Shown piece by piece: positions 1 to 64,000 of a stretch of DNA of 64,000 bases. The stretch is from Neophaeotheca triangularis (taxonomy: Eukaryota), in NCBI GenBank assembly GCA_054600435.1, contig BAAIJX010000007.1, positions 496,001 to 560,000 of the forward strand, written 5' to 3'. Both the position numbers and the translations under genes were made by a program. The notes under the pieces are model-generated. The model did no database searches, was not told the DNA's origin, and saw nothing but the letters and a program-made list of their open reading frames with translations. The stretch's first letter is position 1, and each line of letters begins with the position of its first letter.

Positions 1-509
1 CAAGACCTACGCATCGGGCCCAGCGCAGGCTGCTCGATGTTCACGACCTCGTGGATCATGAACAGCGGGATGCAAGTCTCTGCTAGTCGGAGGCCGGGAA
101 CGTTGTACAGGGCGGGGACGTAACGCTGGGGATCCTGCTCCCGGCGAGCGACGGCGTCGACGACGCGGTAGACGGCGAGCTCGTAGATGCTGCCCGCGAT
201 GCCGTGCTGTTCCAAGCAGCGCCTTAGCATGTAGGGGACGCAGAAGGACTCGTCGGCCGAGAGGTAGTCGTCGGTGTCGATGTGGGTGACGATTTGGCCC
301 GTGGCGCTGATGTTGATGTCGTGCTCGCTCTCGCGAGGGTGCTTGCGGTCGTTGTTGACGATTTCTACCTTGCGCGCAAAGGGAAGGGTGCCGAGGATTG
401 GGTGGTCGCGTTCGATGAGGGTGAAGCCGCGGTGGAAGTACTCGAGCCCCGTGGCTGCTGGGAGGGAGCTGGGGATTGTGGGGGTCGTATTCGTTTGAGG
501 AGTCGCCAT
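1..509 (-). CDS. Hypothetical protein, 3' end runs off the window
   Basis: ATG at 509-507 opens a stop-free frame to base 1 (MATPQTNTTPTIPSSLPAATGLEYFHRGFTLIERDHPILGTLPFARKVEIVNNDRKHPRESEHDINISATGQIVTHIDTDDYLSADESFCVPYMLRRCLEQHG...). Codons are mostly C/G-ending. Absent from the ORF track because no stop lies in the window. Confidence 0.7.
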   Translation of the reverse strand, partial: MATPQTNTTPTIPSSLPAATGLEYFHRGFTLIERDHPILGTLPFARKVEIVNNDRKHPRESEHDINISATGQIVTHIDTDDYLSADESFCVPYMLRRCLEQHGIAGSIYELAVYRVVDAVARREQDPQRYVPALYNVPGLRLAETCIPLFMIHEVVNIEQPALGPMRRS

Positions 510-1305
510 GATGATGGATGTGGTGGACGATTGAATTCTATGTAGACAGTAGTCTTGATTGAGGTGTGGCTGTGGCTGCCTGGTGGGTATCCGACGTCGA
601 GACGCAATGGTATTCGAATGTATGGTTTTCTAGAAGAGTGCAATTGTCTTGAAAGTATTCGAGCTAGTACGTGAGTGGTCACTTGTGATAGATTGATGGT
701 TTGCAGAAGCAAGGTCTGATTTACAGCGATAGCAGAAGTTCCTGCTTTATGCTTGTAGCTTGTGAGGACATGAGGTACTACACGCCTCAATACGAAGACA
801 ATAGACCTAACCTAATCGATTCCTGCAACTTCTATTGTCCTCAAACAATTGCAAGTGCACCGTCGTATTTGTTTTCAGTAGGCTTACTACCACGTACTGT
901 AATTGGTGAAGTCCGACCCACTTTTCTCCGCGCTAGCGTGAGGACAAGTGAAGGGACTTGCTACTAAGCAAGATCGCCCAAAGCGACAATCACGCCTAGC
1001 TCAAGGCGGAAAGAACGATGGTCAGACTCTGGAAACCAAAACAACCGACGGAAAAGATCAATCGCGAGTATCTGTAGTATACCATGATATAGCGCTTCAA
1101 TTCAAGCGGAGACCGTCCAGAACGACCATGTTTAGCACTACGTGAGAGAGAACGACCAGACTCGAGACATTTGAACAGCGAAACAACACACTTAAACCGA
1201 TTCGAAGATATTAGCAGAATACAAAACCCCGAATCAACCCCAGAAACAAAGCCGCCCAAGGCGAAGAACAAAACCCCAATGCATCACCCCCTTCGCTCCT
1301 CAAGC

Positions 1306-2139
1306 CTAAAAAACCCCCTCTTCATGCCTCAGCCTCTCGCGCCCGCTAGCAAGCTCCTCGGCAATCATCTCGCAAACCAGACTCCCGTCGGCGTAGTCTG
1401 GGCCGAGCTCGCCATCATCATCGCTCTGGCTCTCGCTCTCGCTCTCGCCGTCACCATCGCTATCGCTGTCGCTGTCCACGGAAGTCTCCTCACTGCCAAA
1501 AGACCCTGAGCTGCAAGCTCCGCTCCCATCAACAAGCGTGGCGACCCCACTCCCCCAGCTGCCCAAATCCCCTCCATCGCCCTCATCCTCATCGCCCTCG
1601 TCGACCCCGCGACCACCAACCTCAGCCTCTACCCCCACCTTCCGCCACACCCTCCGCCCCCTCCCAAAGCTCCCGCCCACAGCTTCCAGCCTCGGTGAGA
1701 GAAGCACCCGGTCCGGTTGTTTAGCCGCTCTTTCATGCTGCCGAGGCTCTTCAGGCGAGGGGAACTGAGTTACCAGACGCAGGGGAGCGAGAAGGGTGCG
1801 ACGCGTTGGGAGGACAGGAGAGAGCGGCAGACCGCCAATTTTCTTCACGGTGGTGTCTGCGGCGATGGCGGCGGCGACGTTGGTAGCGACCGCGGTCGCC
1901 CCGCGTCGGCCCTGGATGACCACTTTGGCAGGCAAGGGCGGTGTTTGGGACGACGGGTTTTCTTCCTGCTGGTTTTGGGTTTTGCGCTTGGTTTGTTCGG
2001 GATTTTGGCGGAGAAGAGATTCAGAATCGTGGAAGTAGTTTTGTTGTTTGACGCGGCGGAAAGACCAAGCTTGAAAGTTGTGGAAGCGATTGGGTGGGGG
2101 GATGGCGCGGGGCTGGTTGGTTTGGGTAAGGATGGACAT
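1306..2139 (-). CDS. Hypothetical low-complexity protein, 277 aa, with acidic Ser/Asp/Glu tail
   Basis: ATG-started ORF in AAAATG context with the C-rich 5' / G-rich 3' composition of neighbouring genes. No recognisable domain. Confidence 0.55.
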   Translation of the reverse strand: MSILTQTNQPRAIPPPNRFHNFQAWSFRRVKQQNYFHDSESLLRQNPEQTKRKTQNQQEENPSSQTPPLPAKVVIQGRRGATAVATNVAAAIAADTTVKKIGGLPLSPVLPTRRTLLAPLRLVTQFPSPEEPRQHERAAKQPDRVLLSPRLEAVGGSFGRGRRVWRKVGVEAEVGGRGVDEGDEDEGDGGDLGSWGSGVATLVDGSGACSSGSFGSEETSVDSDSDSDGDGESESESQSDDDGELGPDYADGSLVCEMIAEELASGRERLRHEEGVF

Positions 2140-2210
2140 TTTTGTTGTTGGTTTGGGTACGGGGGCTTCGTGGGCTATGGAGTTGAGTGGTCGAGTGGTT
2201 TTTGTTTATT

Positions 2211-2237
2211 ATTGATTGATTGATTGACTGATTGATT
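2211..2237. repeat. (ATTG)n microsatellite
   Basis: attgattgattgattgactgattgatt, one mismatch. Confidence 0.85.
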
Positions 2238-2582
2238 TGGGATGGTGCTTGCGTTGTTGCTGTGAAATCGACTTGGAAATGGAGTTGAGGATTGGTTCGA
2301 ATTGGAAGATGGTACTTATACTTGGAGTCTCCGCTCGACGTCGTTGATCTTTCTCATGTCCTCCGTGTACGGATTTTTCAAAGACGCTGCTCGGGATGCT
2401 GACCAGCTGGTAAGACTAGAAAGAGAGTAATGTCCTCACCTAGGCTTTTGAGACGACTAAAGGTTCTGCTTACCAAAACGCTCCATCTCATAGGTCGAAG
2501 AAGAAATATTTGATTCATTACGTCTTTTCGCCTAGTTACATCGTAAACAGTTTGCCCTATCGTCTTTACATCACAGCGACCT

Positions 2583-4083
2583 TTACGCCTTCTCAGCCTG
2601 GTCGAGCAAGCCCTGCAAGTTCATCGACTTGGGCCTTTCAATGGGCAGGCCGAGTGCGCGGTCCCAGATCAACTGCGCGAGCGGGCCCAAACCTCTGCTG
2701 ACACCGAAAGTCGCAGTGTAGTATAGCGTCTCCTTGAAGCCGTAATGATGGAAGAGCACGCCAGAGCTGCTGTCAACGTTCGGGAAGGGGTTCTTGGTCT
2801 TGCCGTGTTCAGTCAATACACCAGGCGCGACCTCGCTGTTCTTCTTGACGAGCTGGAAGACGGGGTCCTTGGCGATGTCCTCACGAGCACTGGCGAAGTC
2901 CATGAGGGCTTCGAAGCGAGGATCGGGTTTGCGTAGGACTGCGTGGCCGTAGCCGGGAATGACTCGGCCGGACTTGAGGGTCGTCCAGAGGTAGTCCTTG
3001 ACGTCTTGCTCGGTGAAGTTTGTGCCAACGTGCTCTTGCATTTGGAGGATCCATCGCAGGACCTCCTGAGCTGCCAGACCGTGGAGCGGTCCTGCGAGGC
3101 CTTGCAAACCGGCAGAGTAGGAGAGGAAGGGGTCCGACAGTGCGGAGCCAACAAGGTGAGTAGCGTGGGCGCTGACGTTGCCACCCTCGTGGTCGCCGTG
3201 GAGAGCCAGGTACAACCTCAACAGATCTTGGAAGCCTTCATTCTCCTTGCCTCCCTTTCCAAGCATGGCAGCGAAGTTGTACGACCAGTCCTGTGATTCG
3301 TCGATCTTAGCTGGCAGAGCACCACCACCACGGTAAGCGTTTTGGTAGATTTTTGCTGCAATGGTCGGCAGCTTGGCGAGCAGAGAGATGGAGTCGTCAA
3401 ATGTGGGCTCCCAGTAGTCGGCCTTGTTCATGCCCTGCTCGTACATCTTGGCGAACTTACTCTCGTAGTTCAAAGCCGAGACGGCGCAAGCGAATTGGGT
3501 CATGGGGTGAAGGTCCTTGGGAAAGTCATCCAACATCTTTTCAACAAAGGCGGGAATACCAGCCTTCTGTGCGAGCTCTTTGCTGAAGGTTCGAACTTGC
3601 GATACGCTGGGGACCTGACCGGTGAGGAGCAGCCAGAACATGGCTTCGGGAAGCATCTCGGTGCCAGAAGTACCCTTGGGAAGTTCCTTTTGACAGTCCT
3701 TGATGGTTCGGCCGTGGAAACGAATACCCTCGTTGGCGTCCAGAACGGAACCCTCCCAGACCATAGCCTTTAGACCTCGCATGCCGCCGAGAGTGTTCTC
3801 AATCTTGACATCGCCAATCGACTTGTGGCTTTGAGCCTTGACCTTCTTGAGTAGCTCTCGCTTCTCTGGGATGACGGACTTGAGCGTCTCCTTGAGATCG
3901 GGCTCGGATGTGGCATAGTTGCGGGTGGATTGGAAAGCGATGGGGGTGCTCTTGGAGAGCTGGGAAAGGTTAGTTGATACACAGCTCTGCCTGAAGCCCT
4001 CGAGACTCGGCTGATCTGTGGGAACATGTGCTTACCTGGGACGCTCTCAGCGCCCTAGAGGCGGTCCTAGTAGACAAAGACAT
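2583..4083 (-). CDS. mcsA: 2-methylcitrate synthase, mitochondrial (citrate synthase family)
   Basis: Exon 1 4083-4036 (MSLSTRTASRALRASQ, Arg/Ser-rich presequence), intron 4035-3960 (GTAAGC...CAG), exon 2 to stop at 2583. Motifs DHEGGNVSAH, GLAGPLHG, GYGHAVLRKPDPR, NPFPNVD. ALHGDHEGG, GLAAQEVLRW and KTKNP match the fungal methylcitrate synthase clade rather than CitA. Confidence 0.9.
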
Positions 4084-4555
4084 TGCGTGGTATGGACGAA
4101 TAAGTTGATTGCAGGCTACAGAACGCAAAGGGACCGAAAAATGCAAAAGTCGACCTCCCAAGGTAAGGTAGGTAAGCTAGCTAGGGTAATGTATGAAAGT
4201 GTCGGGTACCTGAGAGTTGCATTCGATCTGCCCGCTAGCCCGCCGGTTGCCATTGCCATTCATCCTCGGCTTAAAGAGAGCTGGAGCTGGAGGTCATTAG
4301 TATTAGGTACTTATTAATCACGTGTTTCAACGTTTCTGCCTCATAAGTCAGGCCAATATGACTTCCCCCGCGCGAATCTAACACGGTCGCGTCTGTGGTC
4401 GCGCTTGCCGCTTTGGTCGTCATTCTTCCCAACCACCGGGCAGCTGCATCTTTCATTTCACGGTGGTCACCTTTCGTCCAGAGCGTCTACTTAGTACAAT
4501 TCCTTTCCTTCAACCCCTTGCGATAAGAGATACACCCTATCTTCCCCACGACGCC

Positions 4556-5323
4556 ATGGCCAAAACAGCAAAATCAACCTCAGACGTCCACACCCGCAAA
4601 CGCCCCTACCAACCCTCCATCACCAGCTTTTTCAACCGCAATGCCGACTTAACTGCCTCTGGACTCGATGCCGGAGATCTAACTTCACCACTCTCCCCAC
4701 CTCTCCCCGCCGAAACCCAAGCCTCACTCCTCAGCGTAGGCATGCGTGTGCGCAAATCTGTACCGGAAGGCTACAAAACCCACAAGACTCTTGGTCCGGA
4801 TGGCTTTCCCTTCCCAAGCACGGCGCCAACGGCAGTCGCGGCGCAAAGACCGATGTACAACAGCCAAGACTCTTCGAGAGAGTTGACACCGTTCTGCGGC
4901 TTGCACAAGACGGGGGGTTTCGGGCAACAGGAGGGTGGTTGGGTGCCTGCTAGCTCTGCGCCGGCGGCGATGCAGGGACAGGAGGATGAGGAGCCTGTGA
5001 TGCCCGGGTTGAGTATGTCGCAATCTACATTATCGGGCACTCAGGGTAGTTTTGGGGATTCGGGTAGAGGTTCTGGAGTTGCTGCGCACAAGAAGAGGGG
5101 TTTTGAAGAGGATATTGAGGATGACATGGACGACTACTTTGATGAGGTGGATTCTTTAGATGTGAGCAAGTCTGGGTATGGTGGTGCGGAGAGGCCTATG
5201 GCTAGGCTGAAGGGAGCGATGAAAGGGACTGCCTCTGCGGTCACAGTGCGCGGCGTGGGCGATGATGATTTTGAGGAAGCAGGTTTCTTGGCACCACGAG
5301 ATGGTATGGATGTTGATGCATGA
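4556..5323 (+). CDS. Ribonucleotide reductase inhibitor-family protein (Spd1/Dif1-like)
   Basis: First ATG at 4556 (GCCATGG). Contains QASLLSVGMRVRKSVPEGYK, the hallmark of the fungal RNR-inhibitor family, and an N-terminal QPSITSFF PIP-box-like motif followed by NR. Otherwise disordered and acidic. Confidence 0.8.
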   Translation: MAKTAKSTSDVHTRKRPYQPSITSFFNRNADLTASGLDAGDLTSPLSPPLPAETQASLLSVGMRVRKSVPEGYKTHKTLGPDGFPFPSTAPTAVAAQRPMYNSQDSSRELTPFCGLHKTGGFGQQEGGWVPASSAPAAMQGQEDEEPVMPGLSMSQSTLSGTQGSFGDSGRGSGVAAHKKRGFEEDIEDDMDDYFDEVDSLDVSKSGYGGAERPMARLKGAMKGTASAVTVRGVGDDDFEEAGFLAPRDGMDVDA

Positions 5324-6135
5324 GAGTCACCAGTACCTCTATGTATACTGCCGACAAGCACGGGGGGCTCTTTTGGGTACCCAAGGGGAGAGCAACTGGG
5401 CTAGGCAGGAGATGGTCATGAGGCGCAATGGTATACCCACTTGATAGCGTTTTGGGAAAAGGGTCACGTGTAGGGAGCGTGCTGCGCTTCGCGGTTATCT
5501 TGGCTGCATGTTTCTACATGCGTCGTGTTTTAAATGTATATTTTCGGTGTACAGTCTCACCACTGCTGCTGTCGATACTGAGTCAGTGTATGTTCATAAG
5601 TGGATTCAAGCAGCGAATTGTGCAGGACGAATACGATATGCCGTCGTCATAGCACGTGACGGGTCAAACAGCCCACATAGTAGTAAACAAGACAGCGAAA
5701 GTTGACCTCTCCTGAAGCTTGACCTGACAACGACATACGGCCAAAATTCTCGACGGAGAACCTCACCTGCAACCAACAAAGCACTTTCGTATCTCACGAC
5801 TTTTCTCTCTTTTCAACCTTCCTCCATCTCGTGCTACCATACCTTGCCTTCTCTCGTACCAACCCTGCGTCTGCCAAATCCCGCGCCGAGTAGGCCGCTG
5901 CAAGCTGCTGCACCACCACTAGCTCTGTCCCACACGCCGCTGCTGGCTTTCTTCAGACTTGCACAGGCGGTAAACACTCAATTCCACCTCTACCTTTCGA
6001 CCGCCTCTTAGCGACGTTCTCAACTCTACCCACCACCGCCACCACCCTCACCTCCCCGACAGGTGCATGCAAAACGCTGCATAGCCACTCCACCTTCTCT
6101 CCTTTGACTCCGACATCACTCCCACTCGCGACACC

Positions 6136-9100
6136 ATGGACGTCAACCAGGTCCTCGCCGGGACCTTGAATCCGGGTATGCAACAGCGAAAACTGCTGCA
6201 AACCACACACTCTGCCGCCTGCTAACACTGAACACCTTCTAGACACCAGCATACGCACTCAAGCAGAGCAGCAATTGTCACAGGCCGCAGAGGCTGACTT
6301 TGTAAGTTCTCACCCCCACTAAGCCGGAAGCATTCACACCAAACAGTCTTTCGCTAACCTTACTTCAGGCCGGCTACCTCTCGACACTCTCCCGCGAACT
6401 CGCCAACGAAGATGCGCAGCCCCAAGTCCGTGTGGCCGCCGGTCTCGCCCTCAAAAACTCCTTCTCCGCACGCGACTTCACCCGCCTACGAGAGGTTCAA
6501 AACAGATGGCTCAACCAGATTGACCAGTCAACCAAGCTTCAAGTGAAGAACCTTGCGCTGCAAACCCTGGGTAGCAATGACAGCAGGGCAGGCCAGTCAG
6601 CTGCGCAATTCATCGCTTCGATTGCTGCCATGGAAATACCGCGGGAGCAGTGGCCTGAGCTTATGCCAGCGCTGGTGGAGAACGTGGGCAGCGGGCAAGA
6701 TTCGAAAAAGCAGGCCAGCTTGACAGCTATCGGTTTCATTTGTGAGACGGACGACCAGGATCTCAGGGACAGCCTCGCCCAGCACAGCAATGCTATTCTC
6801 ACTGCTGTGGTTCAGGGTGCCAGGAAGGAAGAGCCCAACGCAGATGTTCGCAACGCTGCCATCACGGCGCTCGGCGACTCGCTCGAATTTGTTAGAACCA
6901 ACTTCGAAAACGAGGGCGAGAGGAACTACATCATGCAGGTCATCTGCGAGGCCACCCAAGCAGACGACAACAGGATCCAGCAGGGCTCGTACGGCTGCCT
7001 CAACAGAATCATGGGTCTGTACTACGAAAAGATGAGATTCTACATGGAGAAGGCACTTTTCGGCCTTACCATCCAGGGCATGAAGAGTGACGAGGAGGAT
7101 GTTGCCAAGCTTGCTGTCGAGTTCTGGTGCACAGTCTGCGAAGAGGAAATCAGCATCGAAGACGACAACGAGCAAGCACAGGCCGAGGGCACAGGCGCGA
7201 TTCGCGAGCACTTCAACTTTGCCCGCATCGCTACTGGCGAGGTTATGCCCGTTCTGCTTGAACTCTTGGCCCACCAAGACGAGGACGCCACCGACGATGA
7301 ATACAACGTCTCCCGTGCTGCCTACCAGTGCGTTCAGCTTTGGGCCCAGGCTACCGGCTCTCAAGTCGTCAAGCCGGTGCTCGAGTTTGTTGAGAAGCAC
7401 CTGCGCAACGAGGATTGGCATTACCGTGATGCGGCGGTGTCGGCGTTTGGCGGCATCATGGAAGGTCCTGAGGACAAGGTTCTTGACCCCTTGGTGAAGC
7501 AAGCTCTCCCTGTTCTCATCACGATGATGGATGACAGCGTCGTTCAAGTCAAGGACTCTGCTGCCTACGCCCTTGGCCGTATCTGCGAGGCTATGAGCGA
7601 GAGCATCGACCCGCAACAAAACCTGCCCGACCTCATTCGGTCTCTGTTCCAAGGCTTGGCTTCTCATCCCAGAATGGCCAGCAGCTGCTGCTGGGCTTTG
7701 ATGAACCTTGCGGATCGATTTGCTGGCGAGCCAGGCTGCGAGACCAATGCCCTCAGCCAGCACTTCCAAGCCAGTGTTGGACATCTCCTTCAAGTTACCG
7801 AGATGACCCAGGACAGCACGCTTCGCACGGCGGCTTACGAGGTGCTCAACGCTTTCGTCACAAACGCCGCAAACGACAGCGTGCCCATGGTTGCCGAGCT
7901 TTCCAACGTGATCCTCGAGCGTCTGGAGAAGACTATCCCAATGCAGCAGCAAGTCGTCAGTGTCGAAGACCGCCTGACTCTTGAAGAGATCCAGACATCT
8001 CTCACCTCTGTGGTGATTGCCATCATCCAGCGCGTCGAGAAGGAGATTGCGCCTTCAGCCGACCGCATTATGCAGATCTTCCTGCAGATCCTCTCGTCTG
8101 TGCCTGCCAAGTCCTCGGTACCGGATACAGTGTTTACTGGTGTCGGAGCCATCGCCAACGCCCTCGAGGACGGCTTCGACAAGTACATGCAGTCATTCTC
8201 GCCCTTCTTGCACAACGCCCTCAACAACCAAGAAGAGCCCGCTCTCTGCGCTGTGGCCATCGGTCTTGTTTCGGACATTACCCGTGCCCTCGAAGACAAG
8301 GTTGCCCCTTACTGCGACGGTTTCATGAACGCACTCCTCAACAATCTTCGTGTAGGTGACCGCCATAGTGCAGCCCTTTTGGTGGCTGCAGCAAATTTCG
8401 TCCAAAATGGTAATACTGACCTTTTTGACCACATTCAGAGCCAGACACTTGGTAACCAGTTCAAGCCGGCCATTCTTCAGTGCTTTGGCGATATTGCTCA
8501 GGCCATTGGCGGCGGCTTTGAGGTTTACCTTTCCGTCGTCGGTCAAGTGCTGCAGCAGGCCGCCGGTATTACCGTGCAGTCGGACACCAATTTCGAGATG
8601 CTCGACTACATTGTCTCTCTGCGTGAAGGCATCATGGATGCTTGGGGCGGCATCATCATGGCGATGAGGGCCGGCGACAAGGGTGAGCACACGCACGCTG
8701 CTACACGGACTCGTGGTGGATCACTAACAGGCTTCCCAGCCAACCTCCTCCGCGACCACATTGAGAGCATCTTCAACTTGCTCAGCATTGTGTACAACGA
8801 CCCTAACAGGACCGAGGCGTTGCTCAGGTCGTCAATGGGCGTTGTCGGCGACATCTCTGAAGCCTTCCCTAACGGCGAATTCAGCCACTACTTCCGCGCC
8901 GACTGGCTCACGACCATGGCCCGCGATACCCGCTCCAACAAGGAATTCTCCTCCAGGACCCAAGAGACGGCCAGATGGGCTAGGGAGCAAATCAAGAAAC
9001 AAGCTGGTAAGACCCATTCCGATCCCTGTGCCTTTCCCGCGATGCGATTCCTCTGACTGCTCTCTCACCTTGCGAAGAAGTGGTCAAGCGAGCCGCTCAC

Positions 9101-9200
9101 GGCGACTTTGATGCACAGTGGCAGGCGCAAACGTAATGTCATCAAACATACTTACTGACCCTGACGTGAAGCTGCCGCAAGCAATGTGCAAATGTCCTGA
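6136..9200 (+). CDS. KAP95: Importin subunit beta-1 (karyopherin beta, HEAT repeats)
   Basis: ATG 6136 (MDVNQVLAGTLNP). Introns 6176-6242, 6302-6368, 8352-8438, 8683-8739 and from 9007. Motifs IRTQAEQQL, AAGLALKN, WPELMPAL, ERNYIMQVICEATQ, EFWCTVCEEE, ARWAREQIK. Last exon uncertain: acceptor 9171 gives stop 9198-9200; acceptor 9077/9080 gives stop 9134-9136. Confidence 0.95.
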
Positions 9201-10590
9201 AGCAGCTGTTTAGGCAGACTCCAGCTCCCCTACCATCGCCCTTGCTCACACGGCCTGAAGCCACTGGAAAGAAGCGGACAGCATGTTTGGCGGTTGACGA
9301 GCGTCGGCTTGCAGCGACCTTCGCAAGCTGCCCCAACAACGGCTTGATTATATCTGCTGGACAACCTGGCGACTAAACAAGCACTGCCCTTCTTCCTCGA
9401 CAATGACGCAGATCTGGGTATCTACCGAAAACCAAGCGCTCAATCAGGTCGTCAGCCCTCCGCGACATCTTCGCCGAATGCCCATCCAGCACCCACCGCC
9501 TAAATCCGCATGCCACCGTCCTACCCTTCCAACGACCACCGCCACGATCCACGCTGCCAAATCCACCGCCCATCATCTCCATCCTCACCACCAGCCCGAG
9601 CACGACCTTCACCGGTAAAGCTTCACCCAGCATACATTCCACGCCAACCATCGCCCAATCCCACACCGCACGCACGATCCATCATCCACGCCCTTGAACG
9701 CACGCACCCACGAAACACATGTCCGGGAAAGTCTACCGCTATCTATCATCAGGAGGCGGGATGTTATCCGAGGAGGACACAAGGGGGAAGGACACCTGTT
9801 TAGCACTTGCACTAATCATTGCACTGATACCCAACAACATTTTCCGATTAACCTTTGTCTGTCGCCGTTGCTTACTTGTTGGAGATGGAGGAGGGAGGCA
9901 ATGACCAGCATAGCGAGATGGGCAGGCTACTGCAAGGACGGCTCTTACCGTTCGGCTTGGCTGGGCGGAACGGAGGTGCGGTTGTTCTTCTCTCGTATAG
10001 ATTTTCTTGAATCACTCTGTTCCATCCAAACCAAACCCCAGGCCTTGACAATTGTCACAATCCGACTTTTCGACTCAGTTCGTCTGACCCGATGGTCTGC
10101 ACGTTGCACAAGCGTCATACATTGTTGACAAGTTATTGTCAAACCACGCGAAGTACAGCATTATCACTTTCAACGACGATGCACAGTAGCAGTACTGTCG
10201 TCACCAGAGATATAGACGGACATGCAACGATAGATGGCAACGATCGACACGGCTATGGAAGACGGGACAGTTGCGTGGAACGGGAGTGCTGCTGTTTTGT
10301 CACATAGATTTTCCTGCGTTGCTGATCCATTCAATATGTCAAGTGATGTCTGCAATCCAACTGTTTTCTCTCGCAGCACTACATCTGCACTCAAAATACT
10401 AAATACTAAATATATAATAAAAGGAGTATATGAAGGTTCAACGACTAGTAGGTGAGTACTATATTTACATTAACCTGCCACGAAAACCTCGCAACATAAT
10501 TGGTTACTACATCTGCATTCAAACACTACCCACCCACCATTCATCACTAAGACCCCCTCCCCTCCCCTCCCCCATTTCATCCGATTGCCC

Positions 10591-11572
10591 TCACAATTTA
10601 TTCCTCCCCCACATACTGCCCCCGTCGAGCACAACATGCCCGCCATTAACATGCCCACCCGCCCTAGAGCAAAGATAAACAACCGTCCCGGCGATATCCT
10701 CAGGCCGTCCGAGTCGTCGATTCGGCGTCGCATCCGCCAACATCTGCGTGCCCCCCGTCAATTCCATGAGCCCGTTCGCCATCTTTGTGGGGAAAAAGCC
10801 CGGCGCGATGCTGTTGCATAATATGTTCTGCGGGCCGAGTTCCACCGCCAGGTTTCGCGTTAGGTGTAGAGCTGCCGCTTTGGAAGCCGAGTACCCGAAT
10901 GTTGCGTTTGCGCCCAGGGAGCCCACGTTCAGACCGGCCACGGAAGCGGTTACGAGGACGCGGGAGGGGTCTTCGAGGGTCGCGCGGGCGCGGAGGAGGG
11001 GCGCGAATCTGGGAAATAGAGCAAGGTTAGCAGGCAGGTGTACACTTACACGGCAGCGTGACTGGCAGGCAGAGTGCCTCCTTGTCCCGGGTCACGAGAG
11101 AGAGAGAGACAAAGAGACAAAGAGAGAGAAGAGGAGAGAAAACGCACTTCTGCACGCTGACGAAAACGCTCTTGACGTTCAAATCCATGACTTTCTGAAA
11201 CCCATCCTCGGGGTGCTCGTCAAAAGGCGCTCCCCACGTGGCGCCGGCATTGGCAAACAAGATGTCCACGTGCCGTGTCTCCGTTTCCACCTCCTTGACC
11301 AACCTCTCCACTTCCCCGGCCTTTGCGATATCGGCCGGCACAGAGTAGGCTTTTCCCTTTATATTGGGCAGGGCATTGAGAGCCGCGACGGCTTCCTCGC
11401 ACGCCTTGGCTTTGCGCGAGGTTATGAAGACTTTGGCGCAGCCTGCTTGGAGGAGACCGCTGGCGGCGTGGAGGCCTAGGCCGCGTGAGCCTCCCGTGAC
11501 CACGGCGACTTTGCCGCTGAGGCTGAAGAGGCTGCCGAAGTTGTCGAGTTTGACGTCGGCTTCGGCGGACAT
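10591..11572 (-). CDS. Short-chain dehydrogenase/reductase (RhlG/FabG-like), probably peroxisomal
   Basis: TGGSRGLG cofactor motif, NAG, catalytic YSASK, NSIAPG. One intron 11147-11009 joins the two ORF-track pieces in frame. Ends in -NKL, a PTS1-like tripeptide. Confidence 0.9.
11095..11140. repeat. GA/TC-rich microsatellite inside the SDR intron
   Basis: gagagagagagagacaaagagacaaagagagagaagaggagagaa within the 139-nt intron. Confidence 0.8.
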
Positions 11573-11746
11573 CTTTTGGGGAGAGGGGGGGAGCGGGGTT
11601 GTTGAGGGGTGGGTAGGATTTGTTGTTGGGGTAGATGTGCGCGGAGAGAGAGATTGTGTGTGTGTTGGAGCAGAAAGTCCGGTATACAGAGTGAGAGACG
11701 GTGATATCTACTGACTACTACCTTTCTACGTGGTTGATGTTTAGGC

Positions 11747-11778
11747 CCTCGGTTGCGATGTTGGAACAATTGCCTCGG
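11747..11778. promoter_or_regulatory. Pair of CCTCGG motifs (FarA/FarB-type fatty-acid response elements)
   Basis: CCTCGG at 11747-11752 and 11773-11778, about 175-205 bp upstream of the SDR start codon. Confidence 0.55.
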
Positions 11779-12154
11779 CTCTTTTGACAGACAGCTTCAA
11801 GACGTTAGTTGCATGGTCTGTGCTTCTTGGGGATATTCTGGGGAAAGATTCGAGTACAGAGGTATCTTAAAAGGTACCTTAACTTCATGGCATCAACCTT
11901 TGGGTGTTTAAACTGAATCGTGGACGAATGCGGTGAAATCATAGAACATTTTGCACCGAATGAAGGAAAACTCGGATGCTGCTGTGTAATGTACGGATTC
12001 ACTCCGGGTCTAACCTCGACCAAGCGATCCGATAGAGCTCCTTGGTCCATGGTAGTATATATGGCTTCTATACATATATCAAGCGATTAAAGTCGGATCG
12101 AGCCAGTCCACTGTCTCCGTCCGTCATCAAGCAACCCATATCGACGGTGACTCT

Positions 12155-15090
12155 CTAACTGCTCATCTTAGTAAAAACAAAGCCAATTCTTCGCCCATCC
12201 TCCTGAATAACTTTCCGAAGAGCAACATCCTCAATAGCATCATCGACCAGACTCCTCTTCGGAACCAGAACCTTATCCTCTTCCCCGTCTACGGGAGAAC
12301 CAATCATACTGGCATCGGGGGTAGCCTCATCGGCAAGAGCAGTGTCGAAATGCGTGTACATCATAAGACTCAACATTTTGGTATTGCCGTCCGAGTCCTT
12401 GCACTCCCTAGCTTTGCGGAACGCCGCCTCCTGCTTTTCGACATCCCATTGACTGCCCTTGACAAATCTGTTTTGCGTAGGAGGTGGTGCATCGTCGTCC
12501 GCCATGTTCACGTACTCGATATCGTTGTCCGTGCTCGCGTCGTTCAGCGATGCCAGGTCGTTTCGTTCAGGCGCTATATCCTCGCATGGGTCAAGAGCGG
12601 GCATGCCTCTTCCGCCGCAAGGACAGGATAAGAGTTTATGCGTCTGGCAGTCGTCACTTTCATCCAAACGAAACAGGTCGCGGAGTTCTTCCGGGCTGAA
12701 GCCGCTGACGCCGTTTTTGCCGTCGACGATACTGTCCGCCAGACCAGTCTTGCTGATTTGACGTTGGAAGATTTTCTCTTCGAGCGCGCCTTGTGTGACC
12801 AAGCGATAGATAAAGCACGGCCTCTTCTGCCCGTCGCGATGCACTCGAGCCATGGCTTGGAGGTCGGTCGCTGGATTCCAATCAAGATCGTACAGTACTA
12901 ATCTGGACGCGCCGATGAGGTTGAGTCCTGTACCGCCGGCCTTTGCTGATAGCAGGAAGACAAATGAGTTGTTTGGAGGGGAGCGGTTGAACCTGTCAAC
13001 CAGGTCTTGACGCTTGGCGGGAGGAGTTGAGCCATCGAGACGCAAGTACTTATAGCCTAGAGAAGTGAGCAGGCCTGCCAGAACGTCCATGGTCGAAGTG
13101 TAGTTGCTGACCAGTACTACCTTCTCATCTGTGGTGGTTCGAATGAGATGGAGTAGCGAGTCTAGCACCTGCAGTTTGCCGCTCGCACCAGGAGATTTGA
13201 GTAAAGCATTTGGTAATCCTTCCAGAAGCCCAGGCTTCGTGGTTTCTTCCCCTTTGTCGCCTTTTTTGAGCAGCAAATTCGGGCTGTTACACACCTTCTT
13301 CAACACGTTGATTAACTCCAGGGTCAGCGAACCAGCACTAAGGGCAGCACTGAACGTTGGAGTTTCGACAATGCCACGGTAGACGGTCGCCTGGGCCTTG
13401 GTCGGACGGCAGAAGACGACGTACTCCGTCTTTGGTGGCAAATATTTGGATAAAATCTCAGCCGTCCTCCTCAAGATGAACATGCCTGTGATGCTGGCGA
13501 GCTCTTCGCTCCGAGCCTCACCCTTTTCGATTTCCTTTTGCGACGTACCCGGCTGGCGACTCTTCAAGATGGGCGTCTCAAACTCCCGCCTGAAAGTCGT
13601 ATACTTATTGAGGAGACCAGGATTGACAAAGTCGACCATAGTCCAGAACTCAGCGAGGTCGTTCTGGATCGGTGTGCCGCTGAGTATGACTCTCCGCTCA
13701 GTGTTTAACGATTTGATCGCCATTGCTGACTTGTTCTGGGCGGTTTTCAAGCGATGGCCTTCGTCTGCTATCACAATATCGATCCCGGAGCCTTTTTGAA
13801 GATCGCCTTGAATGGTTCGAAGCTTCTCGTAACCGACAATCATCACGCTGTACGCTTTGCCCATGGTGAAGTCCGTCAGCCTGGTTTTGGTGTTCTCAGC
13901 TACGAAGACTCCCACTCGCTCGTTTCCAAGCCATTTGCGAAACTCCTTCTTCCAGTTGTTGATCAAGGTTACTGGGCAAACGATCAAAGCCTTCTTAATC
14001 ACCGGGGCATCTTCGTATATCGGGCTCTGCTTCAGGAGCGTCCATAGTAACGCAATCGTTTGCAGGGTCTTGCCCAGACCCATCTCGTCGGCAAGAATGG
14101 CGCCTTCTCCGTCGTAGTCTTTCATGCCCATGACGCATTCATACATGAAGGCAACACCCGCACGTTGGTGCTCTCGCAAGTTCTTGGTCAGCATGGGATC
14201 CACCACCACATCTACGAGCCGTTTTCCTTTGGAAACGCTGGCAGGTCGCTTCATCACAAGTGCATTCTCGGCATTCGGGTTATGCCGTGGGATTGGGACC
14301 TTTGCGTCCTTGGTGGCGGTCTGAACAGTATTGTTGAGCAGAGGGGTCCTGAATGCAGATTTGGTCGCCTTGCTGGTGGCCACTGTAGGTACGAGTCGCT
14401 CTTTCTGCGTTGAGGCGAGCTTATCGTGTCTTTCCCTCTGCTTGATAGTTGATTTGGCTTCTGGATCTGTCTCCTGTAAGGTAAGAGGAGCAGACTTCAT
14501 GTTGCCAAGGAATGGCCGTCCGGCAAGAAAATCGGCTTTGGGTATCATAGCCTCTATTTCGACATCTTTGCCCCCAACAGATAGCTCGGATCCTACCATC
14601 AAAGGGCCTTTACAAGCCGTGCGACCCATCGAACGGCCAGATATATCTTGAAGGGTGGCGTTGCCACCGGATACTGAGAGGACGCCATCTCCGTCCCAGG
14701 TCTTGTTCTTCTTAGTTGTGAATTTGCGCCTATCACTGTTGAGTACAACTTCTTGGAGTATGGCAAGTGTGCAACAAACCATAGTACTGTGAAGTACCCT
14801 TCAAAGCCTCCTGCGCCTGTTGAAGTTTGGGATGACTTTTCGCTGGACGGGTTATGTACTTGATCAAGTGGTTTTCGGGGGGGATGCGGTCTAAATGTTT
14901 TGGCAGGCTTCGCTTTTGGCTGTTTGACCAAGTTCGCTGCGGCATACACTGCCTCGATGTGATCGCTGTCGTCCGGGTCTTCGCTGATTCGCCGTTTCTT
15001 TGGGGGTGGCTCACTTGAATGCTGTGGTGTAGGGGCAGCGGCGTTCGCCTTGGGCTTTCCCACCAATGTAGGCGGTCTGAAAGGCTTCAT
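12155..15090 (-). CDS. RDH54: SNF2-family DNA translocase Rdh54/Rad54B
   Basis: ATG 15090, intron 14779-14730. N-terminal WRKFTTKKNKTWDGDG motif typical of Rdh54/Rad54B. Helicase motifs ILADEMGLGKT, DEGHRLK, SGTPIQNDL, RLDGST, DWNPATDLQAMARVHRDGQ. Confidence 0.92.
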
Positions 15091-15149
15091 TACCTAGGTC
15101 TGGATTGCGAAGCTGTTCAACAAGGTCGTCTCGAAGGTTTTGTGGAATA

Positions 15150-15350
15150 TCGCGATGATATTGGCAGAGTTCGGAGACAATACCTATACGCGTACATGGA
15201 CAACGCGCTGCAACGCGATGTCACGTGCGAACCATCAGGTGGATACGCCAAGGCTTAATAATAAGCGGCAATTGCCCAAAGCGCGGTTGCTGTGCATCGT
15301 TAGTGTAAGTAAACATTGGGGGCGGCTTCAAAGTACACGGCCGATAAACA
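15150..15350. promoter_or_regulatory. Bidirectional promoter with clustered MCB-like (ACGCG) and forkhead-like (RTAAACA) sites
   Basis: ACGCGT 15188-15193, ACGCGC 15203-15208, ACGCGA 15213-15218, further CGCG cores near 15151 and 15282, GTAAACA near 15309 and ATAAACA near 15344, all in the 331-bp gap between divergent ATGs. Confidence 0.65.
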
Positions 15351-15421
15351 CGCCTTTACATTTCCAACAACGACAATTCTTGGGTATCGCAACTGCAGTC
15401 CGCACTTGGAAAAGGCGCACA

Positions 15422-17523
15422 ATGGAACCGCCAACTACATTTAAATTCCCCGGCGAGCCAGCCAGCGCACACTCCCCAAGACGCTCAAATGGCACGCGAC
15501 CCGCAGCATCAACAACAACATCATCTCCCTCCAAAGAATCACGGCGCGAACGTAGTGAAGCTTCCACAGGCAGCCCGCCACGAGAATCTTCGCCTTCACC
15601 TTCGCCTTCGCGCAAAACGAATCTCTTCGCCGATTATCACCCAGTCTCCCCATCGAAAGCATCCAGTTCTGGCTTCGTCCTTCCGCAATCGCCGTCGATG
15701 CCGGAAATCCACGCCATGCGCGGCCACGGCTACACTAACAGTGATGTGCAAGGCCTCGTCAAACGATTCGAGCATTTGGATGTCCGCGATCGCGATGCTG
15801 AGAGTGCTGAGCGTCGGCGGAGACACGAGGCGGAGTTGCGGAGGGCACATATTGCGAGGGAGGAAGCTGAGAGCGATTGTCGCAGGTATAGGGAAGAGTT
15901 GAGGAGTTACAGAAAGGATCAGGACGAAAGTCGAGAGCGGGAGCGAAAGGTCGCGAAGAGGTTGGAGGCTGTTATGGTGAGTTGACAGCGTGAGTGTCAA
16001 ACGATGTTTAGCTTCGAGTGCTGATCAATTTCCTACAGGAGGAGTATTCTCGACACAAAGAACAGCATGCTTCCCAAAATTCGATTTACGAGAAGGAGGT
16101 CCGCAAGGCGAGAAAAGAGGCTTTCAAGTCTTCATCAGCGGTGCTAAAGCTCCAAGAGGAGCTAAAGTCAACGCGCAATAGCCTGCGCATCACTCAGAGC
16201 GGGTTCGAGGCGAACAAGCAGAAGGTGCAGCAACGGGAGCAGGAGACATTCGAAGCGCAATACCAGTTGGTTGCCGTACAAGAAGAGCTAGAGAAGCTCA
16301 AACAAACGATGAAGATCGTAGAGGAGGAAGCGCAAGCATTGAAGACGAGCCTGAAGGAGGAAGAAGTTGCGCGTATCGCGGCGGAAGGGCGGATAGCTTT
16401 GCCTGCCGCACCGGCCGATGAGGACGAACTCCAACCAAGCCCACGAAAAGCGTCACCGAAAAAGCGTAGTCCGAGTCCACTTTCTGACGACAAGGAGAAT
16501 GTGCACGCACTACCGAAGAAACATCCGGAGACCAAGGCGCTCGAGGAGCAATTGCTCAGGCAGAAGAGGCGTTTGCAGGAGGCCGAAGAGATTGTCAGCT
16601 TCATGCGCATGGAGTGCCAGTTCCGTTGCTGTGCTTGCAGGACAGGCGAACCGCACGGTCAGGACTACTTCCACGCTAGCGGCCTGGTGATGGAAGAACA
16701 AATGGCACGCATCAAGGCCGACATGGCAAGCTTCTTATCGCCACCAGCCAGTGTTTATGAGCAGGAAGGCATGGAAATTGACGCTCAACCCGAGCCCTTT
16801 CAAGACGAGCAGCAAGAAACTGCTTCTCAAGTCAACCAGTTCTCACGGGACGAGTCCACACAAGACCAACAACCTGAGCAAGAGCCCTCCAATATCGAAC
16901 CGGACCCAAACCAGCACATGACTGTGGCGGAAGGCGAAGCAGCAAGCGAGCAAAACCGAAACATACAGCAAGAAGCAGAGGAAGAGGTATTACAAGCACC
17001 CCAACAAACACCCTCGCACCCAACCACCTCTTCCAGCGGGGAAATCCCAATCAACGACAACGAAACAGCGATCGAAGACGCCCCCATAACCCCACCCCAA
17101 CACCGCACCTCCCAACGCCCCCACCACTCCATCCGCACCATCACAACCACGACCACAATCCCAACCCACTTCAACACGCCCTCCCACAAACCCCCACCCA
17201 TTTCCCTAACCAACGGGAACGAGCAAGAGAACATCGACCCCGACCCCTCAGCCCCGCAGCAGCAGCAGCAGCAGCAGCAAGGCTTCGACCGCGCAGCCGC
17301 TCTCGCAGCTATCCAATACCGTCGCGGTCGCGCCAAGAGTATCGCAGACGGCCATTTGACGCCGCGCAAGCAGATGATGGAGGGGGCGAATTTGAAGGAG
17401 CGGAGGGATGTCAGCGCGCCCGCGCTCGGTGGCAAGAATGCCGGAGTGGGAGTTGGGTATGGAGGTTTCGGGAGAGGCGGGGGTGGGAGTGTGGGCAGGA
17501 GTGGGAGGGGGAGGATGGGGTGA
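15422..17523 (+). CDS. Uncharacterised coiled-coil protein with Cys cluster, KEN box and CDK consensus sites
   Basis: ATG 15422; intron 15977-16038 joins two ORFs in frame. Long heptad-rich region, MECQFRCCAC, DDKENV, SPRK/SPKK/TPRK, polyQ and Gly/Arg tail. Confidence 0.8.
17257..17280 (+). repeat. (CAG)7CAA encoding Q8
   Basis: Read directly from the sequence. Confidence 0.9.
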
Positions 17524-18724
17524 GCAAGAAGCGCGTGAAGGGACGCGGTTGCTTCGAGATTGGTAGGATGGGTTTGCTTGCTTGTGGGGAAAGGCTTTCT
17601 CAGAGCGTGCTTGGCCCTGGTGGAATCGAGGTCGAGGGTAAGGCGTCGGTGCGGGTGTCTGGCGAACTGTTTCAGGGACGGGGATCTTCTGGTTTCCCGG
17701 CTCTGTTTTGTCTGCTTCTCGCGGTACAAAAAGGGTACCAACAGGATGGCTGCGCTTTGTCTCTGCCGCTCTATACCACTTTTTGCGGCTTTTTGGCGTT
17801 TGCTGTTTCAAATCGATAAAGAAAAAACCAGGAGACGCCGGACTTGCTTGATGCTGATGGTTTCCAGTCGATTAATAACTCGTGTAATTGATTTTTCGTC
17901 GGACTGGCTACTTCAAAGCTTTGGGGGAAAGGTCATTGTAGTACTGAGGTGAGGGTAGGTACCTGGGTGTGCGTAGTAGCGTTGTGGTGAGAGGTAAGGA
18001 CAGGAGCATTGGGGTACTTTGTGTAGGTACATCAAGGTACTTTACCTATATATATGTGACGGGCGAAGCAAAGCTTCATCTATGGCATCCCCCCTCCCCC
18101 CTCCCCCCTCCCGCCGGTTTCGCTTTCTTGCAAGCTGTCGAAGGCTGCTCACTGCCTTGGACCATCAATCTTCTAGCTTTGGTCGTTTCTATTAAGCAGG
18201 GAAGGAGCGACGAGCCGAGCGAGTGATGACCCCCCTTTTTTTTCTCTTTTCTGCAAAGAGCTAAGGTAAGGAATGGATCTATCTTGCTTAGGCTCTATAT
18301 ACGTGTTTGAGCAGATGCGCTCTAGGTGCCCACGGGTCGCAACACTACCTAGGTACTGTACATGCGTACATACCTCTTATACGTCTCCGATAGATGTGCT
18401 CACTTCCACTTTGGGTGTATCTGCTCTGTCTGCTTGTTGATGCCGATATGCGTTCGTTCCTCGAATATGGCTTTCATAAGGTAAATCGTCCCGTGACTCA
18501 AGTCAAGGCAATGGAACGTATGGTCGACAACAAAGACAACACACGCACCACCAACGCCAACCCCGCTAATCCAGCAAAGCCTCCTCGCTCATGCAGTCGT
18601 AGATACATGGGGAAAAAGAAAATTGAAACACGCGCATCCGCACGAGAACCACCTTCAGTGGTCCACCCTCTCTCACCTCGATCAAGAACAAACCCAATTC
18701 CCCTTCCATCCGATTCCCCACATT

Positions 18725-19672
18725 CTAAGGACTAGTAACAAAAGGCCGACTCAACCTCCTCTCCCCCCTAGCATCCGCGCTACTGACCCCACCCAACCGC
18801 CTCCACATTCCCACATGCCGGATACCTTCCTCGTCCCACTCGCCCATCCCCCCATCAACCTCGAACCCATACCGCTTCCACACCTTCTGCACGCCGAGTT
18901 GCGAATGCACCAGCACCAAACCCCTCCACGCCAAATCCAGACCCCCGCCCACCGTTCCCGCGCCACCTAGGCTGTAATTGCTCAGGCTGAGCCCGCTGCG
19001 GCCGACGGCCTCTTGTTTCAGTGCTTCTAGAGTGTGTGGGGCGTAACGCGGGACGAACTCCCATGGGTTCTGGCGCGCGAAGGATAGGGCCGTGTCGATT
19101 AGGAGTCGCGAGATGCCAGCTTTGCGGAAGGGAGGGATTACGGCAAGGCGGCCGAGTTTGATGTAGGGTTCTAGGCCGTCGTGGAAGGTGGTTTCCGGGG
19201 AGAGGTTTTTGACATTGCTGTTGGGGTCGGTGTCGAGGGCGTCGGCTTTGTGGGTCGTGTCGGGTTGCGGGTGTGGGGGATGGGGTGGGGGAACCAGGCG
19301 GATGGTGCCGACGGGGATTTTGGTGCTGGTGCTGCTTTTGCGGTTGATGGAGGAGGCGGTGCTGTCTTTACGGTCGGTTGTGGCTTCGACGGGATCGGCG
19401 AGCGCACTGTTGCCGATGGAGGCGTAGGCGACCCAGTGGAAACTGCGGGCGTCGTCTTCGTCGAATTCGTTCTCGAGGGGGATTTGTTGTTCGCGTACGT
19501 AGACTTCTTCGCGCACAACCATGCAGTCTATGAAGCCTTGCGGGATGGCTTTGTGGGGTTCGGCGGCGTCGTTGTCGGGTTGGTTGTGTGGGGGTTGTGA
19601 GGGGTTGTAGAGATTGATACGGTCGCCCAAGGGAGAGATGCGGTCGACAAAGTCGGAGTGAGTAGAGGCCAT
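18725..19672 (-). CDS. GNAT-family acetyltransferase
   Basis: VREEVYVREQQIPLENEFDEDD, VGTIRL, KLGRLAVIPPFRKAGISRLL (acetyl-CoA motif A), VHSQ...WKRYGF...DEEGIRHVGM (ElaA/YjcF-like pattern). Confidence 0.85.
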   Translation of the reverse strand: MASTHSDFVDRISPLGDRINLYNPSQPPHNQPDNDAAEPHKAIPQGFIDCMVVREEVYVREQQIPLENEFDEDDARSFHWVAYASIGNSALADPVEATTDRKDSTASSINRKSSTSTKIPVGTIRLVPPPHPPHPQPDTTHKADALDTDPNSNVKNLSPETTFHDGLEPYIKLGRLAVIPPFRKAGISRLLIDTALSFARQNPWEFVPRYAPHTLEALKQEAVGRSGLSLSNYSLGGAGTVGGGLDLAWRGLVLVHSQLGVQKVWKRYGFEVDGGMGEWDEEGIRHVGMWRRLGGVSSADARGERRLSRPFVTSP

Positions 19673-19890
19673 GCTTGCGAAGGAGTGTATGTAGTAGTCT
19701 GAATGGTGGTTGGCTCGGACTACTTGCTGTTATCGCTTAAAGAGGAAGGCAGGTTGCTGATGGACTAGTAGAGCTCGGCTTGTACAGACTTGAAGGGGGT
19801 GCGTGGTGATTGTTTGTCGTTGGTGTTAGCACAGCAAGTGAAAGTGAGAAAAAAGAATGGAAGTAAAGAGAAGGAAGAGCAGTGGAGTGA

Positions 19891-19920
19891 AGTACAGTAC
19901 AGTACAGTACAGTACAGTAG
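19891..19920. repeat. (AGTAC)5-6 microsatellite
   Basis: agtacagtacagtacagtacagtacagtag. Confidence 0.9.
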
Positions 19921-20895
19921 GTAAGAAGGTATGAAGGTAGGTAGGTAGGAGATAGCTTGGCCGTGGTAGCCTACCTAAGGTACATACAACATACATACTA
20001 GTATGTAGCTAGGGCATAGACAGTACAGTAGTATCCTAGTAGCAGTGCAGTAGGAGGTAGCTACCTAGCCAGGTTAGGTAAGCAAAGCAAATGGAAGCAG
20101 TTGCATCATCCTACCTTACTTCTCTTCGAAGCCCGAGCCTTGGCAGCAGTAGCCTAAAAGACAAGACAGCCTCGGAAGGGACGCCGCCAGCGCGAGCCAT
20201 CAAAGGGAACAGAAAAGAAGAAGAAAACCGAACCTAACAAATCAAGCTTGTCACGTAATAAATGGTACCTTAGGTCTTATTATTATTGTGTGAGAGGTGC
20301 AGGTGTGAGATGATCGTCGACCCCTCTCTCCTCCATGTACCCGACTTGGCGAGAAGCAGCCACAGTGCCGAGACTAGCCGCCAACGTCAACGCCAACGCC
20401 AACGCCACCGCCGCATCAGTCTGGAAGTCACCTCACCTACCCGGTACCTTACCTATTAGGTACAGGTACGTCTTGCTTTGGATCCATGCATGACTCCAAT
20501 CATGACAGTCTTGACCCGCAGGCCTCACCGGCGTTCGGTCCGTCGAGGCCGAGAGCAGTCTGTAGGTAAGTAGGTATTGGATGTCTTGCATTATTGACGT
20601 GGCTAGCTCCTATTATTCCTTCATCATCGCGTGCTAGTCAACGTACCTATGGCGTCAGGTGGTGGCACAATATCAACATGGTGCTCAGTGCAGTCACGAG
20701 AACTGCCCAAAATGTGGTGTGCTGTGCCGTAAAGGAGGCATTGCCCAGAGGGTACTACTAAGTGAAACCGAGATATGCCGCCCTCTCCATTTGCATGAGA
20801 TCCAATTACGTCCATACGCGACCTAGACAACAAAACCACGCACAAAAAAACAAGGGGTATATCGGTGCAACATCTCGCGAGCAGCGCAATCCCAG

Positions 20896-21995
20896 TCACC
20901 CCCTCATCCCCATCTCAATCTCCCTCCTCCTTGCCTCTCTCCCGGCCGCACTCTGCTCACCACCCACAACCCCCCTCCACACCCTATCCCACTCGGGCAA
21001 ATGCCTAGCCCTCCAACCCTCCAACCCCCTCCCCCTCTCCCCACTACTCCCACTCTCATACCCCGACCGCGTCGAGGGCGCATAAAAACCCCCAACCCCT
21101 CCCCTTGTACTAGCCGCTTCCTCATCGCCAGCCTCATGGCCCTGCCAGTCAATGTGGAAAGTGCTGGCGCCCGGATCTGGGGTCGGGGCTTGCTCGCGCT
21201 GCAACAGTAGCATGAGCATCTGCTGGCGTTGCATTTCCTCTTCGCTGATGCCGTGGGAGTCGTAGACGGTGTTGGCGTTGGGGTTGCCGGGTTCGTAAGT
21301 GCTCGGGTTGCAAGGGTTGTGCGTGTTGATGTGGTGTTGGCGTTGCGAGGTCGGGTACATGTTGCGGATGTAGTTGGAGTAGTAGGCCGAGTCTTGATAG
21401 GTGCTGCCGGGGGCGCTCATGCTGCTGAGACTTGCATGGCGGAGCGGTAAGCTGCTGGAAGTGCGATCGGGTTTGAATAGGGAGGCTCGAGTAGAGGTGG
21501 TGCTTGTTTTGCGGTGTGTGTAGATTAGTAGACCGCTGTAGATGATGGTTCCCACGGCTGCGGCGATGGTGTAGAGGAGCGCAGGCGTGTTCCAACTGTA
21601 GCGGTTGTTGGTTAGGAAGTCGTAGAAGATTGTGAGCAGGCCTAGCACGCTTGCGCACCAGGCTGGGAGGAAGACGTTGTCGGCTTGGGAGCTAGTTTCG
21701 CGGATTGCGAAGCACAAGAGGCCAGTGAGGGAGAGTCCAACGGCTAAAACTGCGACTCCGAAGATCCCTAGGGCGTTGCGAGGGACTCTTAGATCAGGTT
21801 CTTTTTCAAAAGTGCTTTGTAGCATGAGGAAACTGGGGACAGGTTGTCAGTATATACCTCGCACAGCTCGACCTGGGTCATAGCGAACCCTCCTAATATC
21901 ATGAAACTCGCTCCTATTCCCGCAGCTCTCCAGTACCATGCTACCTTCTCCTTCGTGCCATGGATATCGCTGTATGTTCCTGCGCGCGGTCGCAT
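20896..21995 (-). CDS. Hypothetical membrane protein, about 4 TM segments plus disordered cytosolic tail
   Basis: ATG 21995 (MRPRAGTYSDIHGTKEKVAWYWRAAGIGASFMILGG); intron 21888-21833 (GTTCGC...CAG) joins in frame to the 20896-21825 ORF. Four hydrophobic stretches, then ISEEEMQRQQMLMLLL. Start codon uncertain. Confidence 0.7.
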
Positions 21996-23112
21996 CGAGC
22001 CGCGCAGGCGCCATAACGCATCCACTCTGACGGCTTTGCTGGTATCCTATGCTGGTCTCGCACTGCGTCTCTTTCTAGACTCTATCGTACTAATGTGTCG
22101 CCTCGCGGTTACCGGCGCAACAGCTTCGGTGGCTAGCTTGTGTCCTATGTCGAGACTTGCGCACGGTACGCTGTTTTGTCTGTATGCACTCAACGGCCTG
22201 CCCCGGGACTGTGATTCTAGCGCGTATGATCACTTGTTCCGTCCTTGTCGGCGATTTGAGTAAGTCTAGTCGTTGTTTACAAGATCCCTCCAGTGCGGAA
22301 GGTCCACGGCCAAGATTACTCGAGTCCCGTCGTCGGGCAAGCTGTCGCCGAATCTTAATATTTTTCGCGGTAGATATCCGAGAGTCAGGAGTCCAAGGAA
22401 GCGTATAGGTCCAATAGAGAGAGTTGAGGAAAAGGGAAGAGAGATGGAGATGCGAGAAGTAGTACCACTTACCGTAGGTCAGCCACAATATGATACGGAG
22501 GCCGATCTTTGCAAGCTTCAGCCTCAGCCTACTCTATTTACCACACTACTGGCACTGTACTGTACCTTGTCGTCTGCACCGCCACGTACTCGTCGCAGCG
22601 CTGCGGCAACGGCCACGACCACGTAAAGACAGTCGTTGGCGTGTATCCAAGTCTCGACCGCAGGAAAGGCGACATTGAAATTGATGGTATGCGATAGGAC
22701 TAGTGTGTAGAAGTATTACATACATACCAGATCGGAATCCCTCGCGCTAGCCTCCACAACGGAAGTGGAGGAAAGCAGTGCTTGTCTGCTCTGCTTCCTT
22801 TTTCGGAACTTTCTTTCAGACTTCATCGTCAAAGTTTCGAGTAACTTGGGAACCCTACCAAGTCGACGTCACATCGTCTACCGCTGAACACATTGAAGAT
22901 TGACAGTTATTGGATGGCTCCGGGGTAGAGATTACGATACGAGTGGGAAAAGGCGGCGTGAGATTCGGCCCAAAAGCCATTCGGGACAGAGCAATTACCT
23001 CTGGCAAACGACACTTTCCTTGCCAGAATCAACCATCGTCTCACAGGACTATATTCATTCCTTACAAAATCTTCAAATCCCGTTATCACGACTGGAGAAA
23101 TCACAGCCTATC

Positions 23113-24129
23113 ATGGCCTCTCTCCTGGCATACTTCAACAAACTCCTCCCCTTCGCCACTCCCGGAACACCATTAATTCAAGACCTGACGCATCTGGCAG
23201 CCATCTGCACTCTCCTCTACTTCGCGCCGCAAATCCAAGAACGGCTCCAAAGGCCATCAGGCGTATTTCAAACCAACCAACACCAGGAAGAGACAGCCGG
23301 CGCCGGACGTGACAATAACGAGCCAAACCCCAACCAACCAGCGCAAAACAACGCCCAAGACTTCCCCGACGGCGCCGAAGCCGGTTTCAACCACCGCGAG
23401 CCCGCACCAGCCGCAAACCACCAACACGAAGACCAAAACCTCCCCCGAGAAGAAGATGACGACGACGACAGCGACGACGACGACGACCCCCAACCGGGCC
23501 CGGCAAACCGCAACCCCGCCAACGCCGAAATCCCACCCCAACGCAACGTCGGCGCCAAAAAGCTCAAGTCCATCCAACGCCGCGACCAACGCCGCGCGTA
23601 CCATGAATTCCAGCGGTCGCAGGGCGAAGCGCAGCGGGCGCGTGATGCAGAGGGTGCTGAGGAGCGGGACGCGGCGCTCGCGGCTGAGAAGGCTAGGCGG
23701 AAAGCCAAGGAGGCTGAGGTGAGGGCGAGAGAGGCTAGGGAGAGGGAGGTGAAGAAGGAGGGGGAGCGGAGGGAGTGGGAGGAGGGGGTTAAGCGGCGCG
23801 AGGAGGTTGTGAGGATTGTGAGGGGGGAGCTGGCTGGGAGGGGAAGGGTGGAGTTGTGGGAGGTTGCGAGGAGGGTTGGGGGTGACGTTGACGATGAGTG
23901 GGTTGAGAAGGTGTTGAGGGTTGCTGGGGTTGTTGGCGGGAAGGGAGTCGTGGATGGTGGGGTCGTTATGGTTACCGGGAGGGGGTGGGTTGTTAGGGTT
24001 ACTGGGGAGGATATGAGGGTCGTGTATGAGAAGGCCGCGAGGGAGAAGGTGGGAGATCAGGATGGAAGGGTGTCGTTGCAGCAGATTGGGACGATGTTGA
24101 CGCGGCGAATGGACGAAGTGGCTGAATGA
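23113..24129 (+). CDS. DDRGK1/UFBP1-like protein (N-terminal hydrophobic anchor, GAKK motif, long charged helix, winged-helix-like C-terminus)
   Basis: ATG 23113 (ATCATGG), 338 aa, no intron. Hydrophobic LAAICTLLYFAP, acidic tract, NVGAKKLKSIQRRDQRRA, E/R/K-rich helix, then VMVTGRGWVVRVTGEDM...GRVSLQQIG. The CDS is clear; the family call is by eye. Confidence 0.7.
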   Translation: MASLLAYFNKLLPFATPGTPLIQDLTHLAAICTLLYFAPQIQERLQRPSGVFQTNQHQEETAGAGRDNNEPNPNQPAQNNAQDFPDGAEAGFNHREPAPAANHQHEDQNLPREEDDDDDSDDDDDPQPGPANRNPANAEIPPQRNVGAKKLKSIQRRDQRRAYHEFQRSQGEAQRARDAEGAEERDAALAAEKARRKAKEAEVRAREAREREVKKEGERREWEEGVKRREEVVRIVRGELAGRGRVELWEVARRVGGDVDDEWVEKVLRVAGVVGGKGVVDGGVVMVTGRGWVVRVTGEDMRVVYEKAAREKVGDQDGRVSLQQIGTMLTRRMDEVAE

Positions 24130-24289
24130 GCTTGTTCGCAGGAGCCTCATGAAGCATATTAAACCCTCCCAAGTACCCTATCTCTTCGGAGATCACGGTG
24201 TACGAGAGCTACCAAAAAACGTGCTGTCTACCCATCGATACCGCATCAACCACCACAGCACCTCATACCTTCCCCAAACCACATCCCTC

Positions 24290-25534
24290 TCACCCCTGCC
24301 TAGCAAACCCCAACCTCGGCGAACTCTGCGTCTGATCGAAAACAACAAACACAGACTTGAGGAAGACATCTCCAAAGATACTAAAAGGCAAGCCCGTATC
24401 CCTCTGAATCCCACCAAAACAAGTCGTCCCCGCATTATCAATGGGCGCGTAATTGATCAACCTGCCGGGGACGGCAAAAGCGGTCCCGCCAATCGTCGCA
24501 GAGAAAGAGGGCAGCGAGCTACGGCAGGGGAAGGTGTAACCGCCTTGGTTCTGGTCGTAGCCGGCGCCGCGCACGTTGGAGTAGTAGTCTGCGACAATGT
24601 CCGGGGGCAGGTAGAGCAGCGTGGTGCCGGTGTCGGCGATGGCGTCGCCGATGGTGCCGCGCGTGCCGCCGCTGCCGATTGCGTAGTTGCCGGCGTTGAA
24701 TTCCCAGAATCCGTTGCGGGTTAGCACGGGTGTGTAGGTGATGGGGCCGGTGTAGCGGGTGTTGTCGATGAAGCCGAAGCCGTAGGCGCCGGCGGCGCCG
24801 GCTTTGAGGTCGGCGGTGAAGAGGGCTTGTTTGAGAGTGGGCTTGACGGTGTCGAAGAAGGTTTTGGCCTGGTTGGGGCGGACGGTGTTGATTGCGCTGA
24901 AGGCGAGGCCGAGCAGGCCGTCGTTGGAGTTGCTTGCGAAGGACGAGGATACCGAGGTGGCGGCTTCGACGACTTGTCTGGTCGCTGTTACTGGGCCTAC
25001 GACTACTTGATCGGCGTAGACTACGCCGCTGGCGCCGCTGCCGTCGCCGTAGGAAATTTCCCACGTTTGGCCTTGGAGACGCTTCGACTCGCTGGTGGTG
25101 TAGATGTCGTGTCCGTTGGCCAGTGTGGACGGAGTGAGATCGGAGAATGCCCAGCTATCTGACGTTAGCATCGTATACTAGTAGAAAGGGCAACGCCATA
25201 CTCACAGATCAGCACTTCCGGTATCAAAGTCCAGCATCACCGTCTGCCCGCCGATGCTGACGGGCGAAAGGTACTGAGAATCGAATGCTTGGGGGTTCGC
25301 AGTGACTGATCCACTTTGCGCAGCCGCGGCAGCGACCTTGACGTCTTGCGGCGCTTCCGCGTTCCAGTGGGCGTACTTCTCGTACGTGTTCATCATCGCC
25401 AAGGGTCCATTCTTCAGCACCTTGCCCTTGGCCTCTTGGACCAGTTCAAAGGTTGTTGGCTTGCCGTCGGTTGGAGCCGCTACGGCCAGCGTAGCTGAGG
25501 CCGCAAGAGCCAAAGAGGTGTATGAATAGCGCAT
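24290..25534 (-). CDS. Secreted aspartic endopeptidase (A1 family, aspergillopepsin/penicillopepsin-like)
   Basis: Signal peptide MRYSYTSLALAASATLAVAA. Catalytic LDFDTGSADLW (split by intron 25205-25155) and IADTGTTLL. Flap WEISYGDGS, DGLLGL, SIFGDVFLKS. Confidence 0.95.
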
Positions 25535-26797
25535 GGTGAAGGATGTCAAGATAGTTCGCTGCGGGAGGGCTGGAGGAGGGAGATGGAAGCGGCTGCTGTT
25601 GTCTTAATCTTGAGGGGAGGTTACCTATCCTTATATGCCTCAACGAGAGACCATGTGCCCTACTGCTTCGGGGGCTATCGTGCGTCCGCGTACTCGGGAC
25701 GAGCAGGAGGCCGGCTGCCCAGCGACAAGACACCGTACCTTGCCGCTCATCTGAACGCTAGGCTTGTCGAGATACTACACCAATGCCACACTTGCATTGT
25801 TCGACATGCCAATAGTCGAAGTCACCGGTCCGTCTTGTCGATGATTACTTCAAAAGGCAGTTCGTCGCATAATGCGCAACGTTTTAGCAGTAGGCCCACT
25901 GTCTGGATACGGAGTCTCGACCGAAAAGCAAAGCCAATTTCCAAGCGTCGTCCAGTGAAGTGGAGGGAGAGGTTATTGACCTTGTCCGTGGATAGAGAGT
26001 CTCGTTGACGGATTCGCCATGGACAACGTTCAGCGTTTCTCCTTGAAACATGATGAGCGCGATATTCGGTAGTATGTGGTAACGACAAAGCCTTACAACA
26101 CAAATAAGCTCTCAGGCGATGTACGGTGGGCTGCAGCTGGAAGATCATGGGCCTTCCGTATGGGCGAAGCCTTCAAGAAGGGTGAAAGCTACCAATCGGG
26201 AGCTTAATGAAGATTGAAGCTTAATCTCCGCCAAAACTCTTAGGAGTGCTTGATTCGTTCGCGCGCACTGTGCTATTCGGTAGGCCTCTCGAGCTAACAG
26301 GATCTTCGAGGCGCAATAGATGATGGTAACTCTCAGTTTGCGCAAAAGAATTGCTTCTGTTGGATGCGCGCTTGAACCAACTGAACCGCATTTCGTTGAA
26401 AGAGTCATGGACGTTTGGATCAAGCTGTCGAGCGGTATGCGGCGTGTGTCGGGAAGCAAGAACTTAGAGAGTCAAGAACAGGGCAGCTACCTACCTAAGG
26501 TAGACGTCCTTTGGTCTGTGGAGAGTACCTACCTACTTACCTTAGGTATGATACATAAGCATTGCGGAGACAGCGGGGAGTACCTGGGTAGGTCAGAATT
26601 CGGCGTTTCGCGGCCAACCTAAATGAATGAGTCCTGCTCCACACCCGGAAGGCCGCAGCTCTGCGAGAACAACATAGAAACTCTCTCTATACTGCCTTGG
26701 TGGACAGCCAAGTGTTGATGTCTGCCGCGAGACAAGAGGACAGTCTGGCGGGGCAGGCGCTTGTACGAAGATCTACCAGGTTGCATCCGATGGGACC

Positions 26798-26816
26798 TTT
26801 TTTTTTTTTTTTTTTT
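26798..26816. repeat. Poly(T)19 tract
   Basis: Read directly from the sequence. Confidence 0.9.
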
Positions 26817-27208
26817 GCAACTAGCAGGTACCGTTTACCCGTTCAAGTCGAAGTATGTGTCAAATATTCTTGGTCAGATTATCCTTCTGAAATGTAAAAG
26901 TATTCCCATTCGTATTGGGTGGAGGGTGTTGTTGACTTAAGGTTTATCACGGGAGCTGCCTCTTACGGCTAGCCTCTTACTTCCCACATACCTGTGTAGG
27001 TACCCAACAGCATCCCGTCGGTCCGAGATGGAACGCTATATCGAGCTTAATCATGTTTTCGAGCGCAGCAGCACCACTACTGAAAGGAGTGTGAATGTGT
27101 GGGGGTTTGAGTCTGATTGCTATTGATTGCAGAGCCCCTATTGCCATGGTATAAAAAAACGCTCGCGCAAATTTCACGCCTTGTGCTCGTTCAACAAATG
27201 CCCCGTCT

Positions 27209-28996
27209 TCACAACCTGCTATACCGGTAGCGATCCCATGCCCCGAGCTCCCAAATACTACTTTGACCCTTCTCACCACCTCTGCGCCCACGAAATCGCA
27301 GAAACCACCACAGGCCCATGACAAGGCAGAAGACAAGAAAAAGAACAGCCGCCGTTATCCAGAAGAAACCTCCGCCCTCTGCGTCGACAGCCGTCTCCGA
27401 GACCCCGATTTCCTCTCTGTCGCTGTCTAATGCAACAACCCTATACGAATCGGAAGCTCTGCGACTAGGAATGGTAAAGACCGACTCAAACCCGCGCTTC
27501 TCAATGGTTTCGACATCGCCATAGGTCTCTTCTCCGGAGGTAGCATTGAAGCCCATTCGTTGCAGTTTCCATGATCGCACTTCGGTTGCTCCATTCCAGC
27601 TGACATACAGCTTGCCATTCTTTTTCCTTGCAGTAGGTGGGTAATCGGGCTTCCCTTTCCAATCGTAGACCTTGAAAGCTCGGTAGTTCTTCACCCGCTG
27701 CGTCCAGAAGAACCAGCTGGCGGCGAAGTGATATTCGCACAGCAATTCACCGCTTGACTTGAACTCGGACCAAGCCGCGGCAGGACCCCACCCGACGAAG
27801 ACGTTGTCGTTGGGCAGCACTTGGACTGAGCCTTGGGACGGAGACAAGAGCTTGTCCATGGACGTGTATGAATGTACGAGTTCGACGGTTCGGTTGTCTT
27901 GGTCGACTTTGATGATCATAGCCCTGCTGGACGACGCCGTTCCCTGGAAATTGCCACCTTGGCCGTTGTCCATGATAGATATCTCATCCTCGGATATCCA
28001 CCGAGCATGATGCTGCCATTGAAAGTCGGTAGCGGCACCGTCTGAGAGATCAGCGAAGTCGCTTGAAGATTTGCGGCCACCGATGGTCCATAACACATCG
28101 CCGCTTTGACCGGCGACGTACATCAGCTTGTGTAGATGGCGCGAAGAGACGAGATAGTTGCCTTTGGAATCTTTTTGTATACTGTTGAGATGGAAGTAGT
28201 CGTAAGGCCAGTTGGGTATGTAACCACTCATCGGCCTCCAGGCGTAAGATTCGGCTGGGCTGTAGTAGTCCAACGATCGCCACTGAAACACCAACTCGCC
28301 AGTCTCAATGTCAATCTCCTGAAAAACGCCATTCTCAACCCAGTCGTTCTCAGTGTGAAACCAACCGACATCCCTCATATCAGCGGTCGTGTCGTTAATG
28401 GCCGAGATGATAGCATGACCATCATCAGTGATAAAGAACTCGTGCAGGTCGGTGCGCAATCCCTCGCCGTGGGCTTTGAACTGCTTCCAGATCTTGTAGC
28501 TAGAGTCGAGCATGTACGCCTGTCCTACACCTTCGCCTCCGTGCTTGTTGCCCGCCCAGAACGTTAGATAGGGCTTGCCCTTATACCGCTGCACATTGAC
28601 GTTGGTAGCAGTATTGTCGCTGCTGTCGGCCGCCCAGACGAGCTCTCCACGGGAATCCAATATCAGAGGGCCGCTGCCTTTGGGTACCTGTACACCAAAC
28701 GGTGCAATCATAACGAGTCCATGTCCGCACGATTCGTCCCATCTCTCGACATTTCCAAGCGGTACCTGTACGTCTAGGGTGACAAACTTGGTGGTGCGAT
28801 AGATTCCAAACACTGCTAGGTTGTAGAAGAATGATTCCGTAGAAGGGTATGACCATGCGACCAGTCGGAAGAAACCCTGGTGTATTGCCAGCAAAGCTAG
28901 GCCAATGCTAAGAACCGCGAGAGTTGCTACGGTGGCTGCCCGCAACAGGCGTGCTCGTTTTGTTTTGCCCTGGTGAAGGCCGGGCTTGTGGAACAT
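27209..28996 (-). CDS. Arylsulfotransferase (ASST)-domain protein with N- and C-terminal hydrophobic anchors
   Basis: GPLILDSRGELVW, DLHEFFIT, FQEIDIETGELVFQW, DYFHLNSI, FQWQHHARW, SQGSVQVLPNDNVFVGWG, YVSWNGATEV: the characteristic pattern of the fungal ASST-like family. Confidence 0.88.
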   Translation of the reverse strand: MFHKPGLHQGKTKRARLLRAATVATLAVLSIGLALLAIHQGFFRLVAWSYPSTESFFYNLAVFGIYRTTKFVTLDVQVPLGNVERWDESCGHGLVMIAPFGVQVPKGSGPLILDSRGELVWAADSSDNTATNVNVQRYKGKPYLTFWAGNKHGGEGVGQAYMLDSSYKIWKQFKAHGEGLRTDLHEFFITDDGHAIISAINDTTADMRDVGWFHTENDWVENGVFQEIDIETGELVFQWRSLDYYSPAESYAWRPMSGYIPNWPYDYFHLNSIQKDSKGNYLVSSRHLHKLMYVAGQSGDVLWTIGGRKSSSDFADLSDGAATDFQWQHHARWISEDEISIMDNGQGGNFQGTASSSRAMIIKVDQDNRTVELVHSYTSMDKLLSPSQGSVQVLPNDNVFVGWGPAAAWSEFKSSGELLCEYHFAASWFFWTQRVKNYRAFKVYDWKGKPDYPPTARKKNGKLYVSWNGATEVRSWKLQRMGFNATSGEETYGDVETIEKRGFESVFTIPSRRASDSYRVVALDSDREEIGVSETAVDAEGGGFFWITAAVLFLVFCLVMGLWWFLRFRGRRGGEKGQSSIWELGAWDRYRYSRL

Positions 28997-29732
28997 GGTC
29001 CTCGACTCCAGTGCCCAAATCGCAGGCTATCGAATTGCCAAATAAACGTACATGCTTTGCGATTAGTGTAATAGTATGCCAGCAGAGTACTGATGTTGAT
29101 ATGGATCTTTGATACTGTCATGTGCAGCTGTGGCGGAATCTCGCACGCATGAGGTAGAGGTTTTGACGCGCACCGCCATCGCCGACGCGCGCCAGAAGGG
29201 GGCGGCAATAATGTTTCCATAGGATACGGCTGGCTTGAACCTTGTTGGAGGAAAGGCTGGAAGGCTCAGGTCCGAGGGTGATGATGATGATGTCGACTTG
29301 CCGTGGGAAGAGTAACCTTGAATGCTAGGGGTGGCGACTGACGCCGACCGTCCTGCTTGTCTAAACCTTAATATTGCTTGAACGCCATGTGAACGGTCGA
29401 GCATTTACACCTACATAGTACTTACCGGTGCATCACTGTGGCTGTGTTTGAACCTTATCTTTGTACTGGCTCCCTCGCAATGTTAAGATCAATTAGTAGT
29501 ATTCAGCAACGATGGTAGCTGTAGTGAAAAGAATTGCAGATCAATCGAAAGCTGACTAGTATTTTGACCAAGGAATTCGTATCACCTCGCACTCGTTACA
29601 ATAGTGTGCTCAAGGACACAGGACTAACAAAGAACAAACAAACTGCATCTTCGGCTCGCTTGCGCACATCTGCTCACAAAGATCGCTCCTGTCGAGAACA
29701 TGGGTATACTAGCAAAGGCACGACTTGAAGCC

Positions 29733-32066
29733 TCAATGCCGGTATTGGCGACGATGACCAACGCCCTGTTCATTCAATACCATGGAGAGCTTCCCATCGC
29801 CCTGTGCCTTTATTGTTACCAGAGTCTCTGGGCGCTTTCCCTTCTCTAATTGCGTCGTCAACTGCACATCAACGGGGTGTGGAGAAGCCAGCGCGAGAGC
29901 CATCAGCTCATGCATGCCTCCCCAGGCGGAGCTTGCCCAGGCCGCTCCACATGCGCGGAAATATAGCATGTATAGTGCGTACAAGACGACGAGCGCGATG
30001 TGTAGAGAGAGTATGGCAATGGCGAAGATGACTGTCGTCTCACGGCGGCCATAACCCCTCCCATATCGCTGCACCTTCCAGACTATTGAGTAGAGACCGT
30101 CGAGATCGGTTATCGGGAGCCAAAAGGCATCAGTTCGAAGGTCGCCCGCTTGAGTCAAGAGGTCCTGCCAAAGACTTGAGCCGTTGTTGTGGGAAGCGAG
30201 TACGAGCCCAATATTTAGCTGTAAAGACACGCGAGACAATCCTTCGGCTACAGTGAGGGACAAGATCGTGGCCATTGTGCGGGCGATGTCGTCGTGGTCG
30301 AGCTTTAGGCTTTCTGCAGTAGTCCCGTTATTCCTCGGGGGAACGAATGAGGCAAACTGTTGGTCATCTGCGTCTGATGTGCGATTGGAAAGGAAGGTGC
30401 TCATGTAGTACTCGATGGCTGACATGTTGGTAGCCCCGCTACCATTGTGCGCGGCACGCCAATAGTCTTTATTGAGAAGGTCTGCCCAGGCTGGGGAGAT
30501 CGCTATGTTTCGGGCAGGTAGTCCACCCGGGACCGGCTTCTCTGGAGAGGTGCTCCAGAATGCTTCCAAAACAGAGAGGTCGGATATATTGCTCGGCAAA
30601 CGACTGTCGACTGGGTCGTATTCTGTCGAGACACCAGCCCAACGTGCATCGATCAAGCAAGGCAGTAAGAGGCTATCTTGGCGATCCTCAGTGGACCCGT
30701 TGGAGTACCTTGTCGTGATGGCCCTGGGTACTGTGACCACTGCACCTAGTGAAGGGAACGGGCCTTCTCCTTGAAAGCCCGACGCGGCGTCAAACCATTC
30801 GAACGTTGAAAAAGTGAGGTCCTCCCTTGTATAGTTCCAAAATCTACCTGGTATCTCCCAACGTGGTAGGTCTCGGTAACGGTCGTCATGGAAGCCATCT
30901 GAGCTTAAGTTGCGCATTCCTGAGCTGTGGAAGTATGGTGTTATCCCTTCTTGGACCTCTTGCCATAAGTAATGAGCGCATTGGACCTGCACAACAGGAG
31001 CCTTCAAATTATCAAGGGTAGGCTCAAGCCTTGGCCTCCTCACTTTGTTAACCTGCCCCACTTCATTCTTCGAGATGTAGTTCCAGAAAGTCCCTGCAAT
31101 TCCTCCCAAGGAGCTATGTAGGGTAGTGGCGACGGCAACGTGATCGGAGTCTGGCTTGGAAAACTGCAGTGTGGCACTTAGGGCTCGCTGAGTTTCTGCG
31201 ACGGGTATTTTCACAGCCGTTACCGGATTCACCCCGCCCAGAAAAATAGCTTCTGTCAAGGACTTGATGTCTTTGCTGCCACCACCAGGACAGAAATGAA
31301 GGCCGCTGGTGTTGCAACGAAGCAATGAGTCGTCAATGTCCAATCTTTCAGGGTAAACATCACTCTGAGATCCGGCGATGAACGTGGTTAGTGCCCTCCC
31401 ATTGTACGGATCTCGAAGAAGCCACCAATCCAGAGAAGGTACTATGATGATTGCGGACGCAGGGCCAACGAGATTGGCATATACGACTCCCGCTGCGAGA
31501 ACAAGAGCCAGAATCCACGTCCTTGCACACTTTCGAGTCAGTGGCCTCCTAAGAGCGCTCGAAAAGAGATAAGGAACAGATCCAATCTGGTATACACCAG
31601 CAAGCAGACCCCAGGCAATTCCGCGTCCCAACAGCATGCGCCTGGCCGCATGAAGGGCGATGGCAGATATTGACGCCATGATGAGGATTTCGTGAATCTT
31701 GGCAGCAAACTGCAGCGCATTTTGTACCTCCGCTGCTCCTAGGCGGGACATGGGTTCGTCTTGAGAAATTTCATCAGACCAGTACACTTCGCGGAAGCAA
31801 AGCTGGATGACCCCGACACTCGCACCCATGGACAAAAGGTGGATCAACCAAGAAGAGGAAAAGAAACCTCGGCAGAAGCTTCTCTCGATTAGGTCGCGGG
31901 GAGCTTGGGCTCTGGTCTCGCTGTCAGATTCCACGAGAAAAGCAGAAGCCTCGAGGGTGTTTTTGGTGGAATGAACCGGATGGATGCGATGCTCGTTCGA
32001 AAGGCTTTGGTGCTGGGGCGAATGGATCTCCCATCCACCCTCGTTCGAATTCGGGTTCACCGACAT
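29733..32066 (-). CDS. Hypothetical integral membrane glycoprotein, 777 aa
   Basis: Intronless ORF. N-terminal TM cluster (ALQFAAKIHEILIMASI, YANLVGPASAIIIVPSLDWW), a large Cys- and NxS/T-containing loop, and a C-terminal TM segment. Function unknown. Confidence 0.8.
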   Translation of the reverse strand: MSVNPNSNEGGWEIHSPQHQSLSNEHRIHPVHSTKNTLEASAFLVESDSETRAQAPRDLIERSFCRGFFSSSWLIHLLSMGASVGVIQLCFREVYWSDEISQDEPMSRLGAAEVQNALQFAAKIHEILIMASISAIALHAARRMLLGRGIAWGLLAGVYQIGSVPYLFSSALRRPLTRKCARTWILALVLAAGVVYANLVGPASAIIIVPSLDWWLLRDPYNGRALTTFIAGSQSDVYPERLDIDDSLLRCNTSGLHFCPGGGSKDIKSLTEAIFLGGVNPVTAVKIPVAETQRALSATLQFSKPDSDHVAVATTLHSSLGGIAGTFWNYISKNEVGQVNKVRRPRLEPTLDNLKAPVVQVQCAHYLWQEVQEGITPYFHSSGMRNLSSDGFHDDRYRDLPRWEIPGRFWNYTREDLTFSTFEWFDAASGFQGEGPFPSLGAVVTVPRAITTRYSNGSTEDRQDSLLLPCLIDARWAGVSTEYDPVDSRLPSNISDLSVLEAFWSTSPEKPVPGGLPARNIAISPAWADLLNKDYWRAAHNGSGATNMSAIEYYMSTFLSNRTSDADDQQFASFVPPRNNGTTAESLKLDHDDIARTMATILSLTVAEGLSRVSLQLNIGLVLASHNNGSSLWQDLLTQAGDLRTDAFWLPITDLDGLYSIVWKVQRYGRGYGRRETTVIFAIAILSLHIALVVLYALYMLYFRACGAAWASSAWGGMHELMALALASPHPVDVQLTTQLEKGKRPETLVTIKAQGDGKLSMVLNEQGVGHRRQYRH

Positions 32067-33128
32067 GGCTCTCGCTTTATGAATGGAGAGGCTTGGAAGA
32101 CGGAGGCTTGCCTCGGTATCTAATTTGATCGCTGGCTATTAAATGCGCAGAGAAGTATTGGCCTCGGACCTGTGGTGGGAGAATGAAGAGTAATTTGGCA
32201 CAATAATGCCCTCCAGCTCCCCCGCGACTGACTACTCAGATATATTGTCGTTCGTGTTCCAGGCTCAAGGCTTGTGCGACTCTCAGTGTCGCTCCACGAG
32301 GCTCATAGGTGTGTAGGCTGTGCTGTGCTCGGTTCGACGGCGTGCACGAGGCTACCGAAAGTTGTCCTGGCATTCGCTGAAATATATCTCGCTAGGAAAG
32401 GCTGCGTCAACGCTACAGGCTGACATGCATCAGGCTGGAATCATAATCAAGCTGCTATAGATCAGACTGAAGGAGCCCGCGAGGCATCTCGCTGATTCAT
32501 TATCTCTTCCGTCTTCAATCAATAGAAAGTCTTCCCTATTACTTGCCTTTTCAACACCATATGCCAGTGTTGTCTATGTGACCATGTGAGAACATTGGTC
32601 CGTTGTTCTTCTTTTGGCCGAAGCTGCCGCGTTGTCCTCTGTACAGCCTTGCAGCTACTATTAGCAGCAGTCAAATGTACATGCAGTGTGCAGCCTAGCC
32701 GTAGCCTGATCTCATGACAGCATCTCTTCTAGGAAGTCCGGGTGCGTCAGGGAAACCGAGTTGAGGAAATCAGCTCTCTAGGGGCTATTTCTGGCAAAGA
32801 GAGCAGCATGTTTGCTCCTGGCTGCGTCGAGGACAATGTACAAGGTTACCTTGGTACCTGGTTAAACGAGCAGGTGGAGGTAGCACGTCGTGCAACCCTG
32901 GGCTGTCCCCTCAAGCCAACTGCCGACGTTGAGCCGTGGACAAAAGTATTGTTCGTCCGCTTCTTGGAGGCCGTTCCATTGACATGCTCAAATCGATGTA
33001 GGGAAGATAACCTTGACTAGGTTTTTGGAAGTGTCACGGCACATACCAGGATGCAAGTACGAAGACTGATTCGCTGTTCAAACCAGCACCCCGATTCCAA
33101 CCAACCTTCAGCTCACTCGCATGTCCCC

Positions 33129-33850
33129 TTACCAGGTCCAGAAGAACATCTTGCTGACCCCAATCTCCATCTTTGGCCCCGACCAGCTGTATACCCACTC
33201 ATGTCTTCTCCTAAGTCTCGTGGCGACGTCCACAACTTCTCCCAGCCGAATGCCTGCCTTATCCTCCTAGGTCTCGCCGATGCCTGCTGGACCCGGCACA
33301 TTGATCGTAATGTGATACGTGGGCGGTTGTACGAGTAGCATATGTCTCCAAAGCGGTACGACAGGCTGTCTTCCTCCATGAAGCGTCAAGTCTGGGCAGG
33401 ACCCACCATCATCCATTCTAACGTGACCTAAGATTTCGCGCGCACCATCCAATTCGACGAATGCATTGGTGTAGCAGCCCGGCGGTAGCAGCGTGTTGAG
33501 TCTAATGGCGGAGTTGAAGCTCGGCTCAAGGAAAAGTCTTTGGCGTACTGGCTTCGAGGTACGGATCATTTCGCCAATGTGCTTGTTCACTCGGCGCAGG
33601 CGTATCAGGTCGGCAGCCTCGACTCGGAGTACGATCAATTCGAACAACTCTGGGATTCCAAAGACTTGGGCGACGGCTGCGGAGGCTGCTCTATGTCAGT
33701 TTGCTTTTCTAGTGGCGTGTTGCAGACTCACGACGGACCCTTGTCAGAGCTCTACACGGCAGGCCGCGCCACCAGCGGCTCTTGGTAGAGGTTGGGAGTC
33801 GAGCGACCGGACAAGGACCAACTCGACAGTGACATTCCAATGCCAGTCAT
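33129..33850 (-). pseudogene. F-box-like gene interrupted by two in-frame TAG codons
   Basis: ATG 33850, TAG 33754-33752, probable intron 33731-33691, F-box-like AVAQVFGIPELFELIVLRVEAADLIRLRRVNK...RQRLFL, WRHMLLVQPP, second TAG 33269-33267. The frame then continues EDKAGIRLGEVVDVATRLR to a TAA near 33130. Confidence 0.6.
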
Positions 33851-34240
33851 GACTGTTAAGTTGAGAGTTCTAGTGATGTCGGTTCTTAGGTAAGGTGTAG
33901 AGGACGTCTTGGTAGGTGCTGTTTACATTGAATGAGATGCGTTTGCAAAACGAAAGTAAGTTGTGCCTCGCGATCATCAGAGGCTAGTGGATTTCGAGGT
34001 TCCAGGAGTCTGAAAGTGCTTCAGCGGTTTGGTGACTGTTTGGCAAGTACTCCAGAGCGAAGCTAGCCTTGCCTTCCAGATAGCTTAAGACGGTTATCAC
34101 GGCAAGTTAGATGCAGCGCTCTCTTTCGATGCAGCTTTGCACCAGGTGCATCAATTCTCCAATCGCTAATTCCATCCCTGAAATTTCAAGCAAGCTCAAA
34201 CATCCAGCAACGGAATAGATCTTGGGTAATTCACACTCCA

Positions 34241-34893
34241 ATGAATCGATCTGTAAAGCAGAAGGTTGAGAAAGACGGTATCCCAGTTCCGAAGACATAT
34301 TACACCTCCCCAATAACGACGTGCTCGCAAACCGCCAACATCAGCTTCTCCGGTCTCGACTTGCCATACGACTACCCCTTCGTTCCACGGTCAAGGAACT
34401 ATTCCGTGAAGACATCCCTATCCACACTTGCGACCGTCGAAGCAACAAAACATACATCTAGGACCGTTCCCCGACGTTTGAGTTTGAAGATTCAACGAGT
34501 ACGATGAGCTTTGGGGTAGAGTCAAAGGAGAAATGAGCAGTGCCCAGGATTACTGCTCGAAACGCACGCTCGATCGGATATTCGCCACCAACAATCACAC
34601 GTATATCTCCATCACCGCCCACTCGGGGGAGGTCGCCAGCATCTTGCGTACGCTCGGCCAGCAGCTTTTCAGGCTGAGCACCGGCCAGGCCATTCCTGTA
34701 CTCGTTGCTGCCAAGTTACTGCAGGAACCAGACGACGAGCACCAGTGTTGAGCCATGGAGGACCAAGTCGGGCTGCCACGACGCGCGGCCGATAACGAGC
34801 GCGCGGGATACTGGCTGCATCTGCGCAGGTACCGCTTCTGCTGGCACACCGAGGTCGCCGCCTACTACCACGGCCTCTCCAACGTCGTACTAA
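34241..34893 (+). pseudogene. Histidine phosphatase / phosphoglycerate mutase-like (Pmu1-type) pseudogene, C-terminal half only
   Basis: Family motifs are spread over successive frames: YYTSPITTCSQTANISFSGLDLP; frameshift near 34387; TVKELFREDIPIHTCDRRSNKTYI, then TAG 34459; frameshift near 34490; FNEYDELW...SSAQD...ISITAHSGEVASILRTLG...LSTGQAIPVLV; frameshift near 34740; Cys-containing tail. No N-terminal RHG motif seen. Confidence 0.8.
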
Positions 34894-35074
34894 TTGTCGA
34901 AGTCGTAGATGTCATTTAGATGCGAGACCACTTCGTCTGCAGTAAAGATGCTCCGAGGTATTTGATGATAGGCAAGAAAGGCGTGCAAGCTCCTGAGATA
35001 GATGTATCGTGTCCGTAGTTTCGCAGCTGCATGAGTTGTCCGCTGCCCAACCGAAGGATAGCATGTAAAAACGT

Positions 35075-35585
35075 TCACTCTTGAGAAGATGTCTCAGCCT
35101 CATTCATCACAACTTGCACAATCGTCCTGAAAGCTTCCATCTCTTCCTCCACAGTGCCTCCCTGCACCGAACCAGAGAGGTTGATGCTGCTGCTGACATA
35201 GCATGGCTTCTTTGTCTTACGTGCGAGTAATTTGGCCATTCTCGTAGCAAAGTCAAGCGAGGACGGAACGGTATACAGTGCCGTGCTGATCGGCTGGTTT
35301 GGGTTGTAGCGCTGAGGGGATTGTCAGCCTCGAGCCTTTTTCAAGTTGAAGTGGTTCCTTGCTTACATCCGGCATAGCATATACTAGACTTCCCATGCTT
35401 GAGCCAGCCTGTCCTGCGTCCAGAGCCGCGCTTGTCAGAAACAGCGTGACGGTGGCAGCAAGGATAGTAAGTCGAAGGTGTATCCGCGTTCCGGGGTCAC
35501 TCGCAAGTGTTATGGATCGCTCAATGGGCTTGATGCCGATAGGTGTGCCATTGGTGGCCTCTGCCGCTTGTGCGTCTGCTGCCAT
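35075..35585 (-). CDS. PAC4: 20S proteasome assembly chaperone 4-like protein
   Basis: ATG 35585, intron 35366-35312, stop 35077-35075. Spliced product has MGSLVYAMPDRYNPNQPISTALY...DFATRMAKLLARKTKKPCYVSSS...GGTVEEEMEAF, the fungal PAC4/Poc4 pattern. Confidence 0.75.
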
Positions 35586-35787
35586 GACCGTGTGAAAATG
35601 TGATGTGGGGTGATTGTTGTTGGAGAGGCCGAAAGAGGAAAGCATGTAACTTAACGGCGGGGATGAGCTTGGGCCACCTTGAGTAGCAGGAATGCACAAC
35701 TTTAAGGCGGATATATGTATTGCCTTTTTATTGGCCGAGCAGCACTGTAAAGCTCAGTCGAGAGGCATCAGAGCTTTGAGACAGTTT

Positions 35788-37132
35788 ATGATGGAACAGC
35801 AGAATGGTATAGACGCCGTTTCGGAGGAGGCTCAGTTCGACCCCTTCGAGGATCCGGAAGAGGAGCGGGTCCTGCATGCTGCTCTGGATTCGTTTCGGTG
35901 AGTCGAAACCATGCCCGTGTTCGTGACCATATTCTGACAATATCCACAGCCAATACCGTAGCGCAGCGCACTACAATGTCACCCATCTCCGCCGGCAGTC
36001 CTTCTACTCGCTGCCGTCGAAGCACATGGAAATGCTCTCGGCTTCGCCATTCTCCCTGCCAAAAACTTTCCGAGCTGTAGACGATGCCATTGACAGGAAT
36101 GCAGACATCGCTGATGCCATTCTTCAAAGCGGTCTATCTTCCTTCGGTATTGACCCGTCAGATGAAAGCTGGAGAGGCAAAGCTACCCCCAGCGACATGG
36201 ACAAAGCTCGATCAACTATACGCCAGTTACACCGTGATTGGTCTGGTGAGGGCGAGTTCGAACGACAAAGCACGTTTTCTCCTCTCTTCGAGGCTTTGGA
36301 GACGCATCTCGAGACACTTCCATCGTCTCAAAAGCACAAGCACAAAGTATTGCTACCAGGAGCTGGCTTAGGGAGGTTGCTATTCGACCTTTGCTGCGCA
36401 GGCTACACTGTTGAAGGCAATGAGATCTCCTACCACCAGCTGATAGCATCAAATTACATCTTGAACGAAACGAACTCGGCGGGCGAGCACCAGTTGTACC
36501 CCTGGGCCCTAAGCTTCTCAAACCACTTGACGAGAGCGAATCAATTGAAGGTCGAGATGATTCCTGACGTCCACCCTGCAACCACGCTAAATGCCAGATC
36601 TGAGGAGATACAAAGCGAACTTCACTACTCTGAACGCATGTCCATGACTTCCGGTGACTTCTGCTCGCTGTACCGAGAGCCAGGATACGAGGGCGTTTTC
36701 TCGGCGGTTATGACTTGCTTCTTCATCGACACTGCTCCGAACGTCATCAATTATATCGAGACTGTACTGCACTGTCTTGCGTCTGGTGGTATTTGGATCA
36801 ATCTAGGTCCGCTTCTGTGGCACTTTGAGTCTGCGCCGACGCCCGCAGAGAAGGCGAGGCAGAAGGACAAGCATTTTCATGGATCTGGCAGTCACGGGAT
36901 GCACAGCCATAGTCACGATGACGGTGCTGCTGCGAGAGAGGGTGGTGATGGGATTGGTGATCCGGGGTCGTTTGAGCTCAGCAATGATGAGGTGATTGCG
37001 TTAGTAGAGCGGTGCGGTTTCGAGATGCTGGAGCAGAGGGAAGATGTTGCGGGCACAGGCTATATTCAAGATCCGAATAGTATGCTGCAAAACACATATC
37101 GGCCAACGTTCTGGGTGGCCCGTAGGAAGTAA
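35788..37132 (+). CDS. CARNMT1: Carnosine N-methyltransferase-like (N2227 family)
   Basis: ATG 35788, intron 35898-35949. DMDKARSTIRQLHRDWSGEG, VLLPGAGLGRL, GNEISYHQL, TCFFIDTAPN, WINLGPLLWHF. Confidence 0.9.
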
Positions 37133-37481
37133 TTGATACTTGCAAGGCCTCGGTCTTCGGAATTATTGTAAAGTCAATTCATCTACGTGCCAAAGGCATA
37201 GGGTCCCATAAATGAGGTCTGCGTAACTTCGAATGAAAGCGCTTGTGGGGTTTAAGAAGCGTAGGGTAGATCAACATGCCGCGAAATGTCTTCGAGAAAA
37301 GTCACCTATCACTCACTGCTCCTGAAGCGCGTTGACTCTTACGCTTAGTGCTGAAAATCTACGCTAGAGGCTTCTAATGCACTTTAGGTGTCCATGGTTA
37401 AGCTATATATTTTTTAACTCGCTTGCGCTTTGTACTCTCGTCATATCCAAAGTGGGACGATATCCCCCAGTGTCAGGGTTT

Positions 37482-37570
37482 GCCTTCTTAGCTCAGGGGT
37501 AGAGCGTTGCACTTGTACGCGCGCGCACAAGATTATGCAAAGGTCGCTAGTTCAAATCTGGTAGGAGGCA
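37482..37570 (+). tRNA. tRNA-Thr(UGU) with 17-nt intron
   Basis: Acceptor stem GCCTTCT/AGGAGGC plus A, D-arm GCTC/GAGC, anticodon stem TTGCA/TGCAA with TGT at 37514-37516, intron 37518-37534 after position 37, T-arm GCTAG-TTCAAAT-CTGGT, followed by a TTTTT Pol III terminator. Confidence 0.95.
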
Positions 37571-38006
37571 CTTTTTGCCAACGACGGTGGTGTGGATGCT
37601 TTTTTACCAACTTTGGCATCGGCGAGAGCTCTACTACGACTTCTAGAGGACGTTGGAGGGCTCGTATGAATTAATTGGATTATTTTGGAGTTTTTGAGAG
37701 CCTTTTTGTATCATAGAAAATATCTTGAGCTAGCTACATGATGCTCATACCTCTCACAATGGGTCAAGAGAACCGCAGTCGAGGGGAATGCCTAGGTGCA
37801 TTGCGTAGTGAGCTGGGAAGAATTATCATGGAACGGATAGCACTCCTAGGTACCAAAAGCGCCCACTTGACGAATGGTTGAAGAATGTCATCGGGGCTTG
37901 AGTCAAGTCTTAGAGCTCCAGTATACTACGAGCATTCCGTTCAATTCGGTTACGCTGCCTAGCTAGATTTGAAGGCCTTGCACCACCCTCTACCGACATC
38001 TCCGGA

Positions 38007-39164
38007 CTACGACAGATCCATCCAAGCCTCTTTCTCCCGCGCCTTGGCCTTGGCCTTCTCCTTCTGCTTAGCCTGAACACTTCGAGGCACAAACCTCAGA
38101 GCGGCAGTCATGTTAGCTGCCAGCTCGTCAACGTCCGCCGAGGACTTTTCATTTGCTCGACCCATCGCCTTTCGAAGAGACCCCAGCCCCGCCATCTCAT
38201 CAACGACCTCGTCCATGGTCGCCCTTGACGACTGCGATCTGGCCAAAGAGGCACGCGGTGACTTCAATGTGCCGTCTTTGAACTCGAAGACCGTTGAACT
38301 GGCTGGGGTCTCTTTCGCAGGGGTGGTCGCTCGCTCGCCGAGTGCCTTGGGTGAAGTTCTGGCAGCAGTTCTCAACTGGCCAGTTCGCTGTGGTTGTGGA
38401 AGGTCTTCGGAAGTAACGTCGCGAGCAGAGACGCTGTCAGGGCTTTTGGCTTTCGTGGTTCGCTGTCCCTCATTGTTGGGTCCTGACTGCGTGATACCAC
38501 CACGAACCCCAAAAGCCGTTATGCCACCCCCCGGCTCGGCAGAGCCCTTGCTGCTCGATGGCGATATTGAAGCTTCCTGCGACCTACTAGCTACAGACGA
38601 GCTATCGTCCTCCCTCAAGTTCTCCCTACTGCTTCTCCTGTGCCCATCATCATCAACGCCGGGCCTCAACAGACTGTTTCGTCCTGCTATCAACCCTGTT
38701 TCCATGATCCTGAAGTCGTAGTTCTTGGGATAATGGTGCTTTTCGATCAAGTGCATCTTCCTCTTCACCCGATCTCGGCAGACCTTGTCGCATCCCTCGA
38801 CGAAGCACCCATACATTCTCTCACCCCGATCGCGCCTTACAGCGACGAACGGATCGTGGCACTCGGCGTGATGGAGGTCCAGTAACCGGGAGTCAGGAAA
38901 GCTCCTGTGACAATTCAACATAGGACAGTCATGTGAGTGAATGCTTAGTTTGTGAGAGTCGTATTCGCCGCGGTTCTCAAAGCGTAGTGGGCGGTGGGAG
39001 GGGCGCCTACACCAGAATGGACCCATGTCGTTGGTCGGTGTAGTATCGCGGTATTGTATGTATTTGGTCACAGGGCCTTCCAATTCTTCGGTGGCTATGG
39101 GTGATATGCTGTTGTTGCTGTCCGAGTCTTGTTCGTAAGCGAAAGGGCGTTTGATAGAAGGCAT
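38007..39164 (-). CDS. C2H2 zinc-finger protein, ZNF511-like
   Basis: ATG 39164. CPMLNCHRSFPDSRLLDLHHAECHDPF and YGCFVEGCDKVC...RKMHLIEKHHYPKNYDF, plus a C-terminal ALRFVPRSV motif. Confidence 0.82.
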   Translation of the reverse strand: MPSIKRPFAYEQDSDSNNSISPIATEELEGPVTKYIQYRDTTPTNDMGPFWCRRPSHRPLRFENRGEYDSHKLSIHSHDCPMLNCHRSFPDSRLLDLHHAECHDPFVAVRRDRGERMYGCFVEGCDKVCRDRVKRKMHLIEKHHYPKNYDFRIMETGLIAGRNSLLRPGVDDDGHRRSSRENLREDDSSSVASRSQEASISPSSSKGSAEPGGGITAFGVRGGITQSGPNNEGQRTTKAKSPDSVSARDVTSEDLPQPQRTGQLRTAARTSPKALGERATTPAKETPASSTVFEFKDGTLKSPRASLARSQSSRATMDEVVDEMAGLGSLRKAMGRANEKSSADVDELAANMTAALRFVPRSVQAKQKEKAKAKAREKEAWMDLS

Positions 39165-39594
39165 CCTGCCGAGTGATCGGTCTTCGTGGCGGTGAGCGCG
39201 CAACGCCAACAGATGTCTGTGATGCAGTACATGTGAGTAACAACAGGCTTTACTGCCGGTTTATTAATCGTTCTTCGAGTCTGCTGAAGTGCTGGTAATC
39301 TGCTATCCCTCCCATAGGAAGCAATCCCTCTTTAGCTGAGGACATTGTAGTTCGCATTGTGAAGAAGCCACCACCTCCAAGAGCAAGCAAGTCGGTCTTC
39401 AGTCTCTCAGTCACTCGCCATCTTTACCTACCATTCTTTCAATTCTGCATTACTCCTTGTTCAAGAGCAGATATCCACGTTCTTTGTGAACATTTGCGAC
39501 CAGCCTGTAGATGGTGGACTCTTTTCACAACGTTGGAGCGAAACCAGAGCACCTCCACTTGTAGATCCCATCTTCAATCTTGGCATATCCGATA

Positions 39595-42494
39595 ATGGAA
39601 CGTGCGCCAGTCGGAGTTGAAGGCGCCGATGCCATAGCCACCCCGACCACGACCACGACCACGACTTCCGCCGCAACACCACCATCGCCCACTACCGCCT
39701 TCGCCAACCTCAACATCTACACCCCCGCTGGAGACTTTGCGCAAATTCTCCGAGATACGCTCGCCCACATCCCAAACCAAGATCCGTATTCGGCGATCCT
39801 CAGGGTATTGCCATACGTGCCAGACGCAATCCTCTCCGCTTCACTACCAAATGGATCGCACGGGCTGCCCGTCCCACGCACTGAACCACACCTTTACTTA
39901 ACCGGGACGACGACCGAGGGGTCTTTCGAGGCAACTGATAAGCGCGCGTATGATATCCCTTGCGGGGGCAAGGAAATGGAAGACTTGCTCGTCCGCGAGC
40001 ACCAAACCGAACAACATGTTCGCAATCTTATGAAGCGAGAGGATGCGCCGGTGGGCGAACTACTGGAAGCTTTTAAACAATACCGTCAGATTTGCCAGGC
40101 CCACATCTTCGCTGTATTTGCGACCCCAGAGGCCATTAGGGTGGATGAAGGATTATGGAATCTGCATGTCGAGGGCAAAGGCTTTTTCAAGACTCATGTC
40201 AAGAACCTCGAGAAGCAGGGCGCAAATACCGCGGTGGCTGTCAGAAAGCTGAAAACGCTTTTCTTGCAGTTCATCAAAGCCGCCTCTGTCTTTTACCGAG
40301 AGTTCATCTACAATCTCAACGTTCAGTTCTCCGGCATCCCGGAGCTGGAGGCCGCCGCACGCCGTGTGAAGAGCGACCGTGCCGGCGAAAGCCCACAGTC
40401 TGCGATTTCACAGGAAGCCCGTCTGTTCGTGCTTTACACCTGCCACCAAGCCTTGGTATATCTTGGTGACCTGTCAAGGTACCGCGCTGCTGAGAAGCTC
40501 GACAAGAAGCAGGACTATGGACCTGCTATGGGCTATTACGAACTCGCAGCTGTCATCTGCCCCACCAAGGGGCATGCTCACCACCAAGCCTCCATGGTTG
40601 CTCTCAGCCAGGAACGATATATGCAAGCAATCTATCATCTGTACCGCTCAGTGGTTGTTATTGAGCCCCACAAGTTGGCCAACAAGAATCTCACCATGGC
40701 TTTTGGAAAGATCAATCGCCTCTGGGACAAATCAGAACTCATCAGGCGCAATGACCCCAACGAACCGGATTCTCTGAAAAACAAGCTCGTTGGTCTTTTC
40801 CTTCGTTTACATGCGTTATGCCACTCTGCGTGTCCTTTCGACTCATACGATGAGTTCGAGAAGACGATTCATGCCCATCTCTCGACCGAGCTGAAGATGC
40901 GCGACCTTGGACCTACCCTTTTACGCTTGGTCTTGGTGAACATCTCGGCACACCACAAGATTTCGGAAGATTTTCAAGGTATGCCGAAACGCAAAGTCCG
41001 TTTTTGAAGATAGTGGCTAATCTTTGATACACAGTAAACCCGACTGAAGGACTTACCAAAGCATTCTTTTACTCGCTACGACTCAACATCACAACTTTTG
41101 GTGCTCTCCTGCAACTATTCAAGGACGATTTGCGCCCCACCCTCGACAAAGTTGATGATGCGAGCAGCCTCGAACTTACCGACAAGGTTGGCGCGGTCAT
41201 GGCCCGTGTGCTTCCCAGTCTTCGGGTCTACAGCTCCTGGCTGCTGAAGAACAATCACTTCATCGTATCACTTGCCGCGGAGCAATTTGTGGCTACGCAG
41301 ATCGAGTCGTTCTGGGTCACCTACGCGAAGACTTTGGATGCGGTTACTGCTGAGTTTCCGATTTGGGATCTCGAGGACTCCCCTGAAGTCACGTATATGC
41401 TGGACGAGGACGTGCAAAGCCTTGGCATGCTTCCTCTCGAACAGGATAAGACTACAAATGTCTGGACGGACACGGCCACAGGGGCGTTGAAACCGAAATT
41501 CAGCGAACTTGGTGCCCAGCGAGTGTCAATGGAGGAGGAGAATCTTGCACGCATCAAAGATATGCTTGTGGCTGGTCTATACTTGGCGAACGATGACGAA
41601 GAAGCTCCCATTGGGCTTAAAGGTACCAGGATCTATCATGGCGAGCCGCCCGAGGACCCTTTACCTTTTGTGCCAACGACTAAAAGCGCTGGTGGTCCCG
41701 GAACGGATTTCGCCGATGGAAAGCAATCCGAGCCTCAGAAGGCACTCAGCTACGCTGCTGCCGCCACCCGGAAAACTGCACCTAGCGCACCTGTCCGCAA
41801 CGATACCGCGAACGCACCTCGTCAGCCAGTCCGCCGTGAGACCAGTCGCTTCGACGACATGAACCGCATGGTCAACCAACTTGTAGGCGATGAAGATGAC
41901 GGTGACGACCCGGTCACCCCACCACAACAGTACACTCTGACTCCGGCTATTGCAAACACAAATGGCAATACGTACGGCGGTCATCATGCCAAGGCACAAG
42001 ACGCTGCTAAGATGCCGCCACCACAACCAACCAACTACGGCTACCAAGGCAAACGCTCGTCCACCGCAGCTGCTGCACCCTCTGGTACACCAAACAATCG
42101 CATCCCGAAGCAAACATCTTCACCATGGATGGGTTCTCCCTTTAGCGTCTCTTCGAACATTCCTTCTGATGTCCCACAAGGTACCAGGACTCCCCAAACA
42201 GCGCGTGACGGTCACTCTCGGATCGGTTCCGCGACTAGCATTCGCAGCCGCAACTCTCAGGGCGAATCGCCCATATACTCCTCAATGGACCTCCCGCACC
42301 CGCAGCAACGCCGGGCACCGGGCGCAGGGCCGCTTGTGAATGGCTACTCTTTCAACACACCTGCCGCCAGTCCGCTGCTATTCGGTGCTAGCAACACCAT
42401 GTGGAGTAACGGCAGTGGCGGCGGTTTTGGAGGGAACTTGAGGAGGAGCTTTGGGGAGGCAACTGGTAGCCCACCGAATGGGCAAGGCGGCTGA
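39595..42494 (+). CDS. Est1/Ebs1/SMG7-family protein (TPR/14-3-3-like domain, no PIN domain seen)
   Basis: CHQALVYLGDLSRYR...AMGYYELAAVICPTKGHAHHQ...AIYHLYRS...HKLANKNL is the EST1 DNA/RNA-binding domain signature. Intron 40979-41034 joins the two ORFs in frame. Start may be 39595 or 39976. Confidence 0.85.
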
Positions 42495-43123
42495 TTTCAA
42501 AGAGAAGAGTCCTGGGGTTTTCCAGGCATACGTTCGACCATCACGCCATGCTTAGCCTGGGCTGCTTCTGCCTCTCGGGTACACCTCAACCTTTACGGGC
42601 CAACTCGCGCGCGCACCACCTTTGCTCTACTCAAGCGACTGTCGTGGACTTTGGGTTATGCTCGCTGGGCAGAAAATTCATGCGTCGCGCAGAGTCTTGC
42701 ATATGAGTACCTTGAAGCGGTTTCCGTCCGCGAACCGTCATCCCATGCCACGAAGGCCGTTGGTACAATGGCCAACAAGGGCATGTCACTGGCTATTTAC
42801 TGCATCTGCACGACGTCACCGCCGACTGGAGGCCTTGCCTATACCATGCGAAGACCCCGCATCTGCAGCAGGCCGCGTTCTTTTTTTCAAAGCATTCTAT
42901 TTCATCTGCCGAGTCTCGATCTTGTCGAGTACTTGCAAAGTACCATTCCTGGCCAGCTTACTTCTTTGTTGCGTTCTGCGATGAGTAGCAAGTGCTTGAC
43001 TTGTCTAACGATCTGCCCATGCACTCATAGTTAACCAAATTTGCTCTTTACACCCATAACTCTCTAATTTCCAAGACCCAATTGCTATTGAACATGTTGT
43101 CGGCCTATGATACTCTGGCGCAA

Positions 43124-43244
43124 GCACGTGTGATTGGTCATTGCTGACGGCTCGGTTGATGACAGCTCGGTTGGCGCCTAACCGAAAGTGGAGAATAGCT
43201 AAGCAAGCCTCATGATCACACGTGCATCTTACTTTATACCGAGG
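43124..43244. promoter_or_regulatory. PEX11 upstream element cluster
   Basis: 11-bp inverted repeat GCACGTGTGAT/ATCACACGTGC (43124-43134, 43215-43225), tandem TGACRGCTCGGTTG (43145-43158, 43160-43173), and CCGAGG at 43239-43244. Confidence 0.5.
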
Positions 43245-43380
43245 TTAATGAGAGTTTGCCTTGGTCAATGGTAAAGCCCCGAATGACTTGGAACACACAC
43301 GACTTGCTCTGTTTGTTCATTTGTCCTACTTTTCGACGACTGCTTCTATCCAATACTCGGCTATCTAACAACCACCAAAC

Positions 43381-44364
43381 ATGTCTGACCCAGCAAGCGA
43401 GCCAGGAGCACCAGATGGCGGCAACATAAACATCCCTCCGGCGGCTGAGGGGTCAGTCTCGAAGAAGGCACAGGCGAAACTACCTAACCTTGCCTCGATT
43501 GCTTCGACACCTGATCGCGTATTGTTGCGATTGAACAAGTGAGACAAATTCAGGAGTAGCTATCGTCCTAGTTATGATTTTTAACCCCTCGCCAGATTGC
43601 TCGCAGCTCCAGGCGGTCTATCGGCTTTCCTCTCCACCTTCAACTACACTCTCTACCTTTTGGCCTACCTCGAAGCCAAAAGTCTTCCTCTCCAAGCACG
43701 CCTCGCAGCCATTCTCTCCCGCACCCCCGCCGCCAGCGCCATCTCCACCCTCCAAGGCCCCTCACAAATCGCAGCCTTCGCGGGCCTTCTCTCAAACACG
43801 CGCACAACCCTCCGTCTGTTCGGCCTCTTCCCACTTTACGCCTGGTTTCGCCAACTCCTCCAGGGTCCCAAACCCGGCCAAGACACTGTCCTCTACTGCA
43901 CCTCCCTCGCGCAATGCACTCTCTACATGATCTTCCAGGGTCTGGAGAACATTGCTCTCCTCACCGACCACAAAGTCCTCTCTCCCAGCCTCGTGGGCCG
44001 CATCGACCGCGCCTCGCCCGCGGGTTCGACAGCTGGCGTCTACAAGATCTCCTACAGGGCCTGGATGCTCGGTGTCATGTGTGATTTCATTCGTCTCGGG
44101 CGTGAAGCGCAGCTCGAGCAAGCGAGGCGCGCCGAGCGGGATGCTGGCGGGCAGAAGAGCGGCCGGGCTAACTACATGGAGCAGGACGCGGTTGTGGACA
44201 AGAGGTGGTGGCAAGATGCCGTCGTGCCCCTGAGCTGGGCGCCCATGGCTTTGCAGTTTGGTACTGAGACTGGGTTCCCCGGATTCAACCTGGGAATGAT
44301 GGGTCTCTCGGGTGGTATTGCGGGTTTGGGTAAGATTATGGCAATGTGGGAAGCGACGAAGTAG
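43381..44364 (+). CDS. PEX11: Peroxin PEX11-family protein (PEX11C/gamma-like)
   Basis: ATG 43381, intron 43539-43595. DRVLLRLNKLL...GLSAFLSTFNYTL, LLSNTRTTLRLFGLFPLY, FQGLENIALL, WAPMALQF and a C-terminal Gly-rich hydrophobic segment. Confidence 0.78.
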
Positions 44365-45327
44365 GAACAAGGAGCCAGTGGTGGAGGGTGGTGCTGTGTT
44401 GATTCATGTTCTTAGTGTCTTTGGGGCTGCTGAAGTTCGGACACCGGAATACCTGATATGTTGGACACTGCTCATTTGTTTGAAGTGAGAGGTGGCTTGA
44501 TTTAATACCACAGTATCGTACGTAGCTTGCATCTGCAATTTTATCAGAACACTTGACCGCTTTTCAGCTGCTGTACGCCTATCACCTTTTTCTTCCTATA
44601 CCATTTCTCATCCCAGGCCTGTATGGTATACCACATTTCCCAATGCCACTGCATCTACCACAGGCGGAGACATGCCCGGCACGTGCCCACGACCCGGTGA
44701 CCCGGCGATCGAGAAAGAGCTAGCGCCGGCAACAACCTCGGCTGGACGGCGACGCGGCAGATCCGTGGGACTAGCGTCTAGCGCCCGAGGTCGACCAACG
44801 TCCGCGAACAAAAGCGCCCAGTGAGCAGCAGACGAAACGCTTTTGGTTCGTCTCTTTACATCACTTCATGACCGCACGCCGGATGCGCCGGAAAGATGCA
44901 GCTCCTCAACTCCGAACTGCATGGAACCCCAGTGCGCTGACGACCAAGCCTCGAGGTACCAAGCATTTTGATTGGCGCGCGGCTTGCGTCTTGTTTGGCA
45001 TGGCTTTGATCATGGATAAGTTCTGATTCGGAGTTTGGACTGCTACGCACTGTTCCACAACCTCATGATGCAGATGACAGATTTGGGTGATGGTAGGTTG
45101 GGGAGATGGAGACGGTTCTGTGCGCTATTAAGGTTTCTTTGATGACTTCTTCATTGTTTGGCTGAGTTCTTTCCTTTCTTCTCTTATTTTCTACGCTTCA
45201 AGGCATTGAAAAAAAATCGCTAATCGCATTTATCGTCCTCCACCTGAGCAGCACCGCAACCGGCAGTAGGAAGTTCCCAGGATCACGGGCTGAGCAGCCA
45301 CCGACTTTGAAAGGGTTGTTAGAAACC

Positions 45328-45939
45328 ATGTTTGAGACTACTTGGGCCCATGCTTCCTCGCAGGTCCTTCCTCCAAATACCTCTCGCGAAGCTGCCATTC
45401 GGCTACTGCACGATTTCGATGGCGTTATGCGCCTGAATCCCGATTGTAAATCCACAAGACCGATCGAGCCCAAGAACGGCATGGCTAAGAACGCTGTGGA
45501 CGGACAGCAGTTCTACGAGGTGGAAGACGCTATTTCGTTTTTGCCATCGGCTGTTTGGTCCGGGACATGCAGATACACGGCCGCCTTCTTGCGGCTAAAG
45601 GATGGGTGCGACATCGTCGTGTATGCCCCAGGAGGATTCACATCGGTCAACCACTGGCGATTAGTGCGCGACACCAATCCTGGGGCAACACAAGAGCTGG
45701 AGAAAGTGCCGGTGCGAAACATGTTCGGGGGTGGCGGCACTGGGGAAAGCGAGTGGCGTGTTGAGATTGTGAGCGACTGCCGGTGCAGCAAAGTCTATGC
45801 GAGCTTTGTGAAGGGGTTCATCAAGAACAGTCATGACCAGCTGGAGAAGTCCTATATCGAGAAGTTGCAGCAGCTGGAGGCTGCCGGCAAGTCGAGACCG
45901 GGCGTTCCAAGACGGCGATCTAGCTGGCCGATGCAATAA
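45328..45939 (+). CDS. Conserved fungal hypothetical protein (DUF7053-like)
   Basis: ATG 45328 in ACCATG context. LPPNTSREAAIRLLHDFDGVMRLNP...YEVEDAISFLP...DGCDIVVYAPGGFTSVNHW...FVKGFIKNSHDQL. Confidence 0.7.
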   Translation: MFETTWAHASSQVLPPNTSREAAIRLLHDFDGVMRLNPDCKSTRPIEPKNGMAKNAVDGQQFYEVEDAISFLPSAVWSGTCRYTAAFLRLKDGCDIVVYAPGGFTSVNHWRLVRDTNPGATQELEKVPVRNMFGGGGTGESEWRVEIVSDCRCSKVYASFVKGFIKNSHDQLEKSYIEKLQQLEAAGKSRPGVPRRRSSWPMQ

Positions 45940-47633
45940 GATGTAGCGCGACAGTTTCAAAGATTACGAGGAGTATCTGGTGCATTTGGGAGGCGTTTAT
46001 CGTAATGGACACCCTCGAGAGGCTAATCGCTGCGCTGAGGGGATAGACGAAGAGTGTTTCTGGCCAAATGAGCATGAACCGGCATTTGGGGGTCAAGGCA
46101 ACGAAGCAAAGGAGAGGTTACGATGAGGCAATTTCAGGCTCTGCGGGTAGCGGAATGTTGTAACAGGGGCCGCTGAGCAAGTCTTCGGCGATCTGGAGCC
46201 AGATGTCTGACACCCATGGGCATAGGCTTCCTTGGTTGAGGCTCATGCAATGGATCATCTCGTCGAATGCGTGCCATCAGCTTCATCAGAGATGTGGTGT
46301 ACAGTGGCGGCGGGCTTTGCGCTCTACTACGGCGACTGCATGTGCCGGCATTGCGATCTGCGACTATTTTCAGTCTCGCACGGTATCCACGGACGGTGAT
46401 TGAGGCCACGATAGAGTATGAAACGCCAATAGTAATGTTCTATTCTTCAAGGATTGTTAAGCGTGCACTTGCGACGATCTCTCTTGTTAGTCAGGACCCG
46501 TCGGGACGCATTCAAAGCCCGATTTTGTCGATCCCCAAGGCTTGTTCCCACGACCCCCTCCTTGCGCGAACACGAAAAGCCAAAAGCTACAGATGCGTGC
46601 ATAGCGAGTACCTACCTCAGATACCTTTCATACCCGGCGGAGGCCGCTAACTCCGCAGAATAGGTATGCATTTGCAATCGTCCGTTCGCTGTCTTTAATT
46701 ATGCACGACGCCTCTGGAAACGTTGAGTAAACAGCAAATAATGCCAGAGTTGAGAAGTGCAAACTCTGGTCTGTATGCGTCTCTGGCCGTTTCCTCACAG
46801 TTCCTGGCTCCTGGCTCGCTAACACCCGCGGCCAAGGTACAGAGATATGAAATTCGTTCTGGAAGCAACGCGTGCATCCGGGCGCTCGGGGCTGGTCCAA
46901 TAGTGCATTATTCTTATGGGAAATGCCACGTCCCGAGCGGCCGCTGGTACCTCTTACTATTGATTACAACGCACGTCGCGATCAATCAGAAGGCTTGTCG
47001 TCGCCGATTTCGACTGCTCTGCGCAAACTCTGTTGTGCTCAGCTTCACAACAATCTTACTTCACGGATCACGGCGGATGCGATGCAAAAGCGTTCCGACG
47101 TCACCTCTGCTATGCACGACTCGCGGCCGTGTCTCCGCCCCCAATCCTCCACGCTCTCACCCAAAACCGACCCACGTGTGCATAACAACAGCGACCTGAA
47201 ATCCTAGAAACTAAATGACAAGCCACCAGCGCCAGGCCAAGGAGTTTCCGCGCTGACTGTGTTTCTTTTTCGCGCTCGAAACCGAACTTGGCGGTGTTCC
47301 CGGAAGTGCCAAAGCAGCGATCCGATGCGTTGCATATCATGGAGCTACCCAGGTACAGGAAAGATACACGTCCGTTCGCTTCGTCATCGTAGACTCTGAG
47401 TTTATGAGACCTAGGTGTCCAGACTCTTGGCCAGACGTCCATACATCAATAGGTTAACGCTCGCTTCCAATCTCATATGCTCCTCAAATTCACTTTCCAG
47501 CGCTCTCGTCGTCCTCGTTGTCCTGTAACGTCCAGCAGATCCATCCTTCAATTGTCGAACAAAACATCTCTAGAACCACTTGAGCAGCTTCAACCAATCT
47601 TTTGTGCCAAAGGCACGCCCTCACCGTCGCAAA

Positions 47634-50600
47634 ATGGCCTCCGACGGTAGCGGCATCATCCGCACCGCGTCTGGACGGCAGACCTACGCACCCGATGGTT
47701 ACGCAGTCAACGACTCCAGCCCGCAGGATGACAGCACTTTCACCCGAAACACCTCAAAAACCAGCGACTCCAGCGAGACCATTGCTGCACCCGTGAGCAG
47801 CAGTGATGATTTCATTAATGAGGAAGGCCAAGAGCGAGCCGAATCGCCGCCAAGAGACCTCAAACGAACGAACACCGTTGACCGGACTGCCTACGAGCCC
47901 GTTATCCCGGGCGACAGGGAGGCATTGACGCGATTGGCAACCAATGCCTCCCGCGTGAAGTCGCAGCAGTCGCGTCAGAACAGCTACGCTGGCAACAATG
48001 ATCTGGAAAGGCGAGGAACGCTTGATGGTCTTGAAGACGACGATCCAAAGCTTCAGCCTGGGAGTGCAAGCTTCGATTTGCATGCCTGGCTAAGGTACAC
48101 CATGAAGCAACTGGATTCCGACGACATAAAGACCAAAAGAGCTGGCATCTTATTCAAATCGCTTAACATCTCCGGCTCTGGAAGCGCACTCCAACTCCAA
48201 AAGAACGTCGGTTCGTTCTTCTTAGCTCCTCTTCGTGCGAACGAGTACCTCAACTTTGGATCCAAGCCTCGCAAGCAGATTCTCCGGAACTTCGACGGTC
48301 TGCTGAAGAGCGGCGAGATGCTCGTTGTACTTGGCCGCCCAGGATCTGGATGCAGTACGCTGCTAAAGACGCTGACAGGCGAAATGCATGGTCTTGCGCA
48401 AAGCGAAGATTCACATATCAGCTACAACGGTATCTCGCAGAAGCAGATGCTGAAGGAGTTCAAGGGGGAGGTTGTTTACAACCAGGAGGTGGACAAGCAT
48501 TTCCCCTTCCTTACGGTAAAGCAAACGCTACGGCACGCCTGCGCAATGAGAACTCCAAGCAATCGACCGAACGGAATGTCTCGCAAAGAGTTCATCGATC
48601 ACATTGTACACGTTGTGATGTAAGTGCGCCCCCCGAACACCCACGGACCCTGGCTGGCGGACTAACAATCAAAAAGGAACATCTATGGTCTTCAAGCGAC
48701 GGAAAATACCTTTGTCGGCGACGACTTCGTTCGTGGCGTATCAGGGGGTGAGCTGAGTCTTGTTGATTGTCTGACCAAGTGGTTTTACTGACATTGCTCC
48801 TCTAGGTGAGCGCAAGCGTGTCTCCATAGCCGAGCTCGCGACGGCCGGGAGTCCGCTCGCTGCTTGGGACAACTCCACCCGTGGCCTAGATAGTGCTTCT
48901 GCCCTCTCGTTCACCAAGTCCCTCCGCCAATCTGCAAACATTGGAGGCTCTGCCCACGCTGTCGCTATCTACCAAGCATCGCAATCTATCTACGACCAAT
49001 TCGATAAAGCCATAGTACTTTACGAGGGCCGCGAAATCTTCTTCGGGCCTACAGACCGTGCCCAGGGGTTTTTCGAAGATATGGGATGGTTTTGCCCACA
49101 GCGCCAGACTACGGGCGACTTTTTGACCTCAGTAACGAATCCCTCGGAACGTCAGACTAGGGAGGGCTTCGAAGGAAAAGTACCACGCACGCCCGACGAG
49201 TTTGAACAATACTGGAAGAATAGCCCGGAGTACGAGAATCTGATGCAAGAAATCGCCAACCACGAAGAAGAGTTTCCTGTCGGCAACGCTGGCCAGATCG
49301 ACTCTTTCCAGGCTTCGAAGAAAGACCAGCAGGCAAACCACACAAGAGCCAAGAGCTCATATGTCGTCAGCGTTCCTATGCAGATCAAGCTGAATACGAG
49401 TCGTGCATACCAGCGACTCTGGAACGACAAGGCATCTACTCTTACTACCGTGGTCAGCCAGATCGTCATGGCTTTGATTGTCGGCAGCATTTACTACGGC
49501 AGCCCTTCTTCGACTGCATCGTTCTTCAGCTTGGGCGCTGTTTTGTTTTTCGCCGTCCTTTTCAACGCTCTCATCGCTATTTCCGAGGTGAGATGATCAA
49601 TGCTGGGCATCAATGAGCTTATACTGACTAGCAGCAGATCAACGCACTCTATGCCCAGCGCCCCATCGTCGAGAAGCACAAGTCGTACGCTTTCTACCAT
49701 CCTGCTACGGAAGCCATCGCAGGCGTAGTGGCTGATGTAAGCACCTCGTATCCATATCCTAAATCGTAGCGTCTGCTAACAACTCTTTTTAGATACCCGT
49801 AAAGGTTTGTTCCATACTTCCACACGATGCGTCCCTGATTTCCCTCAACACCGCTGACTGGACCAGTTCTTGATCGCCGTTTGTTTCAATCTGATCCTCT
49901 ATTGGCTCGCTGGGTTGCGTGCTGCACCTGGTCAATTCTTCCTCTACTTTCTGGTGGTATTTATCTCGATGTTGTAAGTACCGAATTCAGCCAATTCAGG
50001 GGTTTCAAACACACTGACCACGAATAGCATCATGTCCGCCGTGTTCCGTACCATGGCAGCCGTGACCAAGACAATCTCACAGGCAATGGCGCTTGCTGGA
50101 GTGTTGGTGTTAGCTCTTGTCGTCTACACTGGGTTTGTTGTGCCCATTTCCTACATGCGGCCTTGGTTCGGCTGGATCCGCTGGCTCAAGTGAGTACCCC
50201 CTGAGTTTAGTCGTATTCTTGACACGCAACGCAAGAGACACTAACATCAAGATTAGCCCGCTCTTCTACGGCTTTGAGATATTAATCAGCAACGAATTCC
50301 ATGGCAGACGGTGAGCAAATAATCCACTGACCACGCCTTTGTGATACTGCTTACGAATAATTTCCGATTGCAGGTACGAGTGCGCAAATTTCGTTCCAGC
50401 CTACCCCGACCTCACTGGAACACAATTTGTGTGCTCCGTTGCTGGTGCTGTGGCCGGCGAACGTACTGTCAGCGGGGATGCCTTTATCTTAAACCAGTAC
50501 AACTACGCCTACTCCAACGTCTGGTCTCGCGACTTCCCCATCCTCGTGGGCTTCCTCATCGCTTTCATGGGATTCTACTTCATGGCCGTCGAGTTCAACT

Positions 50601-52984
50601 CCTCAACGACATCCAGCGCTGAGGTACTGGTATTCCGTAGGGGTCACGTTCCAGCCTACCTCCAGGATCTTGACAAGAAGCAAGCCAACGATGAAGAAGT
50701 GGGAGGCTCGAACGAGGGAGCCAATGCCGAGAAGGAAGGAGAAGGCGAACAAGACGTCAATGCTATTCCCCCGCAGACTGACATTTTCACCTGGCGCAAC
50801 GTTACCTACGAGATCCCGGTCAAGGATGGTAACCGAACTCTACTCGACAACATATCTGGATGGGTCAAGCCCGGTACACTGACCGCTCTCATGGGTACTT
50901 CGGGTGCGGGTAAAACAACTCTCCTAGACGCCCTAGCCCAACGGACTAGCATGGGCGTGCTTACAGGGGATATGTTTGTGAATGGCAAGCCACTCGATTC
51001 ATCTTTCCAGAGGAAGACCGGCTATGTTCAGCAGCAGGATTTGCACCTCGAGACAGCCACGGTCCGTGAGTCGCTGAGGTTCTCCGCCGTACTGCGGCAG
51101 CCCCCTACTGCCAGCAAGCAAGAAAAATACGACTACGTCGAAGAGGTTATCAAGATGTTGGGCATGGAAGACTTCGCCGAGGCCATCGTAGGTGTGCCTG
51201 GAGAAGGTCTCAATGTCGAGCAGAGGAAGCTTCTTACTATCGGTGTCGAGCTTGCAGCGAAGCCCAAATTACTCTTGTTTCTGGACGAACCTACCTCCGG
51301 CCTTGATTCCCAATCATCCTGGGCTATTTGTGCCTTCTTGCGCAAACTGGCCGATCATGGTCAGGCAGTGCTGTGCACGATCCATCAGCCTTCTGCTAGT
51401 AAGTTAATCGAAACTACCTTCACTGGAAAATCTCTAATCCGTTTCATAGTTCTCTTCCAGACATTCGACAGGCTACTTTTCCTGCGCGCTGGCGGTCAGA
51501 CCGTTTACTTCGGCGACATTGGCGAAAATTCACGAACACTTCTGGACTATTTTGAGAGCAATGGCGCTCGTCACTGCGACGACAAAGAGAACCCTGCCGA
51601 GTACATGCTGGAAGTCGCTGCGGACAAGGAGCACGACTGGTTTGAAACTTGGCAAAACAGCAAAGAAGCCACCAACGTCCAGACGGAGCTCGACAACATT
51701 CACAGAGAAAAGGAGAACGTCGAGAACACCGATGAAGACCCGACCGCACACCAGGAATTTGCGATGCCTTTCACCACTCAGCTCAGGGAAGTAACTGTAA
51801 GAGTGTTCCAGCAATACTGGAGGCTTCCCAGCTATATTCTAGCCAAATTTGGCCTGAGCTTAGCCAGTGGTCTGTTCATCGGTTTCTCGTTCTATGATGC
51901 AGACAATTCGACGCAAGGAATGCAGGGTGTTCTTTTCAGCATCTTCATGGTCTCTACCATTTTTTCGGTACGTCTGGCTCTTCCGATGGAGGGATCGTTT
52001 GCTAACATGTCGTCCAAAGTCTCTCGTGCAACAAATCATGCCGCTCTTTGTCACCCAGCGATCTCTTTACGAATCTCGCGAGCGCCCGAGTAAAGCGTAT
52101 TCGTGGCAGTCGTTCCTGATCGCAAACGTCGTGGTTGAATTACCTTATCAGCTCATCGCCGGAGTCATCGTCTTTGGTTCCTTCTACTATCCAGTAGTGG
52201 GCATTCAATCACCGGAACGACAAGGGCTTGTTCTTCTTTACTCGACGATCTTCTTCGTGTACGCTTCAACGTTTGCTCAGCTCCTCATTGCCGGCCTTCC
52301 CGACGCGCAGACCGCTGGTGGAATTGCAACGGTAAGTTACGCCCGTGATCGAGACACGATCGCTCCCAGTACTAATATCTGCCATGACAGACTTTCTTCA
52401 GTTTGCTACTTCTATTCAATGGTGTCATGCAGCCTCCGGACGATCTACCTGGCTTTTGGATCTTTATGTACCGAGTTTCTTCGTTCACATACTGGGTCGG
52501 CGGTATTGCAGCAGCCATGCTCCACGATCGTCCCGTCGTCTGCTCCGAGACCGAAATCAATATCTTTGATCCTCCCCCTTCCCAAACCTGCGGCGAATAC
52601 ATGGCGGCCTACCTTACGCAAGCCCCTGGAACGCTGCAGAACCCGGAGGCTACGGCTGATTGTCGTTACTGCGCGCTCAGCAACGGCGATCAATTCCTCG
52701 AGCAGTCCAGAATCTCTTGGGGGGATCGTTACTTCAACTATGGCATTCTCTATGCATATTTGATTTTCAACATCGCCGGAGCCGTGGCGCTCTACTGGTT
52801 CCTTCGTGTCCGGCCCACGAAGCAAAAGAAATCATCGGGGGCCGGTGGAAAGAAGATCATGGATGTGGTCAAGGGTCTCTTCAGCAACAAACCTCCCGCC
52901 AAGGCGCAGAAGGAGGGAGAACAGAAGACTGCAGACGGTAATCCTGGGCAGCAAGAGGAGAAGGAAAATCCCAGGGCTTTCTGA
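47634..52984 (+). CDS. Full-size PDR/ABCG multidrug transporter (NBD-TMD)x2
   Basis: NBD1 [34 protein letters not shown]2 [36 protein letters not shown]. Eleven introns: 48620-48676, 48748-48805, 49588-49637, 49737-49792, 49805-49866, 49974-50027, 50190-50256, 50311-50373, 51399-51449, 51968-52019, 52332-52390. Confidence 0.97.
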
Positions 52985-53206
52985 GGTATTTTTGATGTCT
53001 AGATTGAACACGGCAGCGACGGGCGTTGGTTGGGTACTGATGTTACATGATATAATAGACTAATCTAATTGGTTGAGGATCGCCTTGCGACTTTGCGAAC
53101 TTCCCGGTGTTTCCGATGTGTATCTTGTAGTCAGTGTAGCAAAAGCAGGATGACCTCTATTTAAATCGTGCCACCCACCCGGTAGACATCAACGTCGAAT
53201 ACCTCT

Positions 53207-53914
53207 TTGCACCAGCAAAACCCGAGAGAAGTCTCCACAGGAGGCCCAAGATGTCGCGTTGGGATGACAAGGTATCCAGGTTGCATTGGTTCGAAGTACC
53301 AGAAAAGATTGAGCCAACAACTCGAGACTCGACATCACCCAAGCTCGAGTCGCCACCTCATCAAGCCAATCGACCCTCACACCGCGACGCCACCATGGCA
53401 GCCAAATGCAAGCGCGCGGTACCCAAGCTTTAGCCAAAGCCCCAGGACTCGGAAAAAGAGATCGATGTCGTCTCGAGCGAGAACGATGCCGAGAAGACGA
53501 TCAGCAGCGTGCCGTAGAAAGTTTCTCCTCCCTGTCAGCTTTTCCTTTTGTCAATCTGGTAACACGGACGTGGTTGACTTTGATCGCTACGAGAGGTCGG
53601 CCGGGCAGGATGCGAAAGAGGCCACCAAGGCTTACCGCAACCTAAACAACATCCTCCCGCGGAACACGAAGCCTTTCGGTGCTGGACTTTCCGACGACGA
53701 CGACATCAATCCCGACAACGATGAAGGGAAGCTGAAGAAAAAGGCTCACCTGCTATCGGTGAAATTGGAGGCAACATCTTCAGTGGTCAATGGCAAGTCC
53801 GTGCTGTCATGGAGAACATCTCCAGGGGTGGATGCGATCTGGTGCTTCTCTTTAATTCATTCAAGTTTGCCGAAGCCGAGATCGAGCAGGTATAGATTGG
53901 GTGGCAGTTGGTAG
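53207..53914 (+). other. Orphan or degenerate coding-like region
   Basis: 235-codon open frame whose second half looks protein-like (DVVDFDRYERSAGQDAKEATKAYRNLNN...DDDDINPDNDEGKLKKK). A TATTTAAA lies at about 53158. A second frame from ATG 53251 is broken by TAGs. Confidence 0.3.
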
Positions 53915-54397
53915 AGGCCTCTCTTGCATTGACAGATTTCAAGCGAGTGCCAAATTCCGAATTGATTCAGTGAAGTTGCAGGACTCTTGAGCCGAAGAGC
54001 GACTGGGCGCGGTGTCAGCTTGGCATTGATGATGGTCTACGCTCGAAGCGAAGAGGTGTTAGACAGTACTCGACTTACAGCAGGGAGTGGTAGGGAACCG
54101 AAGGACTTATTTAGAACGATTGTGTCATTGAGTGAAGATAATTATGATGTTCATGAGAGAAGCTTGAGGCAATATTCAACTCGCAACAGCAAACCCTACA
54201 TGTGAAAGGGCTGTCATACCGCTGACGGCAATCTCTAGCGAAATCGGGCCGTCACCGCTGCTCAGCCTTCGAGGAACCTCTCTCCTCCACCGCCCCCACC
54301 AAAGAAACAAGTGAAGGCTATTGCCTTCTCTTCGTCGCCAGGGACGGCACCCAAGCAGCCTTCGCAACCTCAAGCACCATAGGAAACACTCTGCATC

Positions 54398-55331
54398 TCA
54401 AACCTTCAGCTGCTCCCCAATGCCATCCTGCACACCTGAAAACCACGTTGTAATCTTACTCCAAGCAGACCCAGACCTCCTTCCCTTTGCCACGAAGACT
54501 TTCCTCCTCCGCTCCTCATCCTTAATCCACATGACTGCAGGCTCATCAAGAACATCGAAACCGAAATCCTCCAATCCGCTCTGCTCAAACATCTCCCGCA
54601 TCTGCTCGCTGTTAAATCCGTTGTGCTTAATCGTATGTTGCATAGCCCCCATATCGCCATGCTTCTGCCCGTCGTGGTCAAAAGGCAGGAAATCGACAAT
54701 CACCAAGACGCCCTTCCCAGGCTTGAGCCTCTCCGCAAGCCGCTTGGTAGCTCTCACCGGGTCCTCGAAATGATGGAACCCAAGCCCAATGACGGCGACG
54801 TCGAAACCGGTCCATTCCGGTCCAGAAAGGGGTTCAGGCACTTCTTCACCCAGCAGGTCCCCAACAACGGCATGAGCTTGCTCTTCCGAGAGCCCGGAAG
54901 TGCGAGCAGTGCTGTTGTAGTTTTCGACCATGTTCTCGCTCACGTCGATGCCGCGGATGGTGCTGACGTAGGGCCCGAGCGCTTGAGTGATGGCTCCAGT
55001 ACCGCAGGCGTAGTCTAAGAGGCGAACATCGGTGCCTTGGGGGGCGACATTCGTCCATTGTGCTCCGAGCCAGGTTTTGCGCTCTTTAAGGGCGTCGGAG
55101 ATTTGTTGCGAGAGCTTGTGTTGCCATGGTTTCGAATTGTATTCGGCTGACAGGTCGCTGAAGAGTGTTAGTAGTGGATAGCCGCCTTGAGTTCTCGAGA
55201 TCATCTTACTTGAATGCCTTGCGATTGGCTTCTGTGAAGGCGCTCATGTTTGATGGAATGTTGCGTGGTGATCGGTAGAGCACAAGTGAAGCTAGAACCG
55301 TGACGAGCAGCAAAACAGCGTTCCGCCACAT
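54398..55331 (-). CDS. Class I SAM-dependent methyltransferase
   Basis: LLDYACGTG motif I, GIDVSENMV, FDVAVIGLGFHH, RLKPGKGVLVIVD. Intron 55209-55158 joins MSAFTEANRKAFN to DLSAEY. In-frame ATGs at 55331 and 55247. Confidence 0.88.
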
Positions 55332-56140
55332 GCGCTGAGGAGACTTTGTATTGTAGTGCCGTTCGATGCTGGACTCGCGGAATGTTTTGATGTGAGTTCG
55401 TTTGAAGGATGAAGGAGATCTTGTTGGCTTTATATGTCTCATGGACAGGTCCGAGATGTCGTCGACGGAGACATGTAGTCCACTAGCGTAAAGCTTGATT
55501 TGTGAGATAAAGTCGCCGAGGAGTTGGAGCAATGCGAGACATTTCCTTCCGGGAGTGCACTTGATCCTATTAATGCGTTTTGGACCACGAAGTCTGATGG
55601 CAAGTTTCCGCAAGATGAAAATAAACGCCTGTCTTACCGGTCAGTTTCTAGAGCTGAGGAAAGAAGTCTCCGAGGACGACGAGTCGGTTTTAGTACGCGA
55701 GGAAGGCTACCCTTGAATACATAAAAGCATAATTGTAAGGAAATGCATTCAGCAATCTGTTTAGAGCGACTAGCTGCAGTGATTTGCAGTCTAAACCACA
55801 GTATGATGTTTCGCCATCATAGAATTCAAGATCCCTAATTTGCAGCAACTCCTTTGGAGGCACCGCAAATTGGTATCGTCGAACGCAAGCAGCCCTTGAT
55901 CGCTCCCAAAGAAAACCCGTCTTCGTAAAGCCCGCATGACATTCCTATCCCGATTAAAGCGTCTTGCGATCGCTCTGCGGTTGAAAAGACACCATTGCCA
56001 CCGGCCATTGTATTTAATGTCGAACCAAAGAAATCGCACCCATTCTGTCATCGCCCTTGCCACAAGAACTCGATCTTAACCTCTCGTCCTTGATCTTGTG
56101 CAAAATCGGTCAACCAAGAAGCCTTGCCTCTCGATAAAGC

Positions 56141-58988
56141 CTAGATGCCGAACCCAGAGAAAGCGTTCTGCAGAGCGACAAGCTCCTCACGGCCCAAAGA
56201 CCTAAGCAGGCCCTCCAAAAATCCCCACTCTTTCTCCGCGGCCTCGCTCATCTTGAGGGAAGCAGGGTCCTCGCCATAATCGATAGTGACTTTGCCGAAA
56301 GGCAAGTTGGCGAAGTGAGGGTTCTGCTCGGCGAAAGCGCGAGAGGCGGCGCAATTGGCGAGGGAGAGGTCCTGGCGGCCTTCACGCATGAGGGTGGCGT
56401 AGTACTAATCCATCACTGTTAGCGCATTGTTCTGCCTTCGTAGATTTAGAGCTACTACTCACCTCGATAACCTCAGCGCTCGAATCCGGCTTCAAAGCCA
56501 GCACCTTGAACGGCCACTGCGCAGAGTACGGGTGGATCCCACCGAAGCGCACAGAATGGCCCGTGGCAGACGCAAACTGGCCAAAACCACCCCAAAAGAG
56601 AAAGTAGACGAGGTCAGCCTTCTGCACCTCGTTGAAGCCGGGACAACCAAGAGCAGCCATCGTCAACTCCTGCAAAACCTGTGGCGTGAGGGACTCCGCA
56701 TTGTCGTTGCGACCATCGTGGAGACACTTGACAAGAGCGTGGATGAGATCTCTGGTTGTGATGAAGAGTCTGTCACGGTCCTTGATGGCGATGTGCTCGG
56801 TGTGAGCCCATGGGTACTTGTGCAGAGTGGAGATAAGGCACTCGTAAGTACGGGTACGCGAGCGCTGGGCGTAGACGGACTTGAACAGTGTTAGTGGATG
56901 CTCCTGCTCACAAAAGGGTGACACTACTAGAACATACCCTATGAGGCACCTCCGCATGCTTGGTCATCATGACATTTTCCTCGCTGGTCAAGAATCCACG
57001 GAATCCGGAAGCGAAGACACCAGGGCGGAACTGCTCTGTGGTCGTGCCAATGATGGGTTTGGTGCCCTGCCAGGTGACGCACTTTGCACGAGGAAACAGC
57101 TCCTTCATCAACTCTGCCTGGCTGCTGCGCTCAATCTCAATGGCGCGATCACCGACCTTGATTGGGCGGCGTTGGCTGTAGAAGCGAGTCTCAAATTGTT
57201 CCATCAGCCTTTCGACCTCCTTCTGGTCTTCAAGCTCAACGTAGGCGTCCATGGTCTTCCCGGACATGCGCTCCATGATGATGTGGACAGCAAAGTAACT
57301 CGAGCCACGAGGCATCGTGACGACCCGAGCCCGGCTGCCCAGGCTGGCAAGAACCTCGCTGCGGGAGGCAGTGAATGGAATCTGCGGATGAAGAGTGTTA
57401 ATAATCTTGCAATTTGTCAGCGTAGGTAAGCTTTGGTGTCACTCACGTTTTTGATCTTGATCACTTGAGCCTTGGTAGGGCGGATGTAAGCCTTAGGTTC
57501 GACAAAGGGGAGGGTTTCGGTGAGCTGCTGGTAAGTAGGCTTATAGTGTCCAGCTAGGGCGGCGTGAAGCCACGTCGGGTTTGGCGCAATAACCAAGGTG
57601 TTCGAGAGAGCCCGGGTGTGCGAGACTTGGTTCTCTGGGATGCTCGGCATACTGTCCCTGGCATGATAGCCCGACACACTCTGGTGGCGACCCATACCGC
57701 GTCCATTGTCGTTGCTGCCAGAGTTGTAGCGAGAGTGTCCACCACGACCTTGAGCTGTGTTGCGACGACGACCTCCACGACGAGAACCGTAGTTGTCGTC
57801 ATCATCGTCATCGTAGATAATGCCGCCCCTCTTGATGAGGTCTACAAGGTATCTCGCCCTGTTTTGTTGCTCGCTGGCTTCAGAGGGCATGGGCGTCAGT
57901 ACTGAAGGGGGCGAACTTTCGATTCCGGCTTTGGACTTACCATATCCGCCAAATTGAGGGCTTCCCTGCTGCATCGTGCCATGAGTGGGGCGAGGAGCCT
58001 GCTGAGGGGGACAATTATGCATTCCCAGTCGCATTCCCGTGTCCATTGCACCGTTCATGGCCATACCCGTACCCATGCCCATGCCCATGCCACCCATACC
58101 CATGCCACCCATACCCATGCCGCCCACTCCAATGTTTTGCTGCTGAGGGCTGCCAATAGCCATCGGCAGACCTCCATTGTAGTTGTTGTAGGCGTAGTTA
58201 AGACCCTGCTGCCTGTGTTCGCCACCTGGGAAAAGGTTGGTGCCTTGGGGGAAGTGTGGATTCTGCTGCAAGTACCCGCCAGCCTGAGGGGCATTGGCGT
58301 TTTGCTGGAAGTGAGGAGCTTGCTGCGCAGGACGGCCCTGTTGCGGCTGCTGAAGCTGCTGTTGCAACTGACTTTGGTGCGCGTAGTGACCGTGCTGTAC
58401 GTAATGACCTTGCTGCGGCTGCTGAAGCTGCTGTTGCAACTGACCTTGGTGCGCGTAGTGACCGTGCTGTACGTAATGACCTTGCTGCGGCTGCTGAAGC
58501 TGCTGCTGGCGCTGACCTTGGGGCAGGAAGTGGCTCTGCTGTGCGTAGTGACCCTGCTGAGCGTAATGGCTCTGCTGCAAGTATTCACCTTGCTGCGAGC
58601 GTTGAAGCTGCTGCGAGTACTGATCCTGTTGCGAATTACCGCCCGCTGGCACAAGATCGTGGAACATGTGGTTATCCCCATGTCCACTATTGCTGTTAGC
58701 ATGGTTGACTGGAAGCCTAGGTAGTGGTTGGCTCAGGGGCGCTTGCGATTGGAAGCTCCAGTCGGACGCAGTAGATGGCGCGCGAGACACTGGGCGAATG
58801 GGGTCCTTGTCGCTCTCTTCGTAGTATTCGGGAACGCTGGAGGTGAATTGGGGTGTCGGCATGGACTGGAAGGGTTGTGGCGTCATGGAGCTGAAGCCGT
58901 GGGTCTGCCTCACTCCACCACCGAGCACATTGCTGCGGCGGTCAGAGACTGGCGCGGTCTGGCGCCTCAGCTGGCCGTTGTACGCCAT
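56141..58988 (-). CDS. RRM (hnRNP H/ESRP-like quasi-RRM) protein with Q/G/H/Y-rich N-terminus, possibly SAD-7 family
   Basis: Introns 57446-57382, 56937-56880 and 56462-56405 join four ORFs in frame. VIKIKNIPFTASRSEV (RNP2-like), VHIIMERMSGKTMDAYVEL (RNP1-like), VGDRAIEIERSSQAELMKELFP, then GFLTSEE and YECLISTLHKYPW. Confidence 0.8.
58060..58126 (-). repeat. Coding Gly-Met repeat (GGMGM)n
   Basis: cccatg/cccata 6- and 15-nt units encoding GGMGMGGMGMGGMGMGMGTGM. Confidence 0.8.
58338..58570 (-). repeat. Coding 72-nt tandem repeat, about 2.5-3 copies
   Basis: gcggctgctgaagctgctg recurs at 58343, 58415 and 58487 (period 72). The unit encodes QQQLQQPQQGHYVQHGHYAHQ(G/S)QL, built from hexapeptides such as QQGHYA. 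Confidence 0.9.
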
Positions 58989-60227
58989 GTTGGGAAGCGT
59001 ACTGTAAGGTATAAGTCAGTGTGTTGTGGGCAAGTAAGAGTGTTGTCACGTACCTCCTTGTTTGTGTTTTTGTTGTCAGTAAAGTTGGAGGTGTTGTCGG
59101 GTTGAAAGCGTTGCGCAGCGAAGAGCGTGGTTTTGAGGGGGGTGGCTTCAGACAATACACATGCGTCAACACCTCACCTGCACGTGCCTCAGGCCTTCCT
59201 CTCCACGCGAACTTAGGTGCACTTCTAAGTGAGAACTAGCAATAGCAGAGAAAGCATTCGTAAGGGAACAGCGTCGAAGTATGCCAATAGGCTTGCATGG
59301 CGTGGAGGGAATTTTCGCCTAATACTACCCTCCCTGGCATGTACAGAATACTGTCGACCAATGCAAGCAAAGGGTGTGAGGCTGTACTTGCGGCTCTCTC
59401 GGATGTATTAGCCTAGGAAAGCTCCTGAGGATCACCCTTCAGGAAGTGCCAGGTACCAGTAGCCCAGCTCTTTCCGACGCTTTCTAGGGCACCTGCAGAG
59501 CAAAGCTGTCCTACAATCAGGTATCGAGGAGCAGGGATCCCACAGATAGCCACAAGTCTCCTTTGGCCACCGTTCTCATTTACGCTGTTATTCAGGCCGA
59601 AGACAGCGGCTCGGCGGCAACTAAGAGAGCTGACCGAGCGCCCCTGGCCTCCTGCCGTACGTAGCAGATGGGAGAAACAGCCCAATAAGAGTGCATAGCC
59701 TGGTCCGAGACCAATTCATGGACAGAAACGTGTCTGAGGTATCCCGTCCGGAGTCTGCTGGGCACTTCTAAGCTGACTGCGAGCAAGCCTCTGTGAAAAT
59801 CTCCAGCCGAAATATCAGGATGAAAGAGGTGGACTCAGCCGTCACAGGAGCCAGCGACTCCTCGGTTGGATATAGTCAACGGCTCTGGGCATACAGTCTT
59901 TCTCGAATCTTCGCCAGGGGCGGCAGGTCCCCATGCTGGAAAGGCCAGTATGTTGATGACTCTGCCTCCCGTACGATCAGGACGACGTCTCATCTTTGGC
60001 GATGACTTCCGAGAAATCATAGTACAAGCGTCAAGAACATCACAGCAAGAGACAGCGCTATACAAGCGAGGAAAACAAGAAGAGAGGCGAACGAAGAATG
60101 GCTGAAATGTGATACTTGTGCCTTTCCGGTCGGCAACCTCCCTGCGCTTTTCTATCGCTAGTACGCCATGAACCCGAGAATGGATCGGCCTTGGTACTCC
60201 CTCCCCAAGTCTTACCCAGCGCTAGAA

Positions 60228-60996
60228 TCAGTCGAACTGTGCAACATTACATTAGTACTCGCCAAGCTTTGGAAGCAGACCCCCCTTTCCAACGTACCGG
60301 TGTGAGGAAGCTTTCCGCCACGAATCTTGCTCTCGCATTCAGCTATAACGACGAGATTAGCTCTCATGCTTACTAGACAACATTTCCAGCACAAACTTAC
60401 GAAGAGCTTCATCTCCGATATCTCCTTGTCGACCTCTTCCATGAACTGTATTATGAAGTCGACCAGCTTGTGCTTCAGCATCTCCTCGGTATGAAAATTC
60501 GTGATAAGGAATGAGATGTCGTAACCCTGGAAAAACCTGCGCGTCAGCAACAATGACGCCTTCCACCTTCCATCCGTCCCACGCAATACCCTCCGTCGCC
60601 CTTTGAACCTACCGGAACAGGTTTCCTCCGCAGAATGAAGAAAGCCTCCGCCCTTTGCGTCAAGAATCTCGTAAACTTGTGGACCAAAATGTGCTCAATC
60701 TCATCCGCCTGCTTTATCCGAATGCTAACCCGTACGCTGTTGACTGAAGGTTCTACGAGGACACGCTCTTCTTGGTTGCGCGACACGGTGAGGGGATTGA
60801 GGAGGAGCTCGGGGGATGTCTGCGCTTCAATCTCGGGGACATTGTGGCGTTCACTGGCTTGAGAGGCGAAGTCGGAGAGGGAGAGGGCAGCAGTGAGGGT
60901 TTGGCGGACGCAGGAGAGGTAAGGTCGGAGGGATTGAGACTGTTCGCCTGTTAGCTGCTGCTTCAGTCAGAATTGGATTTCAGCGGCGCGCACCAT
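60228..60996 (-). CDS. ARPC4: Arp2/3 complex subunit 4 (p20-Arc/Arc19)
   Basis: Coding exons 60996-60994 (ATG only), 60939-60613, 60526-60401, 60342-60298, 60236-60228 give MSQSLRPYL...ERHNVPEIE...[49 protein letters not shown]...[17 protein letters not shown]. Confidence 0.97.
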
Positions 60997-61396
60997 GATT
61001 GCAGATTGGAGACGCTATCACCACGTCCACTGGTTTGTTCTTTCTAAGTTGGAAAGGCTGCAAGATGTGTTGTGTTCGTACAGTAGACGTCCCGCCCACG
61101 AATGAGGTGACGTTGGCTCTCGCCAAGCCCCGAGAGTCAGCGGGGCAGAGCCTCCAACACGTCCATCACTCACGTCCATCCACCTTCTCCAACTGGATCC
61201 CATCCCATCCACATGCTGCTGCCAAGCCATCCCTTGTTTACAACTATCCATCTGTACACATTCCACTAAGGCCGACGAATGCTCTTCTTCAACAGCGAGC
61301 TTCGATAAAGGGTTGTGGTAGAGACAGTCAATCCGTAGGTTATCGGCAAATCTAACGAACCTGGAAAGCGGGATCGCCTCCCCCTTTCGTTTAACT

Positions 61397-62626
61397 ATGA
61401 ATTTGCTAGACTTACCGCCGGAGCTACTGGATCAGATCATGCACGAGCTCGGAGGCCGCGCACTGAGACGGGGTGTGGGCTCGACTGCCAGGCTCACTTT
61501 ATGCAGAAAGTGGTGTGCCAGCGCGCAGCCCGTATTTCTATCTGGCATCAATTTCGCGCACATCCAGCTCACGAACGCGAAACTTTTTTGTTTTGAAAAG
61601 GAGCTGAATGCCTTTGATTCTCGCTACTCGATGAACAAGAACACTCGAAAACTTCATGTCCGCCTGCTAAATCACCCATGGTATGCTGAAACGTCTGAAG
61701 TCCAAGATCCATGGGGCGATCATGTCGATTGGGCCACCGTGTGTCGCATACCAACTGGGCGTGTTGGATTTTTCTTTGGTAATCCGGAGCTTCCGGTCTG
61801 GAGATCTGAAGAGAAATCCGGTGAATGGCGCCTGAAGCTCAACGAGAAGCTTGTGCGGTTGTTTGGTGGCCTTCGCAACTTTGCCGCGCTCGAGAAGTTT
61901 GCATTGGAAGCGACGAGCGACGGAGAACGAGATGCCCTACCTCCTTGGGACTATTTGCATGCTGAGACCCTGCATGTCCTTCTTGACAATCTCCCTCTTG
62001 CCAGGAGTCTCCGATGCCTTGTCCTTGACACCTGCGGCTCAATACCTGTCGATGTTGATGGAGCGGACAGCAAGCAGCACATGTGTTCTGCTGTTGCAAA
62101 AATCATACCCCAGATTGAAAACGTCCGCCTGCGTATGAGAAAGATGTGCCCGGAACTTCTTGACATCCCGAAGACCGACGCTGCTTGTGTCAGGCTTCGC
62201 AAGCTGATTCTAAAGACGCATCAACCCTTCTTCCCGCCCGCACCGACAATGTTGCCAGTCGATTGCGGCCCCGAATCCATACCAAGTGGCGATCCCTTGC
62301 TACATAAGCGTATTATTGATGCTGTACCTAAATTTCTGAGCCTGCTATCCAGAATGCGGTCGTGTGGCCACAGTCTACTGTCGGAGGGAGATGTCGAGAA
62401 CGTCGACACCGGAAGACGCCCTGATCATGGCCTCAAGAAGCTTCGTGTATCTTATGTGGAAGATGTGGAGCTTAAATACATGGATTGTCTTACCATGACT
62501 ATCATCACACCGTGGACGCAATTTTGCCATTACGAAGACGATGGCACCCCTTGCTGGTTCGAGGAAGAGGACCAGGTTTCATTTATGGGTGCTCTGGGGT
62601 CGGCAGAACCGCTTCGAAGGGAATGA
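61397..62626 (+). CDS. F-box domain protein
   Basis: N-terminal LLDLPPELLDQI...RLTLCRKW, followed by LRR-like segments (LEKFAL, LRCLVLDTCG, IENVRLRM). Confidence 0.75.
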   Translation: MNLLDLPPELLDQIMHELGGRALRRGVGSTARLTLCRKWCASAQPVFLSGINFAHIQLTNAKLFCFEKELNAFDSRYSMNKNTRKLHVRLLNHPWYAETSEVQDPWGDHVDWATVCRIPTGRVGFFFGNPELPVWRSEEKSGEWRLKLNEKLVRLFGGLRNFAALEKFALEATSDGERDALPPWDYLHAETLHVLLDNLPLARSLRCLVLDTCGSIPVDVDGADSKQHMCSAVAKIIPQIENVRLRMRKMCPELLDIPKTDAACVRLRKLILKTHQPFFPPAPTMLPVDCGPESIPSGDPLLHKRIIDAVPKFLSLLSRMRSCGHSLLSEGDVENVDTGRRPDHGLKKLRVSYVEDVELKYMDCLTMTIITPWTQFCHYEDDGTPCWFEEEDQVSFMGALGSAEPLRRE

Positions 62627-63034
62627 TGGACTTGACAGCACCGCTACGGTAGATTTTTTTCGAAAATCTCGTAGAGATAGTATGGCACGCCATGCGCTTG
62701 TGTTCTTCCGAAGTGAATGCTGGGTTCCCCTTTAGTATTAGCGTGCACAAACAGTTTAGAGGCTCCGTCTGTGGTTCAGGTCACCATTTGGTCGTCTTGC
62801 TGAGATCACGATGGAAAGGCTTTTATTGAGATTGAGGTAACAGGGTGGAATAGGACAGCCATTGGAATTCCCGCACAGCCGAGAACCCCTCCATTCAGCT
62901 CTCCACAGTGATCGTCAGCATAAAGGCCAATGGACCACAAGGGACGACCATTGTGCTTTCGAACCCTGTAGCTCGATGTTTCAAACTTCTGCATTCCTAC
63001 GAGCAGCGAGACCAATATTCTTAATAGTGATGCT

Positions 63035-64000
63035 ATGATGTCTGGTCAAGTCAATGGACAACGAAGGGGCGATCCTGGACGTCAGAAACGCCTTGTCCTC
63101 AATGCTTTCGTCGAAATGTGTAAGTATCCCATCAGAGAAATCGCCGGCGGTGCCTCTACTAGATTGCACAGCGCTAACAATGAAATCCCAGGCGCTGGTC
63201 ATCAAAGCCCAGGACTGTGGCGGCACCCGGACGACAGATCCTCAGACTTCAACTCAATCCACCACTGGATCAACCTAGCCAAACAACTCGAAGCCGGCCA
63301 CTTCCAAGGCATCTTCATAGCTGACGTGCTAGGCGGCTACGACGTCTACGGCGGGCCCAAAAATCTCACCCCAGCCATCAAATCCGGCGCCCAGTGGCCC
63401 GTCAACGAGCCCCTAGCGGTCGTCCCCGCCATGGCAGCAGCAACCCAAAGCATCGGCTTCGGCGTCACAGTCTCCACCAGCTACGAGCAGCCCTATCACC
63501 TCGCCCGCCGTCTCAGCACAATCGACCACTTGACCAACGGCCGCGTCGCCTGGAACGTCGTAACCGGCTACCTGGACAGCGCGGCTCGCAACCTTAGCTC
63601 TGGGGATTCACAAGCCTCCCACGACGACCGCTACGCCCAGTGCGAGGAGTACATGTCCGTCGTCTACGCTCTCTGGAACAGCAGCTGGCGCTCTGACGCC
63701 GTGAAGCGCGATCGCAAAACGGGCATCTACACCGACCCGGCGCGGGTCAGGGAGATCAACCACAAGGGCAAGTACTTTGACGTTCCCGGTCCGCACTTTT
63801 CGGAGCCCTCGCCGCAGCGCACGCCAGTCATCATGCAAGCGGGTACGAGCAAGGCAGGGAAAGCATTCGCGGCTCGGCATGCGGAAGCGATCTTTGTGAG
63901 CGCGCACAGTCCTGCTGCGGTGGCGGGGAGTGTAGCGGATATAAGGCGACAGGCTGCGGAGATGGGGAGGGATGGGAAGGAGATTAAGGTTTTGGCGAAG
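63035..64000 (+). CDS. Bacterial luciferase-like FMN-dependent monooxygenase (NtaA/SnaA/DszA family), 3' end outside the window
   Basis: ATG 63035, intron 63120-63191. RLVLNAFVEMCAGHQSPGLWRHP, FQGIFIADVLGGYDVY, EQPYHLARRLSTIDHLTNGRVAWNVVT, INHKGKYFDVPGP, PSPQRTPVIMQAGTS. The frame is open to the window end, so it is missing from the ORF track. Confidence 0.92.
   Translation, partial: MMSGQVNGQRRGDPGRQKRLVLNAFVEMCKYPIREIAGGASTRLHSANNEIPGAGHQSPGLWRHPDDRSSDFNSIHHWINLAKQLEAGHFQGIFIADVLGGYDVYGGPKNLTPAIKSGAQWPVNEPLAVVPAMAAATQSIGFGVTVSTSYEQPYHLARRLSTIDHLTNGRVAWNVVTGYLDSAARNLSSGDSQASHDDRYAQCEEYMSVVYALWNSSWRSDAVKRDRKTGIYTDPARVREINHKGKYFDVPGPHFSEPSPQRTPVIMQAGTSKAGKAFAARHAEAIFVSAHSPAAVAGSVADIRRQAAEMGRDGKEIKVLAK

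Follow-up and report, generated by a model that had tools for sequence, protein, structure and literature searches.

Human DDRGK1/UFBP1 (PDB 8ohd, 8oj0, 8qfc, 8c0d and 8b9x) is the ER-membrane subunit of the UFM1 ribosome E3 ligase. As described in the available excerpts of PMC10937380, its helix docks beside the 60S exit tunnel, R265 of its DDRGK loop contacts UFC1 and CDK5RAP3, and the N-terminus of UFL1 completes its partial winged helix (pWH′) in the human complex, pWH and pWH′ forming a composite. Loss of UFM1 in fungi is stated in the accessible parts of three papers (PMC10183829, PMC8057497 and PMC4092871). Picchianti et al. (2023, EMBO J, PMC10183829) note, in the part of the paper at hand, that UFL1 and DDRGK1 are often retained together after UFM1 loss, "including Fungi", and that certain fungi keep UFMylation components; they suggest a UFM1-independent role for the pair. 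UFL1 has on the other hand been reported lost in Fungi, by Grau-Bove et al. (as quoted in the peer-review file of PMC10183829) and in the excerpted text of Tsaban 2021 (PMC8057497). The presence of the pair in Asgard archaea and in UFM1-less eukaryotes raises the question of a UFL1-DDRGK1 role apart from UFMylation (PMC10183829, same part).

The literature from 2023 on yielded nothing on ascomycete DDRGK proteins, and no paper was found that ties UFL1 to Pezizomycotina. A preliminary description of the locus discussed here presented it as encoding a DDRGK1-like protein in a fungal lineage thought to lack UFMylation. Its claim to novelty was overstated, as retention without UFM1 is already in print (PMC10183829, in the portion available) and at least four members of the family are already named DDRGK domain-containing in UniRef.

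Gene layout and relationship to DDRGK1

We analyzed a window of 64,000 nucleotides from Neophaeotheca triangularis (contig BAAIJX010000007.1), in which an open reading frame with an ATG start at 23113..24129 on the forward strand encodes 338 aa according to the ORF list and its translation. Homologues of 302-420 aa span 88-100% of the protein, and the first Met of the reading frame falls within an N-terminal block shared across a 40-sequence alignment. The strings quoted in the preliminary description (NVGAKKLKSIQRRDQRRA, EWEEG, RVELWEVARRVG, VMVTGRGWVVRVTGEDM and GRVSLQQIG) all lie in this frame, with NVGAKKLKSIQRRDQRRA beginning at residue 145 (nt 23545), and the proposed module order of N-terminal segment, acidic linker, basic tip, long helix and winged helix was borne out. 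The features, all on the forward strand, are:

23113..24129, + strand: whole coding sequence of the DDRGK1-like protein, single exon, 338 aa plus stop (ORF list and translation; homologue coverage)
23113..23250, + strand: N-terminal anchor region, residues 1-46, hydrophobic and conserved (columns invariant in 40/40 sequences), presumed to sit in a membrane
23251..23541, + strand: acidic, disordered, length-variable linker, residues 47-143 (composition, pLDDT, alignment indels)
23542..23622, + strand: basic helix tip R-N-V-G-A-K-K...R-A-Y-H-E-F, residues 144-170 (conservation; alignment to human I-G-A-K-K)
23548..23838, + strand: single long charged helix, residues 146-242 (DSSP on the AlphaFold model, pLDDT >93)
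23776..24003, + strand: winged helix equivalent to DDRGK1 WH1′, residues 222-297 (VIA-align, profile alignment to 8c0d_B, domain model)
23974..23988, + strand: wing loop T-G-R-G-W, residues 288-292, aligned with human D-D-R-G-K (HMMER alignment)
24004..24126, + strand: pair of C-terminal helices matching the partial winged helix (pWH′) of DDRGK1, residues 298-338, including G-R-V-S (fold match)

Searched against the PDB, the 338-aa protein had DDRGK1 chain 8ohd_C as its best match (E 0.0066), with GAKK aligned. A cross-class profile run against 177,635 PDB sequences gave three matches at E<0.01, all three of them DDRGK1 chains. These included 8c0d_B (E 3.6e-4, 23.4 bits, bias 0.0), matched over WH1′ and pWH′, and 8ohd_C (E 1.7e-3), where profile positions 26-291 were aligned with chain positions 20-297. 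The human DDRGK1 strings given in the preliminary description sit at aligned places in the HMMER alignments to these two chains. A profile made from Dothideomycetes only reached E 0.068 at best in the PDB, confined to the charged helix, and matches of the charged helix are biased by 20-45 bits. No DDRGK1 match in the PDB was obtained with single proteins from Orbilia, Pyronema or Saitoella, and the Saitoella protein as a query returned family members only.

Among the weak Pfam matches of the family, the DDRGK domain (PF09756) is the most frequent, being found at E≤1 in 11 of 40 members, and the Saitoella member was aligned to positions 24-187 of the 188 in the model. The 338-aa protein scores 8.8 bits (E 1.6), below the gathering threshold of 27.8 bits, which no member among the 83 distinct ones scanned attains (best 19.1, for P0209). 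Other Pfam matches, among them Borrelia_P83, Tom5, SPEF2_D5 and Mitofilin, were put down to the composition of the charged helix or the hydrophobic segment and dismissed. At E≤0.001 the family comprised 205 representatives among 1.84 billion proteins, and a word-indexed search gave 354 relatives at the same cutoff. Its members come from Dothideomycetes, Coniocybomycetes, Pezizomycetes, Orbiliomycetes and Taphrinomycotina, and the 40-sequence alignment, at 42-69% identity, contains 37 invariant columns. One fused form was seen (P0268, 611 aa, joined to an RNR-inhibitor domain), which is probably a merged gene model, so that no fusion hints at a partner, and no extra Pfam domains were present in ten representatives of 367-474 aa.

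In the AlphaFold model, residues 245-337 run strand, helix, helix, strand, strand, helix, helix, and the model made for residues 205-338 has a pLDDT of 93.4. Residues 222..338 of the full model were aligned by VIA-align with 8c0d_B 205..306 at Z 8.9, the alignment covering 101 of 102 residues. When the domain model was compared with 48,161 PDB representatives (VIA-wide), the sole match at Z≥8 was DDRGK1 chain 8c0d_E 213-306 (Z 8.7, rmsd 2.9, 94/94 residues aligned, domain-model residues 26-134), bearing in mind that a Z near 8 is possible for common folds. Ranks 1-3 were DDRGK1, followed by a cullin WHB chain (Z 6.5, 77 aligned). Foldseek placed DDRGK1 in all of the top seven positions when the full model was run against 350,542 chains and in ranks 1-5 with the domain model (E 0.01-0.035), the E-values being 0.01 or weaker throughout for both models. 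The nearest named clusters listed in the ESM Atlas all carry PF09756, the ten best belonging to one family or clan with a score of 0.83, and we take this as a lead only.

We considered whether the protein could be unrelated to DDRGK1, with a membrane anchor, a charged coiled coil and a generic winged helix assembled by convergence. The bias of 20-45 bits in the charged-helix matches, Pfam scores that all fall under threshold and the very common occurrence of winged helices (49 chains at Z≥5 among the 48,161) would be in keeping with this. Convergence nonetheless seems highly improbable, as the profile match on the winged helix is significant, free of bias (0.0) and DDRGK1-specific, the structural alignments cover DDRGK1 chains almost from end to end, and the order of five modules is shared, GAKK being aligned. 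In addition, among the 50 structural matches listed, the C-terminal end of the module, beyond residue 315, is reached by DDRGK1 chains and otherwise by just one UFL1 chain (9gy4_E) and one SelB chain. The preliminary description had let the DDRGK1 relationship depend on a profile or structural match of the C-terminus, and the relationship stands because both kinds were found there (profile E 3.6e-4 and structural Z 8.7). Tests of profile, fold and module order thus support the conclusion that the gene encodes a real, conserved and highly diverged fungal homologue of DDRGK1.

Conserved modules and UFM1-contact motifs

Residues 1-46 hold a Dothideomycete-type motif that is invariant in 40/40 sequences (N9, L12-P13-F14-A15, P17-G18-T19-P20, Q23-D24, H27-L28, L35-Y36, P39 and Q42). 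The N-terminal hydrophobic anchor described earlier is present as a conserved segment, but its hydrophobicity in this protein is marginal, the best Kyte-Doolittle 19-residue mean being 1.27 (residues 21-39). The corresponding mean is 1.05-1.76 in four other Dothideomycete members and 1.8-2.9 in 12 Pezizomycete, Orbiliomycete and other members, and in the orthologues from Pezizomycetes and Orbiliomycetes a clear hydrophobic signal-anchor takes the place of the Dothideomycete motif. The linker at residues 47-143 is 24% D/E with a net charge of −18 and is predicted to be disordered (pLDDT <50), with frequent indels in the alignments. Within it, a GAC repeat at about 23455-23490 encodes a run of Asp residues. 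A search for RNA runs of this organism found none; one other RNA run (X12) matched only this repeat and its flanks and carries no information on expression. Sequencing runs X3, X4 and X10, of unspecified kind, gave partial contigs with 95-100% likeness and no gaps.

The basic tip (33% K/R over residues 144-170) is the element conserved best across all classes, in the form GxKK...RAYxEF, with G147, K149, K150, R161, A162, Y163 and E165 invariant in 21/21 cross-class sequences. HMMER aligns it with human I-G-A-K-K (117-121), which is where the ordered DDRGK1 chain begins in ribosome-bound structures (chain ranges 117..304 and 120..304), and VIA-align matched residues 144..335 of the model with 8ohd_C 117..304. 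From G147 to R245 the distance is 98 residues in all 40 Dothideomycete sequences and 93-102 residues in the 21 cross-class sequences. The long helix was originally thought to end at EWEEG; this string is present at 221-225, but the helix continues to residue 242 and takes in the first helix of the winged helix. Retention of the GxKK tip, a helix of fixed length and the winged helix agrees well with the 21/21 conservation, the spacing of 98 in 40/40 and the fold match.

The UFIM, which in the human protein occupies residues 196-205 and separates the helix from WH1′, has no counterpart. Human "afvv" and the residues after it are insertions relative to the fungal profile, and the AlphaFold model has one unbroken helix to residue 242 where the human protein has the UFIM linker. 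The earlier proposal that the UFM1-binding FVV was lost is therefore in line with the profile alignment. Between the GAKK glycine and the first strand of the winged helix there are 109 residues in human and 98 in the fungal protein, the human numbering being anchored on R265 as given in the available excerpts of PMC10937380. In the wing loop, which reads T-x-x-G-W across the 40 sequences, T288 and G291 are each present in 39/40 and W292 in 40/40. Arg at position 290, equivalent to human R265, occurs in 2/40 sequences of the Dothideomycete alignment and 4/21 of the cross-class set. Loss of the DDRGK signature, as first described, holds for the family, in which the loop is T-x-x-G-W and the Arg is not conserved, but this protein itself keeps the Arg (T-G-R-G-W). 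The anatomy given in the preliminary description was right overall, since DDRGK1 is matched by both profile and fold, the modules are kept and the UFM1 motifs have no counterpart.

The Arg at the R265-equivalent position, along with the report of Picchianti et al., in its available part, that certain fungi keep UFMylation components, would suit a DDRGK1 orthologue that evolves fast but is otherwise ordinary and serves a complete UFM1 pathway kept by these fungi. We regard this as unlikely given that the UFIM is without a counterpart, that the Arg is kept in only 2/40 relatives and that fungal UFM1 loss is stated in the excerpts of all three papers cited above for it (PMC10183829, PMC8057497 and PMC4092871). 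Moreover, no UFM1-pathway Pfam domain was found among the 100 window ORFs of at least 130 aa, a set for which UFM1 itself is too short.

A proposed UFM1-independent scaffold

We propose that the gene is the ascomycete counterpart of DDRGK1/UFBP1 without the UFM1-handling motifs and that it acts as a UFM1-independent scaffold, a reading that we would put at a probability of roughly 0.55. The N-terminus would anchor the protein in the ER membrane with the remainder in the cytosol. Judging by the conservation of the tip and by the human structures, the basic tip may dock beside the 60S exit tunnel as it does in humans, and the rigid helix would keep the winged-helix module at a set distance from it. 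The C-terminus consists of a full winged helix and then a partial winged helix with nothing completing it. The lack of extra completing elements in pWH′, together with retention of the invariant Gly (G318 of G-R-V-S, in 40/40 and 21/21 sequences), speaks for a complement of the UFL1 type, and pWH′ could pair with a retained UFL1-like partner. Such a putative pair would form an ER-tethered, 60S-binding scaffold independent of UFM1 and might, for example, occupy or clear the site facing the translocon on 60S subunits that have terminated or stalled. In human extracts, release of SEC61 from the 60S needed UFMylation and the UFIM, and the ligase complex alone was insufficient (PMC10937380, in excerpt), a result that speaks against the human mechanism simply being copied without UFM1.

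It is also conceivable that the protein is a DDRGK1-derived membrane protein in a setting without UFL1 and UFM1, working alone or with a new partner recruited via pWH′ and/or the N-terminal motif, and that its role need not involve ribosomes (e.g., as an ER scaffold or ER-phagy adaptor). The surveys that reported UFL1 lost in Fungi (Grau-Bove et al.; Tsaban 2021, PMC8057497, both known here from excerpts) point this way, as do the invariant N-terminal motif gained by Dothideomycete forms and absent from Pezizomycete forms and the divergence of the protein below the Pfam threshold. We find this rather doubtful, however, because the best-conserved part is the basic tip, the ribosome-docking end in humans (available text of PMC10937380), the partial winged helix keeps its invariant Gly while lacking completing elements, and Picchianti et al. 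report, in the part at hand, that UFL1 is co-retained with DDRGK1 in Fungi.

The scaffold reading can be taken further, though only tentatively. Ascomycetes without UFM1 may have kept a trimmed DDRGK1 that lost its contacts to UFM1 and UFC1, with strong constraint persisting on the 60S-docking tip, the helix of fixed length and the half-domain for docking of the UFL1 type. This would be a separation-of-function form exposing an ancestral, UFM1-independent job of UFL1-DDRGK1 at the ER-bound 60S, to which Dothideomycetes could have added an N-terminal motif coupling it to a membrane or lumenal partner.

Because the ascomycete family naturally combines loss of the UFM1 and UFC1 contacts with tight retention of the ribosome-docking tip and helix length, culturable fungi could be used to probe the scaffold without UFM1. 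The Pfam DDRGK model misses this whole ascomycete branch, so that the pathway may be under-counted in presence/absence surveys of fungi.

Comparison with known systems

At 12-17% identity in structural alignments, the fungal protein is far from human DDRGK1 in sequence. Between the tip and WH1′ it is 11 residues shorter, with a continuous helix and without the UFIM, and T-x-x-G-W takes the place of D-D-R-G-K, the Arg not being conserved. The Dothideomycete forms are set further apart from the human protein by an additional, invariant N-terminal motif and by a hydrophobic segment that is weaker. The available text of PMC10183829 names no ascomycete and mentions neither loss of the UFIM or the DDRGK loop nor a fixed helix length or an N-terminal motif. 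With the UFL1-DDRGK1 pairs described in that text as retained, the present family shares the occurrence of a DDRGK1 relative in a group reported to be without UFM1. With human DDRGK1 it shares a putative N-terminal anchor, the acidic disordered linker, the I/V-G-A-K-K tip, the long helix, WH1′ and pWH′, down to the G-R-V-S turn of pWH′, and its C-terminal module superposes on the whole solved fragment of DDRGK1 (Z 8.7-8.9, rmsd 2.9-3.2).

Gene product and likeness to human DDRGK1

The ORF listing and translation place the DDRGK1-like gene at 23113..24129 on the + strand, running from ATG to stop and encoding 338 aa. The strings quoted in the preliminary description were all located where it had put them, with NVGAKK starting at residue 145 (nt 23545), and the module order it proposed was borne out by a composition check and structure prediction:

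Residues 1-46: N-terminus, hydrophobic and conserved
Residues 47-143: acidic segment, predicted disordered (24% D/E, net charge -18; pLDDT below 50)
Residues 144-170: basic segment (33% K/R)
Residues 146-242: single continuous helix, predicted with pLDDT above 93
Residues 245-337: compact domain, predicted as strand, helix, helix, strand, strand, helix, helix

The helix had been said to end at EWEEG, but the predicted helix extends beyond this point to residue 242. A hydrophobic N-terminal anchor had also been described; the conserved segment is present, though its hydrophobicity is marginal here, with a best 19-residue Kyte-Doolittle mean of 1.27 at residues 21-39. Around this weakly hydrophobic segment lies an N-terminal motif (window 23113-23250, residues 1-46) in which N9, LPFA, PGTP, QD, HL, LY, P39 and Q42 are invariant in Dothideomycete-type members (40-sequence alignment), whereas it is missing from Pezizomycete and Orbiliomycete members, whose anchor is plain and strongly hydrophobic.

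The Pfam DDRGK model scored this protein at 8.8 bits (E 1.6). At E<=1 it matched 11 of the 40 members, and of 83 distinct members scanned not one reached its 27.8-bit threshold (best 19.1 bits). Searched singly against PDB sequences, the protein had DDRGK1 chain 8ohd_C as its top match (E 0.0066) with GAKK aligned and a large composition bias, and single Orbilia, Pyronema and Saitoella proteins gave no DDRGK1 match. The Dothideomycete-only profile (A1, 40 sequences) found DDRGK1 at E 0.068, confined to the charged helix. With the mixed-class profile (A2, 21 sequences), the only PDB matches at E<0.01 were three DDRGK1 constructs. The best of these, 8c0d_B (E 3.6e-4, 23.4 bits, bias 0.0), aligned over profile 198-291 and chain 3-93, covering the winged-helix module rather than the charged helix, and full-length 8ohd_C followed at E 1.7e-3 (profile 26-291, chain 20-297). 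Next came calnexin, matched on the acidic part (E 0.023), and then a proteasome PCI subunit at E 0.74.

The full-length predicted model (mean pLDDT 76) was compared with 350,542 PDB chains in Foldseek, where the best seven matches were all DDRGK1 (probability 0.87-1.00), at E-values of 0.018-0.099 that, like all the Foldseek E-values, were 0.01 or weaker. VIA-align matched model residues 222-338 to 205-306 of 8c0d_B (Z 8.9, rmsd 3.2, 101 of 102 residues), and the other chains among the matches listed had Z 6.9 or less, most aligning 56-85 residues and ending at about 295-315. Two exceptions ran on to 336-338: the UFL1 chain 9gy4_E, with 97 residues aligned at Z 6.5, and a SelB chain, with 99 at Z 5.3. 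Residues 205-338 were also folded alone from a 56-sequence alignment (pLDDT 93.4, pTM 0.81), and DDRGK1 occupied Foldseek ranks 1-5. In a Foldseek-independent search of 48,161 representatives, the only match at Z>=8, a level that common folds can approach, was DDRGK1 8c0d_E (Z 8.7, rmsd 2.9, 94 of 94 residues; model 26-134, chain 213-306). Ranks 1-3 were DDRGK1, with a cullin WHB chain fourth (Z 6.5, 77 residues) and UFL1 sixth (Z 6.3). The nearest named ESM Atlas clusters among those listed all belong to the DDRGK family, the ten best sharing one family/clan (score 0.83), which we treat as a lead only.

The C-terminal relationship to DDRGK1 proposed earlier was thus recovered by both profile and structure. 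Because the matches are specific, cover the solved fragment in full, include a bias-free profile match and come with five modules in shared order, we consider the protein homologous to DDRGK1 with a probability of about 0.9.

Elements kept and lost

Across classes (A2), G147, K149, K150, R161, A162, Y163, E165, R196 and G318 are invariant, which makes the basic tip V-G-x-K-K...R-A-Y-x-E-F the best-conserved element. It aligns with I-G-A-K-K of human DDRGK1 (117-121), the start of the ordered chain in ribosome-bound structures (chain ranges 117..304 and 120..304). In the human system the helix of UFBP1 (DDRGK1) is described as docking beside the exit tunnel (passage in PMC10937380). All 40 Dothideomycete sequences have 98 residues between G147 and R245, with no indels in the helix, and across classes this distance is 93-102 (n=21; 94 in eight, 98 in seven). 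Since helix length is fixed while the acidic linker preceding it varies freely, the helix would fit a rigid spacer behind the tip. The two C-terminal helices (298-338) correspond to the partial winged helix of DDRGK1, with the G-R-V-S turn preserved; in the human complex this element is completed by the UFL1 N-terminus, as described in a passage of PMC10937380. Structural comparison with the domain model revealed no extra elements in the fungal protein able to complete it. The GAKK tip, long helix and winged helix are therefore retained, as had been suggested, judging by cross-class invariance, fixed length and structural matches.

Two losses had also been claimed, and both are supported. In the full-length alignment of A2 with 8ohd_C, the 'afvv' core of the human UFM1-interacting motif (UFIM) and the residues following it fall in insertions against the fungal profile, and the predicted fungal helix is unbroken at that position. 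The stretch between the GAKK glycine and the first winged-helix strand measures 109 residues in human DDRGK1 versus 98 in the fungus, and this 11-residue shortening may reflect loss of the UFIM (10 residues, 196-205; human numbering derived from PDB alignments and anchored on R265 as given in part of PMC10937380). The wing loop, D-D-R-G-K in human, is T-x-x-G-W in the fungal proteins, with T288 and G291 each conserved in 39 of 40 A1 sequences and W292 in 40 of 40. An arginine equivalent to human R265, which contacts UFC1 Asp50 and CDK5RAP3 (passage in PMC10937380), occurs in 2 of 40 sequences, the N. triangularis protein being one; in the cross-class set 4 of 21 sequences have it.

Distribution and genomic neighbourhood

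A word-indexed search returned 354 relatives at E<=0.001, the best 120 of which have 43-66% identity over 88-100% of the query. Every named relative among the matches listed is a black yeast or a leaf fungus, the genera including Friedmanniomyces, Hortaea, Zasmidium, Cladosporium, Dothistroma and Aureobasidium; Friedmanniomyces and Aureobasidium are Dothideomycetes by taxonomy look-up. We take Hortaea, Zasmidium, Cladosporium, Dothistroma and the other listed genera to belong there too. The 40-sequence profile matched 205 of 1.84 billion representatives at E<=0.001 (163 at E<=1e-10, 108 at E<=1e-30), which marks this as a small family of restricted distribution. Names were sampled for 30 representatives, those outside the named genera carrying none, and included Pezizomycetes (Geopyxis, Pyronema, Kalaharituber) and Dothideomycetes (Trichodelitschia, Bathelium, Microthyrium), both by taxonomy look-up, with Orbilia (Orbiliomycetes), Sclerophora (Coniocybomycetes), Saitoella (Taphrinomycotina), Tirmania, Bogoriella and Vezdaea. 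Since two ascomycete subphyla are represented, yet by few representatives, the distribution is best explained by ancient vertical inheritance followed by many losses. At least four members are labelled DDRGK domain-containing in UniRef.

The gene lies in an ordinary fungal chromosome, among genes for citrate synthase, an RNR inhibitor, importin beta, a short-chain dehydrogenase, an SNF2 helicase, a convergent aspartyl protease, arylsulfotransferase, carnosine N-methyltransferase, EST1, PEX11, a PDR-type ABC transporter, ARPC4 and others. A scan of 100 of the 104 window ORFs of 130 aa or more (the other four overlap the DDRGK1-like gene) turned up no UFM1-pathway domain. Features at defined positions are:

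24290-25534 (-): aspartyl protease gene (Pfam Asp, E 3e-59; ORF pieces 24290-25171 and 25202-25534)
47574-52981 (+): PDR/CDR-type ABC transporter, at least five ORF pieces in different frames
16012-17520 (+): 503 aa, no Pfam match at E<=1e-5
29736-32135 (-): 800 aa, no Pfam match at E<=1e-5
38010-39260 (-): 417 aa, no Pfam match at E<=1e-5
57420-59015 (-): 532 aa, no Pfam match at E<=1e-5
61322-62623 (+): 434 aa, no Pfam match at E<=1e-5

The transporter could be fragmented by introns or frameshifts. The protease has a signal-peptide-like start, and its gene converges on the DDRGK1-like gene, leaving ~160 bp between the two stop codons. A 297-aa ORF antisense to the DDRGK1-like gene (23257-24150, -), with a high content of P, L, S and H, is the mirror of a purine-rich sense strand (61% A+G) and most probably spurious. 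The GAC repeat at 23455-23490, which encodes a poly-Asp run, draws many unrelated RNA contigs (marine metatranscriptome), and these matches are no evidence of expression. In the only longer relative, P0268 from Oleoguttula sp. (611 aa), the DDRGK1-like protein is fused to an RNR-inhibitor domain (PF08591); this is probably a merged gene model of two genes that are neighbours in that genome. In the window the RNR-inhibitor gene is at 4382-5320, 18 kb upstream.

Possible function and comparison with earlier reports

The anatomical part of the preliminary interpretation is supported by these tests. Its functional part, a putative UFM1-independent factor acting on ER-bound ribosomes, is plausible but inferred, and would depend on a UFL1-like partner. 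SEC61 release required both UFMylation and the UFIM in the human system (passage in PMC10937380), which cautions against simple transfer of the human mechanism.

The UFM1 pathway is described as absent from fungi by Daniel and Liebau 2014 (PMC4092871) and Tsaban et al. 2021 (PMC8057497). Passages of Picchianti et al. 2023 (PMC10183829) report that UFM1 and C53 were lost in fungi while certain fungi keep components, that lineages which lost UFM1, 'including Fungi', have frequently kept UFL1 and DDRGK1 together, and that the two, traced to Asgard archaea, may have a UFM1-independent role. Its passages on fungal co-retention name no ascomycete, and our literature search (UFL1 in Pezizomycotina; fungal DDRGK/UFM1 from 2023 on, by title/abstract) found no description of the ascomycete family. 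The idea of DDRGK1 persisting without UFM1 in fungi is already in print, and what is new here is a defined ascomycete family, with the exact set of motifs that it retains or lacks, its fixed helix length and its N-terminal motif.
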